Assembly (NCBI GenBank): GCA_937907435.1
Contig: CALCIA010000137.1
Span: 39,212-103,211, forward strand
Length of the DNA stretch: 64,000 nt
Reading direction: 5' to 3'
From: an uncultured Actinomycetes bacterium
GTDB lineage: Bacteria; Actinomycetota; Thermoleophilia; Solirubrobacterales; 70-9
The notes beneath the pieces were generated by a model. It saw nothing but the letters and a program-made list of their open reading frames with translations. It did no database searches and had not been told where the DNA came from. Below, in pieces: positions 1 through 64,000 of this stretch (its first letter is position 1; each line of letters starts with the position of its first letter). The translations under genes were made by a program, and so were the position numbers.

Positions 1-699
1 GTGCTCTACGGGCCGCGCCGCCTCGGCGAGGTCCTGCAATGGCCGGGGATGGTGGGCGCGGCGGTCGGGCTCGTGCTCGGGCTCGGGCTGCTGCGACGCC
101 GGGCGACGATCGGCGCCGTCGGGGTGATCCTGGCGCTCGGCGCCTTCGCCCTGCTGGCGAGCGCAGGCCTCGCGATCATCCCGCGCTACACGATGCTCGC
201 CGCCGCGCTCCTGGCGATCTTCGCCGCGCTCGCGCTGCTGGGCTGGCGCCTCGTGCCCCAGGGCGACCCGTGGCGCCGACGCTGGCAGGTCGTCGCGGTG
301 GCGATCGCCCTCCTCTTCGCCGCCTGGCTCCCGGCCCAGTATGAGCTCGACGCCCGCGTGGCGACCGACCTCGCCGACCAAGGCCGGATCGAGGGCGACC
401 TGCACCGCCTGGCCGACTCCGGAGCCTTCGACCGCGCCTGCGGCCCGATCTCGGTGCCGAACCACCGGGCGGTCCCTCGTCTCGCGCTCGCCCTCGATGA
501 GCGCCCGTCGGAGGTCGTCAGCTCGAGCGAGCAGGAAGCGAGCGCGAGCGGGCTCTTCCTCGCCCCGGCGAGCCCGTTCGTGATCCATAACTTCGTCCTC
601 GACCCGAACGATCCGAGCCGCTTCTACAGCGTCGTCCCGGCCGGGTTCGAGCCGGTGGCGTCCAACCGATCCTGGCGTCTCTACCGAGACTGCGGATGA
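1..699 (+). CDS. C-terminal part of a polytopic membrane protein (family not recognised), truncated by window edge
   Basis: ORF open from position 1. Several hydrophobic helices (GLVLGLGLL, ILALGAFALLASAGLAII, AAALLAIFAALALLGW, VAVAIALLFAAWL) precede a soluble tail. Its stop overlaps the next start (ATGA at 696). Confidence 0.5.
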   Translation: MLYGPRRLGEVLQWPGMVGAAVGLVLGLGLLRRRATIGAVGVILALGAFALLASAGLAIIPRYTMLAAALLAIFAALALLGWRLVPQGDPWRRRWQVVAVAIALLFAAWLPAQYELDARVATDLADQGRIEGDLHRLADSGAFDRACGPISVPNHRAVPRLALALDERPSEVVSSSEQEASASGLFLAPASPFVIHNFVLDPNDPSRFYSVVPAGFEPVASNRSWRLYRDCG

Positions 700-974
700 C
701 CGAGGATCGGCGGGATCGGGAGAGCCGGGCGCGCAGCGAGGCGTCGGGCCGGGAGATGAACGAGATGGCGTTGATCTCGCTCGCCCTCTCGATCTTCTGG
801 GTCTTCGGCTTCGGCTCGGTGGCCGCGATCTGGCTCGGCCGCAAGGCGTTGCGCGAGATCGACGCCTCGGAAGGGAAGGAAAGCGGCCGGGCGATGGCCT
901 GGACGGCGATCGGGGCCTCGGCGTTCGGCCTCACCGGCACCGCGATGGTCGCCGCCGTCTGGGTCGCGTCCTGA
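696..974 (+). CDS. small DUF4190-like membrane protein
   Basis: 92-aa ORF. Two hydrophobic segments flank a short charged loop (ALISLALSIFWVFGFGSVAAIWLGRKALREID...GRAMAWTAIGASAFGL), a pattern typical of DUF4190. Translationally coupled to the upstream ORF; exact start uncertain. Confidence 0.5.
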   Translation: MTEDRRDRESRARSEASGREMNEMALISLALSIFWVFGFGSVAAIWLGRKALREIDASEGKESGRAMAWTAIGASAFGLTGTAMVAAVWVAS

Positions 975-1814
975 CTAGCCCGCGGAGCCTTCCCACTGCG
1001 TGAGGTAGGGAACGGGGTCGACCGCTTCGCCACCCAACCATGCCTCGCCGATCCAATACTCGAAGTGAAGGTGGCAGCCCTGCGCGTTGCCGGTGTCGCC
1101 GACGGTGCCGACCTGCGTCCCGACCGCGACCGGGGTGCCAACCTTCAGGGGCGAGGGGGCGCTCATGTGCATGTAGATGAGGTCGGCGTCCACGCCTCCG
1201 GCGTCGATGACCAGGTAGTTGCCGGCCCGCGGTTCGTATTTGACCGACTCGACCGTGCCGGTGAGCGCGGCGACGAGGGGGGTGCCACAGGCGGCGCCGA
1301 TGTCGGCACCGCCATGTTCGCGTGCCCCGCCGAAGCCCTCCCAGAGTTCGTGCTTGCCGGCGATCGGATAGGCCGAGCCGGACGCGGGCGTCGAGGAGGG
1401 CGAGGGCGCGCCCGGCAGGATGAAGAGCTTGTGGGGAGAGGGCGCCGACTGATGTCCTGACTGGTCGATCACGTAGGGCCGCCCGGCGACCGCGCCTTCG
1501 GGGACCACCGCGGTCGCGGCCCGTTCGGTGCGCTGCACCGGTTCGACCTGGATCGGGCCCTTGCTGCCGCGGAAGACCACCTCGCGAACCTCTTCGAGGT
1601 CGAGTCCGCGCACCCTGACGGTCGAGCCTGGGCGGACCTTGTGGACGGCGACGCATTGCCTGACGCAGGTGACGTCTGCCAGTGCCACCGAACCGCCGGC
1701 GCCGATGCCGCCGGGCGCGACGGCGGCCTCCGCGTTTCCGGCGCACGAAAGCAGCAGGCCGAGGACGAGCAGCGCGAGCCCGAGCCGGGCATCAACTGAT
1801 CTGTGATGGGACAA
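975..1814 (-). CDS. secreted M23 family metallopeptidase
   Basis: C-terminal M23 signature (GGADIGAACGTPL...GNYLVID...VGDTGNAQGCHLHFEY). Lipoprotein-like signal (LALLVLGLLLSCAG). I prefer the TTG start at 1814, 7 nt after the GAAGAGAGG SD that follows the riboswitch; the track ORF extends to 2000 across the riboswitch. Confidence 0.85.
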   Translation of the reverse strand: MSHHRSVDARLGLALLVLGLLLSCAGNAEAAVAPGGIGAGGSVALADVTCVRQCVAVHKVRPGSTVRVRGLDLEEVREVVFRGSKGPIQVEPVQRTERAATAVVPEGAVAGRPYVIDQSGHQSAPSPHKLFILPGAPSPSSTPASGSAYPIAGKHELWEGFGGAREHGGADIGAACGTPLVAALTGTVESVKYEPRAGNYLVIDAGGVDADLIYMHMSAPSPLKVGTPVAVGTQVGTVGDTGNAQGCHLHFEYWIGEAWLGGEAVDPVPYLTQWEGSAG

Positions 1815-1819
1815 GACGG

Positions 1820-1960
1820 GACCTCTCTTCCGAGCGCCTGCGGGGTTAGCTGGCGGGCTCGCGCTGAAGAGTCGCGCTACGGATCTGTCGATCCGATTCG
1901 CCCCTGGGCCTCGATGCCCTTCGGGTCCCCCGCTCCGAGGCGCGTAGCGCCCGGGATTAG
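1820..1960 (-). promoter_or_regulatory. c-di-AMP (ydaO/yuaA-type) riboswitch, copy 1
   Basis: The minus-strand RNA contains the hallmark blocks GGAGCGGGGGACCC ... GGGGCGAAUC ... GAGCCCGCCAGCUAACCCCGCAGGCG ... GGAAGAGAGG. It lies directly upstream of an M23 hydrolase. A TATACT -10-like box sits at 1978-1983 (minus). Confidence 0.8.
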
Positions 1961-2003
1961 GCAGGTTGTGCGCGAGGAGTATAGGGACGCCCCCGGGCAT
2001 CGG

Positions 2004-3170
2004 CTAGAGGTAGGGGAGAGGATCCTGTGGGGCTCCGGCCGACCTCACCTCGAAGTGCAGGTGGGCGCCGAAGGAGTTGCCGGTGTTGCCGACCAGGCCG
2101 ATCACCTGTCCCTGGGAGACGCGCTGCCCGGATGAGACCTCGAAAGCCGATTGGTGGGCGTAGCAGGTGGTCAGGCCGACGGCGTCATGTTCGACGCAGG
2201 TGTAGTTGCCGTAGCCGCCACTTTCGGACTCGCCCTGCTGGAGCACCACGGTCCCGTCGGCGGCGGCCCAGATCGGCGTGCCTTCGGCGGCGCCGACGTC
2301 GATGCCCTCGTGCTGGCGACCCCAGCGGTAGCCGAAGCCGGAAGTGAGCATTCCTTCGACGGGCCAGACGAAGGTCCCGGTGGCACCGCTCGGGGCGGTG
2401 GGGTGGGACGAGGCCGCCGCGGCGAGGCGAGCTTCGATCTCCGCCTGCAGCGACGACACGTCGCCCTCGAGGACGCTCTCGCGATCCTCCAGCCCCGACA
2501 GCGCCTTCCGGCGATCGGCGATCGCCACCGCGAGGGAGTCCTCCCGCTCGGCGCGTCTGATCCGGGTCACCCGGAGGGTGTCCCGACGTGCCGCGATCGA
2601 GTCGACCGCGGCGGCGATCCCGTCACGTAGCCGAGCCCGCCTGGTGACCGTGTCGCGGGCGTCGTCGCGCAGGTCGCGGACCCGGGTGACCAGCGCCTCG
2701 TCGTACCGCCGGATTCGTTCCACGTATTCGCCGACGCTCATGGCTTCCCCGAGGTCGTGGGCGGCGAGGACCATCGAGGTGATGTCGGGCGTGCCTTCCT
2801 CGTAGATCGCGACGACGCGCTCACGCAGCGTCTCCAACGCCCGGCGCAGCCGCACCTGGGTGAGCCCGAGGTGGTCGACCGCGCGCTCGAGCCCTTCCCG
2901 CGCCGCGCTCAGCTCCTCCCGCCTGGCGGCGAGGGTGCTCGCCGCGGCGCGCTCGCGCGCCCGCGCCTCACGAGCCTTCCGACGCAGGTCCTCGATCGTC
3001 GCGCCCATGCGACGGAGATCGCCCGTGAGGATGCCCTCCCGGTCGCGAACTTCGCCGAGGCGGGTCTTCGTGCGTTCGAGCTCGGTCTCCGGATCCGCGG
3101 TGGCGACTGCTACGCCGCAGAGAGCACCGAGGAGCATGGTGAGGAGCAGGGCGCCGAGGGTCTTCGTCAT
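2004..3170 (-). CDS. coiled-coil M23 family peptidoglycan metalloendopeptidase (EnvC-like architecture)
   Basis: 388 aa. Signal peptide, then a long Arg/Glu/Leu-rich coiled coil, then a C-terminal M23 domain (WPVEG..SGFGYRWGRQHEGIDVGA...GNYTCVEH...GNTGNSFGAHLHFEV). Confidence 0.9.
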   Translation of the reverse strand: MTKTLGALLLTMLLGALCGVAVATADPETELERTKTRLGEVRDREGILTGDLRRMGATIEDLRRKAREARARERAAASTLAARREELSAAREGLERAVDHLGLTQVRLRRALETLRERVVAIYEEGTPDITSMVLAAHDLGEAMSVGEYVERIRRYDEALVTRVRDLRDDARDTVTRRARLRDGIAAAVDSIAARRDTLRVTRIRRAEREDSLAVAIADRRKALSGLEDRESVLEGDVSSLQAEIEARLAAAASSHPTAPSGATGTFVWPVEGMLTSGFGYRWGRQHEGIDVGAAEGTPIWAAADGTVVLQQGESESGGYGNYTCVEHDAVGLTTCYAHQSAFEVSSGQRVSQGQVIGLVGNTGNSFGAHLHFEVRSAGAPQDPLPYL

Positions 3171-3263
3171 CCGGAGGCCGAAGCTAGCTGCGGGATATGA
3201 GGACCGGGCCCGCCTGGAGAAGATGAATCCACACGCCCAACCAAAATCTGCAAAGATTCACAC

Positions 3264-3279
3264 ATGCATAGTTGTGCAT
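3264..3279. promoter_or_regulatory. AT-rich inverted repeat ATGCA-N6-TGCAT in the CDF promoter region
   Basis: ATGCAtagttgTGCAT is followed by TATATAAG, inside one of the few AT-rich patches of the window, about 25 nt upstream of the CDF start codon. Confidence 0.3.
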
Positions 3280-3307
3280 ATATAAGACGGACGACGCGGG
3301 CGCCTCG

Positions 3308-4210
3308 ATGAGCGAGGGTCATTCCCACATCGACGCCGTCTCCGCCGCCGGGCGGCATCGCCGGCCGCTGACGATCGCCCTCGTCATAACCGCCGCCTAC
3401 ATGGTGGTCGAGGCGCTCGCAGGGATCCTGACCGGATCCCTCGCGCTGCTGTCGGACGCGGGGCACATGCTCACCGACGTCGTCGGGCTCGGCTTGGCGC
3501 TGGCCGCGATCCAGTTCGCGAGCAGCTCGCGCGATCGCTCGAACACCTACGGCCTCTACCGCCTCGAGGTCCTGGCGAGCCTCGCGAACGCCTTCCTTCT
3601 CTTCGGCGTCGCGATCTACGTCCTCTACGAGGCGGTGCAGCGGTTCTCCGACCCGCCGGCGATCGCCGGGCCCCCGATGCTGATCGTCGCCGCGGTCGGG
3701 CTCGGCGTGAACCTCGTCTCCTTCCAGCTCCTCCGCGCCGGAGCGGCGGAGAGCCTGAACGTCAAAGGTGCCTTCCTCGAGGTGATGGCCGACGCGCTCG
3801 GATCGGCGGGCGTCCTCCTGGCGGGTGCCATCGTCCTCACGACCGGCTGGCCCTACGCCGACGCGATCATCGGTGCCGGGATCGGCCTCTTCATCCTGCC
3901 GCGCACCTGGCGCCTCGGGCGAGCCGCCCTGCGGATCCTGCTGGAGAGCGCGCCGTCACACATCGACGTCGAGAAGGTCGAAGACGAGCTCCTCACCCTC
4001 GAAGGCGTCGCCGCCGTCCACGACCTCCACGTCTGGACGCTCACCTCCGGGGTCGATGCCGCGAGCGGCCACCTCGTCCTGGGGCCGGCCGCCGACCTCG
4101 GCGAGGTGCTGGGGCGCGCGACGCGCCTGTTGGAAGACGAATTCGGCATCACCCATCCGACCCTCCAGTGCGAGCCGCCCGCGCACGAGGAGAAGAAGGC
4201 GGCGGTGTAG
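3308..4210 (+). CDS. cation diffusion facilitator (CzcD/ZitB-like) divalent metal exporter
   Basis: His-rich N-terminus (SEGHSHID), TM signature SLALLSDAGHMLTDV, six TM helices and a C-terminal cytoplasmic domain (VHDLHVWTLTSG). Start moved to the second ATG (MSEGHSH). Confidence 0.9.
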   Translation: MSEGHSHIDAVSAAGRHRRPLTIALVITAAYMVVEALAGILTGSLALLSDAGHMLTDVVGLGLALAAIQFASSSRDRSNTYGLYRLEVLASLANAFLLFGVAIYVLYEAVQRFSDPPAIAGPPMLIVAAVGLGVNLVSFQLLRAGAAESLNVKGAFLEVMADALGSAGVLLAGAIVLTTGWPYADAIIGAGIGLFILPRTWRLGRAALRILLESAPSHIDVEKVEDELLTLEGVAAVHDLHVWTLTSGVDAASGHLVLGPAADLGEVLGRATRLLEDEFGITHPTLQCEPPAHEEKKAAV

Positions 4211-4812
4211 ATGACCGGGATGGAGCGGCTACACTCGAATTTCTTGCGCCTGCGATCCTGGCTCTTCACCGGCAGTAGGACGCGATCGGCATCGCTGATC
4301 GCGCTGGGGGCGTTCGTCATCCACCAGCTCCGTTTCCTGGCCGTCGGCCTGGGCGTCGGCGACCGGAGTTGGGACCTCTCCACGATCCTCGGCCACGTGG
4401 CCCCGCTGGTCGCCGGCCTGCTGCTCGCCGGGCTGAGCGCCCGGCTCGTCCGCTCCCGATTCCGTGGCGGGGCCGCCGGCTCCGCGCCGGCTCCTACGCA
4501 CTCGGCATCGTCGCCGTCTTCTCATGTCAGCAGTTGATGGAGGGGGTACTGCTCGCAGGCCACGCCGGCGGGATCGCGTCGATCTTCTCCTCCGGTGGCT
4601 GGGCCGCGTTGCCGCTGGCGATCATCTTCGGCGTCATCGCGGCGCTGGTCGACCGCGGGATCGAGGAGGTCGAGACCTGGCTCGCCGAGCGCGACACCCC
4701 CGGATCCTCACCCGCCCCGGTCGATGATCGCCAGGTCGCCGACCACCTCCCGCGCCGCCTCGCCCCGCTCGCATCCGGTCTGGCCGTCAGGCCGCCGCCC
4801 GTCTTCGCCTAG
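4211..4812 (+). pseudogene. membrane protein split over two reading frames (frameshift about 4460-4489)
   Basis: Frame of 4211 is membrane-protein-like up to ...LSARLVRSRF. Frame of 4369 becomes protein-like from GSYALGIVAVFSCQQLMEGVLLAGHAGG... to the stop at 4812. Junction lies near a GGGG run. ATG follows directly after the CDF stop. Confidence 0.4.
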
Positions 4813-4904
4813 TCCAAGACGACCCTGACGTGGCCGGACTCCCCCGGCCCCGACGACCGCGTGGACGGACACGTCGCGCGGAGATCCGAGCGAAGGCGGT
4901 AGCG

Positions 4905-5573
4905 ATGCAAGTGAACGGAACCTTGACCGGCGCCCTCGGTGGGCGCCTGGACGCGGCCACGCGATTTCGACTCCTGTCGTGGCTCGGCGCAGGTGCCCTC
5001 TCCATCGGGGCGATCGGCCTCTTCATCGCCGGCGCGGTGGGCGATTCGGTCTCCCTGCTGATGCTCGGCGTCGACGCGGCGATCGTCGGTTTCGCGAACC
5101 TGATCCTGCTCGTCCTCAGCGTGTTCAGGGGGCCGCCGATTCCGCATCAACTAGCCGGCGGACGACAGGCTCTCGTGGTGCAGTTCTTCGCGCTCGCGGG
5201 TCTCGCGCTGATCGACTCGGTCTATGCCTTCCTCGCCGACCGACATGCCGAACCGGGCGTCCTCGGCATCGGGGTCCTGGTCCTGGTCGTTCTCGTGTCG
5301 ATCGGCCTCGCAGTCGAGACGGCGCGCATCGGCAACCAGCTCAAGTCGACCGCCGTACGCAGGCAGGGGGCGGACCTGCTGCTGACCGGCGTGCTCGGGG
5401 CGGTCGTCCTCGTCGCGGTCATCGCGCTCGCGATCACCGAACTCTGGGTGCTCGACCAGCTCGCGGGCGTGTTGGTCGGAGCGGTCGCCCTGGTCCAGGC
5501 GATCGAGTGCGGCCGCGGCGGCGGTTGGGGCGTATGGCGAGGAGATGACCTTCGACGGGGGAGTGCGTCGTGA
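4905..5573 (+). CDS. polytopic membrane protein (unknown; weak resemblance to a CDF transmembrane domain)
   Basis: About 6 hydrophobic helices. Start chosen at ATG 4905 behind GAAGGCGG. Same-strand operon with the CDF gene. Confidence 0.5.
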   Translation: MQVNGTLTGALGGRLDAATRFRLLSWLGAGALSIGAIGLFIAGAVGDSVSLLMLGVDAAIVGFANLILLVLSVFRGPPIPHQLAGGRQALVVQFFALAGLALIDSVYAFLADRHAEPGVLGIGVLVLVVLVSIGLAVETARIGNQLKSTAVRRQGADLLLTGVLGAVVLVAVIALAITELWVLDQLAGVLVGAVALVQAIECGRGGGWGVWRGDDLRRGSAS

Positions 5574-6013
5574 ACGTCGTGGTCGCGATCCTGTTCATCG
5601 CCTGGGCGGTCGTCGCGCTCGCCATCGGGGTCCGGGGTCGACCGTGGATGCTCTCCGCGTGGACCGTCCTCGGGCTCGTCCCGGTCCTGGTCGCCGCCGA
5701 GGAAGGCGCCTGGCAGCTGGGGGAATGGAGCCGCGACGTCAGTCCGTTGCCTGTGTTCGGCGCGGCCGTCCTGGTCACCGTCGCCCTGGAGCGCTGGCTG
5801 CCGCCGGCAATTCCGGCGGCAGCGGGGTCACGGCGGCATCGGTCGGTGGCCGTTTGGGTCCGCGCCGCCGCGGTCGTCTGGGGAGTCGCGCTCGGTCTCC
5901 TCGGGGACTCCGGCCTCGCCTTGGCGCTCTCCGCCGCGATCGCGCTCGTGGTCGCGGGCGCCGGACTGCCGGGGCCCGATCCCCGCTTCGGACTTCATCC
6001 CACCAACGAGTGA
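5570..6013 (+). CDS. hypothetical membrane protein
   Basis: GTG start overlaps the upstream stop (GTGA). 147 aa with 4 predicted TM helices. Confidence 0.45.
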   Translation: MNVVVAILFIAWAVVALAIGVRGRPWMLSAWTVLGLVPVLVAAEEGAWQLGEWSRDVSPLPVFGAAVLVTVALERWLPPAIPAAAGSRRHRSVAVWVRAAAVVWGVALGLLGDSGLALALSAAIALVVAGAGLPGPDPRFGLHPTNE

Positions 6014-6025
6014 AAGGACACATCC

Positions 6026-6331
6026 ATGAGTACACAGACCCAGGAGCAACTCCTCTGCCCGAAGTGCCGTGGCGCGATGCGCACCTACGAGCGCAACGGC
6101 ATCACGATCGACCAGTGCGAAGAGTGTCGCGGGATCTTTCTCGACCGCGGCGAGCTCGAGCAGCTGATCGGAGCCGAGAGCTCCTATCTCGGTGCCGACC
6201 CCGAGACCCGAGGATCATTCTCCGACTACGTTCGCGGGGGAAAGGGTGGCCACCAGGGCGGTGGCCACGGCGGCAACGGCAAGCACGGCGGCAAGCGCCG
6301 ACGCGGCTTCTTCGGCGAGCTGTTCGATTGA
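6026..6331 (+). CDS. TFIIB-type zinc-ribbon protein (zf-TFIIB family)
   Basis: CPKCRGAM...DQCEECRGIFLDRGELEQL zinc ribbon plus a Gly/His-rich tail ending KRRRGFFGELFD, typical of this family. Confidence 0.85.
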   Translation: MSTQTQEQLLCPKCRGAMRTYERNGITIDQCEECRGIFLDRGELEQLIGAESSYLGADPETRGSFSDYVRGGKGGHQGGGHGGNGKHGGKRRRGFFGELFD

Positions 6332-6353
6332 CACGAAGCGAGATCGGCCCGGG

Positions 6354-6388
6354 CCGGATGGCGGGCGATTCCGTCGCCCTCCATCCGG
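6354..6388. terminator. GC-rich hairpin between convergent genes
   Basis: CCGGATGGCGGGCGAttccGTCGCCCTCCATCCGG lies between the zinc-ribbon gene (+) and mntH (-). No U-tract. Confidence 0.45.
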
Positions 6389-6400
6389 CATGATCGGCGA

Positions 6401-7693
6401 TCATCCGCCGAAGAACGTCTGGTAGAGCAGGAAGCCGTTCAGCGAGACGATCACGGCGGCGAAGATCGAGGCGAGGATCGTGGTCGCCCGATGGTTGACG
6501 AAGGCGCCCATCACGTTTCCTCGGGCGGTGAGGAGGACCAACGGGATCAAGGCGAAGGGGATGCCGAAGGAGAGGACGACCTGGCTGATGACCAATGCCC
6601 GGGTCGGGTCGATGTCCAGCCCCAGGATGGCGAGCGCCGGGACCATCGTCACCGAGCGCCGCAGGAATAGCGGGATCGAGCGGCGGATGAAGCCTTCCAT
6701 GACGATCTGCCCGGCGAAGGTTCCGACGCTCGAGGCGGCGACGCCGGACGCCAGGAGGGCGAGCGCGAAGGCGACGGCCGAGGTCGGCCCGACCACCTGT
6801 TCGAGGCCGGTATAGGCGCCCTCGATCGTGTCGATGCCGGTGCCTGAGAGCACCGTCGCCATCACCGCGAGCATCGAGATGTTGATCACGCCGGCGATCC
6901 CCATCGCGATCCCGACGTCGACGCGCTGGAAGCGGATCAACTCGCGGCGCTCGTCATCGTCGCGCGGTCGGATCCGACCCTGGGTCAACGCCGAATGCAG
7001 ATAGATCACGTGCGGCATCACCGTCGCACCGATGATCCCGACGGCGAGGAGGAGGCTGTCGGAGCCTTCCAGCCGGGGGACGAAGCCGCCGACCACGCCC
7101 CCGGCGTCCGGCCCGATGCGCAGCGTCTCGTAGAGGAACCCGATCAGGATGATGCCGAGCAGGCCGACGATCGCCGTCTCGAAGCGTCGGTGGCCGCGGG
7201 CGTGGAGGGCGAGGAGGCCGAAGGCGACGGCACCCGAGATCAGTCCCGCGACGAACAGCGGGACGCCGAAGAGCAGGTTGAGGGCTATCGCGGCGCCGAC
7301 CATCTCGGCCAGGTCGGTCGACATCGCCATCACCTCGGCCTGGGCCCAGAGTCCCCAGGAGACCGGCCTCGGGAACTGCTCGCGGCAGAGTTCGGGGAGG
7401 TTGCGATCCGTCGCGATCCCCACCTTCGCCGACAGATACTGGATCAGCATCGCCATCAGGTTCGCCGCCAGCACCGCCCACAGCAGGAGGTAGCCGTATT
7501 CGGCGCCGCCGGCGACATTGGTGGCGAAGTTGCCGGGGTCGACGTAGGCGATCGCGGCGACGAAGGCGGCGCCGAGGAGGGTCAGGGTGTAGCGGAGTCG
7601 CCCCCGCGATCGGATGCCCTCGAGCTCGGTCGCGGAGGGGGCGGCGATCACGCCCTCGGCCGCGAGCGTCGAGGGAGGAGGCTGTCTGTTCAT
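6401..7693 (-). CDS. mntH: Nramp family divalent metal (Mn2+/Fe2+) transporter
   Basis: DPGNFATNVAGGAEYGYLLLW...LIQYLSAKVGIAT...MPHVIYLHSAL are Nramp consensus motifs, with about 11 TM helices. Start set at ATG 7693 (MNRQPPP); the N-terminal extension in the track looks non-coding. Confidence 0.9.
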   Translation of the reverse strand: MNRQPPPSTLAAEGVIAAPSATELEGIRSRGRLRYTLTLLGAAFVAAIAYVDPGNFATNVAGGAEYGYLLLWAVLAANLMAMLIQYLSAKVGIATDRNLPELCREQFPRPVSWGLWAQAEVMAMSTDLAEMVGAAIALNLLFGVPLFVAGLISGAVAFGLLALHARGHRRFETAIVGLLGIILIGFLYETLRIGPDAGGVVGGFVPRLEGSDSLLLAVGIIGATVMPHVIYLHSALTQGRIRPRDDDERRELIRFQRVDVGIAMGIAGVINISMLAVMATVLSGTGIDTIEGAYTGLEQVVGPTSAVAFALALLASGVAASSVGTFAGQIVMEGFIRRSIPLFLRRSVTMVPALAILGLDIDPTRALVISQVVLSFGIPFALIPLVLLTARGNVMGAFVNHRATTILASIFAAVIVSLNGFLLYQTFFGG

Positions 7694-7731
7694 GGCCGCG
7701 TGCGTTCTCGCAACAACATCTGCATGCTCGT

Positions 7732-7737
7732 TAGAAT
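7732..7737 (+). promoter_or_regulatory. -10-like hexamer TAGAAT, 6 nt upstream of the ArsR start codon (leaderless arrangement)
   Basis: TAGAATgacacgATG. No SD fits between the hexamer and the ATG. Confidence 0.35.
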
Positions 7738-7743
7738 GACACG

Positions 7744-8103
7744 ATGCCCGACGATAGGTGTGACCTACTCTGCCTCGACCTTCCGCTCGCCGAGGAACTG
7801 CGCCGGAGCAGGCTCGACCTTGCCGCGGCCGAGCTCTCGGCCGCACGCGCAGCCGCCTTCGCCGACCCCACGCGGGTGATGATCGCCGCCTCCCTCCGCG
7901 ATGGCGGCGAGCTCTGCGTCTGCGACCTGGCCTGGATCTCCGGGCGCGCCGAGAGCCTGGTCTCCCATCATCTACGCAGGATGCGTGCCGACAGCCTGGT
8001 GAGCTCGCGGCGCGAGGGGAAGATGGTCTTCTACTCGCTGACCGAGGTCGGCCTGGACCTGCTCGCCGCCGTCCTTGCGAGCGGTGAGGCGGCGGTCCGA
8101 TGA
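7744..8103 (+). CDS. ArsR/SmtB family metalloregulator, CadC-like (alpha3N Cys set)
   Basis: wHTH (DPTRVMIAASL...LVSHHLRRM). Cys6/Cys10 near the N-terminus plus ELCVCDL (Cys58/Cys60). Overlaps the ATPase start (ATGA). Confidence 0.85.
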   Translation: MPDDRCDLLCLDLPLAEELRRSRLDLAAAELSAARAAAFADPTRVMIAASLRDGGELCVCDLAWISGRAESLVSHHLRRMRADSLVSSRREGKMVFYSLTEVGLDLLAAVLASGEAAVR

Positions 8104-10157
8104 GCGACGCCTGCTGCGCACCGTCCGCGCCTACCGAGGCCGTTTCGGGCGAGCCGCCGAAGCGACTTCACGAGGTTCGCGAGATCCGGCTCGCGGTCGT
8201 CGCGGGAACCGCCCTGGCCGTGGGTCTGATCCTCGACGTGGCCGCCGCCTCGAGGGCGCTCCAGGTCGCCCTGTTTGCCGTCGCCATCCTCGCCGGCGGT
8301 CTCACCTTCGTCCCCGAGGCGGCGCGCAACCTCCCGCGGGGACGGCTCGGTGTGGGGACCCTGATGGCGATCGCCGCGGTCGGCGCCGTGATCCTCGGCG
8401 AGTGGGCCGAGGCGGCGACGCTCTGCTTCCTCTTCTCGATCTCCGAGGCGCTCGAGAGCTATGCGCTGACCAGGACGCGCCGCGGCCTGCGGGCACTGCT
8501 CGACCTGGTCCCGGCGCGCGCCACCGTGCTCCGCGACGGGACCGAGACGCAGGTCGACCCCGCCGGGCTGCGGGTGGGCGACCGCCTGATCGTGCGACCA
8601 GGGGAGAGCGTCGCGACCGACGGGATCATCACGGTCGGCCACTCGGCGCTCGACTTCTCGGCGATCACCGGCGAGTCGGTGCCCGTCGAAAGAGGCCCCG
8701 GCGAGGAGGTCTTCGCCGCCGCGATCAACGGCGGCGGCGCGCTCGAGGTCGAGGTCACCGCCCCGACCGCCGACAACTCGCTGGCGCGGATCGTCCGCAT
8801 CGTCGAGGAGGCCCAGGAGCGCAAGGGCCAGAGCCAGCGCCTGGCAGAGCGGATCGCCCGGCCGCTGGTGCCGGGGGTCCTCGTCGTCGCCCTGGCGATC
8901 GCCGTCATCGGCAGCCTGCTCGGCGACCCGACCACCTGGATCGGTCGCGCACTCGTCGTCCTCGTCGCCGCCGCCCCCTGCGCCTTCGCGATCTCGGTGC
9001 CGGTCACCGTCGTCGCGGCGATCGGTGCCGCGACCCGCTCCGGCGTCCTGATCAAGGGCGGTGCCGCGCTCGAGGCGCTGGCGGGGATCCGGGCGGTCGC
9101 GCTCGACAAGACCGGCACGTTGACGCGCAACCGCCCCGAGGTGATCGAGACGGTGAGCGCGGGCGAGGTCGAGCCGGGGGAGCTGCTCCGGTTGGCGGCG
9201 GCGCTCGAGCGACGCAGCGAGCACCCACTCGCGCAGGCGATCATCGCCGCCGCGGGCCCCGGACCCGCAGCCGACGACATCCAGGCCCATGCCGGCAGCG
9301 GGCTCGAGGGCCGGTTCGACGGGCGCCGGCTGCGGCTGGGGCGGCCCGGCTTCGTCGACGCGGAAGCGCTCGCGCAACGCGTCGCCGAACTACAGACCGC
9401 GGGCGCCACCGTGGTCCTTCTCGCCGACGGCGGCGACACGCTCGGCGCGATCGCGGTCCGTGACGAGCTGCGTCCCGAGGCGCTCGAAGCAGTCGGTGCC
9501 CTCCACGCGCTCGGGATGCGCACCGCGATGCTGACCGGGGACAACGAGCGGACCGCGGCAGCGCTCGCCGGCGAGGTCGGCATCGACTCCGTCTACGCCG
9601 ACCTGATGCCGACCGACAAGGTGGCCGCGGTCGAGCGCCTCCAGGACGATGCGCCGACGGCGATGGTCGGCGACGGGATCAACGATGCCCCGGCCCTGGC
9701 GAGCGCCGACGTCGGCGTCGCGATGGGGGCGATGGGCACCGATGTCGCGATCGAGGCCGCCGACGTCGCCCTGATGGGCGACGACTTGCGCATCCTCCCC
9801 GACACCCTGCTCCACGCTCGTCGTGCCGGCCGGGTGATGAGGCAGAACCTCTTCCTCTCCGGCGGCATCCTCCTCACCCTGATCCCGCTCGCCGCGGCCG
9901 GCGTCCTCGGTCTCGCCGCGGTGGTGGCGATCCATGAGCTGGCGGAGGTCGTCGTGATCGCCAACGGCGTCCGCGCCGGTCGCCGAAAGGCGTTCGTTCA
10001 ACATCCGGCGCTCGCGGCGGTTCCCGCACCCGCCTCTACGCCTGCGGTCAAGCCCCCCGCCCCGATCGAGCTACCGTTGCTGTTCGGCGGCGGAGGTATC
10101 GCGGCAGAGCGCGAGGACGACTGCTGCGGTGACGGCGACTGTTGCACCGACGAGTGA
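8100..10157 (+). CDS. heavy-metal translocating P1B-type ATPase (Cd/Zn/Co/Pb class, APC motif)
   Basis: TGES, DKTGTLT, GDGINDAPAL. TM motif AAAPCAFAISVP. No HMA domain, but an N-terminal CC pair and a C-terminal CCGDGDCC cluster. Confidence 0.92.
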   Translation: MSDACCAPSAPTEAVSGEPPKRLHEVREIRLAVVAGTALAVGLILDVAAASRALQVALFAVAILAGGLTFVPEAARNLPRGRLGVGTLMAIAAVGAVILGEWAEAATLCFLFSISEALESYALTRTRRGLRALLDLVPARATVLRDGTETQVDPAGLRVGDRLIVRPGESVATDGIITVGHSALDFSAITGESVPVERGPGEEVFAAAINGGGALEVEVTAPTADNSLARIVRIVEEAQERKGQSQRLAERIARPLVPGVLVVALAIAVIGSLLGDPTTWIGRALVVLVAAAPCAFAISVPVTVVAAIGAATRSGVLIKGGAALEALAGIRAVALDKTGTLTRNRPEVIETVSAGEVEPGELLRLAAALERRSEHPLAQAIIAAAGPGPAADDIQAHAGSGLEGRFDGRRLRLGRPGFVDAEALAQRVAELQTAGATVVLLADGGDTLGAIAVRDELRPEALEAVGALHALGMRTAMLTGDNERTAAALAGEVGIDSVYADLMPTDKVAAVERLQDDAPTAMVGDGINDAPALASADVGVAMGAMGTDVAIEAADVALMGDDLRILPDTLLHARRAGRVMRQNLFLSGGILLTLIPLAAAGVLGLAAVVAIHELAEVVVIANGVRAGRRKAFVQHPALAAVPAPASTPAVKPPAPIELPLLFGGGGIAAEREDDCCGDGDCCTDE

Positions 10158-10549
10158 GTGGCGGCGGCGCACGCGCGTCCAGTTCTACTTAGGAGTGGTA
10201 TTGCGTTCCGTCTGCTCCGGCTCGTAGCTCCGCAGATGGCCCGCCCTGACTCCTCGAGTTTCAAGTCGCGCTTTGTCGACGAGCACACCTGCCGCCGTTA
10301 CCACTGCGGCACCTCCGCGCGGGAGAGCGCCCGATCTCATTTGGAGCTGGAACGAATCGGTCGTCGACCATGGCCGAACGCCTTCCTGTTCAGACGCCCC
10401 TAGCTGATCCGGCGCTGCGACGCGGTCCCTCACCGGCCAACACGGTCGCCGCGGCCCACGGGGTCACCTGCCGACCCCAGCGACCGGGGAGGCACTTGAA
10501 AGTGAACTAGGCGGATTCGAGCCGCCCAGCTCCTGAGCAGCGAGCCGCC

Positions 10550-10594
10550 GGTGGGCGGATCGGACCCGGTCGACAAGGGCCCGATCCGCCCACC
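10550..10594. terminator. 14-bp perfect-stem hairpin 3' of the DUF305 gene
   Basis: GGTGGGCGGATCGG-N17-CCGATCCGCCCACC, 22 nt beyond the DUF305 stop. No U-tract. Confidence 0.35.
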
Positions 10595-10615
10595 CGTGAG
10601 GGCCGGCCTGAGCTG

Positions 10616-11320
10616 CTACGCGGCTTCGGAGCCCGGAACGCCGCCGGCGGGAGAGGGCGAGCCGTACCACCCTTCGCGCCATTCGTTCATCTCTTCGATC
10701 TCCATCGTCTGAGCGGCGATGATCCCCTTGGCGAGTTCCTTCAGCTGCCCGTTTTCGCCGTCGGCTAGCTCGGCCTGGGCCATCAGGATCGCCCCTTGGT
10801 GGTGGGGGATCATCATGTCGATGAAAGCGCGATCGAACGGCTTTGCTCCTTCGAGACTCGACATGTCCATCGACATCCCCATCGAGCCCATCGGGATGCC
10901 GAGCACCTTGGCGTCTTCGCTCATGCTCGGGCCTTCTTCACCGCCGTGTTCCATCTCGGACATCCCTTCTTCGGACATCCCTTCCATGCTTTCGCCTTCG
11001 GATCCTCCGAGAGCGCCGATTTCTTCTGCGATCGGTTCCATCTCTTCGATCTCGCTGCTCTGCGTCTTGATGATGTCGTCCGCGAGCTGAGTGATCTGGG
11101 GGTGCTGACCCTCGGCCTGGGCCATTTCGGCCATCTCGACGGCCATTTCGTGGTGGGGGATCATCTCGGCGACGAAGGCCTGGTCGACCGTTCCGCCCGA
11201 GCCTCCTGAGCTGCTCGTGCTCGACGAGCTGCTGCCCCCGCCACAGGCGCTGAGCACCACGGTCAGGCCCAGCAGCGCGATCAACGCGACCAGGGTTATC
11301 GGCTTGTATCGAAACTTCAT
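10616..11320 (-). CDS. DUF305 lipoprotein with Met-rich insert
   Basis: Lipobox LSACGG. Two DUF305 repeats (FVAEMIPHHEMAVEMA; FIDMMIPHHQGAILMA). Central Met/Glu-rich segment GESMEGMSEEGMSEMEHGG...MGSMGMSMDMS. Confidence 0.85.
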   Translation of the reverse strand: MKFRYKPITLVALIALLGLTVVLSACGGGSSSSSTSSSGGSGGTVDQAFVAEMIPHHEMAVEMAEMAQAEGQHPQITQLADDIIKTQSSEIEEMEPIAEEIGALGGSEGESMEGMSEEGMSEMEHGGEEGPSMSEDAKVLGIPMGSMGMSMDMSSLEGAKPFDRAFIDMMIPHHQGAILMAQAELADGENGQLKELAKGIIAAQTMEIEEMNEWREGWYGSPSPAGGVPGSEAA

Positions 11321-11401
11321 CTGAGTCTCCTTTCGAGATTCCGTTCTGATAGGCGCCGGCAGGCGCCACCGAGCGGCGGAAAGCCGCTCGGGAACGGAAA
11401 C

Positions 11402-11761
11402 TCAGAGCCTCAGGACCTCCGAGATCGTCGGTCCCGCGCGGGACCGCGCCTCGAGCGCGGAGGCCGATACCAAACGAGCATTTAAGGAGCCAAGGTCGCG
11501 GTAGGGTCGGAGCCGCCGCTCCGCCCCGACCTCGGGGCAGATCGCAAGGCCGGCGGCGATGATGCCGGCGCAGACCATCGCGGCACCCATGGCCACCGCT
11601 GCGGCGCGGTCGTGGCCATGGTCCATCGGCATTGTCGAGCCATGATCCATCGGCATGATGCCGTGGTGGAGGGCCACCAGTAGCCCGAGGCAGACGATCA
11701 CGGCGGCCACCGTCCGGCTTGGACGGTAGGTCAATCTCTGTCTCAGGGAAAGTAGGCTCAA
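11402..11761 (-). CDS. small 2-TM His/Met-rich membrane protein (paralog 1 of 3)
   Basis: TM1 (AAVIVCLGLLVAL), then HHGIMPMDHGSTMPMDHGHD, then TM2 with Cys (AAMVCAGIIAAGLAIC). C-terminus ...SRAGPTISEVLRL is shared with the paralogs at 20294 and 25376. TTG start uncertain. Confidence 0.6.
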   Translation of the reverse strand: MSLLSLRQRLTYRPSRTVAAVIVCLGLLVALHHGIMPMDHGSTMPMDHGHDRAAAVAMGAAMVCAGIIAAGLAICPEVGAERRLRPYRDLGSLNARLVSASALEARSRAGPTISEVLRL

Positions 11762-12018
11762 TTGGGCGATCGGCTCGGTTGAAAACGGCAGATGGTCCTA
11801 TCTATAACTACGCTCCGGCCGGGCTCGCAGATCAGTGCCGGCTCACGGGTGGTCGGCGGACAAGCTCGGCGCCGAAACTGAAAGCTCTGCGAGACATCCT
11901 AGGTAAAGGTGCTGCACGCGAGGGGCGTGACTCCACGCCTGTTCCGCTGCCCGCAACTACTGAATGTCCCTCATTAGGTCCACGATCAGCGGTGGATCAG
12001 GGCGGCAGGCCGACAAAT

Positions 12019-12540
12019 CTATGGAGTCTCGAGTCCCGCGATGGTGACGGTGACGAGTCGTCCGACGGCGGCCCTTGATTTGAGCGCGCCGGAGGCGGCG
12101 AGCGCGTTGAGGCAGTAGGCCGCCGGCTCGTCAGGACCGACGTCGGTCGGGATCGCTCCGCTCTTGGCGGTCTCGGTGATCAGGTCACGAAAGGGCTCCT
12201 GGAGTTCACGTCCGGGGCCGGCAAGGCACGCGCCTCGGTGCGGTAGCGCGGTCAGGTCGGTGCCGTGGTCTTGGCGCCCGACCTCGTGGCGAATGAGGGC
12301 ATAGGCGCCGAGTACCGCCTTAGGCCGTCGAATGGGGTGGCGGTCTGCTCTCGGAGGGCAAGAAGCTGATCGAGGTGGGCGGCGACCTGGCGCTCGTGGC
12401 AGGCGAGGAGGATCGCCTCCACGTCGGCGACCCTGCGGGCGAGGCGTCTACCGAGGAGGAGTGACCCGCGCGGGAGTCTGTGTCGGTCTCCCACTGAGCA
12501 GCGCCCCCCGCGCCCGAAGAAAGGTGGACGGAGCGGCAAG
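12019..12540 (-). pseudogene. TetR-family regulator remnant (C-terminal ligand domain only, frameshifted)
   Basis: My translation of the minus strand gives ...AYALIRHEVGRQ...DLITETAKSGAIPTDVGPDEPAAYCLNALAASGALKSRAAVGRLVTVTIAGLETP*. This is a typical TetR C-terminus. The upstream part sits in another frame (track ORF 12252..12539). The HTH region is missing. Confidence 0.35.
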
Positions 12541-12558
12541 GCTCTCCTCGAGCCGGTT

Positions 12559-12858
12559 CTAGCCTCGCCGCATCAGCCGGCCGACGGCGGCCATCAACTC
12601 CTGCGTTTTTTCCGCCTGGTCGTCCTTGGCGGCGCCGATCACGCAGTGCTGAGCGTGATCATCGAGCAGTCCCAGCGCGACCTTGTCGAGGGCGGCCTGG
12701 ACGGCCGAGATCTGGGTGAGGACGTCGATGCAATAGCGCTCCTCCTCGACCATCCCCTCGATTCCACGGACCTGGCCCTCGATGCGACGGAGCCGTTTCA
12801 GCAGGTCGTCCTTGGTGGCGGAATATCCACGTGCCTCTGAAGTGCGGGAAGGGGTCAT
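12559..12858 (-). CDS. csoR: CsoR family copper-sensing repressor
   Basis: LLKRLRRIEGQVRGIEGMVEEERYCIDVLTQISAVQAAL...HAQHCV (C-H-C ligand set). Start set at ATG 12858 (MTPSRTS). Confidence 0.9.
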   Translation of the reverse strand: MTPSRTSEARGYSATKDDLLKRLRRIEGQVRGIEGMVEEERYCIDVLTQISAVQAALDKVALGLLDDHAQHCVIGAAKDDQAEKTQELMAAVGRLMRRG

Positions 12859-12872
12859 GGACGAATCATAGC

Positions 12873-12920
12873 TACCCCTGGGGGGTATACTCCCAAGACA
12901 CCCATACCCCCTAGGCGTAT
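12873..12920. promoter_or_regulatory. two CsoR-type GC-rich pseudopalindromic boxes in the csoR/copZ divergent region
   Basis: Box 1 TACCCCTGGGGGGTA (12873-12887). Box 2 ATACCCCCTAGGCGTAT (12904-12920). GAGGAG SD, then copZ ATG at 12937. Confidence 0.65.
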
Positions 12921-12936
12921 ACCAGAGGAGATTCCG

Positions 12937-13185
12937 ATGACCGACGACAGCACGAAGACCTATTCCGTCGAGGGGATGACCTGCGGGCACTGCGAGAGCT
13001 CGGTTCGCGAGGAGGTCGAGGAGTTGACGGGGGTGGAGTCCGCCCGGGTGGATCGCAGCACCGGGCTTCTGACCGTGCGCGGGGAGGGGATCGACGATGC
13101 GGCGGTCCGGGCAGCGGTGCAGGCGGCAGGCTACGCCGTCGCCGAAGCGACCGCTCCTACCGCCGGGGAGGCTGCGCGCCTATGA
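12937..13185 (+). CDS. copZ: HMA-domain copper chaperone
   Basis: 82 aa, [11 protein letters not shown] CxxC metal-binding motif. Overlaps the copA start (ATGA). Confidence 0.9.
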
Positions 13186-15497
13186 CGACGCATCTCGAGT
13201 TGCCCGTCGAGGGCATGACCTGCGCCTCCTGCGCCAACCGCATCGAGCGCAAATTGAACCGGCTCGAGGGTGTCGAGGCCACCGTCAACTACGCGACCGA
13301 GCGGGCGGCCGTGGAGTTCGATCCCGCCCGCGTTGTCCCCGCCGAACTTGTGCAGACGATCGAGGCTGCCGGTTACCGGGCGGCGGTTCCCGCCATGGCC
13401 GACGAAGGCGGCACGGCGGCGACGGCGTCAGGCGAGGCCGAGGATCCGACGGGGCCGTTGCGCCGCCGCCTGATCGGCGCCACGGCGCTGTCGGTTCCGC
13501 TCCTCCTGATCTCGATGATCCAGCCGCTCCAATTCGAAAACTGGCAGTGGCTGGCGCTGCAACTGGCGACCCCGGTGGTGTTGTGGGCCGGCTGGCCGTT
13601 CCACCGCGCCGCCTGGCAGAACCTGCGGCACGGCACCGCGACTATGGACACCCTCATCTCGGTCGGCACGCTGGCCGCCTGGGGCTGGTCGGTGGTCGCC
13701 CTGTTCTTCCTCGGGGCGGGGATGCCCGGGATGCGGATGGGCTTCGAAGTCGCCCTCAATCGCGATGCGGCGACCGACCACATCTACCTTGAGGCCGCCG
13801 CGGTGGTCACGACGCTGGTGCTCGCCGGTCGTTACTTCGAGGCACGCGCCAAGCGGCGTGCCGGCGCCGCCCTGCGAGCCCTGCTCGAGCTCGGCGCGAA
13901 GGACGTCGCCCTGCTCGATCCGGACGGCTCGGAGCGACGGGTCCCGATCGCCCAATTACAGAGCGGTGACCGATTCGTCGTGCGGCCCGGTGAGAAGGTC
14001 GCCACCGACGGGACCGTCGAGGACGGCGCCTCGGCCGTCGACGAGTCGTTGCTCACCGGCGAGTCCGTCCCGGTCGAGAAGCAGCCGGGCGACAAGGTCG
14101 TCGGCGCCTCGGTGAACGTGGGTGGCCGGCTCGTCGTGCGCGCCGAGAAGGTCGGCGCCGATACCGCCCTGGCGCAGATCGCCAGGCTGGTCCAGGATGC
14201 CCAGACCGGCAAGGCCCCCGTCCAGCGTCTGGCCGACCGCATCTCGGGCATCTTCGTGCCGATCATCCTCGCCCTCGCCCTGGCGACCCTTGGGTTCTGG
14301 TTGCTGACCGGGGCGAGCGCGGCGTTCGCCTTCAGTGCCGCCGTGTCGGTGCTGATCATCGCCTGTCCCTGCGCGCTCGGCCTCGCCACCCCCACGGCGC
14401 TCCTGGTCGGCACCGGTCGGGGGGCGCAGCTCGGGCTGCTGATCAAGGGCCCGGAGGTGCTCGAGTCGACGCGCAGGGTCGACACCATCGTCCTCGACAA
14501 GACCGGCACGGTGACCACGGGGCGGATGACGCTGCGAGGGATCGCGACCGACGGGGTCGCCGAGGACGAGGCACTGCGACTGGTCGGCGCCCTCGAGGCG
14601 GCCTCCGAGCACCCGGTCGCGGAGGCGATCTCGAAGGCTGCCGAGACCCGCCTCGGACGGTTGCCGGCGCCGCAGAGCTTCGGCAATCGCGAGGGCCTGG
14701 GGGTCGAGGGCGTGGTCGAGGGGCAAGAGCTCGTCGTAGGCAGGCCGTCGCTGTTGGCCGATCGAGGGATGCGGTTGACCGCCGAGCTCGAGCGCGCCCG
14801 CGGATCCGCCGAGGCGGGTGGCCAGACCGCGATCGTCGCGGCCTGGGGCGGACGACCGCGGGCCGTCTTCGCCGTGGCCGACACCCCGAAGCCGACGAGC
14901 GCGGAGGCCGTCGCCCGCCTCCGGACGCTCGGATTGAGGCCGATCCTGCTGACCGGGGACAACGAGACCACGGCCCGCTCGGTCGCGGCCGAGGTCGGGA
15001 TCGACGATGTGATCGCCGAGGTCCTGCCGGCCGACAAGGCAGACGTGGTCCGTCGGCTCCAGTCGGAGGGGCGGGTCGTCGCGATGGTCGGCGACGGCGT
15101 CAACGATGCTCCGGCACTCGCGCAGGCCGACCTCGGCCAGGCGATCGGCACGGGGACCGATGTCGCGATCGAGGCCTCGGATCTCACCATCGTCTCCGGC
15201 GACCTCCGTGGTGCCGCCGAGGCGATCCGTCTATCGCGCCGGACCCTGCGCACGATCAGAGGCAACCTCTTCTGGGCATTTGCCTACAACGTCGTGCTCG
15301 TCCCCGTGGCCATGCTCGGCTTCCTCAATCCCTTGTTCGCCGGCGCGGCGATGGCGTTCTCGAGCGTCTTCGTCGTCTCCAACTCGCTGCGCCTCAGGCG
15401 CTTCCGCGAGCTGCCGGGCGGGCCTTCGGGCGACCACGGCTCCGTGCCGGTGGCGTCCGTGCGGAGCGCGCCCGGGACGCCCGAAGGCGTCGCGTAG
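13182..15497 (+). CDS. copA: copper-exporting P1B-1 type ATPase
   Basis: N-terminal [46 protein letters not shown]. Confidence 0.95.
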
Positions 15498-15534
15498 GCT
15501 GTCGAATCGCTATCGCCCGCCCTCTCGATTGGTC

Positions 15535-15999
15535 CTACGTGTCGCCGGAGCTTCTGGGTCGCTTTCGCTCGGATCGAGGAGTGCTTTCACGGCGTGTCAC
15601 CTCGGGCCCAGCCGGTTCGACCTGACGCTTCTGACGATCGGCATCGGACACGCAGGCGCGGATACAGGTCAACAGCTCCTCGAAGACGAACGGCTTGGTC
15701 ATGTAGTCGGTGGCTCCGAGCTCGTCCGCTTCGACCCGGTCGGATTCATAGGGCCTCGCGGTCACCACGATCACCGGCAACGTCGGCTTCACACGCCGGA
15801 TCGCAGCCAGCACCTCGATCCCGTCGCGGCCGGGCAACATGCGGTCGAGGACGACAAGGTCGGTAGGAGAGGACAGCGCCAACCGCTCGGCGGTGGGGCC
15901 GTCGGCCGCGACGGTCACGCCGTAACCCTCCCCTTCGAGCCCTCGGGACAGAAAGTCCGCGATCCCTGGCTCATCCTCCGCGACCAAGATCTGCACCAT
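15535..15999 (-). CDS. stand-alone response-regulator receiver (REC) domain protein
   Basis: ILVAEDEP...DLVVLDRMLPGRDG...VIVVTA...KPF. The C-terminus is a charged tail with no DNA-binding domain. Confidence 0.85.
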   Translation of the reverse strand: MVQILVAEDEPGIADFLSRGLEGEGYGVTVAADGPTAERLALSSPTDLVVLDRMLPGRDGIEVLAAIRRVKPTLPVIVVTARPYESDRVEADELGATDYMTKPFVFEELLTCIRACVSDADRQKRQVEPAGPEVTRRESTPRSERKRPRSSGDT

Positions 16000-16025
16000 C
16001 CCAACACTACGTCAAATCGGCAATA

Positions 16026-16046
16026 ACTACGACATCACGTAGGAGT
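16026..16046. promoter_or_regulatory. palindromic operator site S1
   Basis: ACTACGACatcacGTAGGAGT. 27 nt upstream of the REC start, in the divergent region shared with the DUF1360 gene. Confidence 0.5.
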
Positions 16047-16145
16047 AGCATCGACGTCGTCGGTCATGCCTTCGTGGGACTGGTGTCCAGCGACCGATAG
16101 GCCTGGACGTCGAGGGACCTGGAAACACGATCTAGGAGGACACCA

Positions 16146-16673
16146 ATGCCGGATGGAGACGAGATGTCGCGGCCAGGCGAGTCGACCGCGGCGAGCCGCA
16201 CTGCCGACTACGCGGCGCTCGAGGCCGTATTCGGCGTCGGCATGGTCGGGCTCATCGCGTTGACTTCTCGCCGTGAGCGGGACGGGGGTCATCCGATCTC
16301 GACTGAAGAGCTTGTCCTGCTGGCCATGTCGACGTTCACTCTCGCGGACGTCTTGGCCAAAGAGAGGATCTCGACCTGGCTCCGTGAGCCTTTCGTCGAG
16401 GAGGGAACGGATCACAAGCCCGTTCGCCCCGAGGGCAGCGGGATGCGCTACGCGATCGGTGAGCTCCTCACCTGTACGCGGTGCGTAGGAGCCTGGAGCG
16501 CGATGGGCCTGGTCGCCCTTCGGACCGCCTCGCCGACGGCCGGGCGGGCCACGATGCGTGTCTTGGCATTGGCCGGCGTCAACGATTTCCTGCAGAGCGC
16601 CTTTCGTCTTCTGGCCGAGCGCACGAATCGGGCGGCGGTAGAAACGGAAGCCGCTCGCCGTGCCCTTCCTTAG
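16146..16673 (+). CDS. DUF1360-like membrane protein
   Basis: Hydrophobic helices plus [18 protein letters not shown] (CxxC-x-W motif typical of DUF1360). Confidence 0.6.
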
Positions 16674-19087
16674 GGTCCCGACGAGGAGTCTGCGCCCGCC
16701 GTCTCGGTAACCGCCGGGAGCCGCGCCCGCTTCAGGAGCAGGGCGTTGACGGCGACGATGAAGCTCGACCCCGACATCGACAGTGCCGCAATCTCCGGGC
16801 GTAGCTCGAGCCCCAGCCAGGGTTGGAACACCCCCGCCGCGATCGGCAGGGCGACCGAGTTGTAGCCGATCGCCCAGCCAAGGTTCTGGTGCATTTTCCG
16901 CAGCGTCGCGCGGCCGATCGCCAGCGCGACCGGGACGTCGAGCGGGTCGGACCGCATCAGGACGACATCGGCGGTCTCGATCGCGACGTCGGTGCCGGCG
17001 CCGATAGCGATCCCGAGGTCGGCCTGGGCCAGGGCGGGGGCGTCGTTGACGCCGTCGCCGACCATCGCCACCTTGCGGCCGCCCTGCTGCAGCTCGCTCA
17101 CCTGCGCGGCCTTGTCGCCCGGCAGCACCTCGGCGATCACCGTGTCGATCCCGAGGCCGTCGGCTATCCGCCTCGCCGTCGCCTCGTTGTCGCCGGTCAA
17201 CATCACGACCTGGACGCCGGCCTCGTGCAGTGCGGCGACCGCGGCGGCGGAGGTCTCGCGAGGTGCGTCGGCGATCCCGATCACCGCCGCACCGCGGCCG
17301 TCGATGCCGACGAGCACGGCGGTCCGACCATCGGCAGCCATTTCGTCGCGGCGCCCGGCGAGGGAGCCGAGGTCGATCCCACGCTGCTCCATCAGCCGGC
17401 GGTTGCCGACCGCGACCGAGCGTCCTTCCACGGTGGCGAGAGCTCCATGGCCGGGCACGTTCTCGAACCCGCGGGGCTCGGCGCCGTCGGCACCCGCAGC
17501 CTCGGCGCGGCGCACGATCGCCGCCGCCAGGGGGTGCTCGGAGGAGCGCTCGACCGCTGCGACGATCCGCAGCAGCTCGGCTTCCCGGAAGCCGTCGCCG
17601 ACGACTACGTCGGTGACCTCGGGTTCGCCCTTGGTGAGCGTCCCGGTCTTGTCCATCACGACGGTGTCGATCCGGGCCGACGTTTCGAGCGCGATCGCGT
17701 TCTTGAAGAGGACGCCGCGTTTGGCGCCGAGGCCGGAGCCGACCATGATCGCCGTCGGCGTCGCCAGTCCGAGCGCGTCGGGGCAGGTGATGACCACCAC
17801 GGTGATCGCGAAGAGGATCGCGGTCGAGGTCGGTTCGGAGCTGAAGATCGCCCAGGCGGCGAAGGTGGCGGCGCCGCCGATCAGGGCGACGAGCACCAGC
17901 CAGAAGGCGGCGCGGTCGGCGAGCTTCTGCCCGGGAGCCTTCGAGTTCTGCGCCTCCTGGACGAGCTTGACGATCTGCGCCAGCGCCGAGTCGGCGCCGA
18001 CCTTGGTCGCCCGCACCCGCAGCGTCCCGTTGGCGTTGATCGTCGCGCCGATCACCTCCGAGCCCACCCCCTTGTGGACGGGCAGGCTCTCCCCGGTCAC
18101 CATCGACTCGTCGACCTCACTCTCGCCGTCGGTGACGACGCCGTCGACGGCGATCTTCGACCCGGGTCTCACCACCAGCAGGTCGCCCACGGCCACCTGC
18201 TCGGTCGGGATCTCGACCTGCTCGCCGTCGCGGAGCACCAGCGCCTTCGAGGGCGCCAGGTCGAGCAGGGTGCGGATCGCGTCGTTGGCGCCGCCGCGGG
18301 CACGCATCTCGAACCAGTGGCCGAGCAGGACGAAGGCGGCGAGGACGCTGGCCGCCTCGTAGAAGACGTCGCCGCCGCCGGTGAGGGTGACGCCGACCGA
18401 GTAGAGCCAGCCGGCCCCGACCCCCACCGCGACCAAGACCATCATGTCCAGGGTGCGCGCGCGTAGCGCCCGCAGCGCGCCGACAAAGAAGATCGAGCAC
18501 GAGTAGAAGATCACCGGCAGGCTGAGGATCAGCGTGAAGACGTCCTCGCGCAGGCCGAACGGCGGCGCGACGTGGAAGCCGAAGACGTCGGCGCCGATCT
18601 TCGACCACAACAGGATCGGCACCGAGAATACGGCGGCGACCAGGAAGCGGTTGCGCATGTCGGCGACCATCGAGGCCATCGACATCTCGCCGTGACCGCC
18701 GTGGCCCATGACCTCGTCGGGCGTGCCCCGCATCTGACCCTCCGGCTCTTGCCGCTCGGCCGGGGCGTGCACGTGCCCAGGCACCATCGCCGCGGCCAGA
18801 GGCGCAGGCGGATCGGGCTCCATCAGCGGATCGCAGACGTGCTCGGGCACCGACTGGCCTGCGCAGTGGTAGCCGCACTCGACGATCCAGTCGCGCAACT
18901 CCTCGACCGAGGCCTGCCCGGGGTCGTAGGTGACCGTGGCGGTCTGGGCGACCGGATTGGCCTCGACCTCGAGGACCCCCGGCCGTCGCCCGACCGCCGA
19001 CTCGACCACCGTCTTCTCCGAGGCTCGCAGCATGCCGCTCGCCTCGAGCACGACGGTCTCGGTCCCGCCGTCGGTCGGCGGACTCAT
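16670..19087 (-). CDS. CopB-like (P1B-3-like) heavy-metal P-type ATPase with CPD motif
   Basis: Degenerate HMA without CxxC ([10 protein letters not shown]). His/Met-rich stretch [38 protein letters not shown] (codon GAC verified on the DNA), [17 protein letters not shown]. Start set at ATG 19087. Confidence 0.9.
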
Positions 19088-19224
19088 GTAACGGCTCCAC
19101 GATCCACGCGGCTCACGTCCCCGAGCATCGCAGCCGTTTCGCTTCGCGGCATCGCCCCATGGTCCCGAGGCCGTCCCCATGGGAGGCTTGCGGCGGCGTG
19201 GCCCATGGACGAGACAAAAGCTCC

Positions 19225-19245
19225 ATAACTACATTATGTAGGAGC
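19225..19245. promoter_or_regulatory. palindromic operator site S2
   Basis: ATAACTACattatGTAGGAGC. 17 nt are identical to S16. On the minus strand CATAAT forms a -10-like box and an ATG lies 2 nt after the GTAG half. Confidence 0.7.
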
Positions 19246-19293
19246 ACGGGGCGCCGACCACCCTGGCGCCCCGTGCTAGTGGTCACTCGTCCG

Positions 19294-20181
19294 CTATTCC
19301 ACTTCGACGGTGAAGGGCGCGGTATGGACTGCGCCTTCGGCCCTGAACTGCAGGAAGAGGCGGTAGGTCCCGGCGGTCGGGAACTCCGCGTCGAAGGTGA
19401 TCGTCCCCGCCCGTCGGTCGTCGGCGACTGGGTGGATGTGGGAGTAGGCGAGGTCCGGCTTCCGCAGGGCGACGAGGTGCCCATAGGTACCGAGGTATGG
19501 CTGCAGGTCGGTCACCGGCCTACCCGAGCGCATCACCGCGAACGTCAACTGCTCCTCGCGGTCGGACTGAAGCGCACCGTGGGCGGACATCACCGAGTAG
19601 CCGTCGACGCTCGACATCGAGCTCGGCGCCGGCAACGGCACCCGCTTCACCTTGCCCGGCACCGTGATGTCGACACCGAGGGGATAGCGCTTGCCCCCGG
19701 TCGTGAAGTCGGCGATCACGCGGTAGCGGCCCGGCTGCGCGAGCGTGACGGGGACGACGAAGTCGCCGTCTGGCTTCAACACCGGATGAAGGTGCTGATA
19801 GCCGGTGAAGTCGTCACGGACGACGATCAGGTGCATCAATTTGGTCTGGTCGCGTTCGAAGCTGGTGACCGGCTTGGCTTCCTCGTCCAGCACCCGCAGG
19901 GTCCAGGTCTCCGGTTGCCCTGCCGCCGGGGTCGTCGCGTCGAGCTCCAGTCTTAGCCCGTCGGCGCTTGCCCTGGTGCCGTCGGCACCGGGTGCAAGCG
20001 GCGCCATGCCCTGCATCTGCATCCCCGTCATCGACTTTTGGCCCTGCATCGCTTCTCCGGGTGCCATCGACATGCCACCCATCGCCGATCCACCCGATGC
20101 GCTCCTGAGCGACGACACGAGCAGTACCGCGATGACCAGCGCGGCACCCGCGGCGACGAGAGCGATCTTTTTAAAGTTCAT
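19294..20181 (-). CDS. secreted Met-rich protein with two Ig-like (FixH/YtkA-like) putative metal-binding domains
   Basis: Signal anchor, then a Met-rich linker (GGSAMGGMSMAPGEAMQGQKSMTGMQMQGM). Two repeats follow, each with MHLIVVRDDFTGYQHLHP / GHLVALRKPDLAYSHIHP. GGAGG SD before ATG 20181. Confidence 0.75.
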   Translation of the reverse strand: MNFKKIALVAAGAALVIAVLLVSSLRSASGGSAMGGMSMAPGEAMQGQKSMTGMQMQGMAPLAPGADGTRASADGLRLELDATTPAAGQPETWTLRVLDEEAKPVTSFERDQTKLMHLIVVRDDFTGYQHLHPVLKPDGDFVVPVTLAQPGRYRVIADFTTGGKRYPLGVDITVPGKVKRVPLPAPSSMSSVDGYSVMSAHGALQSDREEQLTFAVMRSGRPVTDLQPYLGTYGHLVALRKPDLAYSHIHPVADDRRAGTITFDAEFPTAGTYRLFLQFRAEGAVHTAPFTVEVE

Positions 20182-20293
20182 CAGTACCTCCATCTATCGC
20201 GTTCGGCACGCCCGCACCTCGATACGGGCGCTCTTCGCCGGCCGGTGAGGGCGGCGGGACTGCGCGCGGCTCGACCGAGCCGCGCGGAAGCGA

Positions 20294-20590
20294 TCAACGT
20301 CTGAGGACGACCATGCCGGGACGGGGGCCGGCGCGTGCCGGGACGGACGCGACGGGAAGGGTGAGAGCGGAGAGGATCGGGCGCACGTACCGGGCGAAAA
20401 GGGGTCGCGGCCTCGCCCTGGCGGCCAGGACCGCGAAGCCCGCGGCACCGCCGAGCACGGCGAGGCATATCGCGGCCATTCCCATCCCGTGCCCGTCTTC
20501 GGGCATGCCGTGGTGAACGAGCGTGACGCCACCGAGGAAGACGAGCACCAGGAGCAGCGCCAGTCGGCTTCTACTGCCGCGCGAGCTCAC
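20294..20590 (-). CDS. small 2-TM His/Met-rich membrane protein (paralog 2 of 3)
   Basis: LALLLVLVFLGGVTLVHHGMPEDGHGMGMAAICLAVLGGAAGFAVL...ARAGPRPGMVVLRR. GTG at 20590 lies one base after the upstream stop. Confidence 0.6.
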   Translation of the reverse strand: MSSRGSRSRLALLLVLVFLGGVTLVHHGMPEDGHGMGMAAICLAVLGGAAGFAVLAARARPRPLFARYVRPILSALTLPVASVPARAGPRPGMVVLRR

Positions 20591-20591
20591 G

Positions 20592-21122
20592 TCAGGCCGC
20601 TGAGTCGGGAGAGACCGGGATGGCGCAGGCACGTCGCGCGCCACGCAGGCGGACGAACAGCGCGGCGCCGGCCATCATCAGCCCCGCCGCGCCGAGGAAG
20701 GGCTGCATCGGGGCAAAGTAGTTGAAGGCGCCGGAGACGCCGAGCAGCGCGACCACGAGCTTGTTGCAGACCGGACAGCCGACGGCGAGCAGGCCGAGGA
20801 ATCCGCTGCCGGCGCTCGCGGCCGCGATCCGGTCGCGGGTCTCACGCGGCAGCACGTAGGTAGCCAGCAGGATCCCGGTCATGATGCTGCTACCGACCCA
20901 GAAGAAATAGTTGCCGGTTTCGGCGGGGATCATCCGCACGAACCAGGGATTGGGGACGATGTCGGTCGGGATCCCGAGCGCAAGCGCGACCAGGGCGATG
21001 CCGAGGATGGCGGTGATCAGAAAGCGTGGGCCCAGCAGCGAGAACAGCGTGGGCCGCTCATCGAATGGTTCCGTGGGTGTGGTGAAGGCTTCCATCGTGC
21101 GGGAAAGCGGGTCTGTGACCAC
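20592..21122 (-). CDS. 4-TM membrane protein with intramembrane CPVC motif
   Basis: 176 aa with hydrophobic helices. GLLAVGCPVCNKLVVALLGVSG. Start ambiguous (GTG 21122 or ATG 21095). Confidence 0.6.
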   Translation of the reverse strand: MVTDPLSRTMEAFTTPTEPFDERPTLFSLLGPRFLITAILGIALVALALGIPTDIVPNPWFVRMIPAETGNYFFWVGSSIMTGILLATYVLPRETRDRIAAASAGSGFLGLLAVGCPVCNKLVVALLGVSGAFNYFAPMQPFLGAAGLMMAGAALFVRLRGARRACAIPVSPDSAA

Positions 21123-21142
21123 ATCCTACAGACCGTAGGAAG
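21122..21142. promoter_or_regulatory. palindromic operator site S3
   Basis: CATCCTACagaccGTAGGAAG (perfect TCCTAC-N5-GTAGGA). Abuts the start of the CPVC membrane protein gene. Confidence 0.7.
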
Positions 21143-21171
21143 CTGGTGGAGGCGAGCCGCTCGCCTGGCCG

Positions 21172-22134
21172 TCAGCCCTGGCAGGAGTGCGAGCCGCCCG
21201 CCGCAGCGACCGAGGCGACCCCGTCCCGGGCAAGGGCCGGGGTCGCGGCCGCCGTCAGGACGACCAGCGCGACAAGGCTGACGACGAGGGCACGGCCTGA
21301 GAGCTCCACCCAGGCCCGGGGGCGGGCTTTGGTGCGGTCGAGCAGGAAGCGCAGCCGCGCAGCCGTTCCGACCCCGGCAAGGCCGGCAAGCGCCGGACTG
21401 GTCGGCGGTTGGCCTGCGGCGGCTTTGCAGATCGCGCTCGCCAGGGCGACCGGATCGCCGACCCGGCCCACCGCGTACTCGTCGGCGTCGCGCTCGAGGC
21501 AGAACCGGAGCCTTCCGAGCGCGTCGTTGCTGCCGGGAAGCACCCGCGCCAGGGCGAAGGCCACGCTTCCCGCCAAGGCCAGGTAGGGGTGTCGGTGGGC
21601 GATGTGGCCGCGCTCGTGCTCGAGCCCGGCCGCCAGCTCCCCTTCGTCGAGCTTCGCCAGGGCACCGGTGGAGACGATGATCCTGGCGTCGCGGATGCCG
21701 GCGGCGGCGACGACGACATCGGGGCCGCCGATGATCAGGCTCTGGCGGGGTCCCTCGCCGAGGCAGTTGCGGTGAAGCCAACGACGCACGGTGCGGGCGG
21801 TGCGCCAGACGGCGAACACGGCCCAGATCAGCGAGAGGCCGAGGACGAGACCTGGGAGCAGGGTGGCAGCGTCCCCGAGCCGATGGCCCGAGAAGCCCAG
21901 GTGGGTCGCGAAGAAGGGGAGGACCGCGTGGATGCACCAGTGGGTGGTGAGTTGGAAGAGCTGGGTCGCCGGAAGGTAGAGGACGAGGACCAGGGCGCCG
22001 ACGACGACAAGAAGGGCGCGCAGGACGAGCACCGATAACCAGATCGCGGCACCCGTCAGCGGCGTGAGCGCGTCGCGGGGAAGAAGATAGGGAACGGCCG
22101 TCCCGAGCAGGAGCAGGCCGGCGAGGACGATCAT
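21172..22134 (-). CDS. M56 family (BlaR1/MecR1-like) membrane metalloprotease, no sensor domain (pair 1)
   Basis: N-terminal TM helices, HERGHIAHRHP (HExxH), 320 aa with no penicillin-binding domain. Start overlaps the BlaI-like stop (ATGA). Confidence 0.85.
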   Translation of the reverse strand: MIVLAGLLLLGTAVPYLLPRDALTPLTGAAIWLSVLVLRALLVVVGALVLVLYLPATQLFQLTTHWCIHAVLPFFATHLGFSGHRLGDAATLLPGLVLGLSLIWAVFAVWRTARTVRRWLHRNCLGEGPRQSLIIGGPDVVVAAAGIRDARIIVSTGALAKLDEGELAAGLEHERGHIAHRHPYLALAGSVAFALARVLPGSNDALGRLRFCLERDADEYAVGRVGDPVALASAICKAAAGQPPTSPALAGLAGVGTAARLRFLLDRTKARPRAWVELSGRALVVSLVALVVLTAAATPALARDGVASVAAAGGSHSCQG

Positions 22135-22535
22135 CTCGACTTCTTGCCGCCGCGCCTCGCCGCCACCTCGCGGGCGAGCGCCTCGATCTCGTCGAGCTCA
22201 CCCGGGTCCATGTCACCGACGAGGTGGGCCAGCGCCGTACGGCGGGCGCCGTCGGAGGCCGACGCCAAGGTCTCCTGCACCGAGCGCGAGTAGTAGTCGC
22301 CCTCGCTGACCTTCGTCGCGTAGAAGATCGCCTTGCCCTGGCGCTGGCGGACCAGCAGGCCACGCTCGGCAAGGCGGTTGAGCACGGTCTGCACGGTCGT
22401 ATAGGCGCCGCGTTGGCGGTCGGGAAGCTCGTTGCGGACATCGTCGACGCTGGCCGCCCGACCGAGCCGCCAGAGCGCCCTCATCACCTCGATCTGCAAC
22501 TCGCCCTGTAGCTGGACTGCGGTTTCGCGGGCCAT
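22131..22535 (-). CDS. BlaI/MecI/CopY family winged-helix repressor (pair 1)
   Basis: LQIEVMRALWRLGRAASVDDVRNEL...AYTTVQTVLNRLAERGLLVRQRQGKAIFYATKV. Start set at ATG 22535. Confidence 0.85.
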   Translation of the reverse strand: MARETAVQLQGELQIEVMRALWRLGRAASVDDVRNELPDRQRGAYTTVQTVLNRLAERGLLVRQRQGKAIFYATKVSEGDYYSRSVQETLASASDGARRTALAHLVGDMDPGELDEIEALAREVAARRGGKKSR

Positions 22536-22541
22536 CGTCAG

Positions 22542-22562
22542 AAGCCTACATGGCGTCGGGAC
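22542..22562. promoter_or_regulatory. palindromic operator site S4 (autoregulatory position)
   Basis: AAGCCTACatggcGTCGGGAC. On the minus strand it reads GTAGGCTTctgacgATG, i.e. TAGGCT -10-like box 7 nt before the BlaI-like start. Confidence 0.5.
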
Positions 22563-22639
22563 GCCTTCCTCCTGACGCCATGTCGTCGGCCGCAACACAG
22601 GTTGCAGGTGTCAGCCGCGGAACCCGTCACCCAAGGTAG

Positions 22640-22660
22640 GTTCCTACAGTGTGTAGGGAT
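22640..22660. promoter_or_regulatory. palindromic operator site S5
   Basis: GTTCCTACagtgtGTAGGGAT. 66 nt upstream of the M23/cyclase operon. Confidence 0.7.
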
Positions 22661-22725
22661 TGAGCCACCGGGTGTGCCGTTGTCGTCCGGGCAGCGGCAT
22701 ACCCGGTGGCTTGATCGTCCCTCCG

Positions 22726-23943
22726 ATGCCGCCCGAAAACGACAGACGAACGCCGGCCCTGGCGGCGATCGCGTTCGCCCTCCTGCTCGGCGGCGCGGTG
22801 ATCGTCTCGGCAATCGCCTATTCGCCTGTCGCCAGCGCGACCACCCGGTCCCGGCTCGAAAGCGCGCAGGCCAAGCTCGAAAAGACCGAAGAACGCGAAG
22901 GGGTCCTGACCACCACCCTGTCCCGCTTCGACGACCGGATCGCGGGCCTGGAACGACGGACCGCGGCGTTGCGCGGACGCGAGGCGGCGGTCGGTGAAGA
23001 GCTCGCGGCAAGACAGGCGGAACTGGAAGGCGCCGAAGCCGCCGTCGGACAGGCAAGGCACCACCTCGAGGTGGTGCGCGGCCGGCTGAAGCGGGCGCTG
23101 ATCGTCCTGCGGGACCGGCTCGTGGCGATCTATGAGAACGGGAGCCCGGACATCGTCAGCATCCTGGTCTCCTCCGGCGACATGTCGGAACTGGCCGCCA
23201 CGAGCGAATACGTCTCCCGGATCCAGAGCGCCGACGAAGCGGTCGTCGACCGCGTCCGCTCGCTGCGTGATCAGGCGAGCCGCACGACGCTGCGGCTGGA
23301 GGGCGCAGCGACACAGATCGAAGCCGCGCGCGACCAGATCGCCGCGCGTGAGCACGAACTTGCCCAGGCGCGGGCATCCGTCGAGGCCCGTCAAGGGGAA
23401 CTGGTCGCCACCCGCGCCGACCGTCAGAGCACGCTCGATCAGGTGGAAGTCGAGGCCGACCACTTCGGCGCCAACGTGCGGGCGCTGCAACAGAAGATCG
23501 CCGAAGAAATCACCCAGGCATCCTCGTCGGTGCCATTGCCCGCGGGACCGGCGGCGGGCGGGATCAGCTCCAGCGGCCTGATCTGGCCGGTGGAAGGGGT
23601 GATCACCTCCGGGTTCGGGCCGCGCTGGGGCAGCTTCCACCCCGGCATCGACATCGGGGTGCCGGAAGGGACGCCGATCAAGGCCGCGGCGTCGGGCACG
23701 GTCGTCCTCCTGCAATCGGAGGCCGAAAGCGGCGGCTACGGCAACTACACCTGTATCGACCACGGCGGGGGGCTCTCGACCTGCTACGCCCACCAGACGG
23801 AATTCGCGACCTCGCTGGGCGCAAGCGTGAGCCAGGGTGAAGTGATCGGATATGTCGGCAACACCGGCTTCAGCACCGGCCCACACCTTCATTTCGAGGT
23901 CCGCGTCGAAGGCGAACCGCAAGACCCGCTCGGCTACCTCTAG
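22726..23943 (+). CDS. coiled-coil M23 family peptidoglycan metalloendopeptidase (paralog of 2004..3170)
   Basis: Signal anchor, coiled coil, WPVEGVITSGFGPRWGSFHPGIDIG...GNYTCIDH...GNTGFSTGPHLHFEV. Start set at ATG 22726. Confidence 0.9.
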   Translation: MPPENDRRTPALAAIAFALLLGGAVIVSAIAYSPVASATTRSRLESAQAKLEKTEEREGVLTTTLSRFDDRIAGLERRTAALRGREAAVGEELAARQAELEGAEAAVGQARHHLEVVRGRLKRALIVLRDRLVAIYENGSPDIVSILVSSGDMSELAATSEYVSRIQSADEAVVDRVRSLRDQASRTTLRLEGAATQIEAARDQIAAREHELAQARASVEARQGELVATRADRQSTLDQVEVEADHFGANVRALQQKIAEEITQASSSVPLPAGPAAGGISSSGLIWPVEGVITSGFGPRWGSFHPGIDIGVPEGTPIKAAASGTVVLLQSEAESGGYGNYTCIDHGGGLSTCYAHQTEFATSLGASVSQGEVIGYVGNTGFSTGPHLHFEVRVEGEPQDPLGYL

Positions 23944-23948
23944 TCACC

Positions 23949-24623
23949 GTGACCGATCAAACGTTCATCTTCGCCGACATGTCGGGCTTCGCGGCGTTGA
24001 CCGAGGCGCACGGGGACGAGGCGGCGGCCGACCTGGCCGCCGACTTCTCCGCCGCGGTACGGCCGCGGCTGGAAAGGCGCGAGGCCGAGGAGGTGAAGAG
24101 CATCGGCGATGCACTGATGATCCGCGGCGAGGACGCGGGCGAATCGATCGGCCTCGGCCTGGAAATCGTCCACGAGGTCGGCGGCCAGCACCGTTTCCCG
24201 ACGATCCGAGTCGGTATGCATACCGGGCCCGCGACCGAGCGAGAGGGCGATTGGTTCGGCTCCACCGTCAATCTTGCCGCGCGGATCGCCGGGGAGGCCG
24301 CCGGTGGCGAGGTGCTGGTATCGGAGTCCACGCGCTCGGCCCTGGCGCGCCCGGAGCGGTTCAACTTCCGCGAGCGCGGGCGTGTCCATCTACGGAACAT
24401 CTCCGAGCCGGCCCTGCTGTTCTCGGTGCTACGGCGGGGTCTGCTGGCGACCGGCGATCTGCCCCTCGATCCGGTCTGCCGCATGGCCATCGATCCGGAG
24501 GGCTCGGCCGGCTCGCTCGAGCACCGCGGCACGGCTTACATCTTCTGTTCGCTCGCCTGCGCGGAGCGCTTCGCCGCCGACCCCGAGCTCTTCGCCGGTA
24601 GGCCCGGCGCCGAGCACGGCTGA
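23949..24623 (+). CDS. class III adenylate/guanylate cyclase domain fused to a C-terminal YHS (TRASH-type) metal-binding domain
   Basis: FIFADMSGFAALTE, KSIGDALM, VGMHTGPA, TVNLAARI (cyclase motifs). Then DPVCRMAID...GTAYIFCSLACAERFAADPELF (YHS). Confidence 0.85.
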   Translation: MTDQTFIFADMSGFAALTEAHGDEAAADLAADFSAAVRPRLERREAEEVKSIGDALMIRGEDAGESIGLGLEIVHEVGGQHRFPTIRVGMHTGPATEREGDWFGSTVNLAARIAGEAAGGEVLVSESTRSALARPERFNFRERGRVHLRNISEPALLFSVLRRGLLATGDLPLDPVCRMAIDPEGSAGSLEHRGTAYIFCSLACAERFAADPELFAGRPGAEHG

Positions 24624-24647
24624 GCCCACGTCTCGGCTTCGAGAGTC

Positions 24648-24679
24648 GTGGCCGGCCCCGATTGGGCGAGGCCGGCCAC
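24648..24679. terminator. 10-bp-stem hairpin between convergent genes
   Basis: GTGGCCGGCC-N12-GGCCGGCCAC between the cyclase-YHS gene (+) and DUF305 gene (-). Confidence 0.4.
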
Positions 24680-24686
24680 GCGCGGG

Positions 24687-25298
24687 TCAACCCTTCGGGA
24701 CGCCACCCGCCGGCGACGGCGCGCCGTACCACTCGGTGCGCCACGTGTTCATCTCGCGGATCTCCTTCGCCTGGGCGCGGACGATCCCCCTGGCGAGGCT
24801 CCGCAACTGCCCGTCGGCGCCGCGCTTCAGCTCGACACGGGCCATCCGGATCGCCCCCTGATGATGGGGGATCATCATGTCGATGAACTCTCGGTCGAAG
24901 GGTTTCGCGCCGTCGAGGTCGCCCATTTCCATATCCATGCCGGCCTGCTTCATCGTCAGGCCGAGGGTGTCGAGGCCTTCCATCATCGCCATGTGATCGC
25001 CGGTGCTGACGGGCTTCACGCCGAGGCTCCTGGCGATCTTCTTCAGCTGGACGATCTCTTCAGACTGTGCTTTGACGATCGCCCTCGCGGTCGACTTGAT
25101 CTGGCCGTGTTCGGCCTGATCGATCGCCATCCGGGCCATTTCGATGGCCATCTCGTGGTGCATCGGCATCTCGCTCACGAATGCCTTGTCGGTCGCATTG
25201 GCGGCGGGGGCGGCGGAAGCGCTAGTGGCTCCGAGGCCGGCCAGGACGGCCAGGGCCAGGACGGCCGCGAGCAGGGCCCGTCTCTTGATCTGCTTCAT
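24687..25298 (-). CDS. DUF305 secreted protein (copy 2)
   Basis: Signal peptide. FVSEMPMHHEMAIEMA and FIDMMIPHHQGAIRMA repeats. Tail WYGAPSPAGGVPKG resembles that of copy 1. Confidence 0.85.
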   Translation of the reverse strand: MKQIKRRALLAAVLALAVLAGLGATSASAAPAANATDKAFVSEMPMHHEMAIEMARMAIDQAEHGQIKSTARAIVKAQSEEIVQLKKIARSLGVKPVSTGDHMAMMEGLDTLGLTMKQAGMDMEMGDLDGAKPFDREFIDMMIPHHQGAIRMARVELKRGADGQLRSLARGIVRAQAKEIREMNTWRTEWYGAPSPAGGVPKG

Positions 25299-25375
25299 CG
25301 GTGGATCTCCTTTGTCTTGAGTCGGTGCAGGCGAGTGCTACCCCGGTCAGGCCGGGGTAGCCGTGACGCCGTCGA

Positions 25376-25774
25376 TCAAGTTCGGAGAACCGAGAGCCGT
25401 AGGTAGAGGGGTCCCGCTCTCGCGCGAGGACTCGGCGAGGGCGGGACCCTGGGCAGCCGCCGCGGGGCACGCGACAGCGAGGGTCGAGGCCGGCCCGGCC
25501 GGTGTGTCCGCGGACGGGCGACGAGGAGGGCGACACCGCCGATGACGGCAAGGCAGATGCTCCCTGCCATGCCGTCCATTCCCTTGGGCTCGACGTGGTG
25601 CGTGACGATCAGGCCGCCGAGTGCGAGCACGGCCAGCAGCAGAAGAAGGCGCCGGCGCGTACCGCGCGGCGCCGCGCGTAGCCGTAGGACCACGCCTGCA
25701 TCGCCGGCCGTCGGGGAGTGGTGCGCCTGGCCTTGCATCCTCCATATAGATAGCAACGTCGCACCTCCGGTCAT
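25376..25774 (-). CDS. small 2-TM His-rich membrane protein (paralog 3 of 3)
   Basis: LLLLLAVLALGGLIVTHHVEPKGMDGMAGSICLAVIGGVALLV...ARAGPLYLRLSVLRT. Start ambiguous (ATG 25774 or 25738). Confidence 0.55.
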   Translation of the reverse strand: MTGGATLLSIWRMQGQAHHSPTAGDAGVVLRLRAAPRGTRRRLLLLLAVLALGGLIVTHHVEPKGMDGMAGSICLAVIGGVALLVARPRTHRPGRPRPSLSRAPRRLPRVPPSPSPRARAGPLYLRLSVLRT

Positions 25775-25794
25775 ATCCTACGTCGCGTAGGATG
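25774..25794. promoter_or_regulatory. palindromic operator site S6
   Basis: TATCCTACgtcgcGTAGGATG (perfect TCCTAC-N5-GTAGGA) in a 25-nt divergent gap. TAGGAT lies 6 nt before GTG 25800. Confidence 0.7.
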
Positions 25795-25799
25795 CGCGG

Positions 25800-27311
25800 G
25801 TGAGTTCGCGGGTCGAGACCACCACCGACATCCGGTTCCTGGCGATCGTCGTCTTCGTCGTCGGCGCTGCCAGTCTCGGCACCGAGATCGCCGCGGCGCG
25901 GCTCCTCGCCCCTTACTTCGGTGCCTCGACGATCGTCTGGGCCAACATCATCGGCGTCGTCCTCGTGGCCCTTGCGGTCGGTTACTGGCTCGGCGGCCGC
26001 TTCGCCGACCGCCATCCGAGTCTGCGAGGGCTCTGCGCGATCGTGATGCTCGCCGCCGTCCTGCTGGCGTTCGTCCCCTTCGCCGCCCGGCCGTTCCTCG
26101 GCGTCTCGATCGACGCGCTGGCGTCGATCGAAGCGGGAGCATTCCTCGGCTCGCTGCTCGGGGTGCTCGTGCTCGTCTCGGTGCCCGTGATGCTGCTCGG
26201 GGCCGCCGCGCCCTACGCGCTGCGGCTGGCGGTCACCGACGTGGAGCGCTCAGGTGAGGTCGCGGGCCGCCTCTACGCGATCTCGACCGGAGGCTCGCTG
26301 GTCGGGACGATGCTGGCCGCGCTCTTCCTTATCCCCTTCGCCGGGACGCAGCGGACCTTCCTCACCTTCGCCGTGGCACTCGGTGTCGTCGGCAGCCTCG
26401 GGCTCGGCCCTCGTTTCCTGGTCGTCCCCGCCCTACTCGGCGCGCTGACGCTCCTGACGGTGGGCGCGATCAAGGGCGCCGGGGACGGGCACGTCCTCTT
26501 CGAAACCGAGACCCCCTACCAGTACGCCCGCGTGGTCGAACACGCCGGCGGCGAACGGGTGCTCGAACTGAACGAGGGGCAGGCGGTCCATTCCGTCTAT
26601 GAGCCCGGCAGCTACCTCACCGGCAACTACTGGGACGGCTTCCTGGTCCTGCCGTTCGCCGCGTCGGGCCCGCCTCCCCGTCGGGTGCTGATGCTCGGCA
26701 GCGCCGCGGGGACCGTGGCGCGGGCATACGGCCACTTCTTCCCCGGGACCTGGTTCGACGCGGTCGAGATCGACGGCGAATTGACGACGATCGGCCGCCG
26801 CTACTTCGACCTGAGGAACCCGCGGATGCAGACCTACACCGAAGACGCCCGGCCTTTCCTCGCCACCGACGACCGTCGCTACGACGTGATCATGGTCGAC
26901 GCCTACCGCCAGCCCTACGTGCCGTTCTACCTGGTCACCCGCGAATTCTTCGGGCGGGTGCGCGAACACCTCGCCGTCGGGGGGAGCGTGATCGTGAACG
27001 TCGGCCATCCCGAAGGCAACGATGACCTCGAGCGCGTCGTCGGGCGGACGATGGCCGCGGTCTTCCCGGTCGTCCGGCGCGACCCGATCGAGCCGCTGAA
27101 CACGCTGCTGACCGCAAGCGTGGGCCCGGTCTCCGCCGCGAGCCTGCGCGACGCCCGGGGGTCGCTGCCGCCGGAACTTCGACGGCTCGGCAACGAAGTC
27201 GCCGGCGAGATCGGACCGCGTCTGCCGGGCGGCGAAATCTACACCGACGACCGGGCGCCGGTGGAATGGCTGGTCGACCTCTCGATCCTCGGTTACGCGA
27301 ATGAAAAGTGA
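25800..27311 (+). CDS. fused polytopic membrane domain / spermidine synthase-like (SpeE fold) protein
   Basis: N-terminal about 7 TM helices. C-terminal LMLGSAAGTVARAY...AVEIDGELT...VIMVDAYRQPYVPFYLVTREFF aminopropyltransferase-like domain. Confidence 0.85.
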   Translation: MSSRVETTTDIRFLAIVVFVVGAASLGTEIAAARLLAPYFGASTIVWANIIGVVLVALAVGYWLGGRFADRHPSLRGLCAIVMLAAVLLAFVPFAARPFLGVSIDALASIEAGAFLGSLLGVLVLVSVPVMLLGAAAPYALRLAVTDVERSGEVAGRLYAISTGGSLVGTMLAALFLIPFAGTQRTFLTFAVALGVVGSLGLGPRFLVVPALLGALTLLTVGAIKGAGDGHVLFETETPYQYARVVEHAGGERVLELNEGQAVHSVYEPGSYLTGNYWDGFLVLPFAASGPPPRRVLMLGSAAGTVARAYGHFFPGTWFDAVEIDGELTTIGRRYFDLRNPRMQTYTEDARPFLATDDRRYDVIMVDAYRQPYVPFYLVTREFFGRVREHLAVGGSVIVNVGHPEGNDDLERVVGRTMAAVFPVVRRDPIEPLNTLLTASVGPVSAASLRDARGSLPPELRRLGNEVAGEIGPRLPGGEIYTDDRAPVEWLVDLSILGYANEK

Positions 27312-27338
27312 CCTGAACCCCGAGGAGGGCCGCCGCCG

Positions 27339-28193
27339 ATGACCGCCTCGATCCCCAGCCCGAGCTCGAGTGGGCTCGCGGTCGGGCCCTTCGAAATCCA
27401 CGTCTACGGGCTGATGTACGCGATCGCGGTGGTCGCGGCGGTGCTGATCACGGTGCGCCGCTGGGAGGCCCAGGGCGGCTCGCGCGAGACCGTCTACGAC
27501 TGCGCCATCTGGGGCTTCCCGGCGGGTCTGATCGGCGGCCGCCTCTATTTCGACATCACCAGCTTCTCCGAAATGCCCCACACCTGGTGGGGTCCGTTCG
27601 CCGTCTGGGACGGCGGCCTGGGGATCTGGGGCGGGATCGCCCTCGGTACGGCAGTCGGCATCTGGCGGCTGCGCCGGGCAGGCGTCTCCGTTCCCGAGTT
27701 CATGGACGCGGCGGCGCCGGCGCTGCTGGTCGCCCAGGCGATCGGCCGGATCGGCAACTACTTCAACCAGGAGCTCTTCGGCGGGCCCACCAGCCTGCCG
27801 TGGGGCCTGGAGATCTCGGCCGCGCACCGGCCTGACGGCTACGCCGCCTACTCGACCTTTCAGCCAACCTTCCTCTACGAGTTGATCTGGAACCTCTGCC
27901 TAGCCGGCTTCCTGGTCTGGCTCGGACACCACCGCAGGATCCGCCCGCCCGGCCTCTTCGCTCTCTACGTCACCGGCTACTCGGCCTTCCGGATCTTCGA
28001 GGAGTCGCTGCGGGTCGATCCCGCCCACCACTTCCTCGGCCTGCGCCTCAACTTCTTCGTCGCCTGCATCCTCACGGTCGCCGGCGCCGTCTGGTTCATC
28101 GCCAGCCAACGGCGGGGACCGAAGTCGGCGGGCGAGGCGCCGGGGGAGCCGCGGCCGGCCCGAGATGTCGCTGTCCCTCGATCGGATCAGTAG
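27339..28193 (+). CDS. lgt: prolipoprotein diacylglyceryl transferase
   Basis: YGLMYAIAV..., GGRLYF, GGLGIWGGI, QAIGRIGNYFNQELFGGPT...PWGLEI, FQPTFLYE. GAGGAGGG SD. Confidence 0.9.
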   Translation: MTASIPSPSSSGLAVGPFEIHVYGLMYAIAVVAAVLITVRRWEAQGGSRETVYDCAIWGFPAGLIGGRLYFDITSFSEMPHTWWGPFAVWDGGLGIWGGIALGTAVGIWRLRRAGVSVPEFMDAAAPALLVAQAIGRIGNYFNQELFGGPTSLPWGLEISAAHRPDGYAAYSTFQPTFLYELIWNLCLAGFLVWLGHHRRIRPPGLFALYVTGYSAFRIFEESLRVDPAHHFLGLRLNFFVACILTVAGAVWFIASQRRGPKSAGEAPGEPRPARDVAVPRSDQ

Positions 28194-28314
28194 TCGCGCT
28201 TCTGCTCGGTCGGGCGGCGGACGAAGGGGTAGTGCGGTGTTGCGGTCGGGGCGGTAGCTGGTGCCGGTGAAGGTCTTGTCCCAGTGGCGTAGTAATCGCG
28301 CCTGTAGCTGACTC

Positions 28315-29091
28315 TCAGATCGCGCCCTCCAGCGCGAACAGGGCAATAAAGCCGACGAAGAACATCGCCGTCAGAAGCGGCGTCTCGGGGCCCTCGTGAG
28401 CCTCAACCAGCAGCTCCTCGGTGACCAGGTAGAGCAGCGCGGCGGCGCCGAAGGCGAGCACACCGGCGAGCAAGTCGGCGGAAGCGCCGGCAAGCAGCGC
28501 CGCGCCCCCGATCGCCCCCACGGCGACGCTGAGCGAGAGCAGGGAAGGAATCGCCGCCGCCCGGAATCGCGGCTCACCTGCCTTGGTCAGGCCGGCCGAC
28601 ATCGCCAGGGCCAGGAACAGCACCTCGAGCGTCAGCGCGATCGTGAGCACCCGGCCCTGGCTGGCGCCCAGGGTTACGCCGATGCCGACGAGCAAGCCGT
28701 CGATCAGGAGGTCGATGCCGATGGCGACAAGTAAGGCGATCGGCAGCGTCGGCCCTGCCTTCGCCGTTCGCTCGGCTCGTTCGGCGAACCTGCGAAGCAC
28801 GAGCAACACGATCACGCCGATCGAGAACCCGGCGACTACCGGCACCAGGGACTGATCGCGAATGTCGGGAAGAACCTCTCCCGCGACGGCCGCAAAGACG
28901 ACCCCCGCGGCGAAATGCTGGATCGCGCCGGTGGTCTTGGCCCCGGGCGGCCGCCAGGCCGCGAGGGTCGCCCCGATCACGGCAGCGGCGACCGGAAAGA
29001 GGACGAGCAGCGAAGCCTTGGCGACGACTCCGTCGCCCACGGGAGCGGACGACCTCCTACGCCGAGCTGCGCCGCAGGAGGCGCAGGGCAT
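28315..29091 (-). CDS. ZIP family divalent metal transporter (ZupT-like)
   Basis: HFAAGVVFAAVAGEVLPD, GVTLGAS, LEVLFLALAMSAGL, LYLVTEELLVEAHEG. Start uncertain (ATG 29091 or GTG 29040). Confidence 0.8.
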   Translation of the reverse strand: MPCASCGAARRRRSSAPVGDGVVAKASLLVLFPVAAAVIGATLAAWRPPGAKTTGAIQHFAAGVVFAAVAGEVLPDIRDQSLVPVVAGFSIGVIVLLVLRRFAERAERTAKAGPTLPIALLVAIGIDLLIDGLLVGIGVTLGASQGRVLTIALTLEVLFLALAMSAGLTKAGEPRFRAAAIPSLLSLSVAVGAIGGAALLAGASADLLAGVLAFGAAALLYLVTEELLVEAHEGPETPLLTAMFFVGFIALFALEGAI

Positions 29092-29418
29092 CGAGGGTGA
29101 CGAGGAGGGTCATGCCCATGTCGGCCGTCGAGCATCGTCTTCGAGCTCTGCGCGGTGAAGAAGTCGTTGCGGTCGACGACGACCTTCGGCCAGACCTCGA
29201 GCACGCCGCTGGTGCCGTGCAACGCCGGAGACCTTGGCCGGCATGCCCTGCAGCACGCCGCTGTCGATCAGCGCGGTGCGGATCTGGTTGCGAAGCGCGC
29301 CCAGGTTCTGGCGCCCTCTCCCGGAGCCCCGCACTTTCACACGCCCTCCATGATCGCTGGCGTTCGTACCCCGTCGACCCCACACATCGGGTATCCGGCC
29401 ATCGCCGGGGGGCCGTGC

Positions 29419-30114
29419 CTAGGCCGCCGGATCGGCCGGCGTCGGCCCGTTGAACGGGAAGGCTTCTGGCGGCTCGCCGCCGTATTTGCCCCAGGTTTCC
29501 TTGCCGAAGTCACGGATCGCGTCCTCGGTGAGCAGCGTCGCCGAGTACATCGAGTCGTAGAGCCCCTTCAGCGCCAGTTGGTCTTTTTCGGGCAGGCTGG
29601 GCGAGTATTGGATCTCCATCCGGCCGTGCTCGAGCGAGTGGACGAAGTCGATTTCTTCGGGCATTTTCGAGTAGGCGCCGTCGGCCTGCTGGTAGGGAGG
29701 TTCGACATGGGGGCCGGAGGTCGGCGGATTCGTTTCGTAGGGTGGCGTCGGCGAGCCCGGTGCGATGTGTTCGCTCCCCTCGTCGGAGAGGCCGAGACGA
29801 AGGGTGCAGCCGGCCTGCCTGGCGGCGGTCTTCAGGTCGGTGGCCTTGACCGGTTGCGGCTCCGTGCCGCTGCGCCCGTCTGGCGGGACCCCGTTGGTCG
29901 AGCCCGATTCGACGTTGATATGCGATGGGCCGCTGGCGGCGCCACCGCCGCTGGACACCGCCACCACGACGATCACGGCGATGACCACGACCAACACTAC
30001 GCCCGCCACCGCGGAGCCGAGCACCACGCGTTTGCGTTCGGTTTTGCGCTGGCGCTCTTCTTTTTCCAGGCGGAGCTGGCGGAGTCGTTCTTTCTCTTCC
30101 CTGCGGGTCGCCAT
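29419..30114 (-). CDS. membrane-anchored DUF3105-like protein
   Basis: N-terminal MATRREEKERLRQLRLEKEE plus a TM anchor. YETNPPTSGPHV...VHSLEHGRMEIQY motifs. Confidence 0.7.
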   Translation of the reverse strand: MATRREEKERLRQLRLEKEERQRKTERKRVVLGSAVAGVVLVVVIAVIVVVAVSSGGGAASGPSHINVESGSTNGVPPDGRSGTEPQPVKATDLKTAARQAGCTLRLGLSDEGSEHIAPGSPTPPYETNPPTSGPHVEPPYQQADGAYSKMPEEIDFVHSLEHGRMEIQYSPSLPEKDQLALKGLYDSMYSATLLTEDAIRDFGKETWGKYGGEPPEAFPFNGPTPADPAA

Positions 30115-30134
30115 ATGCTACGCGGCATAGTACT
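30114..30134. promoter_or_regulatory. palindromic operator site S7 (subclass B)
   Basis: TATGCTACgcggcATAGTACT. Touches the DUF3105 start codon. Minus strand reads AGTACTATgccgcGTAGCATATG. Confidence 0.55.
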
Positions 30135-30194
30135 CAAGACGGTCGTACTATTGCGTGCAGGAGGAGGAACGCGCTGCGGGAGGGCACGCGCGCT

Positions 30195-30831
30195 TTATTC
30201 GGGCTTGCGCGCCGCCACCCGCTCGACGATCCCCCACTTCGAGCGCTCCGGCTCGGTGACCTCGAAGCCGGCGGCGCCCAGGTACCCCAGCGTCTTGCGG
30301 GTCAGGTGATCGGCCGCGAAGCGGACGCTCAGCGGCTCCATGAGGCGCTCCGCCACGCGCACGGCCCGCACCGGGCTGCGGACGTGCTCGAGCACCGCGA
30401 AGAGCCCGCCCGTGCATAGGACGCGGAAGACCTCGCGGGCCGCGGCGCCCGGGTCGGGGATCGTGCAGAAGGCGAGGGTGCAGAGGACGCTGTCGAAGCT
30501 CGCGTCGGGAAAGTCGAGCGCCTGGGCGTCACCCACGCGGAGGTCCGCCTCGCGGCCGAGCTCCTGCTTCGGGATCGCCAGCATCTCGGGGCTCAGCTCG
30601 ATCCCGGTCAAGGTGACGTCGGCGCGATGGAGCGGCAGGTTTCGCCCGGTGCCGAGCGCGATCTCCAGCACCTAGCCCTCGGGTCGCGAGCAGGCCCACT
30701 CGCGCCCGCCCGCGAAGAGCACCCGATCGAAAAGGGCCATCTGGCGGTCGTAGCGCGGCCGCCTCCTTGTCCTGGAGGGCGCGGACGCGCTCGGTCTCCT
30801 TGCGTGTGGCGTCTGGGATCGGTTCAGCCAT
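30195..30831 (-). pseudogene. class I SAM-dependent methyltransferase with one frameshift and one in-frame TAG
   Basis: N-terminus MAEPIPDATRKETERVRALQDKEAA is in one frame. RYDRQMALFDRVLFAGGREWACSRPEG is in the next frame. TAG at 30672-30674 sits directly before VLEIALGTGRNLP... (SAM motif). Confidence 0.55.
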
Positions 30832-31780
30832 CGGCCCAGGCGCGCCGCCGCCGCAGCGCATGGCCGGAGAGGAGCAGTGCGGCTATCGCGAGGGTCGCAG
30901 GACCGCAGATCATCAGCCCGGCACAGGCCGCGGCGAGCAGCAGAGGCACCTGCAGGTTCGGATCGAGGATGCCGTGCCAGATCGAGAAGCTCGCCGCCAC
31001 CAGCGCCGCGAGCGCGAGCAGGCTGCGCGCCAACGGCGAGCTCGGGAGCCGCCAGCGTGTCACCTCGGGATCGCCCATCAGGTGATCGATGCGTTCGGGG
31101 GCCAGGCCGACGACCACAGCCGGCCGCCCCGAGGACTCCGAGAACTTGAGAAGGGCGGCGGCGAGCGGGGCGCGGCTGCCGCTCGCCGCCACCGCCGCCT
31201 CGTCGGCCGCAAGCTCGCCGAGCGCGGCATAGCGCTCGCTGCTGCGGCGCAGGATCGGGATGAAGAAGAGCGCGTCGGCAAGGGTGCGCGCCGCGAGCAG
31301 GCGCAGGGGGTCGCGGCGGCGCGCGTGGTGGGACTCGTGGAAGAGGACGGCGCGCAGCTCGGCCGGCTCGAGTTGCTCAACCGCACCTTGGCTCAGGTAG
31401 ACCTGGGGGCGCAGGTAGCCGGCGCAGAAGGCGCGCGGCTCGGAAGAGTCGATCAGCCGGCAGCCGACCCCCTCGATGTCGACCGACTCGGCGCTCGGCC
31501 GCTGGGCGATCAGGTAGCGTCGGCTGGCGCGAAGCTGGCGGCGAAGCGAGCGCGTTCCGAGGCCGAGGGCCGCAAGCGCCAGCACCGCGATCGAGAGCCC
31601 GAGCAGCGAGGCGGGTCCGCCGGCACCCAGCCAGTTTTCGCAGGCCGCCGAGATCGCCTGCGAGCTCGGGACGGCGAGGCTCTGCCTGGTGACGATCAGC
31701 GTCGCGGCGGCGGCGAGGAGGACCGCCGCCAGCGTCGCAAGCACCAAATGCAGGAGGTAGAGCCGCCCGGCGCCCCGCAT
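30824..31780 (-). CDS. M56 family (BlaR1-like) membrane metalloprotease, no sensor domain (pair 2)
   Basis: TM helices, LFHESHHARRRDP (HExxH), about 318 aa. ATG 31780 shares one base with the BlaI-like stop. Confidence 0.8.
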   Translation of the reverse strand: MRGAGRLYLLHLVLATLAAVLLAAAATLIVTRQSLAVPSSQAISAACENWLGAGGPASLLGLSIAVLALAALGLGTRSLRRQLRASRRYLIAQRPSAESVDIEGVGCRLIDSSEPRAFCAGYLRPQVYLSQGAVEQLEPAELRAVLFHESHHARRRDPLRLLAARTLADALFFIPILRRSSERYAALGELAADEAAVAASGSRAPLAAALLKFSESSGRPAVVVGLAPERIDHLMGDPEVTRWRLPSSPLARSLLALAALVAASFSIWHGILDPNLQVPLLLAAACAGLMICGPATLAIAALLLSGHALRRRRAWADG

Positions 31781-32169
31781 CAAGAACCTTTGGCGAGTTT
31801 TCGCAGCGCGGCACGGCGCTTGGGGTCGACGCTTCCGAGCTGACGGGCGAAGTGGGCGAGGGCGAGGTCGCCGTAGTCGGCGACCAACTCGTCGACCCTG
31901 CTCTGCGCGCGGGCCTCGAGGTACTCGTCACGGCTCATCGTCGGACGATAGAAGTGGGTCTTGCCTCGCTTCCGCCGCCGCAGGAATCCCTTTTTCTCAA
32001 GCCTCGCCATGATCGTCATGATCGTCGTGTAGGCGCGCTGCTTGCGGCCCGAGTTGAGCGTCTCCAGCACCTCACGCACGGTCGTCTCTTCGCGCTCCCA
32101 GACCTCCTCCATGACCTCCGACTCGAGTTCATGCAGCGGGGGTGGTCCTGGGCTTTGTCCTGTGGCCAT
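31780..32169 (-). CDS. BlaI/MecI/CopY family winged-helix repressor (pair 2)
   Basis: LESEVMEEVWEREETTVREVLETLNSGRKQRAYTTIMTIMARLEKKGFLRRRKRGKTHFYRPTM. Confidence 0.85.
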   Translation of the reverse strand: MATGQSPGPPPLHELESEVMEEVWEREETTVREVLETLNSGRKQRAYTTIMTIMARLEKKGFLRRRKRGKTHFYRPTMSRDEYLEARAQSRVDELVADYGDLALAHFARQLGSVDPKRRAALRKLAKGS

Positions 32170-32196
32170 TGCCGAAGTCTACTAAGCTGACAGCCA

Positions 32197-32217
32197 TCTA
32201 CTATGCTGCGTAGCACT
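32197..32217. promoter_or_regulatory. palindromic operator site S8 (subclass B)
   Basis: TCTACTATgctgcGTAGCACT in the divergent region between BlaI-like pair 2 and the 32229 gene. A TCTACTA direct repeat lies 20 nt upstream. Confidence 0.55.
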
Positions 32218-32228
32218 TTGAGGGGACG

Positions 32229-32876
32229 ATGACGAGCCGTACGGAAGAGAAGGAACGCCTTCGCGAGGCGCGCCTCGAGCGCCAACAGGCCGCCGAAGGA
32301 AGTGGGCGGAGACGGCTGTGGGCTTATGGGCTCGCGGCTGTCCTCGCGGTCCTCGTGATCGCCGGGTTCGTCGTGGCGATCGTCGGGGGCAGCGGTGGCG
32401 GCTCGAGCTCGGCCGACGTCGGCGGCGCCTTCGGCACGCACTACGAAGGCCTGGGCGAACGCGAGGCGGCCGCCAACGTCCCGACGATGATGGACACGAT
32501 GAGCAGCTCCTACCACGTCCATCCTCACATCGCCATCTACGTGGATGGCAGGCAGATCGCCGTGCCGCCGGACATCGGCATCGACCCGAGCCGACCGTCG
32601 ATGGAAATGGCCGGCCTCCACACCCACGACCCGAGCGGCACGATCCACGACGAGGGGATGCCGGGTTCCCGCCTCGGCCAGTTCTTCGCGGTCTGGGGCG
32701 TGCCGTTCTCGAATGGGCAGCTCGGCCCCTACAGATCCGATGGGCCGAAGACGGTCAGGATGTGGGTGGACGGCAGACCGTCGAACGCATTCGGGAACCT
32801 CCACCTCCAGGACGCCCAGCAGATCGTCGTCGCCTTCGGGACCCCGGCGCAGGTCCCGGCCGACGTGACGGGCTAG
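32229..32876 (+). CDS. membrane-anchored extracytoplasmic His-rich protein (unknown family)
   Basis: N-terminus MTSRTEEKERLREARLERQQ plus a TM anchor, paralogous to the DUF3105 N-terminus. YHVHPHIAIYVDG...GLHTHDPSGTIHDEG...FFAVWGV. Confidence 0.7.
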   Translation: MTSRTEEKERLREARLERQQAAEGSGRRRLWAYGLAAVLAVLVIAGFVVAIVGGSGGGSSSADVGGAFGTHYEGLGEREAAANVPTMMDTMSSSYHVHPHIAIYVDGRQIAVPPDIGIDPSRPSMEMAGLHTHDPSGTIHDEGMPGSRLGQFFAVWGVPFSNGQLGPYRSDGPKTVRMWVDGRPSNAFGNLHLQDAQQIVVAFGTPAQVPADVTG

Positions 32877-32878
32877 GG

Positions 32879-33568
32879 ATGGGGCGCCGGCCTCGGATCA
32901 GGCCTCGCCTGGTCCTCGCGGTCGGGCTGCTTGCTGCCGTGGCCGCCGTGCTCGTGCTGAACCTGACGGCTGCCGGCTCACGGAAGAGCGCCGGCGAAGG
33001 GCGCGTGCAGGCGATGACGCCGGTCGCCGATCCCTTCGCCGAACTCTCCGGCTCCCACAGCAACCGCTGCGACCTGGCGGCCACCGAACTCCGGCAGATG
33101 CCGATGGGCGAGCGCCTGCAGGGATCGTGCTGCTTCCCGATGGACCGCGCTCGCTACGACCAGCAGCTCCGCGGCCTGCGGGCCTACCGGCGGAGCGGGG
33201 TGGTCCCGAGCGACCCCTACGACATCTCCGTCCGCCTCGCCAGGCGGCTGTTGGACTACCGCAAGATCGCGCTGGGCGGGCGGGAGGCTGCCATCTACAC
33301 GCGGGCGACCAACCTCTCCAGCCTCGGTGGCCCCTGCTGTTGTCCCTGCTGGCGCTGGCAGGCCTTCAAGGGCCAGGCCAGGTTCCTGATCGCCCGACGC
33401 CACTTCTCCCCTGCCGAGGTGGCGAAGGTCTGGGGGTTGGAGGAGGGCGTGGAGGTCCGGCGAGGGCCTGAGGGTCCGGTCAGGATCAGGAGCCACCGCG
33501 CGGGGGCACGATCCGCGTCGGCCGGTTGTAGGCGAAGTAGCGCTGGGTCGAGTAGTGACCTTGGGTGA
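32879..33568 (+). CDS. secreted Cys-rich protein (CCFPMD ... CCCPCWRW motifs)
   Basis: Signal anchor MGRRPRIRPRLVLAVGLLAAVAAVLVL. Cys clusters. The 3' end overlaps the convergent CopC/CopD gene by about 80 nt, so the true C-terminus is uncertain. Confidence 0.55.
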   Translation: MGRRPRIRPRLVLAVGLLAAVAAVLVLNLTAAGSRKSAGEGRVQAMTPVADPFAELSGSHSNRCDLAATELRQMPMGERLQGSCCFPMDRARYDQQLRGLRAYRRSGVVPSDPYDISVRLARRLLDYRKIALGGREAAIYTRATNLSSLGGPCCCPCWRWQAFKGQARFLIARRHFSPAEVAKVWGLEEGVEVRRGPEGPVRIRSHRAGARSASAGCRRSSAGSSSDLG

Positions 33569-35747
33569 TCAGGCGACTCTCGGTGGCGCGCATCGAGCCC
33601 AGGTCGATGGTGAAGCGCCACCAGGCGGGCGTTCCCTGGTCATAGAGCGCGAGCTCGGCGACCCGCCGGCCGTTCTCGCGGTGGTAGCCGAGCAGGCGCA
33701 CTGCCTGGGCGTAGGGCGTCCAGCGAAACCAGGATCCCGTCGTGAACGCGGGCCCGCCGCCGGCGTAGCGAGTGCGGACCCAGCGCGTCCTGGGGGTGAC
33801 CGGACCCTGCCCCTGGGCTTCCCAGGAAAAGGGGCCGACGGTGATCGAGCGCGCCCCGAGGTCGGTCCGGAACGCGTAGCGGTCAGGAGCTTGGAGCCGA
33901 TAGTGGGAGACGGCGAGGCTCCCGGGTCCGCTCGTCACCCGTTCGTACTGGCGCACGCTCCGCAGTCGGTTCATCGCAGCCTGGGCCTGGCCCAGCAACT
34001 GCCGCGCGCGCTTGTCAGCCCCTCTCCCCGCCTGCCAACGGACCGGTAGCCGGGCCGTGTACAGGTTGCCCTCCTCGGTCACCGACACGGCGATCGTCCG
34101 GGGGCGCCCGGAAAGGCGGAAGCTCCAGCATCCCGGCCCGCAGCCCCTCAACTCGGCCCCGGCGAGGATCGGTTTCCCCGGCGGTGGCTTGAGTTCGGTG
34201 TCGAAGAGGCGCAACGTGCCCTCGAGGCCCGCGGGTCCCTGTCGCACCCATGCGGCGACGATCGAGGAGCCGGCCGCCTCGGCCACGGCCAGCTGGTCCG
34301 CCCTCAGCTTCGGAAGCGGACAGGACGGCCGGCAGGGTGAGGCGAGCGCCGCCGCTCCCTCGGCGCCGCTCAACTGTCGCGGCGGCAGCGGATAGGCGAC
34401 CAGGAGGGCGGCGACGATGAGCACGACCGCCCCGATCGCGGGCTCACCGCGAAGGAGGCGCCAGTGGAGTCTCTCCTGCCCGGGATCGGGGTGGGGGTCG
34501 GCGGCCAGGAGGCGGGGACGGAGGCGGAGGGCGTGGAGGTAGCTGAACACCGCGATCGACCCGACCAGGCCCATCTTCACCGCCAGGGTCCGCCCGTAGG
34601 CGGTCTGCCACAGGGCCTGGGGGCTCCCGAGCTCGATCAGGGCGCTGGTCAGCCCGCTGGCGACGACGACCAGGAAGGCCGGGAGGGCGACGCGCCCGAA
34701 CGGACGCAGGACCCCTCGCATCACCGCGCCGCGCAATTCCTCGCTGCCGCGCATCGCCGGACGGGCCCAGGTGACCACGATCTGGGCGATGCCGCCGATC
34801 CAGACCGCGGCGGCGAGCAGATGGACCCAGTCGGCCGATACCGCGAGGGCCCGTGGGTCGGCGGAGTTCGCGTGCCCGCTGAAGGCGATCGCGGCGAAGG
34901 CAGCGGCGCAGGCGAGCGCTGCCGACCGCGGCATCCGGGCGGCAAGGAGGGCGGCCAGCGCCAGGGCCACCGCGGTCGCGACGCGGCCGAGGCCGGCGGT
35001 GTTGGTCAGCAGGTAGTCGTTTAGGCCGGTGGGGTCGAGCCCCCCGGCGGCGTCGGCCGCTTCGGCGACCGCGACCGCGGCGCCCGTGGCCGCGGCCAGC
35101 CAGCCCGCGCTGATGGTCCGCCGCCAGATCGCGGTGACGGTCGAGTCGGGGTTCTCCCCGGCCGCGTCGAGCGCCAGGCGCAGCTCGCCCGGCGGCAGCA
35201 GCCAACGCGCCCGGCCCTCGCGGCCCGAGAGCGCGGCGGCGTTGAGGAGGCCGCCCGCGAAGAAGAGCAGGGCGCCGTAGAAGATCGCCCGCAGGGCGAT
35301 GCGGAGCCATCCGTCCCGGGCCAGCGGATCCTGCTCGACGACGTGCGCACCCCCGACGGCGGCGGCGCGGACGCCGAAGCTGAACGAGCCCTCGAGTGGG
35401 TGGCCATCGTCGGTGGAGACACTGAACCAGTCGACGCGGTAGGCCGCGGTCGGCAGCGCGGCGGCCGGTTGCAGGACCAGGTCGCGGCTCGGTCCGGCGA
35501 GGGTCTTCGCGGCGATCTTCCTGCCGGTCCTCAGGTCGGTGATCGTCGCCTTGCTCAGACTTCGGTTCAGCCCCTCGGTGAACTCGAGCCTGATCTCCCT
35601 CGGGCTGTCCTCGACCCGCCGGCCGGGCGCGGGCGTCGACTCGAGGAAGGCGGCGTGGGCGGCCGCCGGCGCGGCCTCGAGCGCCATCGCGACCAGCGCC
35701 AGAAGGAGAGTCGCCAGGATGAGCGGGGCGCGGGAGGACAGCTTCAT
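33486..35747 (-). CDS. CopC-CopD fusion copper resistance protein with extra C-terminal periplasmic domain (YcnJ-like architecture)
   Basis: Signal peptide, then mature HAAFLESTPAPG...YRVDWFSVSTDDGHPLEGSFSFGV (CopC). About 8 TM helices follow (CopD), then an approximately 280-aa soluble C-terminal region. Confidence 0.9.
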   Translation of the reverse strand: MKLSSRAPLILATLLLALVAMALEAAPAAAHAAFLESTPAPGRRVEDSPREIRLEFTEGLNRSLSKATITDLRTGRKIAAKTLAGPSRDLVLQPAAALPTAAYRVDWFSVSTDDGHPLEGSFSFGVRAAAVGGAHVVEQDPLARDGWLRIALRAIFYGALLFFAGGLLNAAALSGREGRARWLLPPGELRLALDAAGENPDSTVTAIWRRTISAGWLAAATGAAVAVAEAADAAGGLDPTGLNDYLLTNTAGLGRVATAVALALAALLAARMPRSAALACAAAFAAIAFSGHANSADPRALAVSADWVHLLAAAVWIGGIAQIVVTWARPAMRGSEELRGAVMRGVLRPFGRVALPAFLVVVASGLTSALIELGSPQALWQTAYGRTLAVKMGLVGSIAVFSYLHALRLRPRLLAADPHPDPGQERLHWRLLRGEPAIGAVVLIVAALLVAYPLPPRQLSGAEGAAALASPCRPSCPLPKLRADQLAVAEAAGSSIVAAWVRQGPAGLEGTLRLFDTELKPPPGKPILAGAELRGCGPGCWSFRLSGRPRTIAVSVTEEGNLYTARLPVRWQAGRGADKRARQLLGQAQAAMNRLRSVRQYERVTSGPGSLAVSHYRLQAPDRYAFRTDLGARSITVGPFSWEAQGQGPVTPRTRWVRTRYAGGGPAFTTGSWFRWTPYAQAVRLLGYHRENGRRVAELALYDQGTPAWWRFTIDLGSMRATESRLITQGHYSTQRYFAYNRPTRIVPPRGGS

Positions 35748-35767
35748 CTCCTATGGATTGTCGTAGA
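35747..35767. promoter_or_regulatory. palindromic operator site S9 (degenerate)
   Basis: TCTCCTATggattGTCGTAGA in the 32-nt divergent gap between copCD and the 35780 gene. Two core deviations. Confidence 0.4.
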
Positions 35768-35779
35768 TTGAAGGGTGGA

Positions 35780-36264
35780 ATGACGCGAGGGATGCCGCTG
35801 TGGCTTCGCTGGTTGCTGACGGTGGCCGGCTTCGGAGCGGCCGCGGTCGTGCTGATCATCGTGGTGGGAGGTTCGGGCAACTCCTCCGACGGGAACGCGG
35901 CCGCACTCCTGAGGGCCGGCGAACGGGTGCGAAGGGGAGTCCTCCACGATCAGGCGCCGCATTCCTCGAAGCTGCATGCCGGCGTCCCTCCGGCAGTCGG
36001 CCTCGAACGGGCGATAGCCGCCGACGTGCGTGGCCGCGTCCGGCGCCACGAACTCGCCGGTCCGACCCGGGGCGTGAGCTGCATGGCGGTCGATCCCGGC
36101 AAGGAAGCCGGCGCCCCTACCGATGCACGGCACGGGCCGGCGCCGTCCGATATCCATTCTTCGCCATCGCCGACCTGCGGACCCGGCGCCTCACCTGGTG
36201 CAGGTTCGATCAGATTCCCGCGGCGGAGGGGGCGGTGCCGCTCAGCCCCAGGTGCAAGCGCTGA
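35780..36264 (+). pseudogene. small secreted protein split over two frames
   Basis: Frame 1: MTRGMPLWLRWLLTVAGFGAAAVVLIIV...GVSCMAVDPGKEAGAP. Frame 3 continues protein-like: YRCTARAGAVRYPFFAIADLRTRRLTWCRFDQIP...* (stop 36262-36264). Junction near a CCCC run at about 36115. Confidence 0.35.
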
Positions 36265-36483
36265 TCACCGGGTCGAGGTCGGCGTCTTCTGCGCCAGCTC
36301 GCCGATCCGGTCGGTCAGCTCCGCCTGCCGTCGCCGCAAGGACTCGAGCTCATCTGCGCCTCTGGTCTCGGTTCTCCGACCGGGGAGGCAGCCTCGGCGT
36401 CCGCGACAGGCGTTCCACCACATCAGCGCCGGGCAGACCGATGCCGCCGCGACGACGGCCAGGATGAAGAGGGCCGTCGTCAC
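36265..36483 (-). CDS. small TM + coiled-coil protein with CPALMWWNAC motif
   Basis: GTG 36483 overlaps the upstream stop (GTGA). VTTALFILAVVAAASVCPALMWWNACRGRRGC...LESLRRRQAELTDRIGEL. Confidence 0.4.
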   Translation of the reverse strand: MTTALFILAVVAAASVCPALMWWNACRGRRGCLPGRRTETRGADELESLRRRQAELTDRIGELAQKTPTSTR

Positions 36484-36719
36484 AGTCGCCCGACCGGCTC
36501 GCGGTCGGCCTGGTCCTCTCCGCGCTCGCGCTCCAGGCGCTCCACCTCGGCGGACAGGCGCCGCTGCTCCTCGCGCAGTTCGGCGACGGAGGACTCGTCG
36601 GTGCCCTCGTCCTTCTTGCCGCCCATCATGCCCTTGCCCATGAAGAACATCATCAGGCCCATGCCGATCGGACAGGCCAAGAGCGCCAGCGGGGTCAGTA
36701 TCGGGGCAATGCTCGCCAT
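36480..36719 (-). CDS. small Met-rich TM + coiled-coil protein (DUF2933-like flavour)
   Basis: LALLACPIGMGLMMFFMGKGMMGGKKD...VAELREEQRRLSAEVERLERE. GAAGGAGAAAGC SD before the ATG. Confidence 0.55.
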   Translation of the reverse strand: MASIAPILTPLALLACPIGMGLMMFFMGKGMMGGKKDEGTDESSVAELREEQRRLSAEVERLERERGEDQADREPVGRL

Positions 36720-36751
36720 GCTTTCTCCTTCGCGGCGGTGAACGACTCCTT

Positions 36752-36772
36752 CGTACGACTAAGTGTAGTAGA
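36752..36772. promoter_or_regulatory. palindromic operator site S10
   Basis: CGTACGACtaagtGTAGTAGA, about 35-55 nt upstream of the 36719 start. Confidence 0.45.
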
Positions 36773-37041
36773 TAGAGCCGGCCCGGGCAATGGCTGGGAG
36801 GCAAGCCGACAGTCCGTCCGAGATCCGCGACCACCTCGAACCGAGTGTTGTCGGCCGGCGCGACGTCGCCATGCCGATTCGGTCGGGAGCGAAGCGCATG
36901 GGCCGTGCCGCCTCCGGCTGGACGCTCCAGAAGAAGGTCGAGTGCCCGTCCTTTCGTCCGGTCGTGCCTACGGATGAGCGTAGGCACAAGCGCGTCGGGG
37001 GCGCCTGTTCAGCACATCCTGGGCGCTGCTACGCGCCTGCT

Positions 37042-37779
37042 CTAGACCGACTGGAAAAAGTTGAGGCCGAAGCGACCGAGGAGGTGCTGTGCCTCGATAT
37101 TGAGCCGAAACAGCTCACCGCTGATCACCAGAACCCCGGTCGTCAACAGAAGCACGCCGGCGCCCACCTGGATAGCGGTGTAATGGCGCTTGATGAAGCC
37201 GAGGCTCCCTTGCGCCGCGTCGAAGGCGATCGCGGAGAGCAGGAACGGCACCGCCAGCCCGGCCGAGTAGACGGTGAGCAGGAGGGCGGCCTCCCCGGTC
37301 GACTGGCCCGCCGCGGCCAGGCCCAGGATTGCCCCCAGCGTCGGACCGACGCAGGGCGTCCAGGCCAGGGCAAAGGCAGCGCCAACCGTCACCGGCCCGC
37401 CACGACCGGCGCGTTCGGATAGCCAGTTCGGGCGCCAGTCGCGGTTGAGCCGCACGACGAAGACCGAACCGATCATCAGCAAACCCATCGCGATGATCGC
37501 CAGACCGCCGACTCGTTCCAGGGTCGGCTTATTGGTGAACAGGAAGGCGCCGAGCGCGGTGGCGCTCAACCCGAGGAGGACGAAGATGCTCGAAAAGCTG
37601 AGGACGAAGAGGAGGCTGCGGCCCAGGACCTGAGGATCGAAGCGGCGATCGCGTTGGCCTCCGCCGGGGGCGCCGGTGACCGTTGCCAGATAGCCGGGTA
37701 CCAGAGGCAAGCAGCAGGGAGAGACGAAGGACACGAAGCCGGCGGCGAAGGCGAGACCGAGGCCAGGGCCACCGATCAT
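37042..37779 (-). CDS. ccdA: cytochrome c biogenesis thiol:disulfide transporter CcdA (DsbD family)
   Basis: FVSFVSPCCLPLVPGYL and WTPCVGPTLGAIL motifs. 6 TM helices. Confidence 0.9.
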   Translation of the reverse strand: MIGGPGLGLAFAAGFVSFVSPCCLPLVPGYLATVTGAPGGGQRDRRFDPQVLGRSLLFVLSFSSIFVLLGLSATALGAFLFTNKPTLERVGGLAIIAMGLLMIGSVFVVRLNRDWRPNWLSERAGRGGPVTVGAAFALAWTPCVGPTLGAILGLAAAGQSTGEAALLLTVYSAGLAVPFLLSAIAFDAAQGSLGFIKRHYTAIQVGAGVLLLTTGVLVISGELFRLNIEAQHLLGRFGLNFFQSV

Positions 37780-37819
37780 CGAAGCGCGGGTCGGGCCGAG
37801 GAATGGGGCTGGGACTTCA

Positions 37820-37840
37820 TCTTCTACACAGCATAGTAGC
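37820..37840. promoter_or_regulatory. palindromic operator site S11 (subclass B)
   Basis: TCTTCTACacagcATAGTAGC, about 40-60 nt upstream of the ccdA start. Minus strand reads GCTACTATgctgtGTAGAAG. Confidence 0.55.
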
Positions 37841-37998
37841 CAGGCACGGCACTCCGCCGCGGTACTGGGTTGGCATCTCCGGCACCCGGTGAGGAGTGGA
37901 CGTCGGAGGCGCCGAGGTGGGCTCGCGGACAGGCGGGAGGGGTGGAGGACCTCGCGTCTTCCGGCGTGGCTCCAGAAGCATCGTGTGCGCGTCTCGGA

Positions 37999-38622
37999 TC
38001 AGTAGCCGAGCGGGTGGCGTACGGCCAACTTCCCCGACACGACCGAGGCCGTGTCCGCGTACCAGCGCGGACCGGTGCCGTCGGCCGAGCCGGCGGTGTC
38101 CCAGCGCAGCCCGGCGATCACCGCGTAGGTGTGGCCGGCATTGGCGTAGACGGAGATCCACCTGCCGGCTTCAGGTTCGCCCCAGCTCATCAGGCCGGTC
38201 GAGTCGAGTGGCGAGGTGATCAGCCCGCCGCCCCGCAGGGCGTAGCTGACCGCACCCGAGCAGTCATAGCCAGTGTCCCACCATTTGCCGTGCCCGCCAC
38301 CCCAGACGTAGGGCTTGGTGCGGATCCGGTTCGCCCATTCGATCACCTTCTTCACGGCGGGAGGGGCGCTCGCCGGTGCGATCGCCATGCCTTCGACCAG
38401 CTTCGCCCTGGCTCCCGGCACGGTGGGGACGGGCGTCGTTCCCGGCACGGCGGCGACAGGCGGCGCTTCGGTCGAGGTTTCCGGCGCGCAGGGATCCTGG
38501 CCGGCCGAGACGCCACCGAACTGGTTGCAGGCGGCCGAGGCGCCGCCGGTGTTGATCAGTAAGGCGAGGAGGACGAGAGCCAGTGCCCCTCCCAGCCGAG
38601 TTCTCTTTGAAAGCAAGACCAT
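37999..38622 (-). CDS. secreted NlpC/P60 (C40) cell-wall peptidase
   Basis: Signal peptide. KPYVWGGGHGKWWDTGYDCSGAVSYAL catalytic Cys motif. ...AGHTYAVIAG. Confidence 0.85.
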   Translation of the reverse strand: MVLLSKRTRLGGALALVLLALLINTGGASAACNQFGGVSAGQDPCAPETSTEAPPVAAVPGTTPVPTVPGARAKLVEGMAIAPASAPPAVKKVIEWANRIRTKPYVWGGGHGKWWDTGYDCSGAVSYALRGGGLITSPLDSTGLMSWGEPEAGRWISVYANAGHTYAVIAGLRWDTAGSADGTGPRWYADTASVVSGKLAVRHPLGY

Positions 38623-38629
38623 CTCCTTC

Positions 38630-38765
38630 GTCGGCCTACGGAGTTAGCTGACGGGCTCGCGCTGAAAGAGATCGCGCTACGGACTCAAATGTCCGATTCG
38701 CCCCGCGGGGCCGATGTGGCCCCTGTGGTTCCCCCGTTCCGCGTCATTCAGGCGCGGATTCGGCA
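38630..38765 (-). promoter_or_regulatory. c-di-AMP (ydaO/yuaA-type) riboswitch, copy 2
   Basis: Minus-strand RNA: GCGGAACGGGGGAACC ... GGGGCGAAUC ... GAGCCCGUCAGCUAACUCCGUAGGCCGACGAAGGAGAUG. It is collinear with copy 1, and the SD/start of the NlpC/P60 gene lies in the 3' arm. Confidence 0.8.
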
Positions 38766-38792
38766 TAGCTTTGACGCGGCAATATACAGACT

Positions 38793-38813
38793 TGTACTAC
38801 GGCGTGTCGGACT
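38793..38813. promoter_or_regulatory. palindromic operator site S12 (variant)
   Basis: TGTACTACggcgtGTCGGACT, just upstream (minus sense) of riboswitch copy 2. Confidence 0.4.
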
Positions 38814-39156
38814 ATCCTCCAGGACGCAGTCGATCTGCCGACCTGGGCCATGACAGGTACCGCTGCCATTCGGGGTCAATCTCGTCGAGCTGCGAGGCCA
38901 GCCGGACCACCGCCTCGTCGCTCTCGAAGGCATCGTCGACGACGATCCGGAAGCGCTTGCCGACACCGTCGAGATCGCCTACCTCGTACCGATCGCTGAG
39001 CTCGGCGATGATCGCTCGACCCTGCGGATCCTCATCCAGGCGCTCGACGACGACTGCGGGGCCGGAGAACGACGGCTTGACCTCGAGGGCGGGTCTGGGT
39101 CGACGAACGTGCTGCGGTCTCGACGGATGCCGCCTTCGCAGCCAGTCGAAGTCCAT
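38812..39156 (-). CDS. hypothetical cytoplasmic protein
   Basis: 114-aa ORF with acidic, protein-like composition. ATG lies directly after the stop of the small upstream ORF (TAGATG). Confidence 0.45.
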   Translation of the reverse strand: MDFDWLRRRHPSRPQHVRRPRPALEVKPSFSGPAVVVERLDEDPQGRAIIAELSDRYEVGDLDGVGKRFRIVVDDAFESDEAVVRLASQLDEIDPEWQRYLSWPRSADRLRPGG

Positions 39157-39324
39157 CTAGGCGCCCCCCATCCAGACGCTTCCGAGCGCGAGCAGGATCA
39201 GGGTGGCCACGACGATCCCCAGGCTCGCGCCCGTCAGGTAGACGGAGCTGGGTGAATAGAGACAGGCGGAAGCAGACCGCCGGAGGATCGAAACCCGCTC
39301 CGCACTCTGGTCCATGTCGGGCAT
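39157..39324 (-). CDS. 55-aa single-TM protein (below ORF-track cutoff)
   Basis: My translation: MPDMDQSAERVSILRRSASACLYSPSSVYLTGASLGIVVATLILLALGSVWMGGA*. GGGAGGA SD 4 nt before the ATG. Confidence 0.35.
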   Translation of the reverse strand: MPDMDQSAERVSILRRSASACLYSPSSVYLTGASLGIVVATLILLALGSVWMGGA

Positions 39325-39358
39325 CGTCCTCCCTTTCGACGTCTAAGCCACCGGCCCT

Positions 39359-39379
39359 ACTCCTACAGGGTGTAGGATA
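39359..39379. promoter_or_regulatory. palindromic operator site S13
   Basis: ACTCCTACagggtGTAGGATA. TACAGT -10-like box, then ATG 39390 six nt later. Confidence 0.7.
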
Positions 39380-39389
39380 CAGTAGCGAA

Positions 39390-40076
39390 ATGCCCGTCCT
39401 CGCCGAGAAGAACTGGGACCGCTACGTGGCGCAGGCCGAGCTCGTCGCCAGGACCGACGGATTCCAGGCCATCCGCGACCGGATCCTCGAACGCGCCGAG
39501 ATCGAGAGCGGCGAGATCGTCGCCGACATCGGCGCCGGGACCGGCCTCCTGACCCTGCCCGCGGCGGAGGTCGCCGAGCGGGTCTGGGCGATCGACATCA
39601 GCCCCCAGATGTGCGGCTATCTGGCGACCAAGGCGCTGAGCGCCGAGCGGCACAACATCGAGCCGGTCGTCGCCTCGGCAGTGAGCCTGCCGCTGGTCAG
39701 CGGCTCGGTCGACGTGGTGATCAGCAACTACTGCCTGCACCACCTCGGCCACACCGAGAAGCTGGTCGCCCTGGCCGAGCTGCATCGCATCCTGCGCCCG
39801 GGCGGGAGGCTCGTACTTGGCGACATGATGTTCAAGGTTGCCCTGACCGACGACCGGGACCGGGCCGTGGTCAAGGCGAAGGTGAAGGTTCTGCTCGGCA
39901 GGGGCCCCGCCGGCGTCTGGCGGCTGATCCGCAACGCCGCGCGTCTGCTCACGGGCCGCTGGGAGAGGCCGGCCTCCGGCCAGTGGTGGTGCGAGGCGCT
40001 CGCCGAGGCCGGGTTCACCGAGATCGACCTCGAGCTCGCCGAGCACGAGGGCGGGATCGTCGAAGGCCGGCGATGA
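39390..40076 (+). CDS. class I SAM-dependent methyltransferase
   Basis: VADIGAGTGLLTL (motif I), VISNYCLHHL, LRPGGRLVLGD. Start reset to the ATG at 39390 behind site S13. Confidence 0.8.
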   Translation: MPVLAEKNWDRYVAQAELVARTDGFQAIRDRILERAEIESGEIVADIGAGTGLLTLPAAEVAERVWAIDISPQMCGYLATKALSAERHNIEPVVASAVSLPLVSGSVDVVISNYCLHHLGHTEKLVALAELHRILRPGGRLVLGDMMFKVALTDDRDRAVVKAKVKVLLGRGPAGVWRLIRNAARLLTGRWERPASGQWWCEALAEAGFTEIDLELAEHEGGIVEGRR

Positions 40077-41005
40077 GGAGGGAGCCGCAGGTGATTCGCC
40101 GTCGCCGTGCGGTCGCCGCGGTCAGCCTCCTGCTGGCCCTCGGTGGCGTGCTGACCTTCCTGCTTCTGCCCCGCCCCGGGACCGACGCGGCCACCGCCCG
40201 GGGCGGCGTCATCCTGAGCGTCCCTGGCGGCCGCAGTCTCAGCCTGACCGAGGCGGAGGCCCGCCGGATCGTCGCGGGAAGCCGTCCCCTGCCGGTCCCC
40301 TCCCAGCGGGTCGCGGTGCGAGGCGATGCCAGGATCACCTACCGTCTCGACCGACGGTCGGCGCGTCGCGAGCTCGCCGGGAGGCTGGCGTCCGACAGCG
40401 GAAGCGTGAGCGTCGTCGAGCGACCGGTCTCCGTGAGGATCCGGGCGCCGGTGGTCAAGCAGGTGTACCCGAACAACTGTGAGACCGCCGCCCTGCAGAT
40501 GCTGCTCGCAACCCGCGGCGTCGAGCAGACCCAGCGATCTCTGCAAAGCAAGCTCCGTCGCGACGGGCCCCTCGATCCGCGTACCGCCCCGGACGGCACG
40601 AAAGTCTGGGGAGATCCGAACCAGGGCTTCGTCGGCCGCGTCGAAGGCGGTGGCGTAGCCGGCGGCTTCGGCGTCTACGGGAAACCCCTGATCGCGCTCG
40701 CGGACCGCTGGGTCGAAGCGGTGAACCTCAGCGGCACCCAGCCTGCGGTGATCTACCGCCGACTCCTCTCTGGCCACGCCGTCCTGGCCTGGACCGCGCT
40801 GGCTGACGGCCCCTACGAAACCTGGCGCGGCCCGCGCGGCGAGCCGGTTACGGTGAACTGGGGCGAGCACACGGTGCTGCTGCGCGGACTGACCGGCGGT
40901 CGCCTGATCGTCAACGATCCCCTGACCGGGGAGCGGATGACCTGGACGAAGGCCGAATTCGAAGAAAAGTGGGCGCTGTTGGGACGCCGCGCGATCAGCG
41001 CCTGA
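40072..41005 (+). CDS. secreted C39-like (YvpB/BtrH-like) cysteine peptidase domain protein
   Basis: ATGA overlap with the upstream gene. Signal anchor. VKQVYPNNCETAALQMLLATRG (catalytic Cys context) ... GEHTVLLRG...VNDP. Confidence 0.7.
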
Positions 41006-41011
41006 GCCGGG

Positions 41012-42046
41012 ATGATGGGCCGAAGATCGCGAATCGTCGCCGTCGTGGTGATCGTGGTCGGGCTTGCCGCGGTGGCCGCGTACACCTACGACAGCTCGCA
41101 GAAGGGCAAGATCGCCGAGGGGGTGGCCGTGGCCGGCCTCGATGTCGGCGGCATGAGCACCGGCGAAGCCGAATCGGCGTTGCGTCGACAACTCCTCGCC
41201 CCGCGTCGGCATTCGCTCACGGTCACCTACCAGGGTCGGAGCTGGTCGCTGTCGGCTGGTCAGCTCAAGGTTCGCGTCGACGTGTCCCGCGCGGTGCGCC
41301 GGGCCGTCGCGGCGGGCCAGGGCGGTGGCCTGCCAGGCAGACTCGTCCGCGAGGTGACCGGCGGCGAAGTCGACGACTCGATCGCCGCCGACGTCGAATA
41401 CTCGCATCCGGCGATCAACGCCTTCGTCCGCCGGATCGCCGCCGACCTCGACCGCGAACCGGTCGACGCCTCGGTCGAGCCGGGCGCCGACTCACTCAAG
41501 ATCGTCGCAGCGAAGCCCGGCCGCAAGCTACGGGACAACCGGCTGACCTCCGAGCTCGAAAGGGCGGTGGAGAGAGGTGGGGGCGATGCCGTCGCCGCCG
41601 TCGTCCACGGGACCGCGCCGGAAGTGACGGCGGGGGAACTCGGCTCCCGGTATCCGTCCTATCTGACGTTGGACCGCGCCACCTTCACGCTACGTCTGTG
41701 GAAGGACCTGAAGCCGGCCGAGACCTTCACGGTCGCGGTCGGCCGCGAAGGGCTCGAAACGCCGGAAGGGCTCTACGCGATCGAGGTGATGGAAGAAAAC
41801 CCGGTCTGGCACGTGCCGGAATCCGCATGGGCCGGCGCCCTCGCCGGCAAGACGATCCAGCCCGGGCCGGCGGACCCGATCAAGGCCCGGTGGATGGGCT
41901 TCTACGAAGGTGCCGGAATCCATGGCACCGAAGAGGTCGAATCGCTCGGCAGCGCCGCATCCCACGGTTGCGTTCGCATGTCGATCGCTGACGTCAAGAG
42001 GCTCTACGACCAGGTGGAAGTCGGGACCCCGATCTACGTCGGCTAG
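41012..42046 (+). CDS. L,D-transpeptidase (YkuD domain) with N-terminal accessory domains
   Basis: C-terminal GIHGTEEVESLGSAASHGCVRMSIADVKRLY (SHGCxRM catalytic motif). Confidence 0.9.
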   Translation: MMGRRSRIVAVVVIVVGLAAVAAYTYDSSQKGKIAEGVAVAGLDVGGMSTGEAESALRRQLLAPRRHSLTVTYQGRSWSLSAGQLKVRVDVSRAVRRAVAAGQGGGLPGRLVREVTGGEVDDSIAADVEYSHPAINAFVRRIAADLDREPVDASVEPGADSLKIVAAKPGRKLRDNRLTSELERAVERGGGDAVAAVVHGTAPEVTAGELGSRYPSYLTLDRATFTLRLWKDLKPAETFTVAVGREGLETPEGLYAIEVMEENPVWHVPESAWAGALAGKTIQPGPADPIKARWMGFYEGAGIHGTEEVESLGSAASHGCVRMSIADVKRLYDQVEVGTPIYVG

Positions 42047-42078
42047 ACCGTCGTTTCCTCCAGCTCTCCCGGGGCCAA

Positions 42079-42099
42079 ACTCCTACGATTTGTAGTATC
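42079..42099. promoter_or_regulatory. palindromic operator site S14
   Basis: ACTCCTACgatttGTAGTATC. TAGTAT -10-like box 10 nt before ATG 42109. Confidence 0.7.
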
Positions 42100-42108
42100 G
42101 ATCCCGAG

Positions 42109-42798
42109 ATGTCTGACCGGGCAGCGCCACCCACGCCACCCACAGCTCCCGCAGGTCGTGCCGTCCGTGGTCGCCTGTCCCGGGGGGTCGCGATCGTCGT
42201 CGTCCTGCTGTTCGTCGCCCTCTTGGCCTACGGCCTGCTGAGCAAGGCGACCAACCGAAGCATCGACGAAAGCCTCGCGAAGGGAACGGCTCCGTCCGCT
42301 CCGGAATTCGAAGATGTCGTCCTCGATCGGGGCGAGCTGCCGAACGGGCTCGCCGGCGCCGTCGGACCCGCCCTGGCCGACGGCAAGCTCGGCCTGCGCG
42401 AGCTCCGCGGCATTCCGGTCGTTCTCAACTTCTGGGCCTCGTGGTGCATCCCTTGCCGCGAAGAGGCGCCGATCCTCCGGGCCGGCTGGAAGCGCTTCGG
42501 ACCGCAGGGCGTCCTCTTCCTCGGCCTCGACATGCAGGATCTCACGGGTGATGCCCGCGCCTTCATCGGGAGCTACCACCTCACCTACCCGACGATCCGC
42601 GAGCCGAGCAACGACACCGCCCGCAAATACGGTGTGACGGGGATCCCGGAGACCTACTTCATCAGCGCGCGAGGCCGGGTCGTCGCGCATGTGATCGGCG
42701 TCATCGACGAAGGCGAGCTCGACGAAGACGTCGCGGCGGCGCGAAGCGGCAAGGTCGTCGGCACCGGGGAAGGCGGAGAAATCCGCCCGCAGCGGTGA
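42109..42798 (+). CDS. TlpA/ResA-family membrane-anchored thiol-disulfide oxidoreductase
   Basis: VVLNFWASWCIPCREEAP (WCxxC), YPTIREP..., GIPETYFI. Confidence 0.9.
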   Translation: MSDRAAPPTPPTAPAGRAVRGRLSRGVAIVVVLLFVALLAYGLLSKATNRSIDESLAKGTAPSAPEFEDVVLDRGELPNGLAGAVGPALADGKLGLRELRGIPVVLNFWASWCIPCREEAPILRAGWKRFGPQGVLFLGLDMQDLTGDARAFIGSYHLTYPTIREPSNDTARKYGVTGIPETYFISARGRVVAHVIGVIDEGELDEDVAAARSGKVVGTGEGGEIRPQR

Positions 42799-42859
42799 GG
42801 GCACCTCAGGAAGGCGGGCACACCACCGTCCTACCTGGAGTCAATCGGCCGGATCGACG

Positions 42860-45005
42860 ATGAGTCCGAAACTGAGAGTCCACCTGAAGGCCCTGTTCCG
42901 CCGGCGGCAGCGGGCGGAAAAAAGCCCCCCGGGCCCGCGGCGGGGGGAGGGGCACACGCCGCTCCACGACGAGCCCGGGAGCCGTGGCTTCCGCCCCGAT
43001 GTCGAGGGCCTGCGGGCGATCGCGATCGTCGCCGTCCTCCTGAGTCACGCAGGCGTGCCCTTCCTGGCCGGCGGCTACGTCGGCGTCGACGTCTTCTTCG
43101 TCATCTCCGGCTTCCTCATCACCCGCCTGCTGCTAAAGCGAGATGGAGGAGCGGGGGACGGTCTCGCTGCGCGGCTTCTACGCCCGCCGCGCGAAGCGGC
43201 TGCTGCCGCTCTCGGCGGTGCTCCTGGCGACCGTCGGCGTGCTCTCGATCGTCATCTTCTCGCCGTTGCGGGCGACCGAAATCTCCGGCGACATCGTCGC
43301 CTCGGCGCTCTACGTCGCCAACTGGCACTTCGCCGCGCAGTCGGTCGACTACTTCGCCCAGGGGCTCGAACCGAGCCCGGTCCTCCACCTCTGGTCGCTG
43401 GCGATCGAGGAGCAGTTCTACCTCGTCTGGCCGGCGCTGATGCTGGCCGTCACCTGGTGGTTCCGGAGGCGCGGCCGCAAGGTGCGGCCGATCCTGATGG
43501 TGACCGTCGCCCTCGTCTTCGCCGCCTCGCTCGTCACCGGCATCCTGCTCACCGACGCGACCCCGGCGGCCGCCTATTTCTCGACCTTCGGTCGCGCCTG
43601 GGAGCTGGCGCTGGGGGCGCTGCTGGCGCTGCTCGGCGCGGTCAAGCTGCCACGCCACGGCGCGGCAGCGATCGGCTGGCTCGGGTTGGCGGCGATCGTC
43701 TACGCCTCGCTCGCCTTCACTGCGACGACCCCTTTCCCGGGCGTCGCCGCCCTGGTCCCGACCCTCGGCGCCGCGGCGCTGATCCTCGCCGGCTCCTCGG
43801 TCTACGCGCAGCGGGCGGGCGCCCCGGCCTGGCTGCTCTCGCTGGGGCCGGTCCGCCACGTCGGCCGCGTCTCCTACTCCTGGTACCTCTGGCACTGGCC
43901 GTTCCTGATCTTCGCCGCGGCGCTCTTCGGCCCGCTCTCGGTCGCCGCCGGGCTCTCGGTCGTCGCCGTCGCCTGGGTCCCCTCCTACGCCAGCCACCTG
44001 TTGATCGAGGATCCGGTGCGCCGCGCCGGCAGCCTGACTCGACTGCCGAACCGGGCGATCCTGCTCGGCGCCGCATGCACCGCGGTCGCCGTCTCCAGCG
44101 GCATCGCCGTCTCGAGCCTCCAGCCCTCCTTCCGCACCGCCGCGGCCGGCGATGTCACGGGAGCCGCCGCACTGCCCGAACAGCCGCAGCCACAGCAGAC
44201 CGCCTCGGCGGTGCGGCCGAACCCGCTGCGCGCCCGCGCCGACCGCTCGCGGGTATTCTACGACGGCTGCCTGGTCGGGATCACCGGCACCAACTCCAAT
44301 CGCTGTCTCTACGGTGACCCCCGCGGTGAACGGACCGTGATCCTCTTCGGCGACTCGCACGCGATGCAGTACTTCCCGCCGCTCCAAGCGATCGCCGAAG
44401 AGCACCGGTGGCGTCTGATCGCCCTGACCAAGGCCGAATGCACGCCGGGCGAGGTGAAGATCCGCAGCATGGTCGCCGACCGCGAGTACTCGCAGTGCGA
44501 CGTCTGGCGCGAGACCGCGTTGAAGCGGATCGAAGAAGGCGACGGTTCGGTGACGGTCGTGATGAGCGGCGACACGGCCTACACCGCCTACGGTGAAGAC
44601 GGCGAAGAACTCTCGGGTGCCGCCAACGCCAACGCATTGCAGAAGGGGTACGAAAAGACGCTGGAACGCATCCGGGCCGCCGGCCCGGACACCGTCGTCA
44701 TCCGCGATACCCCGGCCTCCTCGAGCGACGTCCCCAGCTGCGTATCCGAAAACCTCCAGCACCTGCAGTCCTGCGCCTTCAAGGAGCCGCAGGAATGGAG
44801 TCGCGAATTCGACAGGCGCGCCACCGCCGTGGTCCCCGGGGCCCACCTGATCGATCTCACCGCCGAGATCTGCCCGGGAGAGCTGTGCCGAGCGGTGATC
44901 GGCAACGCCCTCGTGTATCGCGACAAAAGCCACCTGACGGCGACCTTCGCGCGGACGCTCCTGCCCTGGATCGAATCCGGCCTCGCCGACGCCAGACCGG
45001 GCTGA
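42860..45005 (+). pseudogene. acyltransferase-3 (OafA/YrhL-like) with C-terminal SGNH domain, interrupted by a single frameshift near 43139-43142
   Basis: Frame 1 gives FRPDVEGLRAIAIVAVLLSHAGVPFLAGGYVGVDVFFVISGFLITRLLLKR. Frame 2 continues (E)MEERGTVSLRGFYARRAKRLLPLS... for 620 aa. A TAA in frame 2 sits at 43134. Confidence 0.7.
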
Positions 45006-45016
45006 AGCCGGGCACC

Positions 45017-45154
45017 TCAGGAGAGCGGGCCCACCGGCGCCAGCAGGATGGCCACCACGCCCACCAGGATCCCGACGACGCGGAAGGCCAATCGCCCCTC
45101 GGCGAAGAGCAGCGCTCCTGCGGCCAGCGCAGTGACGGCCAGAAGCCACCTCAT
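45017..45154 (-). CDS. possible 45-aa 2-TM peptide (below ORF-track cutoff)
   Basis: My translation: MRWLLAVTALAAGALLFAEGRLAFRVVGILVGVVAILLAPVGPLS*. GGAGG lies only 2 nt before the ATG. Confidence 0.25.
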   Translation of the reverse strand: MRWLLAVTALAAGALLFAEGRLAFRVVGILVGVVAILLAPVGPLS

Positions 45155-45265
45155 GGCCTCCAATCGCGACCCCCCTTTCACCCGAAGCGGGGAGGGCGGA
45201 CGCCGCGACGTCTCGGTTGTGGCAAGTTCATCGGCGGCGGGAGGGAGCTAACTCATCGAGGACAT

Positions 45266-45286
45266 ACTCCTACGTTGCGTAGGAGT
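45266..45286. promoter_or_regulatory. palindromic operator site S15 (best copy)
   Basis: ACTCCTACgttgcGTAGGAGT, extending to the perfect 10+5+10 palindrome ATACTCCTAC-N5-GTAGGAGTAT (45264-45288). TATAGT follows, then TTG 45303. Confidence 0.8.
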
Positions 45287-45302
45287 ATAGTTCCGGCTCC
45301 TC

Positions 45303-45728
45303 TTGAATCCCACTCGGAAGCGCAACTTTCGGCTCGCCGCCGCACTCGCCACCGCCGTTCTCCTCTCGGTGGCCCTCGCCTACACCAGCTTCAACGCGTC
45401 GGCTTCCGACGTCACGGCCGGACAGCTCCTGGCGATGGCCCGTCCGGGCCAGAGCTACGAGCTGGCCGGAACCGTGACCTCGGCGCACCGTGCCGGCGAC
45501 ACCCTCTTCTTCCGCATCCGCGATCCGAAGCGGGCCGCGGTCTCGGTCCCCGTCCGCTACGCCGGCTCGGTCCCCGACCCGTTCCGGGTCGGCCGCGCGG
45601 TGGTCGTCACGGTCCGCGAGGCGGGCCCGCGGTTCGTCGGCGAACCGAACACGCTGACCACCAAATGCCCCTCGAAGTTCAGGGCCGAAGGCGAACCCGA
45701 CGGGACCGGCCCCGTGCTCGGGCGATGA
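45303..45728 (+). CDS. ccmE: CcmE-like heme chaperone, Cys variant (CPSKF instead of HxxxY)
   Basis: N-terminal anchor. OB-fold-like core (YELAGTVTS...FFRIRD...VPVRYAGSVPDPFRVGRAVVVTV). C-terminal LTTKCPSKF. Confidence 0.8.
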   Translation: MNPTRKRNFRLAAALATAVLLSVALAYTSFNASASDVTAGQLLAMARPGQSYELAGTVTSAHRAGDTLFFRIRDPKRAAVSVPVRYAGSVPDPFRVGRAVVVTVREAGPRFVGEPNTLTTKCPSKFRAEGEPDGTGPVLGR

Positions 45729-45738
45729 GGCGCCGGGC

Positions 45739-47934
<2,196 letters not shown>

Positions 47935-47941
47935 GCAGGAG

Positions 47942-49159
47942 ATGTCGAAGCGCGGAAGGTCCGGGGTGCGCAAGAAGGGTGGGGCCGCGAGGCGGAAATC
48001 GAATCGCCCCAATCCGCCGAAGCCGACGACCACGCGCGCCGAGCGCCCGGCGGCGGGCACCAAGGCGGAGGACCGTGGCGGCTGGCGTCGGGAGGTCCTG
48101 GCCGAGGTCCTGCGGCCGACCTGCTGGTTCGATCCGGGAGAGGGGGAGGGCGCCCCTCGCTCGCTGACCATCTCCTTCACCGGAAGGCGGCTGGACGTCA
48201 AGGGCAAGCCGCGCGCGGGCGACAGATTCGTCCAGGCACAGATGGTGGAGGGCGTCGTCCCGGGCTCCGGTCCGGTCGCGGTGACCACCGAGGTCCGAGG
48301 GATGAATCCCGGCGAGTGGGAGGTCACCGCGGCACCATCCGCGAGGCTCTGCCGGAGCCGTCCGCTCCATGCTCTTGCGGCGGCGGAGGGATCCGGTCAC
48401 GTCTTGTGGCCGCGGAGAGTCCGGCCCCGTGCGGCCCGGACCGAGAGACTAGCCAGCCAGATACGCCCCTGGGCGCCGATCCCCGGGGTGCATCCGGTGA
48501 GCTGGGGGGTGCTGGTCGGCCTGGGCGTCCTCGTGGGCCTCGTCGTGCAGGGGCTCCTCCTCTCGCGTGCCGGAGAGGACATCGGTGCGGCGCTCTTCGT
48601 GTCGGCCGCGGCGGTCGTCGCCGGTTGTGCGGGCGCGAAGGCCTGGTACGTCGTCGTCCAGCACGGGCGGCGGTTCGACGGCTGGTGTGTCCAGGGCGCG
48701 ATCCTCGGAGGTGGGATCGCGGCCGGCATCGTTCTCCTGAGCGGGTCGGCGATCCACGCGGGCGCCTATCTCGATGCCACCGCCCCGGGGCTGATGCTCG
48801 GGATGGCCGTCGGCAGACCGGGCTGCTTCCTGGCGGGCTGCTGCTACGGCCGGCCCACCGCGTCCCGCTGGGGGATCTGGTCGTCGGACCGTTGTGTCGG
48901 GATCCGACGGGTGCCGACCCAGCTGATCGAAGCGGCGCTCTGCCTGGCGATCGGGTTGGTGGCGCTGGTCCTGGCGCTGGTCGAGGGTCTGGACGGCTCG
49001 GGGCTACTTCTGGCTGGAAGCCTGGCCGCGTTCGTCCTCGGCAGGCAGATGATCCTGCCCTACCGTGCGCAGCCGCGGCAGACCTCCTTCGGCCGGCCCG
49101 CGACCATCGTCCTGGCGGCGGTCACCTTGATCGCCTCGGTCGCGATCGGTCTGCGCTGA
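47942..49159 (+). CDS. Lgt-family (diacylglyceryl transferase-like) membrane protein with about 170-aa basic N-terminal extension
   Basis: C-terminal half has GRPGCFLAGCCYGRPT...WG...RRVPTQLIEAAL (Lgt-family variant motifs). The N-terminal half is basic and beta-rich with no match I recognise. Confidence 0.7.
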   Translation: MSKRGRSGVRKKGGAARRKSNRPNPPKPTTTRAERPAAGTKAEDRGGWRREVLAEVLRPTCWFDPGEGEGAPRSLTISFTGRRLDVKGKPRAGDRFVQAQMVEGVVPGSGPVAVTTEVRGMNPGEWEVTAAPSARLCRSRPLHALAAAEGSGHVLWPRRVRPRAARTERLASQIRPWAPIPGVHPVSWGVLVGLGVLVGLVVQGLLLSRAGEDIGAALFVSAAAVVAGCAGAKAWYVVVQHGRRFDGWCVQGAILGGGIAAGIVLLSGSAIHAGAYLDATAPGLMLGMAVGRPGCFLAGCCYGRPTASRWGIWSSDRCVGIRRVPTQLIEAALCLAIGLVALVLALVEGLDGSGLLLAGSLAAFVLGRQMILPYRAQPRQTSFGRPATIVLAAVTLIASVAIGLR

Positions 49160-49188
49160 GCTTCGCCGGGCCGCAGGCCGAATGGGGT

Positions 49189-49851
49189 CTATTTCGGCCG
49201 GGGCGCGGTGGCGACGTAGAAGGCCATCGTCCCGGTGGCCGTACGAAGCTGGTCCACCTGCTCCGCCCGCTGCAGCCCGGCGTCGGTGAAGATCGAAGGC
49301 AGGGCACCCTCCGCGTTCTCGCGGGTCAGCTCGAAGCCGTCGAGGCTGCGGACCGCGAGGAACGCGATCCGCATCAGCGCATCTTGAGGGGGACCCCAGT
49401 CGGCGACGAGGAGGCGCCCGCCTGGACGGAGGACGCGCGCGATCTCCGCCGCCGTCGCACGCTTGGCGGCAGGCTCCAGATGGTGGAAGAAGAGGGTCGA
49501 GAGGACGACGTCGAAGCGGCCGTCGTCGTAGGGCAGGTCGGTCGAATGGCCCTGGTCGAAGTCGACATGGGCGCCGGCCGAGGAAGCCTTCTGGCGCGCC
49601 CGTGCGAGTATCTCGGGATCGCCGTCGAGCCCGGTGACCTCGGCTCCCGGTTGGGCCCGTTCGGCCGCGATCGCCAGCGTGCCGGTCCCGCAGCCGAGGT
49701 CCAGTACGCGATCCTCGGCCTTCAACTCGGCGATCTCGAGCAGGCGCCGCTTGAAGGCGCCCTCCCGCGAGGTCAGGCGCACCACCGGGTCGTAGAGAGC
49801 GGTGAGGGCGCGATATCGGAGCGCCGGCACGTAGCGAGCGTCCTCACCCAT
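49189..49851 (-). CDS. class I SAM-dependent methyltransferase (UbiE/COQ5-like)
   Basis: VLDLGCGTGTLAIAAE, FDVVLSTLFFHHL, LRPGGRLLVADW. Confidence 0.85.
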   Translation of the reverse strand: MGEDARYVPALRYRALTALYDPVVRLTSREGAFKRRLLEIAELKAEDRVLDLGCGTGTLAIAAERAQPGAEVTGLDGDPEILARARQKASSAGAHVDFDQGHSTDLPYDDGRFDVVLSTLFFHHLEPAAKRATAAEIARVLRPGGRLLVADWGPPQDALMRIAFLAVRSLDGFELTRENAEGALPSIFTDAGLQRAEQVDQLRTATGTMAFYVATAPRPK

Positions 49852-50134
49852 GCGTGACCGACCGGGACGGCGGCTGGGGGTCCATCCGCGCGAGGATTTC
49901 GGCCGCTTCGCTGCGAAGAGTCGCGCGCCGGTGCAGGTAATCCTCCTCGGAGAGCTTTCCGGCAGCGTGGTCCAGTTCGGTGTCCCGCAGCTCGCGGTAC
50001 TTCGCCTCCTTGAGGGCCTCGAGCTCCTCGTGGCGGACGTCGGCCGGGTCGCCGGCGCCGCGACGGCGCCACAGCGGGGCCGCCACCAATGGTGCCACGA
50101 CGGCGACCAGGATCAGCGCGTAGGCGAACTCCAC
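49844..50134 (-). CDS. small membrane-anchored CcmI-N-terminal-like protein (leaderless GTG start)
   Basis: VEFAYALILVAVVAPLVAAPLWRRRG...EELEALKEAKYRELRDTELDHAAGKLSEEDYLHRRATLRSEAAEIL. GTG lies 2 nt after the GTAG half of S16. The track ORF extends upstream through the operator. Confidence 0.5.
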   Translation of the reverse strand: MEFAYALILVAVVAPLVAAPLWRRRGAGDPADVRHEELEALKEAKYRELRDTELDHAAGKLSEEDYLHRRATLRSEAAEILARMDPQPPSRSVTHG

Positions 50135-50153
50135 GACTACATTATGTAGGAGT
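50133..50153. promoter_or_regulatory. palindromic operator site S16
   Basis: ACGACTACattatGTAGGAGT. Minus strand reads CTCCTACATAATGTAGTCGTG (CATAAT -10-like box, GTG start 6 nt later). Confidence 0.7.
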
Positions 50154-50725
50154 TCTGGGCGCCGGCGGAACTCCTGCTCGCTCATGTCCCAGAAAAGTTG
50201 GATCCGCAGGCACACCGTCCGCCTCGGTCGGATGCCTCGAGGCAAAGGACCGGCTGTTGCCCCCTCGTCGCCGGTGACCGTGAAGTCGCTCGGGTCGATC
50301 GGTACGGTCCCGTCGCCTTCGCGAGGGTCAGGACGAGAGGCGGACTAGTCGAAGGCACGGGGACTCCGCCCCTCTCGGGCACGGTGGGACCAGCGGCCGT
50401 CGCCAGCAGCGTCCCGCCCCCGAGATGCACCGACACCGATTCGCCCTGGATCGTAAGCGCGGGCCTCGTCTCGCCGGCCGTGAGCACGCGGCCGACCGGG
50501 ACCTTCGCCCTCGGCAGCCAGCTCGGTAGACCGCCGCCCACCGGCGACGGCGGGTTGAGTTGGACGCCGTCCGGCAGCACGTCGATCGTCATCTGGGGCT
50601 TCGACGTCGAGATCGGTTGACGTGGAGTTCCCGCGCTTTAAGGGCTGCTGGCAACATCTGAGTCTGAATCGCGAAGGCCTCGGCGGCCGGGTTCGTCTCT
50701 ACATAAGGGTCCTTATCGGGCGTGG

Positions 50726-51007
50726 ATGCAAAGCGACCTGCGAGGCCGCTGCGTCGTGCGGTCCGTGACGCGACGACTTGTAGCGCGGACGGAGGTTTGC
50801 GAACATACGTTCGTGTCCTCGGACAAGGACAAGCTCGCGATCCTTGACGCTGCCATCGCCTGCCGGCCGGCGGCGCTGCGGGTCGAGGCGGAGGACGGCG
50901 ATGCCGTCGAGTGGCTGGCGAGGGCTGGACTGCTGATCAATGCCGGGGACGGGACCGTCACTCCCACCCGCGCCGCGGTCCACTACGACGAACTGGTCAG
51001 AGGATGA
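50726..51007 (+). CDS. hypothetical small protein
   Basis: 93-aa ORF, protein-like from DKLAILDAAIACRPAAL... Preceded by the palindrome ATAAGGgtCCTTAT (50703-50716). Confidence 0.4.
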   Translation: MQSDLRGRCVVRSVTRRLVARTEVCEHTFVSSDKDKLAILDAAIACRPAALRVEAEDGDAVEWLARAGLLINAGDGTVTPTRAAVHYDELVRG

Positions 51008-51210
51008 GCGGGATGCGCTGCGCCGGATGCGGTCATCTCCGCCAATATTTTCGACCCGTGGTGGTCGTGCGCGACGGTCTGGCGATAGTGGCTACCGAAG
51101 GGACCCCGGCCCGAGACGAGGTGGGTGTCCAGCGCTTCCACGAGCGTTGCTACGAGGCCGCCCGGAAAGCGGATCCTTCGCTGCCGGACATCGCTCGCTC
51201 AGACAGCTGA
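51004..51210 (+). CDS. hypothetical small CxxC protein
   Basis: ATGA overlap with the upstream ORF. MSGMRCAGCGHLRQYF...FHERCYEAARK. Confidence 0.4.
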   Translation: MSGMRCAGCGHLRQYFRPVVVVRDGLAIVATEGTPARDEVGVQRFHERCYEAARKADPSLPDIARSDS

Positions 51211-51470
51211 GTCCGTCGTCGAGGCGCGTTGCTGGCGCCCCTTCTCAGATGAGGTGCACGCCCTTCGTGTTGGAGCGTCCACCGGTCGACTACTTAACTC
51301 GGGCTTTCTCAATCGTTCTTACCGAGCTAAGTGGTTTGCGATCTCCCATATGTGGGAATTCATTGAACGTTTAGGCGGCGTGGGAAGCCGTTTTGTCGGG
51401 AGGGACGTTGGCAAGACTGGGATTGTTAAGAGGGGGGGCCACTTTTCGGCCTCGCGGCTCTGTAGAGGTG

Positions 51471-52943
51471 ATGGACTCTCCCACTCACCCGGCTGGTCTC
51501 GGGCGGCGCCCGCATCTGCTCGAGGATTTCGGGCCTGGTCGCCAGCGCGGCCAGATGCTCCGAAGGCAACTGGCCGAGCGCTTTCCGGATCGATCACCCG
51601 ACGAGGTCGAGGACGCGGTGCAGGCGGCATGCCAGAAGTTCCTCGCCGACTCCGACGCCGTCGGATTTACCGAGCCGCCGCGAATCTATGCTTGGCTGCG
51701 GACCGCCGCCTACCGAGAGATGGTCCACGAGCTGGAAGGACAGACGCGGATGACGGCGGCGGATCCGAACGGTTCGTTGCTGGAGACAGAGGCCTCCGAT
51801 GAGCCGGGTCCGGTCGCCGACCTGATGGAGATCGAGAAGCAGGCAGAGCTCAAGATCCTTGTGGAACAGGTGTCCTCGACGCTCTCGGACTCGCGGCGCC
51901 AGGTCTTCGTTCTCTGGGCCGCCGGACGAAGGCGTCCGGAAATCGCGGAACAGCTCGGGATCAGCGACCGCGCCGTGAAGAAGGCCCTCGAAGAGGTGAT
52001 GCGAAACGCCCGAGAGGTATTGACCCGCCAGACCGGCGGCGGTTGCGCGGAGGGTGAGTCGTTGGTGTTGCGGTTGACCTGCGGACTGGCGGCGGCGGGC
52101 GAGGCGGTGCGCGCTCGTCTTCATCTTCAGCATTGCGGCCGGTGCTCGGCCTTCTCGGAGGAGCTCGCGGCGTGGAAAGACAAGGTGCCGGCGGTTCTGC
52201 CTCCCGTCGCGGTCGAAGTCGCACACCCAGGGCTCTTGGGACGCGTGGTGGGTCGCGTCGGTGAAGCGGTCGGCTCAGCGAGGCGCCACGTCCTCGGCGG
52301 AGGCGCCCAGATAAAGCAGCAGGCGACCTTGGCGACCTACGGTCGGGCCCCGGATCCCACGCCCTTCATCGGGACGCGTCCCGGCACGGTGGCGGCGGTC
52401 GTCGCCGGCTGCCTCGCGATCGGCGGCGGCGCGGCCACCATCTGCTCCCAGCCAGGTGTCGACCCCATCGGGGCGGCGGCGGACCTCTTCTCCGGCACCT
52501 CCGAAGAAACCGCGAAAGAACCGAGCCCGCCGAAGGCCGAAGAACCCGCCGTTCCCCCGCCGGCCGAAGAACCCGCCGAAGAGCCCGTGGTCGCACCTGT
52601 CTACGGGACGGAAGAAGCGGCGGAATCGGAACCATCTAAGTCGACCCCTTCGGAAGCCCAGCCGCACGAAGGATCGTCGTCGAAGGAACACGAAGCGACC
52701 GCGGTCGAACCCGCCGTGAGCGAACCGGAAGAAGTGGCCGTCGAAGAAGCGACTCCGCCGCCGCCCGAACAGAGCTTCGAAGCAGCCTCGCCGGAGTACC
52801 CGGCGGTCGAATCCTCCTCGCCCTCGACCTCGTCTTCCTCGTCGTCTCCGTCCACGTCCTCTTCCGGATCGGAATCGTCGTCCTCCGCGGCCGAACCCGC
52901 CGCGGTGCCGAAGAACGAAGCAACCCAATTTGGAGGTCCCTGA
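51471..52943 (+). CDS. sigma-70 family (ECF-like) sigma factor fused to a ZAS-type anti-sigma motif, a TM helix and a Pro/Glu/Ser-rich extracytoplasmic tail
   Basis: Region 2-like (IYAWLRTAAYREMVHEL). Region 4 HTH (RRQVFVLWAAGRRRPEIAEQLGISDRAVKKALEEV). HLQHCGRCS (H-x3-C-x2-C). TM GTVAAVVAGCLAIGGGAATI. Then an acidic PE/S-rich tail. Start set at ATG 51471 behind AGAGGTG. Confidence 0.75.
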   Translation: MDSPTHPAGLGRRPHLLEDFGPGRQRGQMLRRQLAERFPDRSPDEVEDAVQAACQKFLADSDAVGFTEPPRIYAWLRTAAYREMVHELEGQTRMTAADPNGSLLETEASDEPGPVADLMEIEKQAELKILVEQVSSTLSDSRRQVFVLWAAGRRRPEIAEQLGISDRAVKKALEEVMRNAREVLTRQTGGGCAEGESLVLRLTCGLAAAGEAVRARLHLQHCGRCSAFSEELAAWKDKVPAVLPPVAVEVAHPGLLGRVVGRVGEAVGSARRHVLGGGAQIKQQATLATYGRAPDPTPFIGTRPGTVAAVVAGCLAIGGGAATICSQPGVDPIGAAADLFSGTSEETAKEPSPPKAEEPAVPPPAEEPAEEPVVAPVYGTEEAAESEPSKSTPSEAQPHEGSSSKEHEATAVEPAVSEPEEVAVEEATPPPPEQSFEAASPEYPAVESSSPSTSSSSSSPSTSSSGSESSSSAAEPAAVPKNEATQFGGP

Positions 52944-52945
52944 AG

Positions 52946-55228
52946 ATGCAGTCCCCCAGCACCCGGGTCCGTGGCCGCAAGCTCGCGGCGGCGCTCGCCG
53001 TCATCCTCGTCGCGCTCGTCTCGGGCGCCTTCGCAGCGATCTCGCCTTCGTCGGCTCTGGCAGGAGAATTCACCATCTCCTCCTGCCAGGCGAACGGCGA
53101 ATTCTCCTCCGGCGCGTTCGAAAACTTCGCCACCAGAGGGATGAAGTGGCGGCGCGCCTGCAATCCACTCGGGCCAGGCCTCCGTGGCCTCGTCACCGCG
53201 AACGTCCCCCGGGAAGGGCACGTGGCGAAGGGCTCACAATCCGCCTTCGTCCTCGAAGCCCCGCCGGAAACGACCTTCTCGAACCTGAAGTGGTCGGGCG
53301 AGGCCCATCGGCGTGACTGCCGGTATGCGTTGCAGCTCTACGCGATCCGGCCCGACGGTAGCTCTGACCCGATCCGCGATGTCATGGCGAACAAGAAGTG
53401 CCCGAAGAGCGCGAAGGCTGCGCAAGGTGCGAGCTGGCCGCGCCCGACCCTTTACGAACTGGGAGGGGCGACCAAGTTGGTACAGCGCGTCGTGTGCATG
53501 GGCGCCCCGACGGTCGAATACTGCTCGGGCAAGGGCCAGAACTACCTCGAGACCTTCACCTCCGAAGCGACGGTGGTCGACGAAACCGCGCCGTCGGTAT
53601 CGGTGAGCGGCGGCGGAGGATTCCTCGCTGGCGAATGGACGGCCGGGACCCAGAGCATCGGTTACGAAGCCTCCGACAACACTGGGGTGAAGCTCGTTCA
53701 AGTGATCGCCGACGGAGGCACGCGTGGGGAATCCGGGAGTCAGTGCGATTACACCCAACGCATCCCCTGCCCGAGCGGGTCGGGTTCGATCAACCTCGAC
53801 ACGACGAAGCTCGGAGAAGGGACCCAGCAGATCGACTTGAAGGCGACCGACGCCGCGGGCAACCAGGCCGAATCGAGCCCGACGACGGTGCGGATTGACA
53901 ACACGCCCCCCGGCGCCGTCCCGGTCGCCGTGGAAGGCGGGGAAGCCTGGCGGAACCATGATGCCTTCGCCGTCGCCTGGGCGAACCCCGACGAAGGAGA
54001 CCGCGCACCGATCGTCGCGGCGCACTGGCGGATCTGCCGGGTGGGGACCCAGGAATGCCAGACCGGCACCACCAACGGTCCCTCCGTTGCGGCGATCGGC
54101 GGACTCGCCGTCCCCGGTCCCGGCGAATGGGAAATCCAGATGTGGCGCCAGGACGCGGCCGGGAACACCCAATCGCAGAACGCCTCGGTGCCGGCCCGGT
54201 TGCGGTTCGATCCCGAACCGCCAGAAGTCGGATTCGAGCCGATCGCGGCCCAGGATCCGACGCGCATCGCGGTCCACCTCGCCGACAAGCTCTCCGGCGT
54301 CGAAGGCGGCGAAATGGAGATGAGCCGGGTCGGATCGGGCGTGTGGCAGCCGCTTTCGAGCACCCTCGAAGGCGACGAACTAGTCACCCGCATCGACGAC
54401 GCGAGCCTGCCGGCGGGCGAATACCAGCTGCGGGCCACCGCCAGCGACCGGGCGGGGAACCAGGCAAGCTCCGAAAGCCGGGTCGACGGCCAGCCGATGA
54501 AAATCAACCTGCCGCTGCGGGTGCCGACGACGGTCGACGCCGCCGTCCTCACTCACCACATAGTGGAAAAGGTCGTCCACCGCCACGGAAAGCGGCACGT
54601 CAAGAAGCACGAAGTAAGCGAAACCGGTTCGCAGGCGACGGTGGAATTCGGCTCGAAGGCGGAATTTTCTGGACACCTTCTCGACAAGTCCGGGAACCCG
54701 ATTGCCGGCGCTTCGGTCGCGGTCTGGCAGGCCATCCCGGAACAGCAGGGCGAAACCCAGGTCGCGACTCTCACGACCGGCTCCGACGGCGGCTTCAGCT
54801 ACGGAGTCACCCCGGAATCGTCGCGGCACCTGCGCTTCGTCTACTCGGGTACGCCGACCAGCCTGCCCGCCGAAGGGAGTGCGGAAGTCCTCGTCCACTC
54901 CGCCAGCACGATCAAGGTCGCGCCGACCCACGTCCTGAACGGCGGCTCGGTCATCTTCAGCGGCGACGTGGAGGGGAGGCCACTCCCGGCCGCGGGAAAG
55001 CTGGTCGAGCTACAGGTCCGCCTCACGCATGAATGGTCGACCTTCCGCACGATCCGAACCGATCCCGAAGGCCGCTGGAGCATCGAATATCCCTTCAAAC
55101 GCACGTGCGGCAAGGAGGAATACAAGTTCCGGGCGAGGCTCCCCGGCGAGGGCGGGTTCCCGCTCGAGCCTGGCCAGAGCCACGTGATCGACGTCATCGT
55201 GAGAGGTAGACCATGTCCGACGGCCTGA
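52946..55228 (+). CDS. large secreted multi-Ig-like-domain protein (unknown function)
   Basis: Signal peptide (AAISPSSALA). Repeated beta-rich modules with D.TAPSVSVSGG / DNTPPGAV / DPEPPEV junctions. Coupled to the sigma gene (TGAagATG). Confidence 0.8.
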   Translation: MQSPSTRVRGRKLAAALAVILVALVSGAFAAISPSSALAGEFTISSCQANGEFSSGAFENFATRGMKWRRACNPLGPGLRGLVTANVPREGHVAKGSQSAFVLEAPPETTFSNLKWSGEAHRRDCRYALQLYAIRPDGSSDPIRDVMANKKCPKSAKAAQGASWPRPTLYELGGATKLVQRVVCMGAPTVEYCSGKGQNYLETFTSEATVVDETAPSVSVSGGGGFLAGEWTAGTQSIGYEASDNTGVKLVQVIADGGTRGESGSQCDYTQRIPCPSGSGSINLDTTKLGEGTQQIDLKATDAAGNQAESSPTTVRIDNTPPGAVPVAVEGGEAWRNHDAFAVAWANPDEGDRAPIVAAHWRICRVGTQECQTGTTNGPSVAAIGGLAVPGPGEWEIQMWRQDAAGNTQSQNASVPARLRFDPEPPEVGFEPIAAQDPTRIAVHLADKLSGVEGGEMEMSRVGSGVWQPLSSTLEGDELVTRIDDASLPAGEYQLRATASDRAGNQASSESRVDGQPMKINLPLRVPTTVDAAVLTHHIVEKVVHRHGKRHVKKHEVSETGSQATVEFGSKAEFSGHLLDKSGNPIAGASVAVWQAIPEQQGETQVATLTTGSDGGFSYGVTPESSRHLRFVYSGTPTSLPAEGSAEVLVHSASTIKVAPTHVLNGGSVIFSGDVEGRPLPAAGKLVELQVRLTHEWSTFRTIRTDPEGRWSIEYPFKRTCGKEEYKFRARLPGEGGFPLEPGQSHVIDVIVRGRPCPTA

Positions 55229-55254
55229 AACCAAGCAGAAGAAGGAGATCGACG

Positions 55255-55857
55255 ATGAAGGCTCGACTACGCCCGCACCTCTCCTACGCGAATGTGATGG
55301 CGACGATCGCGGTGTTCGTCGCGATCGGTGGCACCTCCTACGCCGCGACGAAGCTGTCGGGGAAGGATCTGCGGGCTCACTCATTGACCGCCCGGAACTT
55401 CCACAAGAACTCGGTGACGGGCGCCGCCGTCAGGGAGAGCACCTTGGCGAAGGTCCCGCAGGCCGTTGACGCGGATCACCTCGACGGCGCGACGGCAGAA
55501 ACGTTCCTCGTCCGCTGCCCTGAAGGAACTTTGCCGGCCGACGACACGTGCATCGAAATCTCGGCGCGCCCTCCACTTTCTTTCAGCAGTGCGTTACACG
55601 AATGTGCGAACACGGAAAATCAATCTGGGCCGGGTAGGCGCCTGCCGACCTACGACGAGCTCGCAGCCGCGTTCACGCATTCCGGGATCACCCTCTCCGA
55701 CGGAGGCGAGCTCACGAGTCAGGTCTATCCGTCGACCTCACGGCCAGGTCAGGTCGAAGCGCTCCTGGTGACCACGCCGACCGGCGGCGTCGCCTTGACC
55801 CCGGACAACGCCGTCGATCCGCATTCCTATCGCTGTGCCGTAGACCCGAGGAACTGA
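55255..55857 (+). CDS. membrane-anchored hypothetical protein
   Basis: GAAGGAG SD. MKARLRPHLSYANVMATIAVFVAIGGTSYAA anchor, Cys-containing C-terminal domain. Confidence 0.6.
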   Translation: MKARLRPHLSYANVMATIAVFVAIGGTSYAATKLSGKDLRAHSLTARNFHKNSVTGAAVRESTLAKVPQAVDADHLDGATAETFLVRCPEGTLPADDTCIEISARPPLSFSSALHECANTENQSGPGRRLPTYDELAAAFTHSGITLSDGGELTSQVYPSTSRPGQVEALLVTTPTGGVALTPDNAVDPHSYRCAVDPRN

Positions 55858-55873
55858 ACAGAAGGAGTTCGAT

Positions 55874-56761
55874 ATGCGAAAACCGACCTTCGCGACCGGC
55901 GCCCGCCGAACGCGGACGATCAGGTCGACCGCCGCCCTGATTGGAGCGCTGCTCGTCTTCGGCAGCCTCGCGCCGCCGCTCGCCCTCGCCGAGCACGAAA
56001 GCGACACCGAAGGCGAAGGGACCTCCTCGCCGGGTTCCCTTCCGGGCCTCGAAATCGGGGTCGGCCACGAACTTGGTGGTGATGAAACCGCGCTGTCCGA
56101 AGAATCCGTCGGCCCGGAAGAATCCGAAATCGAAGAAGAAGCTCCGGCGCCTGAAGTCGAGGAAACCGAACTCGAAGGCGTCGAAATCACTCCGACCCCG
56201 GCGGCCGAAACGCCGCCCTCCCCGGAAGCCGAAGTCGTGGTCCCGGTGGAAGAAGTGCCGCCGCCGGTGACGGAGCCGCCGCCTGTCGAAGCGCCTAGCT
56301 ACGGGGTGGAAGCGTCTCCACCGACCTACGAACCCGCGCCGAGCTCACCGTCACCCATCGGCGAAGCGGTGGTCCAGAACGAAACGATCATCGGGCCAAC
56401 GCCGCATCCGCCGACGCTGGCCAAGAAGAGCACGCACCCGACCGCCTCGGCCTCACCCGAGGTCTTGGCCGTACCGGAACCTGCGCCCGCGGTCCCGGCT
56501 GCCCCGGAGCCTTCATCGTCACCGCCGGCCGTGATTCCGGCGGCGGCACCCGACCGCGCGGGCAGTCTCGCCGGCAGGAAGACCCACCTCGTCGCGGCGG
56601 GGGAGTGTCTGTGGACGATCGCGGCGGCGTACCTGCCGCCCGGGGCCTCGAACTCCGAGATCGCAGCCGTGGTCAATCGGCTCTGGCGGCTCAACGCCGG
56701 ACGGATCGGTACCGGCGATCCCGATTCGCTGCCGGTCGGTGTGAAGCTCCGCCTGGCCTAG
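55874..56761 (+). CDS. secreted Pro/Glu-rich protein with C-terminal LysM domain
   Basis: GAAGGAG SD, signal peptide, acidic PE-rich linker. HLVAAGECLWTIAAAYL...IAAVVNRLWRLN...LPVGVKLRL (LysM). Confidence 0.8.
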   Translation: MRKPTFATGARRTRTIRSTAALIGALLVFGSLAPPLALAEHESDTEGEGTSSPGSLPGLEIGVGHELGGDETALSEESVGPEESEIEEEAPAPEVEETELEGVEITPTPAAETPPSPEAEVVVPVEEVPPPVTEPPPVEAPSYGVEASPPTYEPAPSSPSPIGEAVVQNETIIGPTPHPPTLAKKSTHPTASASPEVLAVPEPAPAVPAAPEPSSSPPAVIPAAAPDRAGSLAGRKTHLVAAGECLWTIAAAYLPPGASNSEIAAVVNRLWRLNAGRIGTGDPDSLPVGVKLRLA

Positions 56762-56786
56762 CCCTCGAAAGGTAGGGTCGAGCCAA

Positions 56787-56821
56787 CGCGTGGGACCCGG
56801 CCGGGTCCCACGCGTTTTTTT
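56787..56821 (+). terminator. rho-independent terminator
   Basis: CGCGTGGGACCCggccGGGTCCCACGCG followed by TTTTTTT, 26 nt after the LysM gene stop. Confidence 0.85.
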
Positions 56822-56916
56822 GCGCGCACTTCTCGACCCAAAAGGTTCATAAAGTTCCTTTCGCGAAGTCAGGGGGCCACTTCGGCCTTTCGCGGCTCTG
56901 TCATTGCAGAGGAGCG

Positions 56917-57264
56917 ATGCCGGTCTCGACAAAAAATCAGACAGCCCCGGTCTTGCAGGACCCGGACGACGGTGCGGCCACCATCCGGAACGTCGACGAC
57001 CTCGCCGAGATGCTTCGGGTCCTTGCCGATCCCACCCGCATCCGCCTTATCGAGGCCCTAGAGCGCAACGGCCGCTCGACGGTGAGCGCGCTCGCCTCCC
57101 TGCTGCCGGTGAGTCAGCAGAGCGTCTCGCATCAGCTCGCCATCCTCCGCGGTGCCGGGATCGTGAGCCGCCGCCGAGAAGGCGTCTGGGTCCACTACGA
57201 GTTGCGCGACTGGACCGGACCGTGGGTCCTTCACCAACTCGCCGAAGGTCTCCAGACGAGCTAG
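56917..57264 (+). CDS. ArsR family transcriptional regulator (no obvious metal-ligand Cys)
   Basis: LRVLADPTRIRLIEALERNGRSTVSALASLLPVSQQSVSHQLAILRGAGIVSRRREG. Confidence 0.85.
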   Translation: MPVSTKNQTAPVLQDPDDGAATIRNVDDLAEMLRVLADPTRIRLIEALERNGRSTVSALASLLPVSQQSVSHQLAILRGAGIVSRRREGVWVHYELRDWTGPWVLHQLAEGLQTS

Positions 57265-57501
57265 GGCGTGGCCCGCATGCAGTGCCGGTGCGGGACCGCG
57301 ATGGATACCACCGATCTGCCTCTCTGGCGAGTTGTTTACTGGCGCACCCTGGACGCGAACCGTTCACCTTTGGTGGGCCTGCTCCGGCAAGAGACACAAA
57401 GGGTGATGAGTACGTTTGTGACCAGTTACTGACCTCACGCCTCTGTTCTCCCGACAGCCGTCACGAAGGCGGACACGGAGGACCAGGGAGGTGCGGGTCA
57501 G

Positions 57502-58362
57502 GTGTCATTTCCACGTTTTTCACGAGAGGCAGGAAAGGAGGTCGGGTCCCGTCCGCTGGGCGCTGCACTGCGCCCGGTCGGCCGGGTCGCCCTCTGGGCG
57601 GTCCTCGCGCTCCTGCTGATCCGGGGCGGGGCGGCGGTCCTCGAATCGCCCGAACGCGCCCCCGCGCAGCTCGGCCAAGGCGGCTCGGAAGGACCCGGAC
57701 AGGCGGCCGAAGCGCTCGGGGTCGGCTTCGCCCGGGCCTACCTCGAATCTCCCTCCCCGAAAGATCTTCGGGCCTATCTCGCCGAAGGCGCCCATGTCGG
57801 CGCCGGACACCGGCCCGGCGCCGGCGGCGAGGTGGCCCAGGCGGAGGTGATGAGGAGCGCCAAGGTCGGCAAGAGCCGCTGGGTCCTCACCGTCTCCTGC
57901 GATCTCCGCGACGCGCGCACCCTCGATCTGGCCGTCCCGATCGTCCGTCAGGAGGCGGGCGAGGTGGCGGCCCTGGGCGCGCCCTCCATAGTCGCGGTGC
58001 CGGCACCCGCCGGGGCCGACCCTGAGCGGCCCCGGCCGATCGCCGGAGCCGGTGCCGGCGCGATCGGCGAACTGGTCTCGAAGTTCATCCCGGCCTATGT
58101 CTCGGCCGGCAAGGCCTCGGACCTCTCCTACCTCGTCGCGCCCGGCTCGACGGTGGTGCCCCTCGGGGGCGGCCTCGAAGTCGCCTCGGTCGGGCACGCC
58201 GCCCAGCTCAACGGCTCCGAAGGGCCCGAACGCGACCTCGCCGTCGCCGCCAGCCTCCGGGACCCCGAGACCGGTGCGATCTATCCGTTGACCTATCGCC
58301 TGCTGGCGGTGGAGCGCGCCGGGCGCTGGTACGTCGCCGGCGTCGAGGGGGCGGTCGCATGA
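57502..58362 (+). CDS. TcpC-like conjugal transfer protein
   Basis: N-terminal TM anchor (VALWAVLALLLI). Two similar alpha/beta halves ending ...YRLLAVERAGRWYVAGV. Position is first in the T4SS cluster. Confidence 0.55.
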   Translation: MSFPRFSREAGKEVGSRPLGAALRPVGRVALWAVLALLLIRGGAAVLESPERAPAQLGQGGSEGPGQAAEALGVGFARAYLESPSPKDLRAYLAEGAHVGAGHRPGAGGEVAQAEVMRSAKVGKSRWVLTVSCDLRDARTLDLAVPIVRQEAGEVAALGAPSIVAVPAPAGADPERPRPIAGAGAGAIGELVSKFIPAYVSAGKASDLSYLVAPGSTVVPLGGGLEVASVGHAAQLNGSEGPERDLAVAASLRDPETGAIYPLTYRLLAVERAGRWYVAGVEGAVA

Positions 58363-58667
58363 GGCGCCTCGCACGCATCGCCCTCTCGGCGACGTTCGTC
58401 ATCGCGGCGACGCTGCTGGTGCCCGCCGGGGCGCTCGCGGCCGGGGGCAACTCGGTCGGCTCGAACCTGGCCGGCCTCCTGCGCGAATACGCCGGCGAGC
58501 TCTACACCGGGATCGTCGCGATCTTCGCGCTGTTCTTCCTCGTCAACCGGCGCTTCACCGAGTTGATGATGTTCTTCGTCGCGGCGATCGTCGTCGGCTG
58601 GTTCGTCTTCGCGCCCGGCCAGGTGGCCGACGCGGCGAAAGCCATCGCCCACCAGGTGCTGCCGTGA
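58359..58667 (+). CDS. small pilin-like (VirB2/PrgI-type) membrane protein
   Basis: ATGA overlap. Signal peptide ending ...AGALAAGG plus two hydrophobic helices. 102 aa. Confidence 0.5.
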   Translation: MRRLARIALSATFVIAATLLVPAGALAAGGNSVGSNLAGLLREYAGELYTGIVAIFALFFLVNRRFTELMMFFVAAIVVGWFVFAPGQVADAAKAIAHQVLP

Positions 58668-59368
58668 GCGACGGCCGCACCACCGGGGTCCGCTCCTACC
58701 AGCGGATCTTCTCCCCCGAGCGTCGGATCCACCAGGTGGAGGGCCGGCCGCTGCCGGTCCCCGGCGGGGTGCCGCTGCGATGGCTGGGCTGGATGCTCGG
58801 CTCGCTCGTCGCGGTCCTCGCCGTCGGCTCGGGTTCCCTCTTCGTCCCTGCGGCCACGGCGGTGGCGGCTGGAGCGGGCGGCCTCGCGATCGCAGACAGG
58901 ACCGCCGGGCTCCTCGCCGCCACCGCGGCAGCCGCAGGGACGTTCATCCTCGGGGTGCTCCTGGGGGCGCTCGACTGGCCATTCCGGCTGGTCGTCGTGC
59001 CGATGGCGGTGGCCACCGCCGCCACCCAGGCGACCCCGGACGGTCGTCGGCCGGAGCGCTTCGCCCTCTCATGGGTGGGCCTCCGGCTGGCGCCCGCGCG
59101 GCGCTCGCTGGGCCGTGGCCTGCCCCCCGCGGACGTGCGCCGCAGCTTCGGCCCCGCCATCTGGATCGCGCCCGACGCGAAGGGGCTCCGCCTCCGCCAC
59201 GCGCGCCTCACCGGGCCGGGCTCGGTCGGCTTCGTCGAGCCGGTGATCGTGAAGCGTCGTCGGGGCGGCAACCTCGCCGTCCGGGAACCGGGCCACTTCA
59301 GCCGGCGCTCGCGCCTGTGCCATCGGGTCGTGCTCAAGCCCGGGCAGACCCTGGAGGTCCGACCGTGA
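58664..59368 (+). CDS. TcpE/VirB3-like conjugal transfer membrane protein
   Basis: GTGA overlap. N-terminal SYQRIFSPERRIHQVEGRPLPVPGGVPLRWL followed by TM helices. Confidence 0.5.
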   Translation: MSDGRTTGVRSYQRIFSPERRIHQVEGRPLPVPGGVPLRWLGWMLGSLVAVLAVGSGSLFVPAATAVAAGAGGLAIADRTAGLLAATAAAAGTFILGVLLGALDWPFRLVVVPMAVATAATQATPDGRRPERFALSWVGLRLAPARRSLGRGLPPADVRRSFGPAIWIAPDAKGLRLRHARLTGPGSVGFVEPVIVKRRRGGNLAVREPGHFSRRSRLCHRVVLKPGQTLEVRP

Positions 59369-61938
59369 TCCGCTTCCCCCTGCGCTACGCGCGGGCCAAC
59401 GTCCTGATCGGGCCGGGCGGCGAGGCCGCCGGCCTCTACCGGGTCGAGTCGCGCTCCTATCCGTTCCTCTCGATCGCAGACAAGTGGGGCCTCCTGCACC
59501 GGCTCGAGCGGCTGATCGCCGTGGTCGGAGCGGACCTCTCGATCTACCGGATCGCCCGCCCATATCCGGCCGACCGCTACGCCGCCGAAGTGGCCTGGCT
59601 GGCCGACCGCGAGCACGCCGACCGCGCTCGTTGGCGAGGGTATCTGGAGGCCCAGCAGGAGCGGCTCGCCTCGCTCGACTCCCACCTTCCCGAGATCTAT
59701 CTGGCGATCTCCCTCACCGAGGGTCGCCGCGGCGGCGGTGCGCTGCGCTCGATCGGGCGGGCGCGCCGCCGGCTGGAGGATCTGGCAGGGGTCGGTGTGG
59801 CGAGTCCGATCTCGGGCGCCGAGCTGCGCTCGCTCGCCGAGGCCGAGCGCCGCGCCTTCGGCAGGGCGGCGTCGGTGGTCGAGCTGCGGCGAGCCGGCAC
59901 TGAGGACCTCCAGTGGCTCTTACGCCGCGCCGCCGTCCGCGGGCTCGGCGAGCCCGAGCTCGAACGCCAATGGCAACCCGACGCGCTGATCCTCGGCGAG
60001 GGCGAGGAGGTCCTATACGAGCCGCTTGAATCCGACCTCCGGGAGCCGGTCAACGCGCCGATGCGCGAGGACCCCGGCCGGGCGCCGTCCCTCGTGGTCG
60101 AGTCGGAGGCGGGCGACTCCCACCAGGCCTTTCTCTGCCTCGGCTCGCTGGCCGAGGAGGCGGAGTTCCCCGGCGCCGCGGAGATCCTTTTCGCGCCGCT
60201 CGAAGGGGCGGGGCCGGTCGACGCGGTGCTCCATGCCGATCTGGTCGGGAACCGCGAGGCCCTAGCCCAGGTGCGTCGCCGGGTGCTCGACGTCGAGCAC
60301 TCCTACAGGGAGCAACTCGCGGGCTCGCCGACCGGCCCCGGCGCGCTCGCCGAGGAGGACCGGGAGCTGGCGCGCGAGTACGAGGCGATCCTCTCCTCGG
60401 TGGCGCGGCCGCCGATGTTGCGGGCCTCGATCTCGTTGGCCGTAGGCGCCGCCGACGCCGACACCCTGGAGGCGCGGATAACGACGCTCCGCGAGAGCTA
60501 CGGCGAGGTGGTCCTGCACCGACCGCGGGGTCTCCAGCATGCGCTCTTTCTCGACCATCTGCCGCGGCCCGACGGCGGCGCGGTCTCTGACTACCGCCGC
60601 CAGATGACCACCGAGCAGGTGGCAGCGAGTGTTCCGATCGCGACCGCCGCGGTCGGCTCGCCGGGCGGCGTCTACCTCGGCTACGACCCGGTCGCCGGGC
60701 GCCCGGTCCGCTTCGACCCCACCGAGGCGCCGCGCGACTCGCGCCCCTCGGCCGTCCTCTTCTCGGGCACTCCCGGGTCGGGGAAGACGATCGCCGCCCA
60801 GGTGATCGCCCACGCCGGGCTCCTGCGAGGGAGCCTCGTGATCGATTTCGATCCGAAGCCCGACCACCGGCTCGCCGAGCTGTCCGGTCTGGCGGACGAG
60901 GAGGTCGAGGTCCTCGAGCTCTCCGCCGACCCGGTCCACCGCGGCAAACTCGATCCGCTGCGGATCGGGCTGCCCGAGCTGCGCGAGGAACTGGCGTCCT
61001 CCTATCTGCTGGAGCTGCTCCGCGATCCGCCGTCCTCCTGGGAGGTGGCGATCGACAGGGCGGTCCGCGACGCCGTGCGCGCCGACGAGCGAAGCCTGAG
61101 CCAAGTCGTCGCCCGGATGCGCGAGTCGGAGGCGCCGGGCGCGTCGGACGCCGCCGAGGCCCTCGAGGTGGTCGCCGACTTCGGCCTCGCCCGGCTCGGA
61201 TTCTCCCATCCGGACGGCGCCGAGGTAAAGCTCCTCGATGAGGACGCGGAGGGACGGCCGAGCCTGATCACGATCCGGATGCCGGGCCTGAACCTCCCCG
61301 ACCCGGGTACCGACCGCGCCGCCTACACCCGCAGCGAGAGGGTGTCGGTGGCGACGCTGGCGCTGGTCGCGGCGTCGACCCTGAAGCTGATCTCCGGGGA
61401 CCGCGACCGGCACAAGATCGTCCTGCTCGACGAGGGATGGGTGTTCTTCGCCTCCTCCCAGGGGCGGGCGCTGCTGAACAAACTGATCCGGCTCGGGCGG
61501 GGGTTCAACGCCACCGTCCTGCTGGCGACCCAGAAGGTCGAGGATCTCGGCGAGCTCGCCCAGCTCGTCGGCACCACCTTCCTCTTCGGCCAGGACTCAC
61601 CACGAGCCGCCGCCCGAGGACTCGAGGAGTTCGGCCTCGATCCGGAGGAGGGCGCGCTCGCCTCGCGCCTCACCGAATATCGGCGCGGCCGCGGCCTCCA
61701 GCGCGACCTCGACGGGCGTTGGGGAGAGGTGCAGGTCGACCCGGACCCGGATCTACTCGCCGAACTTGACACCACCCCCGGCCGGAGGTCCCCCCGGAGC
61801 CATGTCTCGGGCGGTCAGGCGGGACGGGCCCGTGGCGAGCACGCGCGAGGTGGACGACCCGCTCGCGGCCGCCCGCGACGCCGGGGCCACGTCGACGACC
61901 CCGGCGAGGGTCGTCCGCGAGAGGAGGCCGAGGCATGA
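59365..61938 (+). CDS. VirB4/TcpF-like conjugative T4SS ATPase
   Basis: GTGA overlap. Walker A GTPGSGKT, Walker B KIVLLDEGW, LLATQKVEDL. N-terminal PLRYARANVLIG...LYRVESRSYPFL. Confidence 0.85.
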   Translation: MIRFPLRYARANVLIGPGGEAAGLYRVESRSYPFLSIADKWGLLHRLERLIAVVGADLSIYRIARPYPADRYAAEVAWLADREHADRARWRGYLEAQQERLASLDSHLPEIYLAISLTEGRRGGGALRSIGRARRRLEDLAGVGVASPISGAELRSLAEAERRAFGRAASVVELRRAGTEDLQWLLRRAAVRGLGEPELERQWQPDALILGEGEEVLYEPLESDLREPVNAPMREDPGRAPSLVVESEAGDSHQAFLCLGSLAEEAEFPGAAEILFAPLEGAGPVDAVLHADLVGNREALAQVRRRVLDVEHSYREQLAGSPTGPGALAEEDRELAREYEAILSSVARPPMLRASISLAVGAADADTLEARITTLRESYGEVVLHRPRGLQHALFLDHLPRPDGGAVSDYRRQMTTEQVAASVPIATAAVGSPGGVYLGYDPVAGRPVRFDPTEAPRDSRPSAVLFSGTPGSGKTIAAQVIAHAGLLRGSLVIDFDPKPDHRLAELSGLADEEVEVLELSADPVHRGKLDPLRIGLPELREELASSYLLELLRDPPSSWEVAIDRAVRDAVRADERSLSQVVARMRESEAPGASDAAEALEVVADFGLARLGFSHPDGAEVKLLDEDAEGRPSLITIRMPGLNLPDPGTDRAAYTRSERVSVATLALVAASTLKLISGDRDRHKIVLLDEGWVFFASSQGRALLNKLIRLGRGFNATVLLATQKVEDLGELAQLVGTTFLFGQDSPRAAARGLEEFGLDPEEGALASRLTEYRRGRGLQRDLDGRWGEVQVDPDPDLLAELDTTPGRRSPRSHVSGGQAGRARGEHARGGRPARGRPRRRGHVDDPGEGRPREEAEA

Positions 61939-64000
61939 GGGCCCACGCCAGGATCCTCGGTCGCCGACGCCGGAGGATCATCCTCGCCATCGCCCTGGCA
62001 GCCGGGCTCTGTTTGGTGCCGGCGGTGGTCGCCCACGCCGACGTCTGGGCGAACGTAGGCCCCGGCCGCTCGCTGGCCGGGCTGAAGGGTGGCTGGACCC
62101 TCGGCGCCTACGAACTCGACGAGAACTTCTCGATGATCTCGGCCGGGGTCTTCTCCGGCGTCGACGTCTCGGGCTTCCTGCCGATGATCGCGTTCTTCTT
62201 CGCGAACATCATCTGGCTCGGGACCTCCTGGTTCGCGAACCTGCTGATCGAACTCTTCGGCTTCGCCTTCAGCCTCGATCTCGTCAACGGTTCGGGCGCG
62301 ACGGGCGGCGCCGGCGCGCTCGGACCGGTCTCGCGGGCGATCCAGACCATCTACACCACCGCCTTCGGCGGGCCCTGGATGGTGCTGGCCGTCTCCTTCC
62401 TGGCGCTCTGGGCGATGTGGAAGGCGCTCGTCCAACGCCGCTACGCGGAGACCGCCTCCCAGCTCGCGCTCTCCCTCATATATGTCTGCGCCGCCTTCTT
62501 CTTCGTCCTCCAGCCGGGGCAGACGATCGGCGCCGCCTCACACCTGACGAACGAGATGTCGGGGGCGTTCCTCTCGATCGCCAAGGACGGCGAGCCGACC
62601 AGCCAGGCCGAAGCCAAGGAAGCCGGCGGCGACCAGCTCTTCGGCCTCCTCGTCGCCCAGCCCTGGTCGGTGCTCGAGTTCGGCGGCCTCGAGCACTGCG
62701 TCAAGTCGGGATCGGCCGGGCAAGCCGACGAACCGGAATCGGTCTCGGTCGAGCCGATCGCGCCCTCGGCGGCACGGGGGCTCGAATCCGGGCAGACGGT
62801 GAGCTCCGACGGCAAGACCTGCGTCAACGACCTGAAGAAATACGGGCCGCACCTCCTGCGGATGCCGCCGGGCTCCAAGGAACGCAAGGAAGAGGTGGAA
62901 GCGCTCGAAGCCGGCGACACCTCCAAGCTGCCCGACTCCGACCCGGGCAAGAAGAACGGCTCCTATCAACTCGGGCCGCAGGACAAGCCCGCTGCCGCCT
63001 TGATGGAAAAGGGCGGCCAATACGAGCGCCTGCCGATCGCCTTCGCGATCCTCCTCGCCGAGCTGGGCGCCTTCTTCCTCCTCGGTGGGCTCTCCCTCGG
63101 GGTGATCGTCGCCCAGGTCGAGCTGCTCCTGCTCCTCGCCTTCAGCCCGGTCGCCCTGGTCGCCGCCGTCGTCCCCGGCCGCGGGCACCAGTTCTTCAAA
63201 GGCTGGCTGGCGAAGTTGGCGGGCCTCCTGCTGCGGAAGGCCGCCTACTCGCTGATCCTCGCGATCCTGCTGGCGGTCTGCGCGGCCATCTCGGCCGCCA
63301 CCTCGCAGCTCGGCTGGCTCTTCTCCTTCGGGCTGCAGTGCGCCTTCTTCTGGACCGTCTTCATCCGGCGCCGGTCGCTGACCGACGGATTGGTCGGCAC
63401 GGTGACCGGACCGGGGGCGCCGGGCCGGGACCGGGCCCTGAGCCTGCTGGCGCTCTACGCGGGCGCGCGGGTCGGGAGCCGGACCATCGTCCATCCGGCC
63501 GCGAGGACCGGACGAGGCGCTCGCCGAGGCATTGCCTGGGCGGGTGGCACCTTCTTCGGTCGGGGTCGAGGCTGGGAGGCCGACAGGCGCGAGCGGGTCG
63601 CCCCGGTGCGGACCCAAGGCGCACCGGTCGGCGGCAAGCGAGGGCACGTCGAGCTCGGTGGCCGAGATGGCGACACCGATCGCCGGGGCGGGCACCAGCA
63701 GGGGCTCCGGCGCGGATGGCGGCCGGAGCGGCGACCGGGAGACCGGGCGAAAGACCACGGTGAGGGTCGGCGCCGACCGGTCGACCGACCGGATCAGCCT
63801 CGGCCCAAGGACCGCGACCAAGACCGCCGACGCCCCGAGGCTGATGGTGAGCGCCGGTCACGGCGTGTGCCGCGGCGACGCGCCGCCGGCCGCGGAGGAT
63901 GGTGGCGAGGAGCCGGGCGTAGGGGTGGCCGTTCGGCGACCTCCGGCTTGGCGAAGCCGACGACCGCCGCTGAGCCGAGGCCAAGGCCCGACGCACGGTC
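61935..64000 (+). CDS. VirB6/TrbL-like polytopic T4SS membrane protein, 3' end beyond window (ORF not in supplied track)
   Basis: ATG overlaps the VirB4 stop (ATGA). My manual translation is open to position 64000. Signal-like N-terminus (ILAIALAAGLCLVPAVVAHA), at least 6 hydrophobic helices and a Cys-containing loop. The tail becomes Arg/Gly-rich after about 63400. Confidence 0.6.
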   Translation, partial: MRAHARILGRRRRRIILAIALAAGLCLVPAVVAHADVWANVGPGRSLAGLKGGWTLGAYELDENFSMISAGVFSGVDVSGFLPMIAFFFANIIWLGTSWFANLLIELFGFAFSLDLVNGSGATGGAGALGPVSRAIQTIYTTAFGGPWMVLAVSFLALWAMWKALVQRRYAETASQLALSLIYVCAAFFFVLQPGQTIGAASHLTNEMSGAFLSIAKDGEPTSQAEAKEAGGDQLFGLLVAQPWSVLEFGGLEHCVKSGSAGQADEPESVSVEPIAPSAARGLESGQTVSSDGKTCVNDLKKYGPHLLRMPPGSKERKEEVEALEAGDTSKLPDSDPGKKNGSYQLGPQDKPAAALMEKGGQYERLPIAFAILLAELGAFFLLGGLSLGVIVAQVELLLLLAFSPVALVAAVVPGRGHQFFKGWLAKLAGLLLRKAAYSLILAILLAVCAAISAATSQLGWLFSFGLQCAFFWTVFIRRRSLTDGLVGTVTGPGAPGRDRALSLLALYAGARVGSRTIVHPAARTGRGARRGIAWAGGTFFGRGRGWEADRRERVAPVRTQGAPVGGKRGHVELGGRDGDTDRRGGHQQGLRRGWRPERRPGDRAKDHGEGRRRPVDRPDQPRPKDRDQDRRRPEADGERRSRRVPRRRAAGRGGWWRGAGRRGGRSATSGLAKPTTAAEPRPRPDAR

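Follow-up and report, generated by a model that had tools for sequence, protein, structure and literature searches.

The closest described relative of the protein reported here is MpAC of M. phlei (GenBank EID14989.1), in which a short linker connects a single class IIIc cyclase domain to a YHS domain at the C-terminus. MpAC is an adenylyl cyclase that is switched on by micromolar Cu2+ via its YHS domain (PMC4626032). In the presence of Mn2+, 1-10 µM Cu2+ led to a 6-fold activation, and with Mg2+ the addition of Cu2+ turned the activity from off to on (PMC4626032). Zn2+, Fe2+/3+, Cr3+, Co2+, and Ni2+ did not activate the enzyme; the copper effect, for which copper was given as Cu2+ only, depended on the YHS domain and could be reversed by EDTA (PMC4626032). 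The linkers of this family are 8-11 residues long (PMC4626032). Its physiological role was left "open to speculation" (Linder 2015; PMC4626032), and we did not find one described for the AC-YHS family in the literature.

Other known systems share only parts of this organization. The mycobacterial class IIIc adenylyl cyclases Rv1264, Ma1120, and Rv1900c carry an N-terminal pH-sensing domain, an N-terminal autoinhibitory segment, and an alpha/beta-hydrolase domain, respectively, but no YHS domain. The YHS domains of copper P-type ATPases, toluene-4-monooxygenase, and L24e belong to the same small Cys-rich family with conserved Asp and Cys positions, and the TRASH protein L24e bound Cd2+ in crystals (PMC4626032). 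Unlike in those proteins, the YHS domain described below is fused to a signaling enzyme as a putative allosteric sensor and is not part of a transporter or the ribosome.

Here, we analyze an AC-YHS gene in a stretch of 64,000 nt (referred to as the window) from an uncultured member of the Solirubrobacterales (Thermoleophilia). The features of the locus are collected in Table 1.

Table 1. Positions of the AC-YHS gene, its domains, and other features within the window
Feature	Position	Strand	Remarks
c-di-AMP riboswitch	1820-1973	-	precedes other M23 gene, 975-1817
P1B-type copper ATPase (CopA/CopB-like)	16670-19180	-	His/Met-rich N-terminus
Operator site	19229-19241		just upstream of the P1B-type ATPase gene
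BlaR1-like membrane metalloprotease, M48/M56	21172-22134	-	Peptidase_M48 (PF01435), E 1.5e-6; HExxH motif is HERGH
BlaI/MecI/CopY-family repressor	22131-22598	-	Penicillinase_R (PF03965), E 6.7e-24; probable ATG 22535
Palindromic operator-like site	22642-22659	.	TCCTACAGTGTGTAGGGA; also given as TCCTACAGTGTGTAGG, 22642-22657
Coiled-coil M23 (LytM-type) endopeptidase	22660-23943	+	Pfam Peptidase_M23, E 2.4e-32
Spacer TCACC, M23 stop to cyclase GTG	23944-23948	+	5 nt; TAG stop at 23941-23943
AC-YHS gene	23949-24623	+	224 aa, GTG start, TGA stop (ORF and translation)
Cyclase homology domain	23961-24395	+	aa 5-149 by Pfam; fold reaches ∼aa 162
Flexible linker, cyclase to YHS	24435-24461	+	∼9 aa (aa 163-171)
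YHS domain	24468-24599	+	aa 174-217; putative ligands D174, C177, C200, C204
DUF305/CopM periplasmic copper-binding protein	24687-25298	-	DUF305, E 3.1e-36; convergent with cyclase
Second BlaI-like/BlaR1-like pair	31780-32169 and 30824-31783
c-di-AMP riboswitch	38618-38775	-	precedes unannotated 207-aa ORF, 37999-38622

The AC-YHS protein and its cyclase domain

A preliminary description of the locus, made from the sequence alone, had read the protein as a nucleotide cyclase fused to a YHS domain and had quoted four cyclase motifs, all of which are present in the translation. Profile searches bear out the fusion: both domains exceed their Pfam cut-offs, Guanylate_cyc (PF00211) with an E value of 2.8e-16 (60.1 bits versus 21.9) and YHS (PF04945) with one of 5.9e-10 (39.4 bits versus 30.3), so the YHS match also survives an HMM search. 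In the AF2 monomer model (mean pLDDT 86.6), the two domains are confidently folded and separated by a disordered, flexible linker, whose pLDDT falls below 50 at aa 166-169; the YHS domain is not confidently docked. The protein has neither a signal peptide nor a transmembrane segment. Its ORF has a GC3 of 0.87, no second AC-YHS copy was found in the window, and a 98% identical protein is annotated as "YHS domain-containing protein" in a public MAG.

The cyclase domain has six predicted catalytic residues, namely D10 and D54 for metal binding, K50 and D101 for adenine recognition, and N108 and R112 for the transition state. They are invariant in 35 Thermoleophilia homologues (alignment A1) and in a second alignment (A3) of six sequences from three Actinomycetota classes and Rhizobium (Rhodococcus, Iamia, two Mycolicibacterium, Rhizobium), and MpAC likewise has all six. 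In chain 1y10_A of Rv1264 they align to positions 222 and 265 (metal-binding Asp residues), 261 and 312 (K50 in VKSIGD and D101 in GDWFG), and 319 and 323 (N108 and R112). Degeneration of the catalytic residues, which the preliminary description had named as an argument against its reading, is thus not seen. Adenine specificity goes with a Lys/Asp pair and guanine specificity with Glu/Cys or Glu/Ser. Since K50 and D101 form a Lys/Asp pair, the substrate is predicted to be ATP and the product cAMP, not cGMP. Where cAMP, cGMP, or another NMP had initially been considered, only cAMP is therefore retained.

Furthermore, the arm between G93 and D101 comprises seven residues (PATEREG), as many as in the aligned segment of Rv1264; a short dimerization arm of ∼7 residues is typical for class IIIc. 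Rv1264, Ma1120, and Rv1900c match the domain best, in sequence as well as in fold, and share with it the short arm and the catalytic residues. The phmmer E values against the PDB range from 7e-21 (Rv1264) and 8e-20 (Ma1120) to 2e-8. The best Foldseek matches in the PDB are the same three proteins, all class IIIc mycobacterial adenylyl cyclases, with TM scores of 0.83-0.90 if normalized to the isolated cyclase-domain chains of Ma1120 and Rv1900c and of ∼0.4 for the Rv1264 holoenzyme. The corresponding structures are 1y10/1y11 (Rv1264), 4wp3-4wpa (Ma1120), and 1ybt/1ybu (Rv1900c). By profile, catalytic residues, substrate pair, and arm, the domain has the sequence characters of an adenylyl-specific class III cyclase of subclass IIIc.

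The YHS domain and its genomic setting

The putative ligands of the YHS domain are arranged as D-x2-C-x22-C-x3-C, and all four are invariant in alignments A1 and A3. Their spacing is identical to that of the MpAC ligands D178, C181, C204, and C208; the residues before the second Cys differ (YIF in the window protein, WW in MpAC). The window protein (224 aa) and MpAC (233 aa) have the same domain order. A search by length and WW-x-C motif did not find the M. phlei protein among 270 retrieved proteins; Mycolicibacterium, Rhodococcus, Iamia, and Rhizobium plasmid homologues stand in for the MpAC sequence in the mycobacterial comparison. Homology between the window protein and the members from mycobacteria and Rhizobium extends over the full length, but its identity to the aligned mycobacterial homologues is only 37-38%, and it comes from another class. 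Domain order, linker, the Asp and three Cys residues, and full-length homology all mark it, at the level of sequence, as an MpAC-type protein. The earlier suggestion that metal status is converted into a cyclic-nucleotide signal agrees with the published activation of a homologue by Cu2+ via its YHS domain (PMC4626032). From this homology and from the copper genes described below, we infer that the window protein behaves like MpAC, that is, performs copper-activated cAMP synthesis.

The cyclase had been placed in a copper island, and our profile searches and translations did find metal genes all around it. The island encodes three P-type ATPases, an HMA (CopZ-like) protein, two DUF305/CopM proteins, and a CopC-CopD fusion, as well as two CDF transporters, an Nramp, and a ZIP transporter. 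The immediate neighbors of the cyclase gene are of copper type: CopM/DUF305 (NCBIfam CopM, 110 bits versus a cut-off of 90), the CopB-like ATPase, and a Met-rich YtkA-like protein. The envelope genes of the island comprise three M23 peptidases, a YkuD L,D-transpeptidase, and two Lgt genes. At the right end of the window lie TcpC-like and VirB4-like conjugation genes.

The preliminary description regarded the fusion and its copper setting as unusual, which does not hold for either. The architecture was published and characterized in 2015 (PMC4626032), and we found it at 326 loci in species-representative genomes, forming ∼230 clusters at 50% identity. By tblastn, 35 plasmid records from Mycolicibacterium, Mycobacterium, Rhodococcus, Tsukamurella, Iamia, and Rhizobium contain homologues with at least 80% query coverage and 32-44% identity. 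As for the setting, about half of the related loci likewise lie among metal genes: at least one metal gene occurs within 5 kb in 39 of 80 related loci, and in the other half no recognizable metal gene was found within this distance. The density of metal-homeostasis genes falls ∼8-fold over 10 kb away from AC-YHS, from 1.22 per 10 kb at up to 2.5 kb to 0.15 at 7.5-10 kb. P-type ATPases resembling the P1B-type ATPase of the window are found within 5 kb of AC-YHS at 15 of the 80 loci.

The arrangement of these neighbors varies between lineages. CsoR is encoded directly upstream of AC-YHS on the same strand at five loci (gaps of 6-15 nt) and a multicopper oxidase at four. Plasmids of cultured bacteria show further arrangements. 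On the Rhizobium johnstonii plasmid pRL11, AC-YHS is divergent from CueR-CopA; on an Iamia plasmid, an ArsR-family regulator is followed by a P-type ATPase gene, the end of which overlaps the start of AC-YHS; and on a Rhodococcus plasmid a multicopper oxidase and a two-component system are encoded nearby. In Gaiellaceae, the cyclase gene is followed after 13 nt by a gene for a fusion of transporter, HEAT, and cNMP-binding domains (locus L050, 6286-9213). What is new here is this neighborhood of the cyclase gene, a recurrent metal-homeostasis setting in many lineages of several phyla.

A metal-gated adenylyl cyclase could in principle also respond to another thiophilic metal (Zn, Cd, Ag, or Hg), or the signal could be that the YHS cysteines become oxidized. 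An Asp with three Cys also fits Zn(II) and Cd(II), as the Cd2+ bound by L24e illustrates (PMC4626032), and the window encodes CDF, ZIP, and Nramp proteins and a third P-type ATPase. Some homologues adjoin ArsR/SmtB regulators together with P-type ATPases of unassigned metal, and therefore metal selectivity may differ between AC-YHS members. Nevertheless, we consider such a signal unlikely for the window protein: MpAC is not activated by Zn2+, Co2+, Ni2+, Fe2+/3+, or Cr3+, and EDTA reverses its activation, which argues against an irreversible oxidation (PMC4626032). Moreover, the immediate neighbors here are of copper type, and elsewhere CsoR, CueR-CopA, and multicopper oxidase accompany the gene. 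Copper thus remains our preferred ligand.

The two c-di-AMP riboswitches that had been noted in the same window are real (73 and 77 bits versus a gathering score of 38). They are 14 and 22 kb distant from the cyclase and lead other genes, and we found no connection between them and AC-YHS. To our knowledge, class III cyclases do not make c-di-AMP.

The M23 gene and the operator

The cyclase gene directly follows the gene for the M23 peptidase, and the ORF coordinates agree with the 5-nt gap reported before. This short gap implies co-transcription and, probably, translational coupling of the two genes. No Shine-Dalgarno sequence was found before the cyclase GTG, by a scan that is weak evidence in high-GC actinobacteria, and no sigma-70 promoter or intrinsic terminator was detected between positions 22400 and 25000, by a scan that is uninformative for such an organism. 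The probable true start of the M23 protein is the ATG at 22726 (MPPENDRR...), which is followed by an N-terminal membrane anchor. The protein matches DipM, MepM, and EnvC-like models of NCBIfam and shares 48% identity, along the full length, with a paralogue encoded at 2004-3170. It is probably catalytically active, because the translation contains the zinc-ligand motifs HxxxD (HPGID) and HxH (HLH).

The preliminary description also located the pair behind an operator. A palindrome is indeed present in the divergent intergenic region between the blaI-like and M23 genes, 67 nt 5' of the M23 ATG, with the conserved form TCCTAC-N5-GTAGG. Its core, CTAC-N5-GTAG, occurs eight times in the window, compared to 0.17 expected sites, and all eight are intergenic. 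Upstream of the pair, the block TTCCTACAGTnnGTAGG is invariant between the window and the related loci L001, L003, and L005, while the remaining spacer has diverged (alignment A2). Among the related loci, the core motif is found almost wholly where a BlaI-like repressor is present, and the extended form only there; the palindrome thus accompanies BlaI/BlaR1-like gene pairs. We rejected the classical cop box TACAnnTGTA as the operator, because its sole match lies within the M23 coding region; the box is absent from the intergenic regions of the window.

The most likely ligand of the operator is the BlaI-like repressor encoded next to it; the window also encodes a second such repressor-protease pair. 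As in the BlaI/MecI/CopY and BlaR1/MecR1 systems, a winged-helix Penicillinase_R gene overlaps (here by 4 nt) the gene for an HExxH protease, and the operator is a TACA/TGTA-type palindrome. Differences concern the half-sites, here TCCTAC and GTAGGA with a spacing of 5 nt, and the proteins themselves: the repressor lacks the C-terminal Cys motif (the Cys hook) of CopY (51 bits with the CopY_TcrY model versus a cut-off of 122) and a penicillin-binding sensor domain is missing from the protease. Furthermore, the members of the predicted regulon are copper and envelope genes rather than beta-lactamase genes. Neither an M23 partner nor a BlaI-type operator is part of what is known of MpAC, whose genomic context and physiological role have no description.

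The cyclase and the M23 peptidase might be viewed as a dedicated pair, in which peptidoglycan hydrolysis is under the direct control of cAMP or of the cyclase protein itself and copper sensing is secondary. Gap and gene order are kept in the window and at L001, L002, L003, and L005, and the island contains the further M23, YkuD, and Lgt genes mentioned above. On a Mycolicibacterium aubagnense plasmid, ∼2.4 kb separate AC-YHS from RipB, a peptidoglycan endopeptidase, and from a BlaI/M56 pair. But 75 of the 80 related loci lack the M23 linkage, as do all plasmid homologues that we examined, and at L004 and L011 operator sites precede AC-YHS itself, at 97 and 172 nt, with no M23 gene in between. 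In addition, the M23 protein is membrane-anchored and extracytoplasmic, whereas AC-YHS has no export signal, so direct contact is unlikely. We therefore hold a dedicated pair to be very improbable. The coupling itself is real: four of the 80 related loci show it, plus one weak case. It is specific to the lineage of the closest relatives, and we reject it as a family property.

The likelihood of a Pycsar-type anti-phage or other defense cyclase on a mobile element is negligible, and we rejected it: apart from the conjugation genes, it could draw on a PADLOC PycC match, which is weak, partial, and marginal (E 8.5e-4, 16.9 bits, 46 residues) and covers the conserved cyclase core only, while K50/D101 specifies adenine, no Pycsar effector is adjacent (the neighbors are M23, CopM, and metal-homeostasis genes), and the family member that was assayed is a copper-regulated adenylyl cyclase (PMC4626032).

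Proposed mechanism

Taken together, we regard it as likely that AC-YHS is a copper-sensing class IIIc adenylyl cyclase in an M23 operon with a BlaI-type operator. The enzyme would be a cytoplasmic homodimer with the C-terminal YHS domain as its copper sensor. Copper, in vivo probably as Cu(I), would bind to D174, C177, C200, and C204. Binding would be passed on via the linker of ∼9 residues and move the cyclase dimer to its active state, and the conversion of ATP to cAMP would then turn the cytoplasmic copper load into a cAMP signal. As the second cistron of the operon, behind the M23 endopeptidase, the cyclase would share its operator, TCCTAC-N5-GTAGG, with seven or more further transcription units in the island of copper and envelope genes. 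The adjacent BlaI-like repressor would most likely occupy this operator and be released by its BlaR1-like protease. A downstream cAMP receptor has to be postulated; none is encoded in the window, where Pfam scans of ∼50 ORFs turned up neither a cNMP_binding nor a Crp-type receptor. The sole Crp-like HTH match, which was sub-threshold, fell into an ArsR-family protein (56917-57264).

More tentatively, and with considerable doubt, this mechanism may be extended to the whole family. AC-YHS could be a recurrent, horizontally mobile part of copper regulons of the CsoR, CueR, or BlaI/BlaR1-like type, with cAMP as a general copper-stress messenger in soil Actinomycetota and rhizobia. In the Solirubrobacterales lineage, cAMP and the LytM-type endopeptidase would take part in a copper-triggered remodeling of the envelope, together with Lgt, YkuD, M23, CcmE/F, and TlpA under the same operator, and in Gaiellaceae cAMP would act on the transporter-HEAT-cNMP-binding fusion.

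Significance

A copper-switched adenylyl cyclase has already been published (PMC4626032), and therefore the gene itself is not a discovery. Instead, the comparative data make the question of its physiological role concrete and testable. In several phyla, AC-YHS is repeatedly wired into copper operons, where it follows CsoR or a multicopper oxidase, diverges from CueR-CopA, or belongs to a BlaI-type regulon; in some lineages a cNMP-binding transporter fusion comes after the cyclase. If our explanation is true, cAMP would join the known circuitry of the copper response, and the BlaI/BlaR1-like regulon of the window would represent a further kind of metal or envelope-stress switch.

The AC-YHS protein combines an intact class III cyclase with a YHS domain

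The gene starts with GTG and encodes 224 aa, and its GC3 of 0.87 is typical for real genes of this high-GC window. Both domains named in the preliminary description were recovered above their Pfam cut-offs. Residues 5-149 match the adenylate/guanylate cyclase catalytic domain (PF00211; E 2.8e-16; 60.1 bits, cut-off 21.9) and residues 174-217 the YHS domain (PF04945; E 5.9e-10; 39.4 bits, cut-off 30.3), so the YHS assignment survives the HMM search. We aligned the protein with 34 Thermoleophilia homologues (55-98% identity) and, separately, with annotated homologues from Rhodococcus, Iamia, two Mycolicibacterium species, and Rhizobium johnstonii (32-43% identity). The residues predicted to bind the metal cofactors (D10, D54), to determine adenine specificity (K50, D101), and to stabilize the transition state (N108, R112), as well as the predicted YHS metal ligands (D174, C177, C200, C204), are invariant in both alignments. 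Moreover, phmmer aligns the six catalytic residues with positions 222, 261, 265, 312, 319, and 323 of the chain of Rv1264, a pH-sensing cyclase of solved structure. Because of this invariance and the match to Rv1264, catalytic degeneracy can be excluded. The product had initially been given as cAMP, cGMP, or another cyclic nucleotide; inspection of the substrate-specifying residues favors the first, since the Lys/Asp pair K50/D101 predicts ATP as the substrate and hence cAMP.

The G93-D101 arm comprises 7 residues, a length shared with class IIIc enzymes. The AlphaFold2 model derived from the Thermoleophilia alignment (mean pLDDT 86.6) contains two confidently folded domains, connected by a linker of low confidence at residues 166-169. 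Its best PDB fold matches in Foldseek are the class IIIc mycobacterial cyclases Ma1120, Rv1264, and Rv1900c (E 6e-17 to 1e-13), with TM scores of 0.83-0.90 when normalized to the isolated cyclase domains.

AC-YHS proteins form a large family with a copper-responsive precedent

A word-indexed protein search yielded 3287 hits at E <= 1e-3. Both domains are present in each of the top 120 (57-98% identity), several of which already bear the name "class 3 adenylate cyclase/YHS domain-containing protein". When 50%-identity representatives were searched exhaustively, 230 clusters matched at E <= 1e-30, mostly over the full length, and a scan of one genome per species identified 326 loci, the best 80 of which all belong to Thermoleophilia (Solirubrobacterales, Thermoleophilaceae, Gaiellales). 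One related locus, L001, shares 97% identity and synteny with the window, and several MAGs carry two or three paralogues. Homologues are also found on 38 plasmids of cultured Rhizobium, Mycolicibacterium, Mycobacterium, Rhodococcus, Tsukamurella, Sinorhizobium, Agrobacterium, and Iamia. Given these numbers, the fusion is common and not, as first thought, unusual.

In a full-text literature search, a single paper proved to bear directly on this architecture (Linder 2015, PLoS One, PMC4626032); no later work following it up was found in the literature searched. The paper describes proteins in which one class IIIc cyclase domain is joined by 8-11 linker residues to a YHS domain at the C-terminus; 26 such sequences were known at that time, mostly from mycobacteria and Rhizobium. 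The characterized enzyme is the 233-aa protein of Mycobacterium phlei (MpAC). With Mn2+ as cofactor, Cu2+ at 1-10 uM stimulates full-length MpAC six-fold, and with Mg2+ copper turns it from inactive to active; on the catalytic domain alone, the sole effect of Cu2+ is inhibition. Activation is reversible by EDTA, and D178, C181, C204, and C208 were proposed as copper ligands (PMC4626032). The window protein shares both the architecture and the ligand spacing D-x2-C-x22-C-x3-C and is a new Thermoleophilia member of this known family. Zn, Fe, Cr, Co, and Ni had no effect on MpAC (PMC4626032), and we regard it as unlikely that the true input of the window protein is another thiophilic metal or a redox signal. 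The suggested connection between metal status and second messenger was the right functional idea, but it is not new, having been published in 2015 for MpAC. The physiological role was said to remain "open to speculation" (PMC4626032).

AC-YHS genes adjoin copper genes in several lineages

Genes were called by GC3 in the 80 Thermoleophilia loci, and neighbors within four genes of the cyclase were clustered. Among the 62 loci with a called cyclase, the recurrent neighbor families were SAM methyltransferases (13/62), CsoR-type repressors and ArsP-type permeases (10/62 each), BlaI-like repressors (9/62), MMPL transporters (8/62), multicopper oxidases (7/62), P1B ATPases (6/62; 15/80 within 5 kb by tblastn), and cNMP-binding proteins (5/62). 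The gene immediately upstream on the same strand encodes CsoR in five loci (gaps of 6-15 nt) and a multicopper oxidase in four. At least one recognized metal-homeostasis gene lies within 5 kb of the cyclase in 39 of the 80 loci, and the density of such genes falls from 1.22 per 10 kb at <2.5 kb to 0.15 per 10 kb at 7.5-10 kb.

Comparable neighborhoods occur on plasmids. On pRL11 of Rhizobium johnstonii, the AC-YHS gene is divergent from CueR-CopA, with DUF305 and four-helix-bundle copper protein genes nearby. On the Iamia plasmid, the cyclase start is overlapped by a P-type ATPase gene, itself behind an ArsR-family regulator, in a region also encoding CcmF, TlpA, CcdA, and LspA. A multicopper oxidase and a two-component system accompany the Rhodococcus homologue, and an ArsR-family regulator and a P-type ATPase that of Mycolicibacterium crocinum. 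Plasmid pJCM15296 of Mycolicibacterium aubagnense (1596-6627) carries, in this order, BlaI/MecI/CopY and M56 protease genes, ripB for an NlpC/P60 peptidoglycan endopeptidase, a TetR regulator gene, and AC-YHS. Thus, a BlaI-type pair and a peptidoglycan endopeptidase are found near AC-YHS in a distant actinobacterium, as in the window.

In three Gaiellaceae loci (L050 6286-9213, L063 10631-13558, L066 10655-13585), a gene 13 nt 3' of the cyclase encodes a 975-aa protein with an MFS/TLC-like transporter region, HEAT repeats, and a cNMP-binding domain. As a candidate cAMP-gated transporter, this fusion would act downstream of the copper-sensing cyclase. In L050 and L063, genes for a flavoprotein and a multicopper oxidase (HMBD, His-rich inserts) precede AC-YHS. 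No cNMP-binding protein was found within the window itself.

Features of the window
Feature	Position	Strand	Remarks
M23 peptidase gene	975-1817	-	led by riboswitch
c-di-AMP riboswitch	1820-1973	-	leads M23 gene 975-1817
M23 peptidase gene	2004-3170	-	coiled-coil
Small His-rich membrane protein	11402-11761	-	
Core site	19229-19241		downstream: CopA-like ATPase
Small His-rich membrane protein	20294-20644	-	
Core site	21126-21138		downstream: 176-aa membrane protein
BlaR1-like protease gene	21172-22134	-	
blaI-like gene	22131-22598	-	
Inverted repeat GCAACACAGGTTGC	22592-22605		
Palindrome TCCTACAGTGTGTAGG	22642-22657		between blaI-like and M23 genes
Core site	22644-22656		downstream: blaI-like gene and M23, divergent
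M23 gene, coiled-coil, membrane-anchored	22660-23943	+	Peptidase_M23 E 2.4e-32 (Pfam); probable ATG start 22726
AC-YHS	23949-24623	+	
Small His-rich membrane protein	25376-25774	-	
Core site	25778-25790		downstream: MFS-spermidine synthase fusion
Lgt gene	27339-28193	+	
Second BlaR1/M56-like protease gene	30824-31783	-	
Second BlaI-like repressor gene	31780-32169	-	
207-aa secreted-looking protein	37999-38622	-	no Pfam match
c-di-AMP riboswitch	38618-38775	-	leads 37999-38622
Core site	39363-39375		downstream: methyltransferase
YkuD L,D-transpeptidase gene	41012-42046	+	
Core site	42083-42095		downstream: TlpA-like protein
Core site	45270-45282		downstream: CcmE
Lgt gene	47921-49159	+	
Core site	50137-50149		downstream: methyltransferase operon
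TcpC-like and VirB4-like (AAA_10) conjugation genes	57502-63998	+	right window end

Coupling to the M23 peptidase is lineage-specific

As initially described, 5 nt separate the TAG stop of the M23 gene from the cyclase GTG. The M23 protein retains the HxxxD and HxH zinc-ligand motifs. Among the 80 loci, a directly upstream M23 gene with the same gap occurs only in L001, L002, L003, and L005; L040 is one weaker case, and these M23-coupled cyclases are the ones most similar to the query. The coupling is thus real yet lineage-specific. That cyclase and peptidase form a dedicated pair is very improbable despite their adjacency, since the pairing is phyletically restricted and the two proteins reside in different cellular compartments.

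The island holds three M23 peptidases, because two further genes add to the cyclase-coupled one. The coiled-coil protein encoded at 2004-3170 is 48% identical over its full length to the cyclase-coupled M23, and its gene lies directly upstream of the riboswitch-led M23 gene. Both c-di-AMP riboswitches were confirmed; the implied link between them and the cyclase was not supported.

A putative BlaI-type operator recurs in the metal island

The core CTAC-N5-GTAG of the palindrome TCCTACAGTGTGTAGG (extended form TCCTAC-N5-GTAGGA) occurs eight times in the window, with 0.17 expected, and always in intergenic positions. The genes behind these sites have copper, cytochrome-c-biogenesis, thiol-redox, methyltransferase, and cell-wall functions. 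In the region preceding M23, the window, L001, L003, and L005 share the block TTCCTACAGTnnGTAGG without any change, with the rest of the spacer diverged. Among the 80 loci, the core is found almost entirely where a BlaI-like repressor is present; in L004 and L011, which have no M23 gene there, the core precedes the cyclase gene itself, by 97 and 172 nt. The palindrome probably serves as operator for a copper or envelope-stress regulon, undescribed in the literature searched. The classical cop box TACAnnTGTA is not used as operator.

The window contains two BlaI/BlaR1-like pairs, whose repressors are 31% identical to each other. Both repressors lack the CopY Cys hook, and both proteases lack the penicillin-binding sensor domain. 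The blaI-like/M23 intergenic region holds a second inverted repeat, GCAACACAGGTTGC, whose core GCAA...GGTTGC does not vary between the window, L001, L003, and L005; this repeat possibly acts as a promoter element or as another operator.

The copper-island setting was borne out by three P-type ATPases, an HMA (CopZ-like) protein, two DUF305/CopM genes, and a CopC-CopD fusion, together with two CDF transporters, Nramp, ZIP, CcmE/F, a DsbD/CcdA-type protein, a TlpA-like protein, and the M23, Lgt, and YkuD enzymes. One of the two prolipoprotein diacylglyceryl transferase (Lgt) genes is located directly 3' of an operator-controlled gene; the Lgt paralogues and YkuD possibly serve as copper-tolerant replacements for envelope enzymes. 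Three small paralogous membrane proteins share a His-rich motif around HHG.P.D.GH and have no Pfam match. Because two of them directly adjoin DUF305/CopM genes, they are possibly an uncharacterized copper-handling partner of CopM. With conjugation genes at the right window end, the island possibly belongs to an integrative conjugative element or to a plasmid; the large number of AC-YHS homologues on plasmids would be in line with this.

Proposed signaling pathway

The M23/AC-YHS operon would be transcribed under control of the TCCTAC-N5-GTAGG operator, as would further copper and envelope genes in the island. By analogy to MpAC, for which copper activation has been demonstrated, the cytoplasmic cyclase dimer would be inactive with Mg-ATP until copper occupies the Asp and three-Cys site in its YHS domain. 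Judging from the thiolate ligands and from cytoplasmic chemistry, the form bound in vivo would be Cu(I). The activated dimer is predicted from K50/D101 to produce cAMP, which would act on receptors encoded elsewhere in the genome, and candidates for these adjoin the cyclase in other lineages. A Pycsar-type defense role is effectively excluded.

Co-expression with a LytM-type endopeptidase that is predicted to be active suggests a possible link to wall remodeling under copper stress. The added value is modest: it consists of evidence that the AC-YHS family is wired into copper regulons across lineages, and of the putative BlaI-type operator and regulon of the island.
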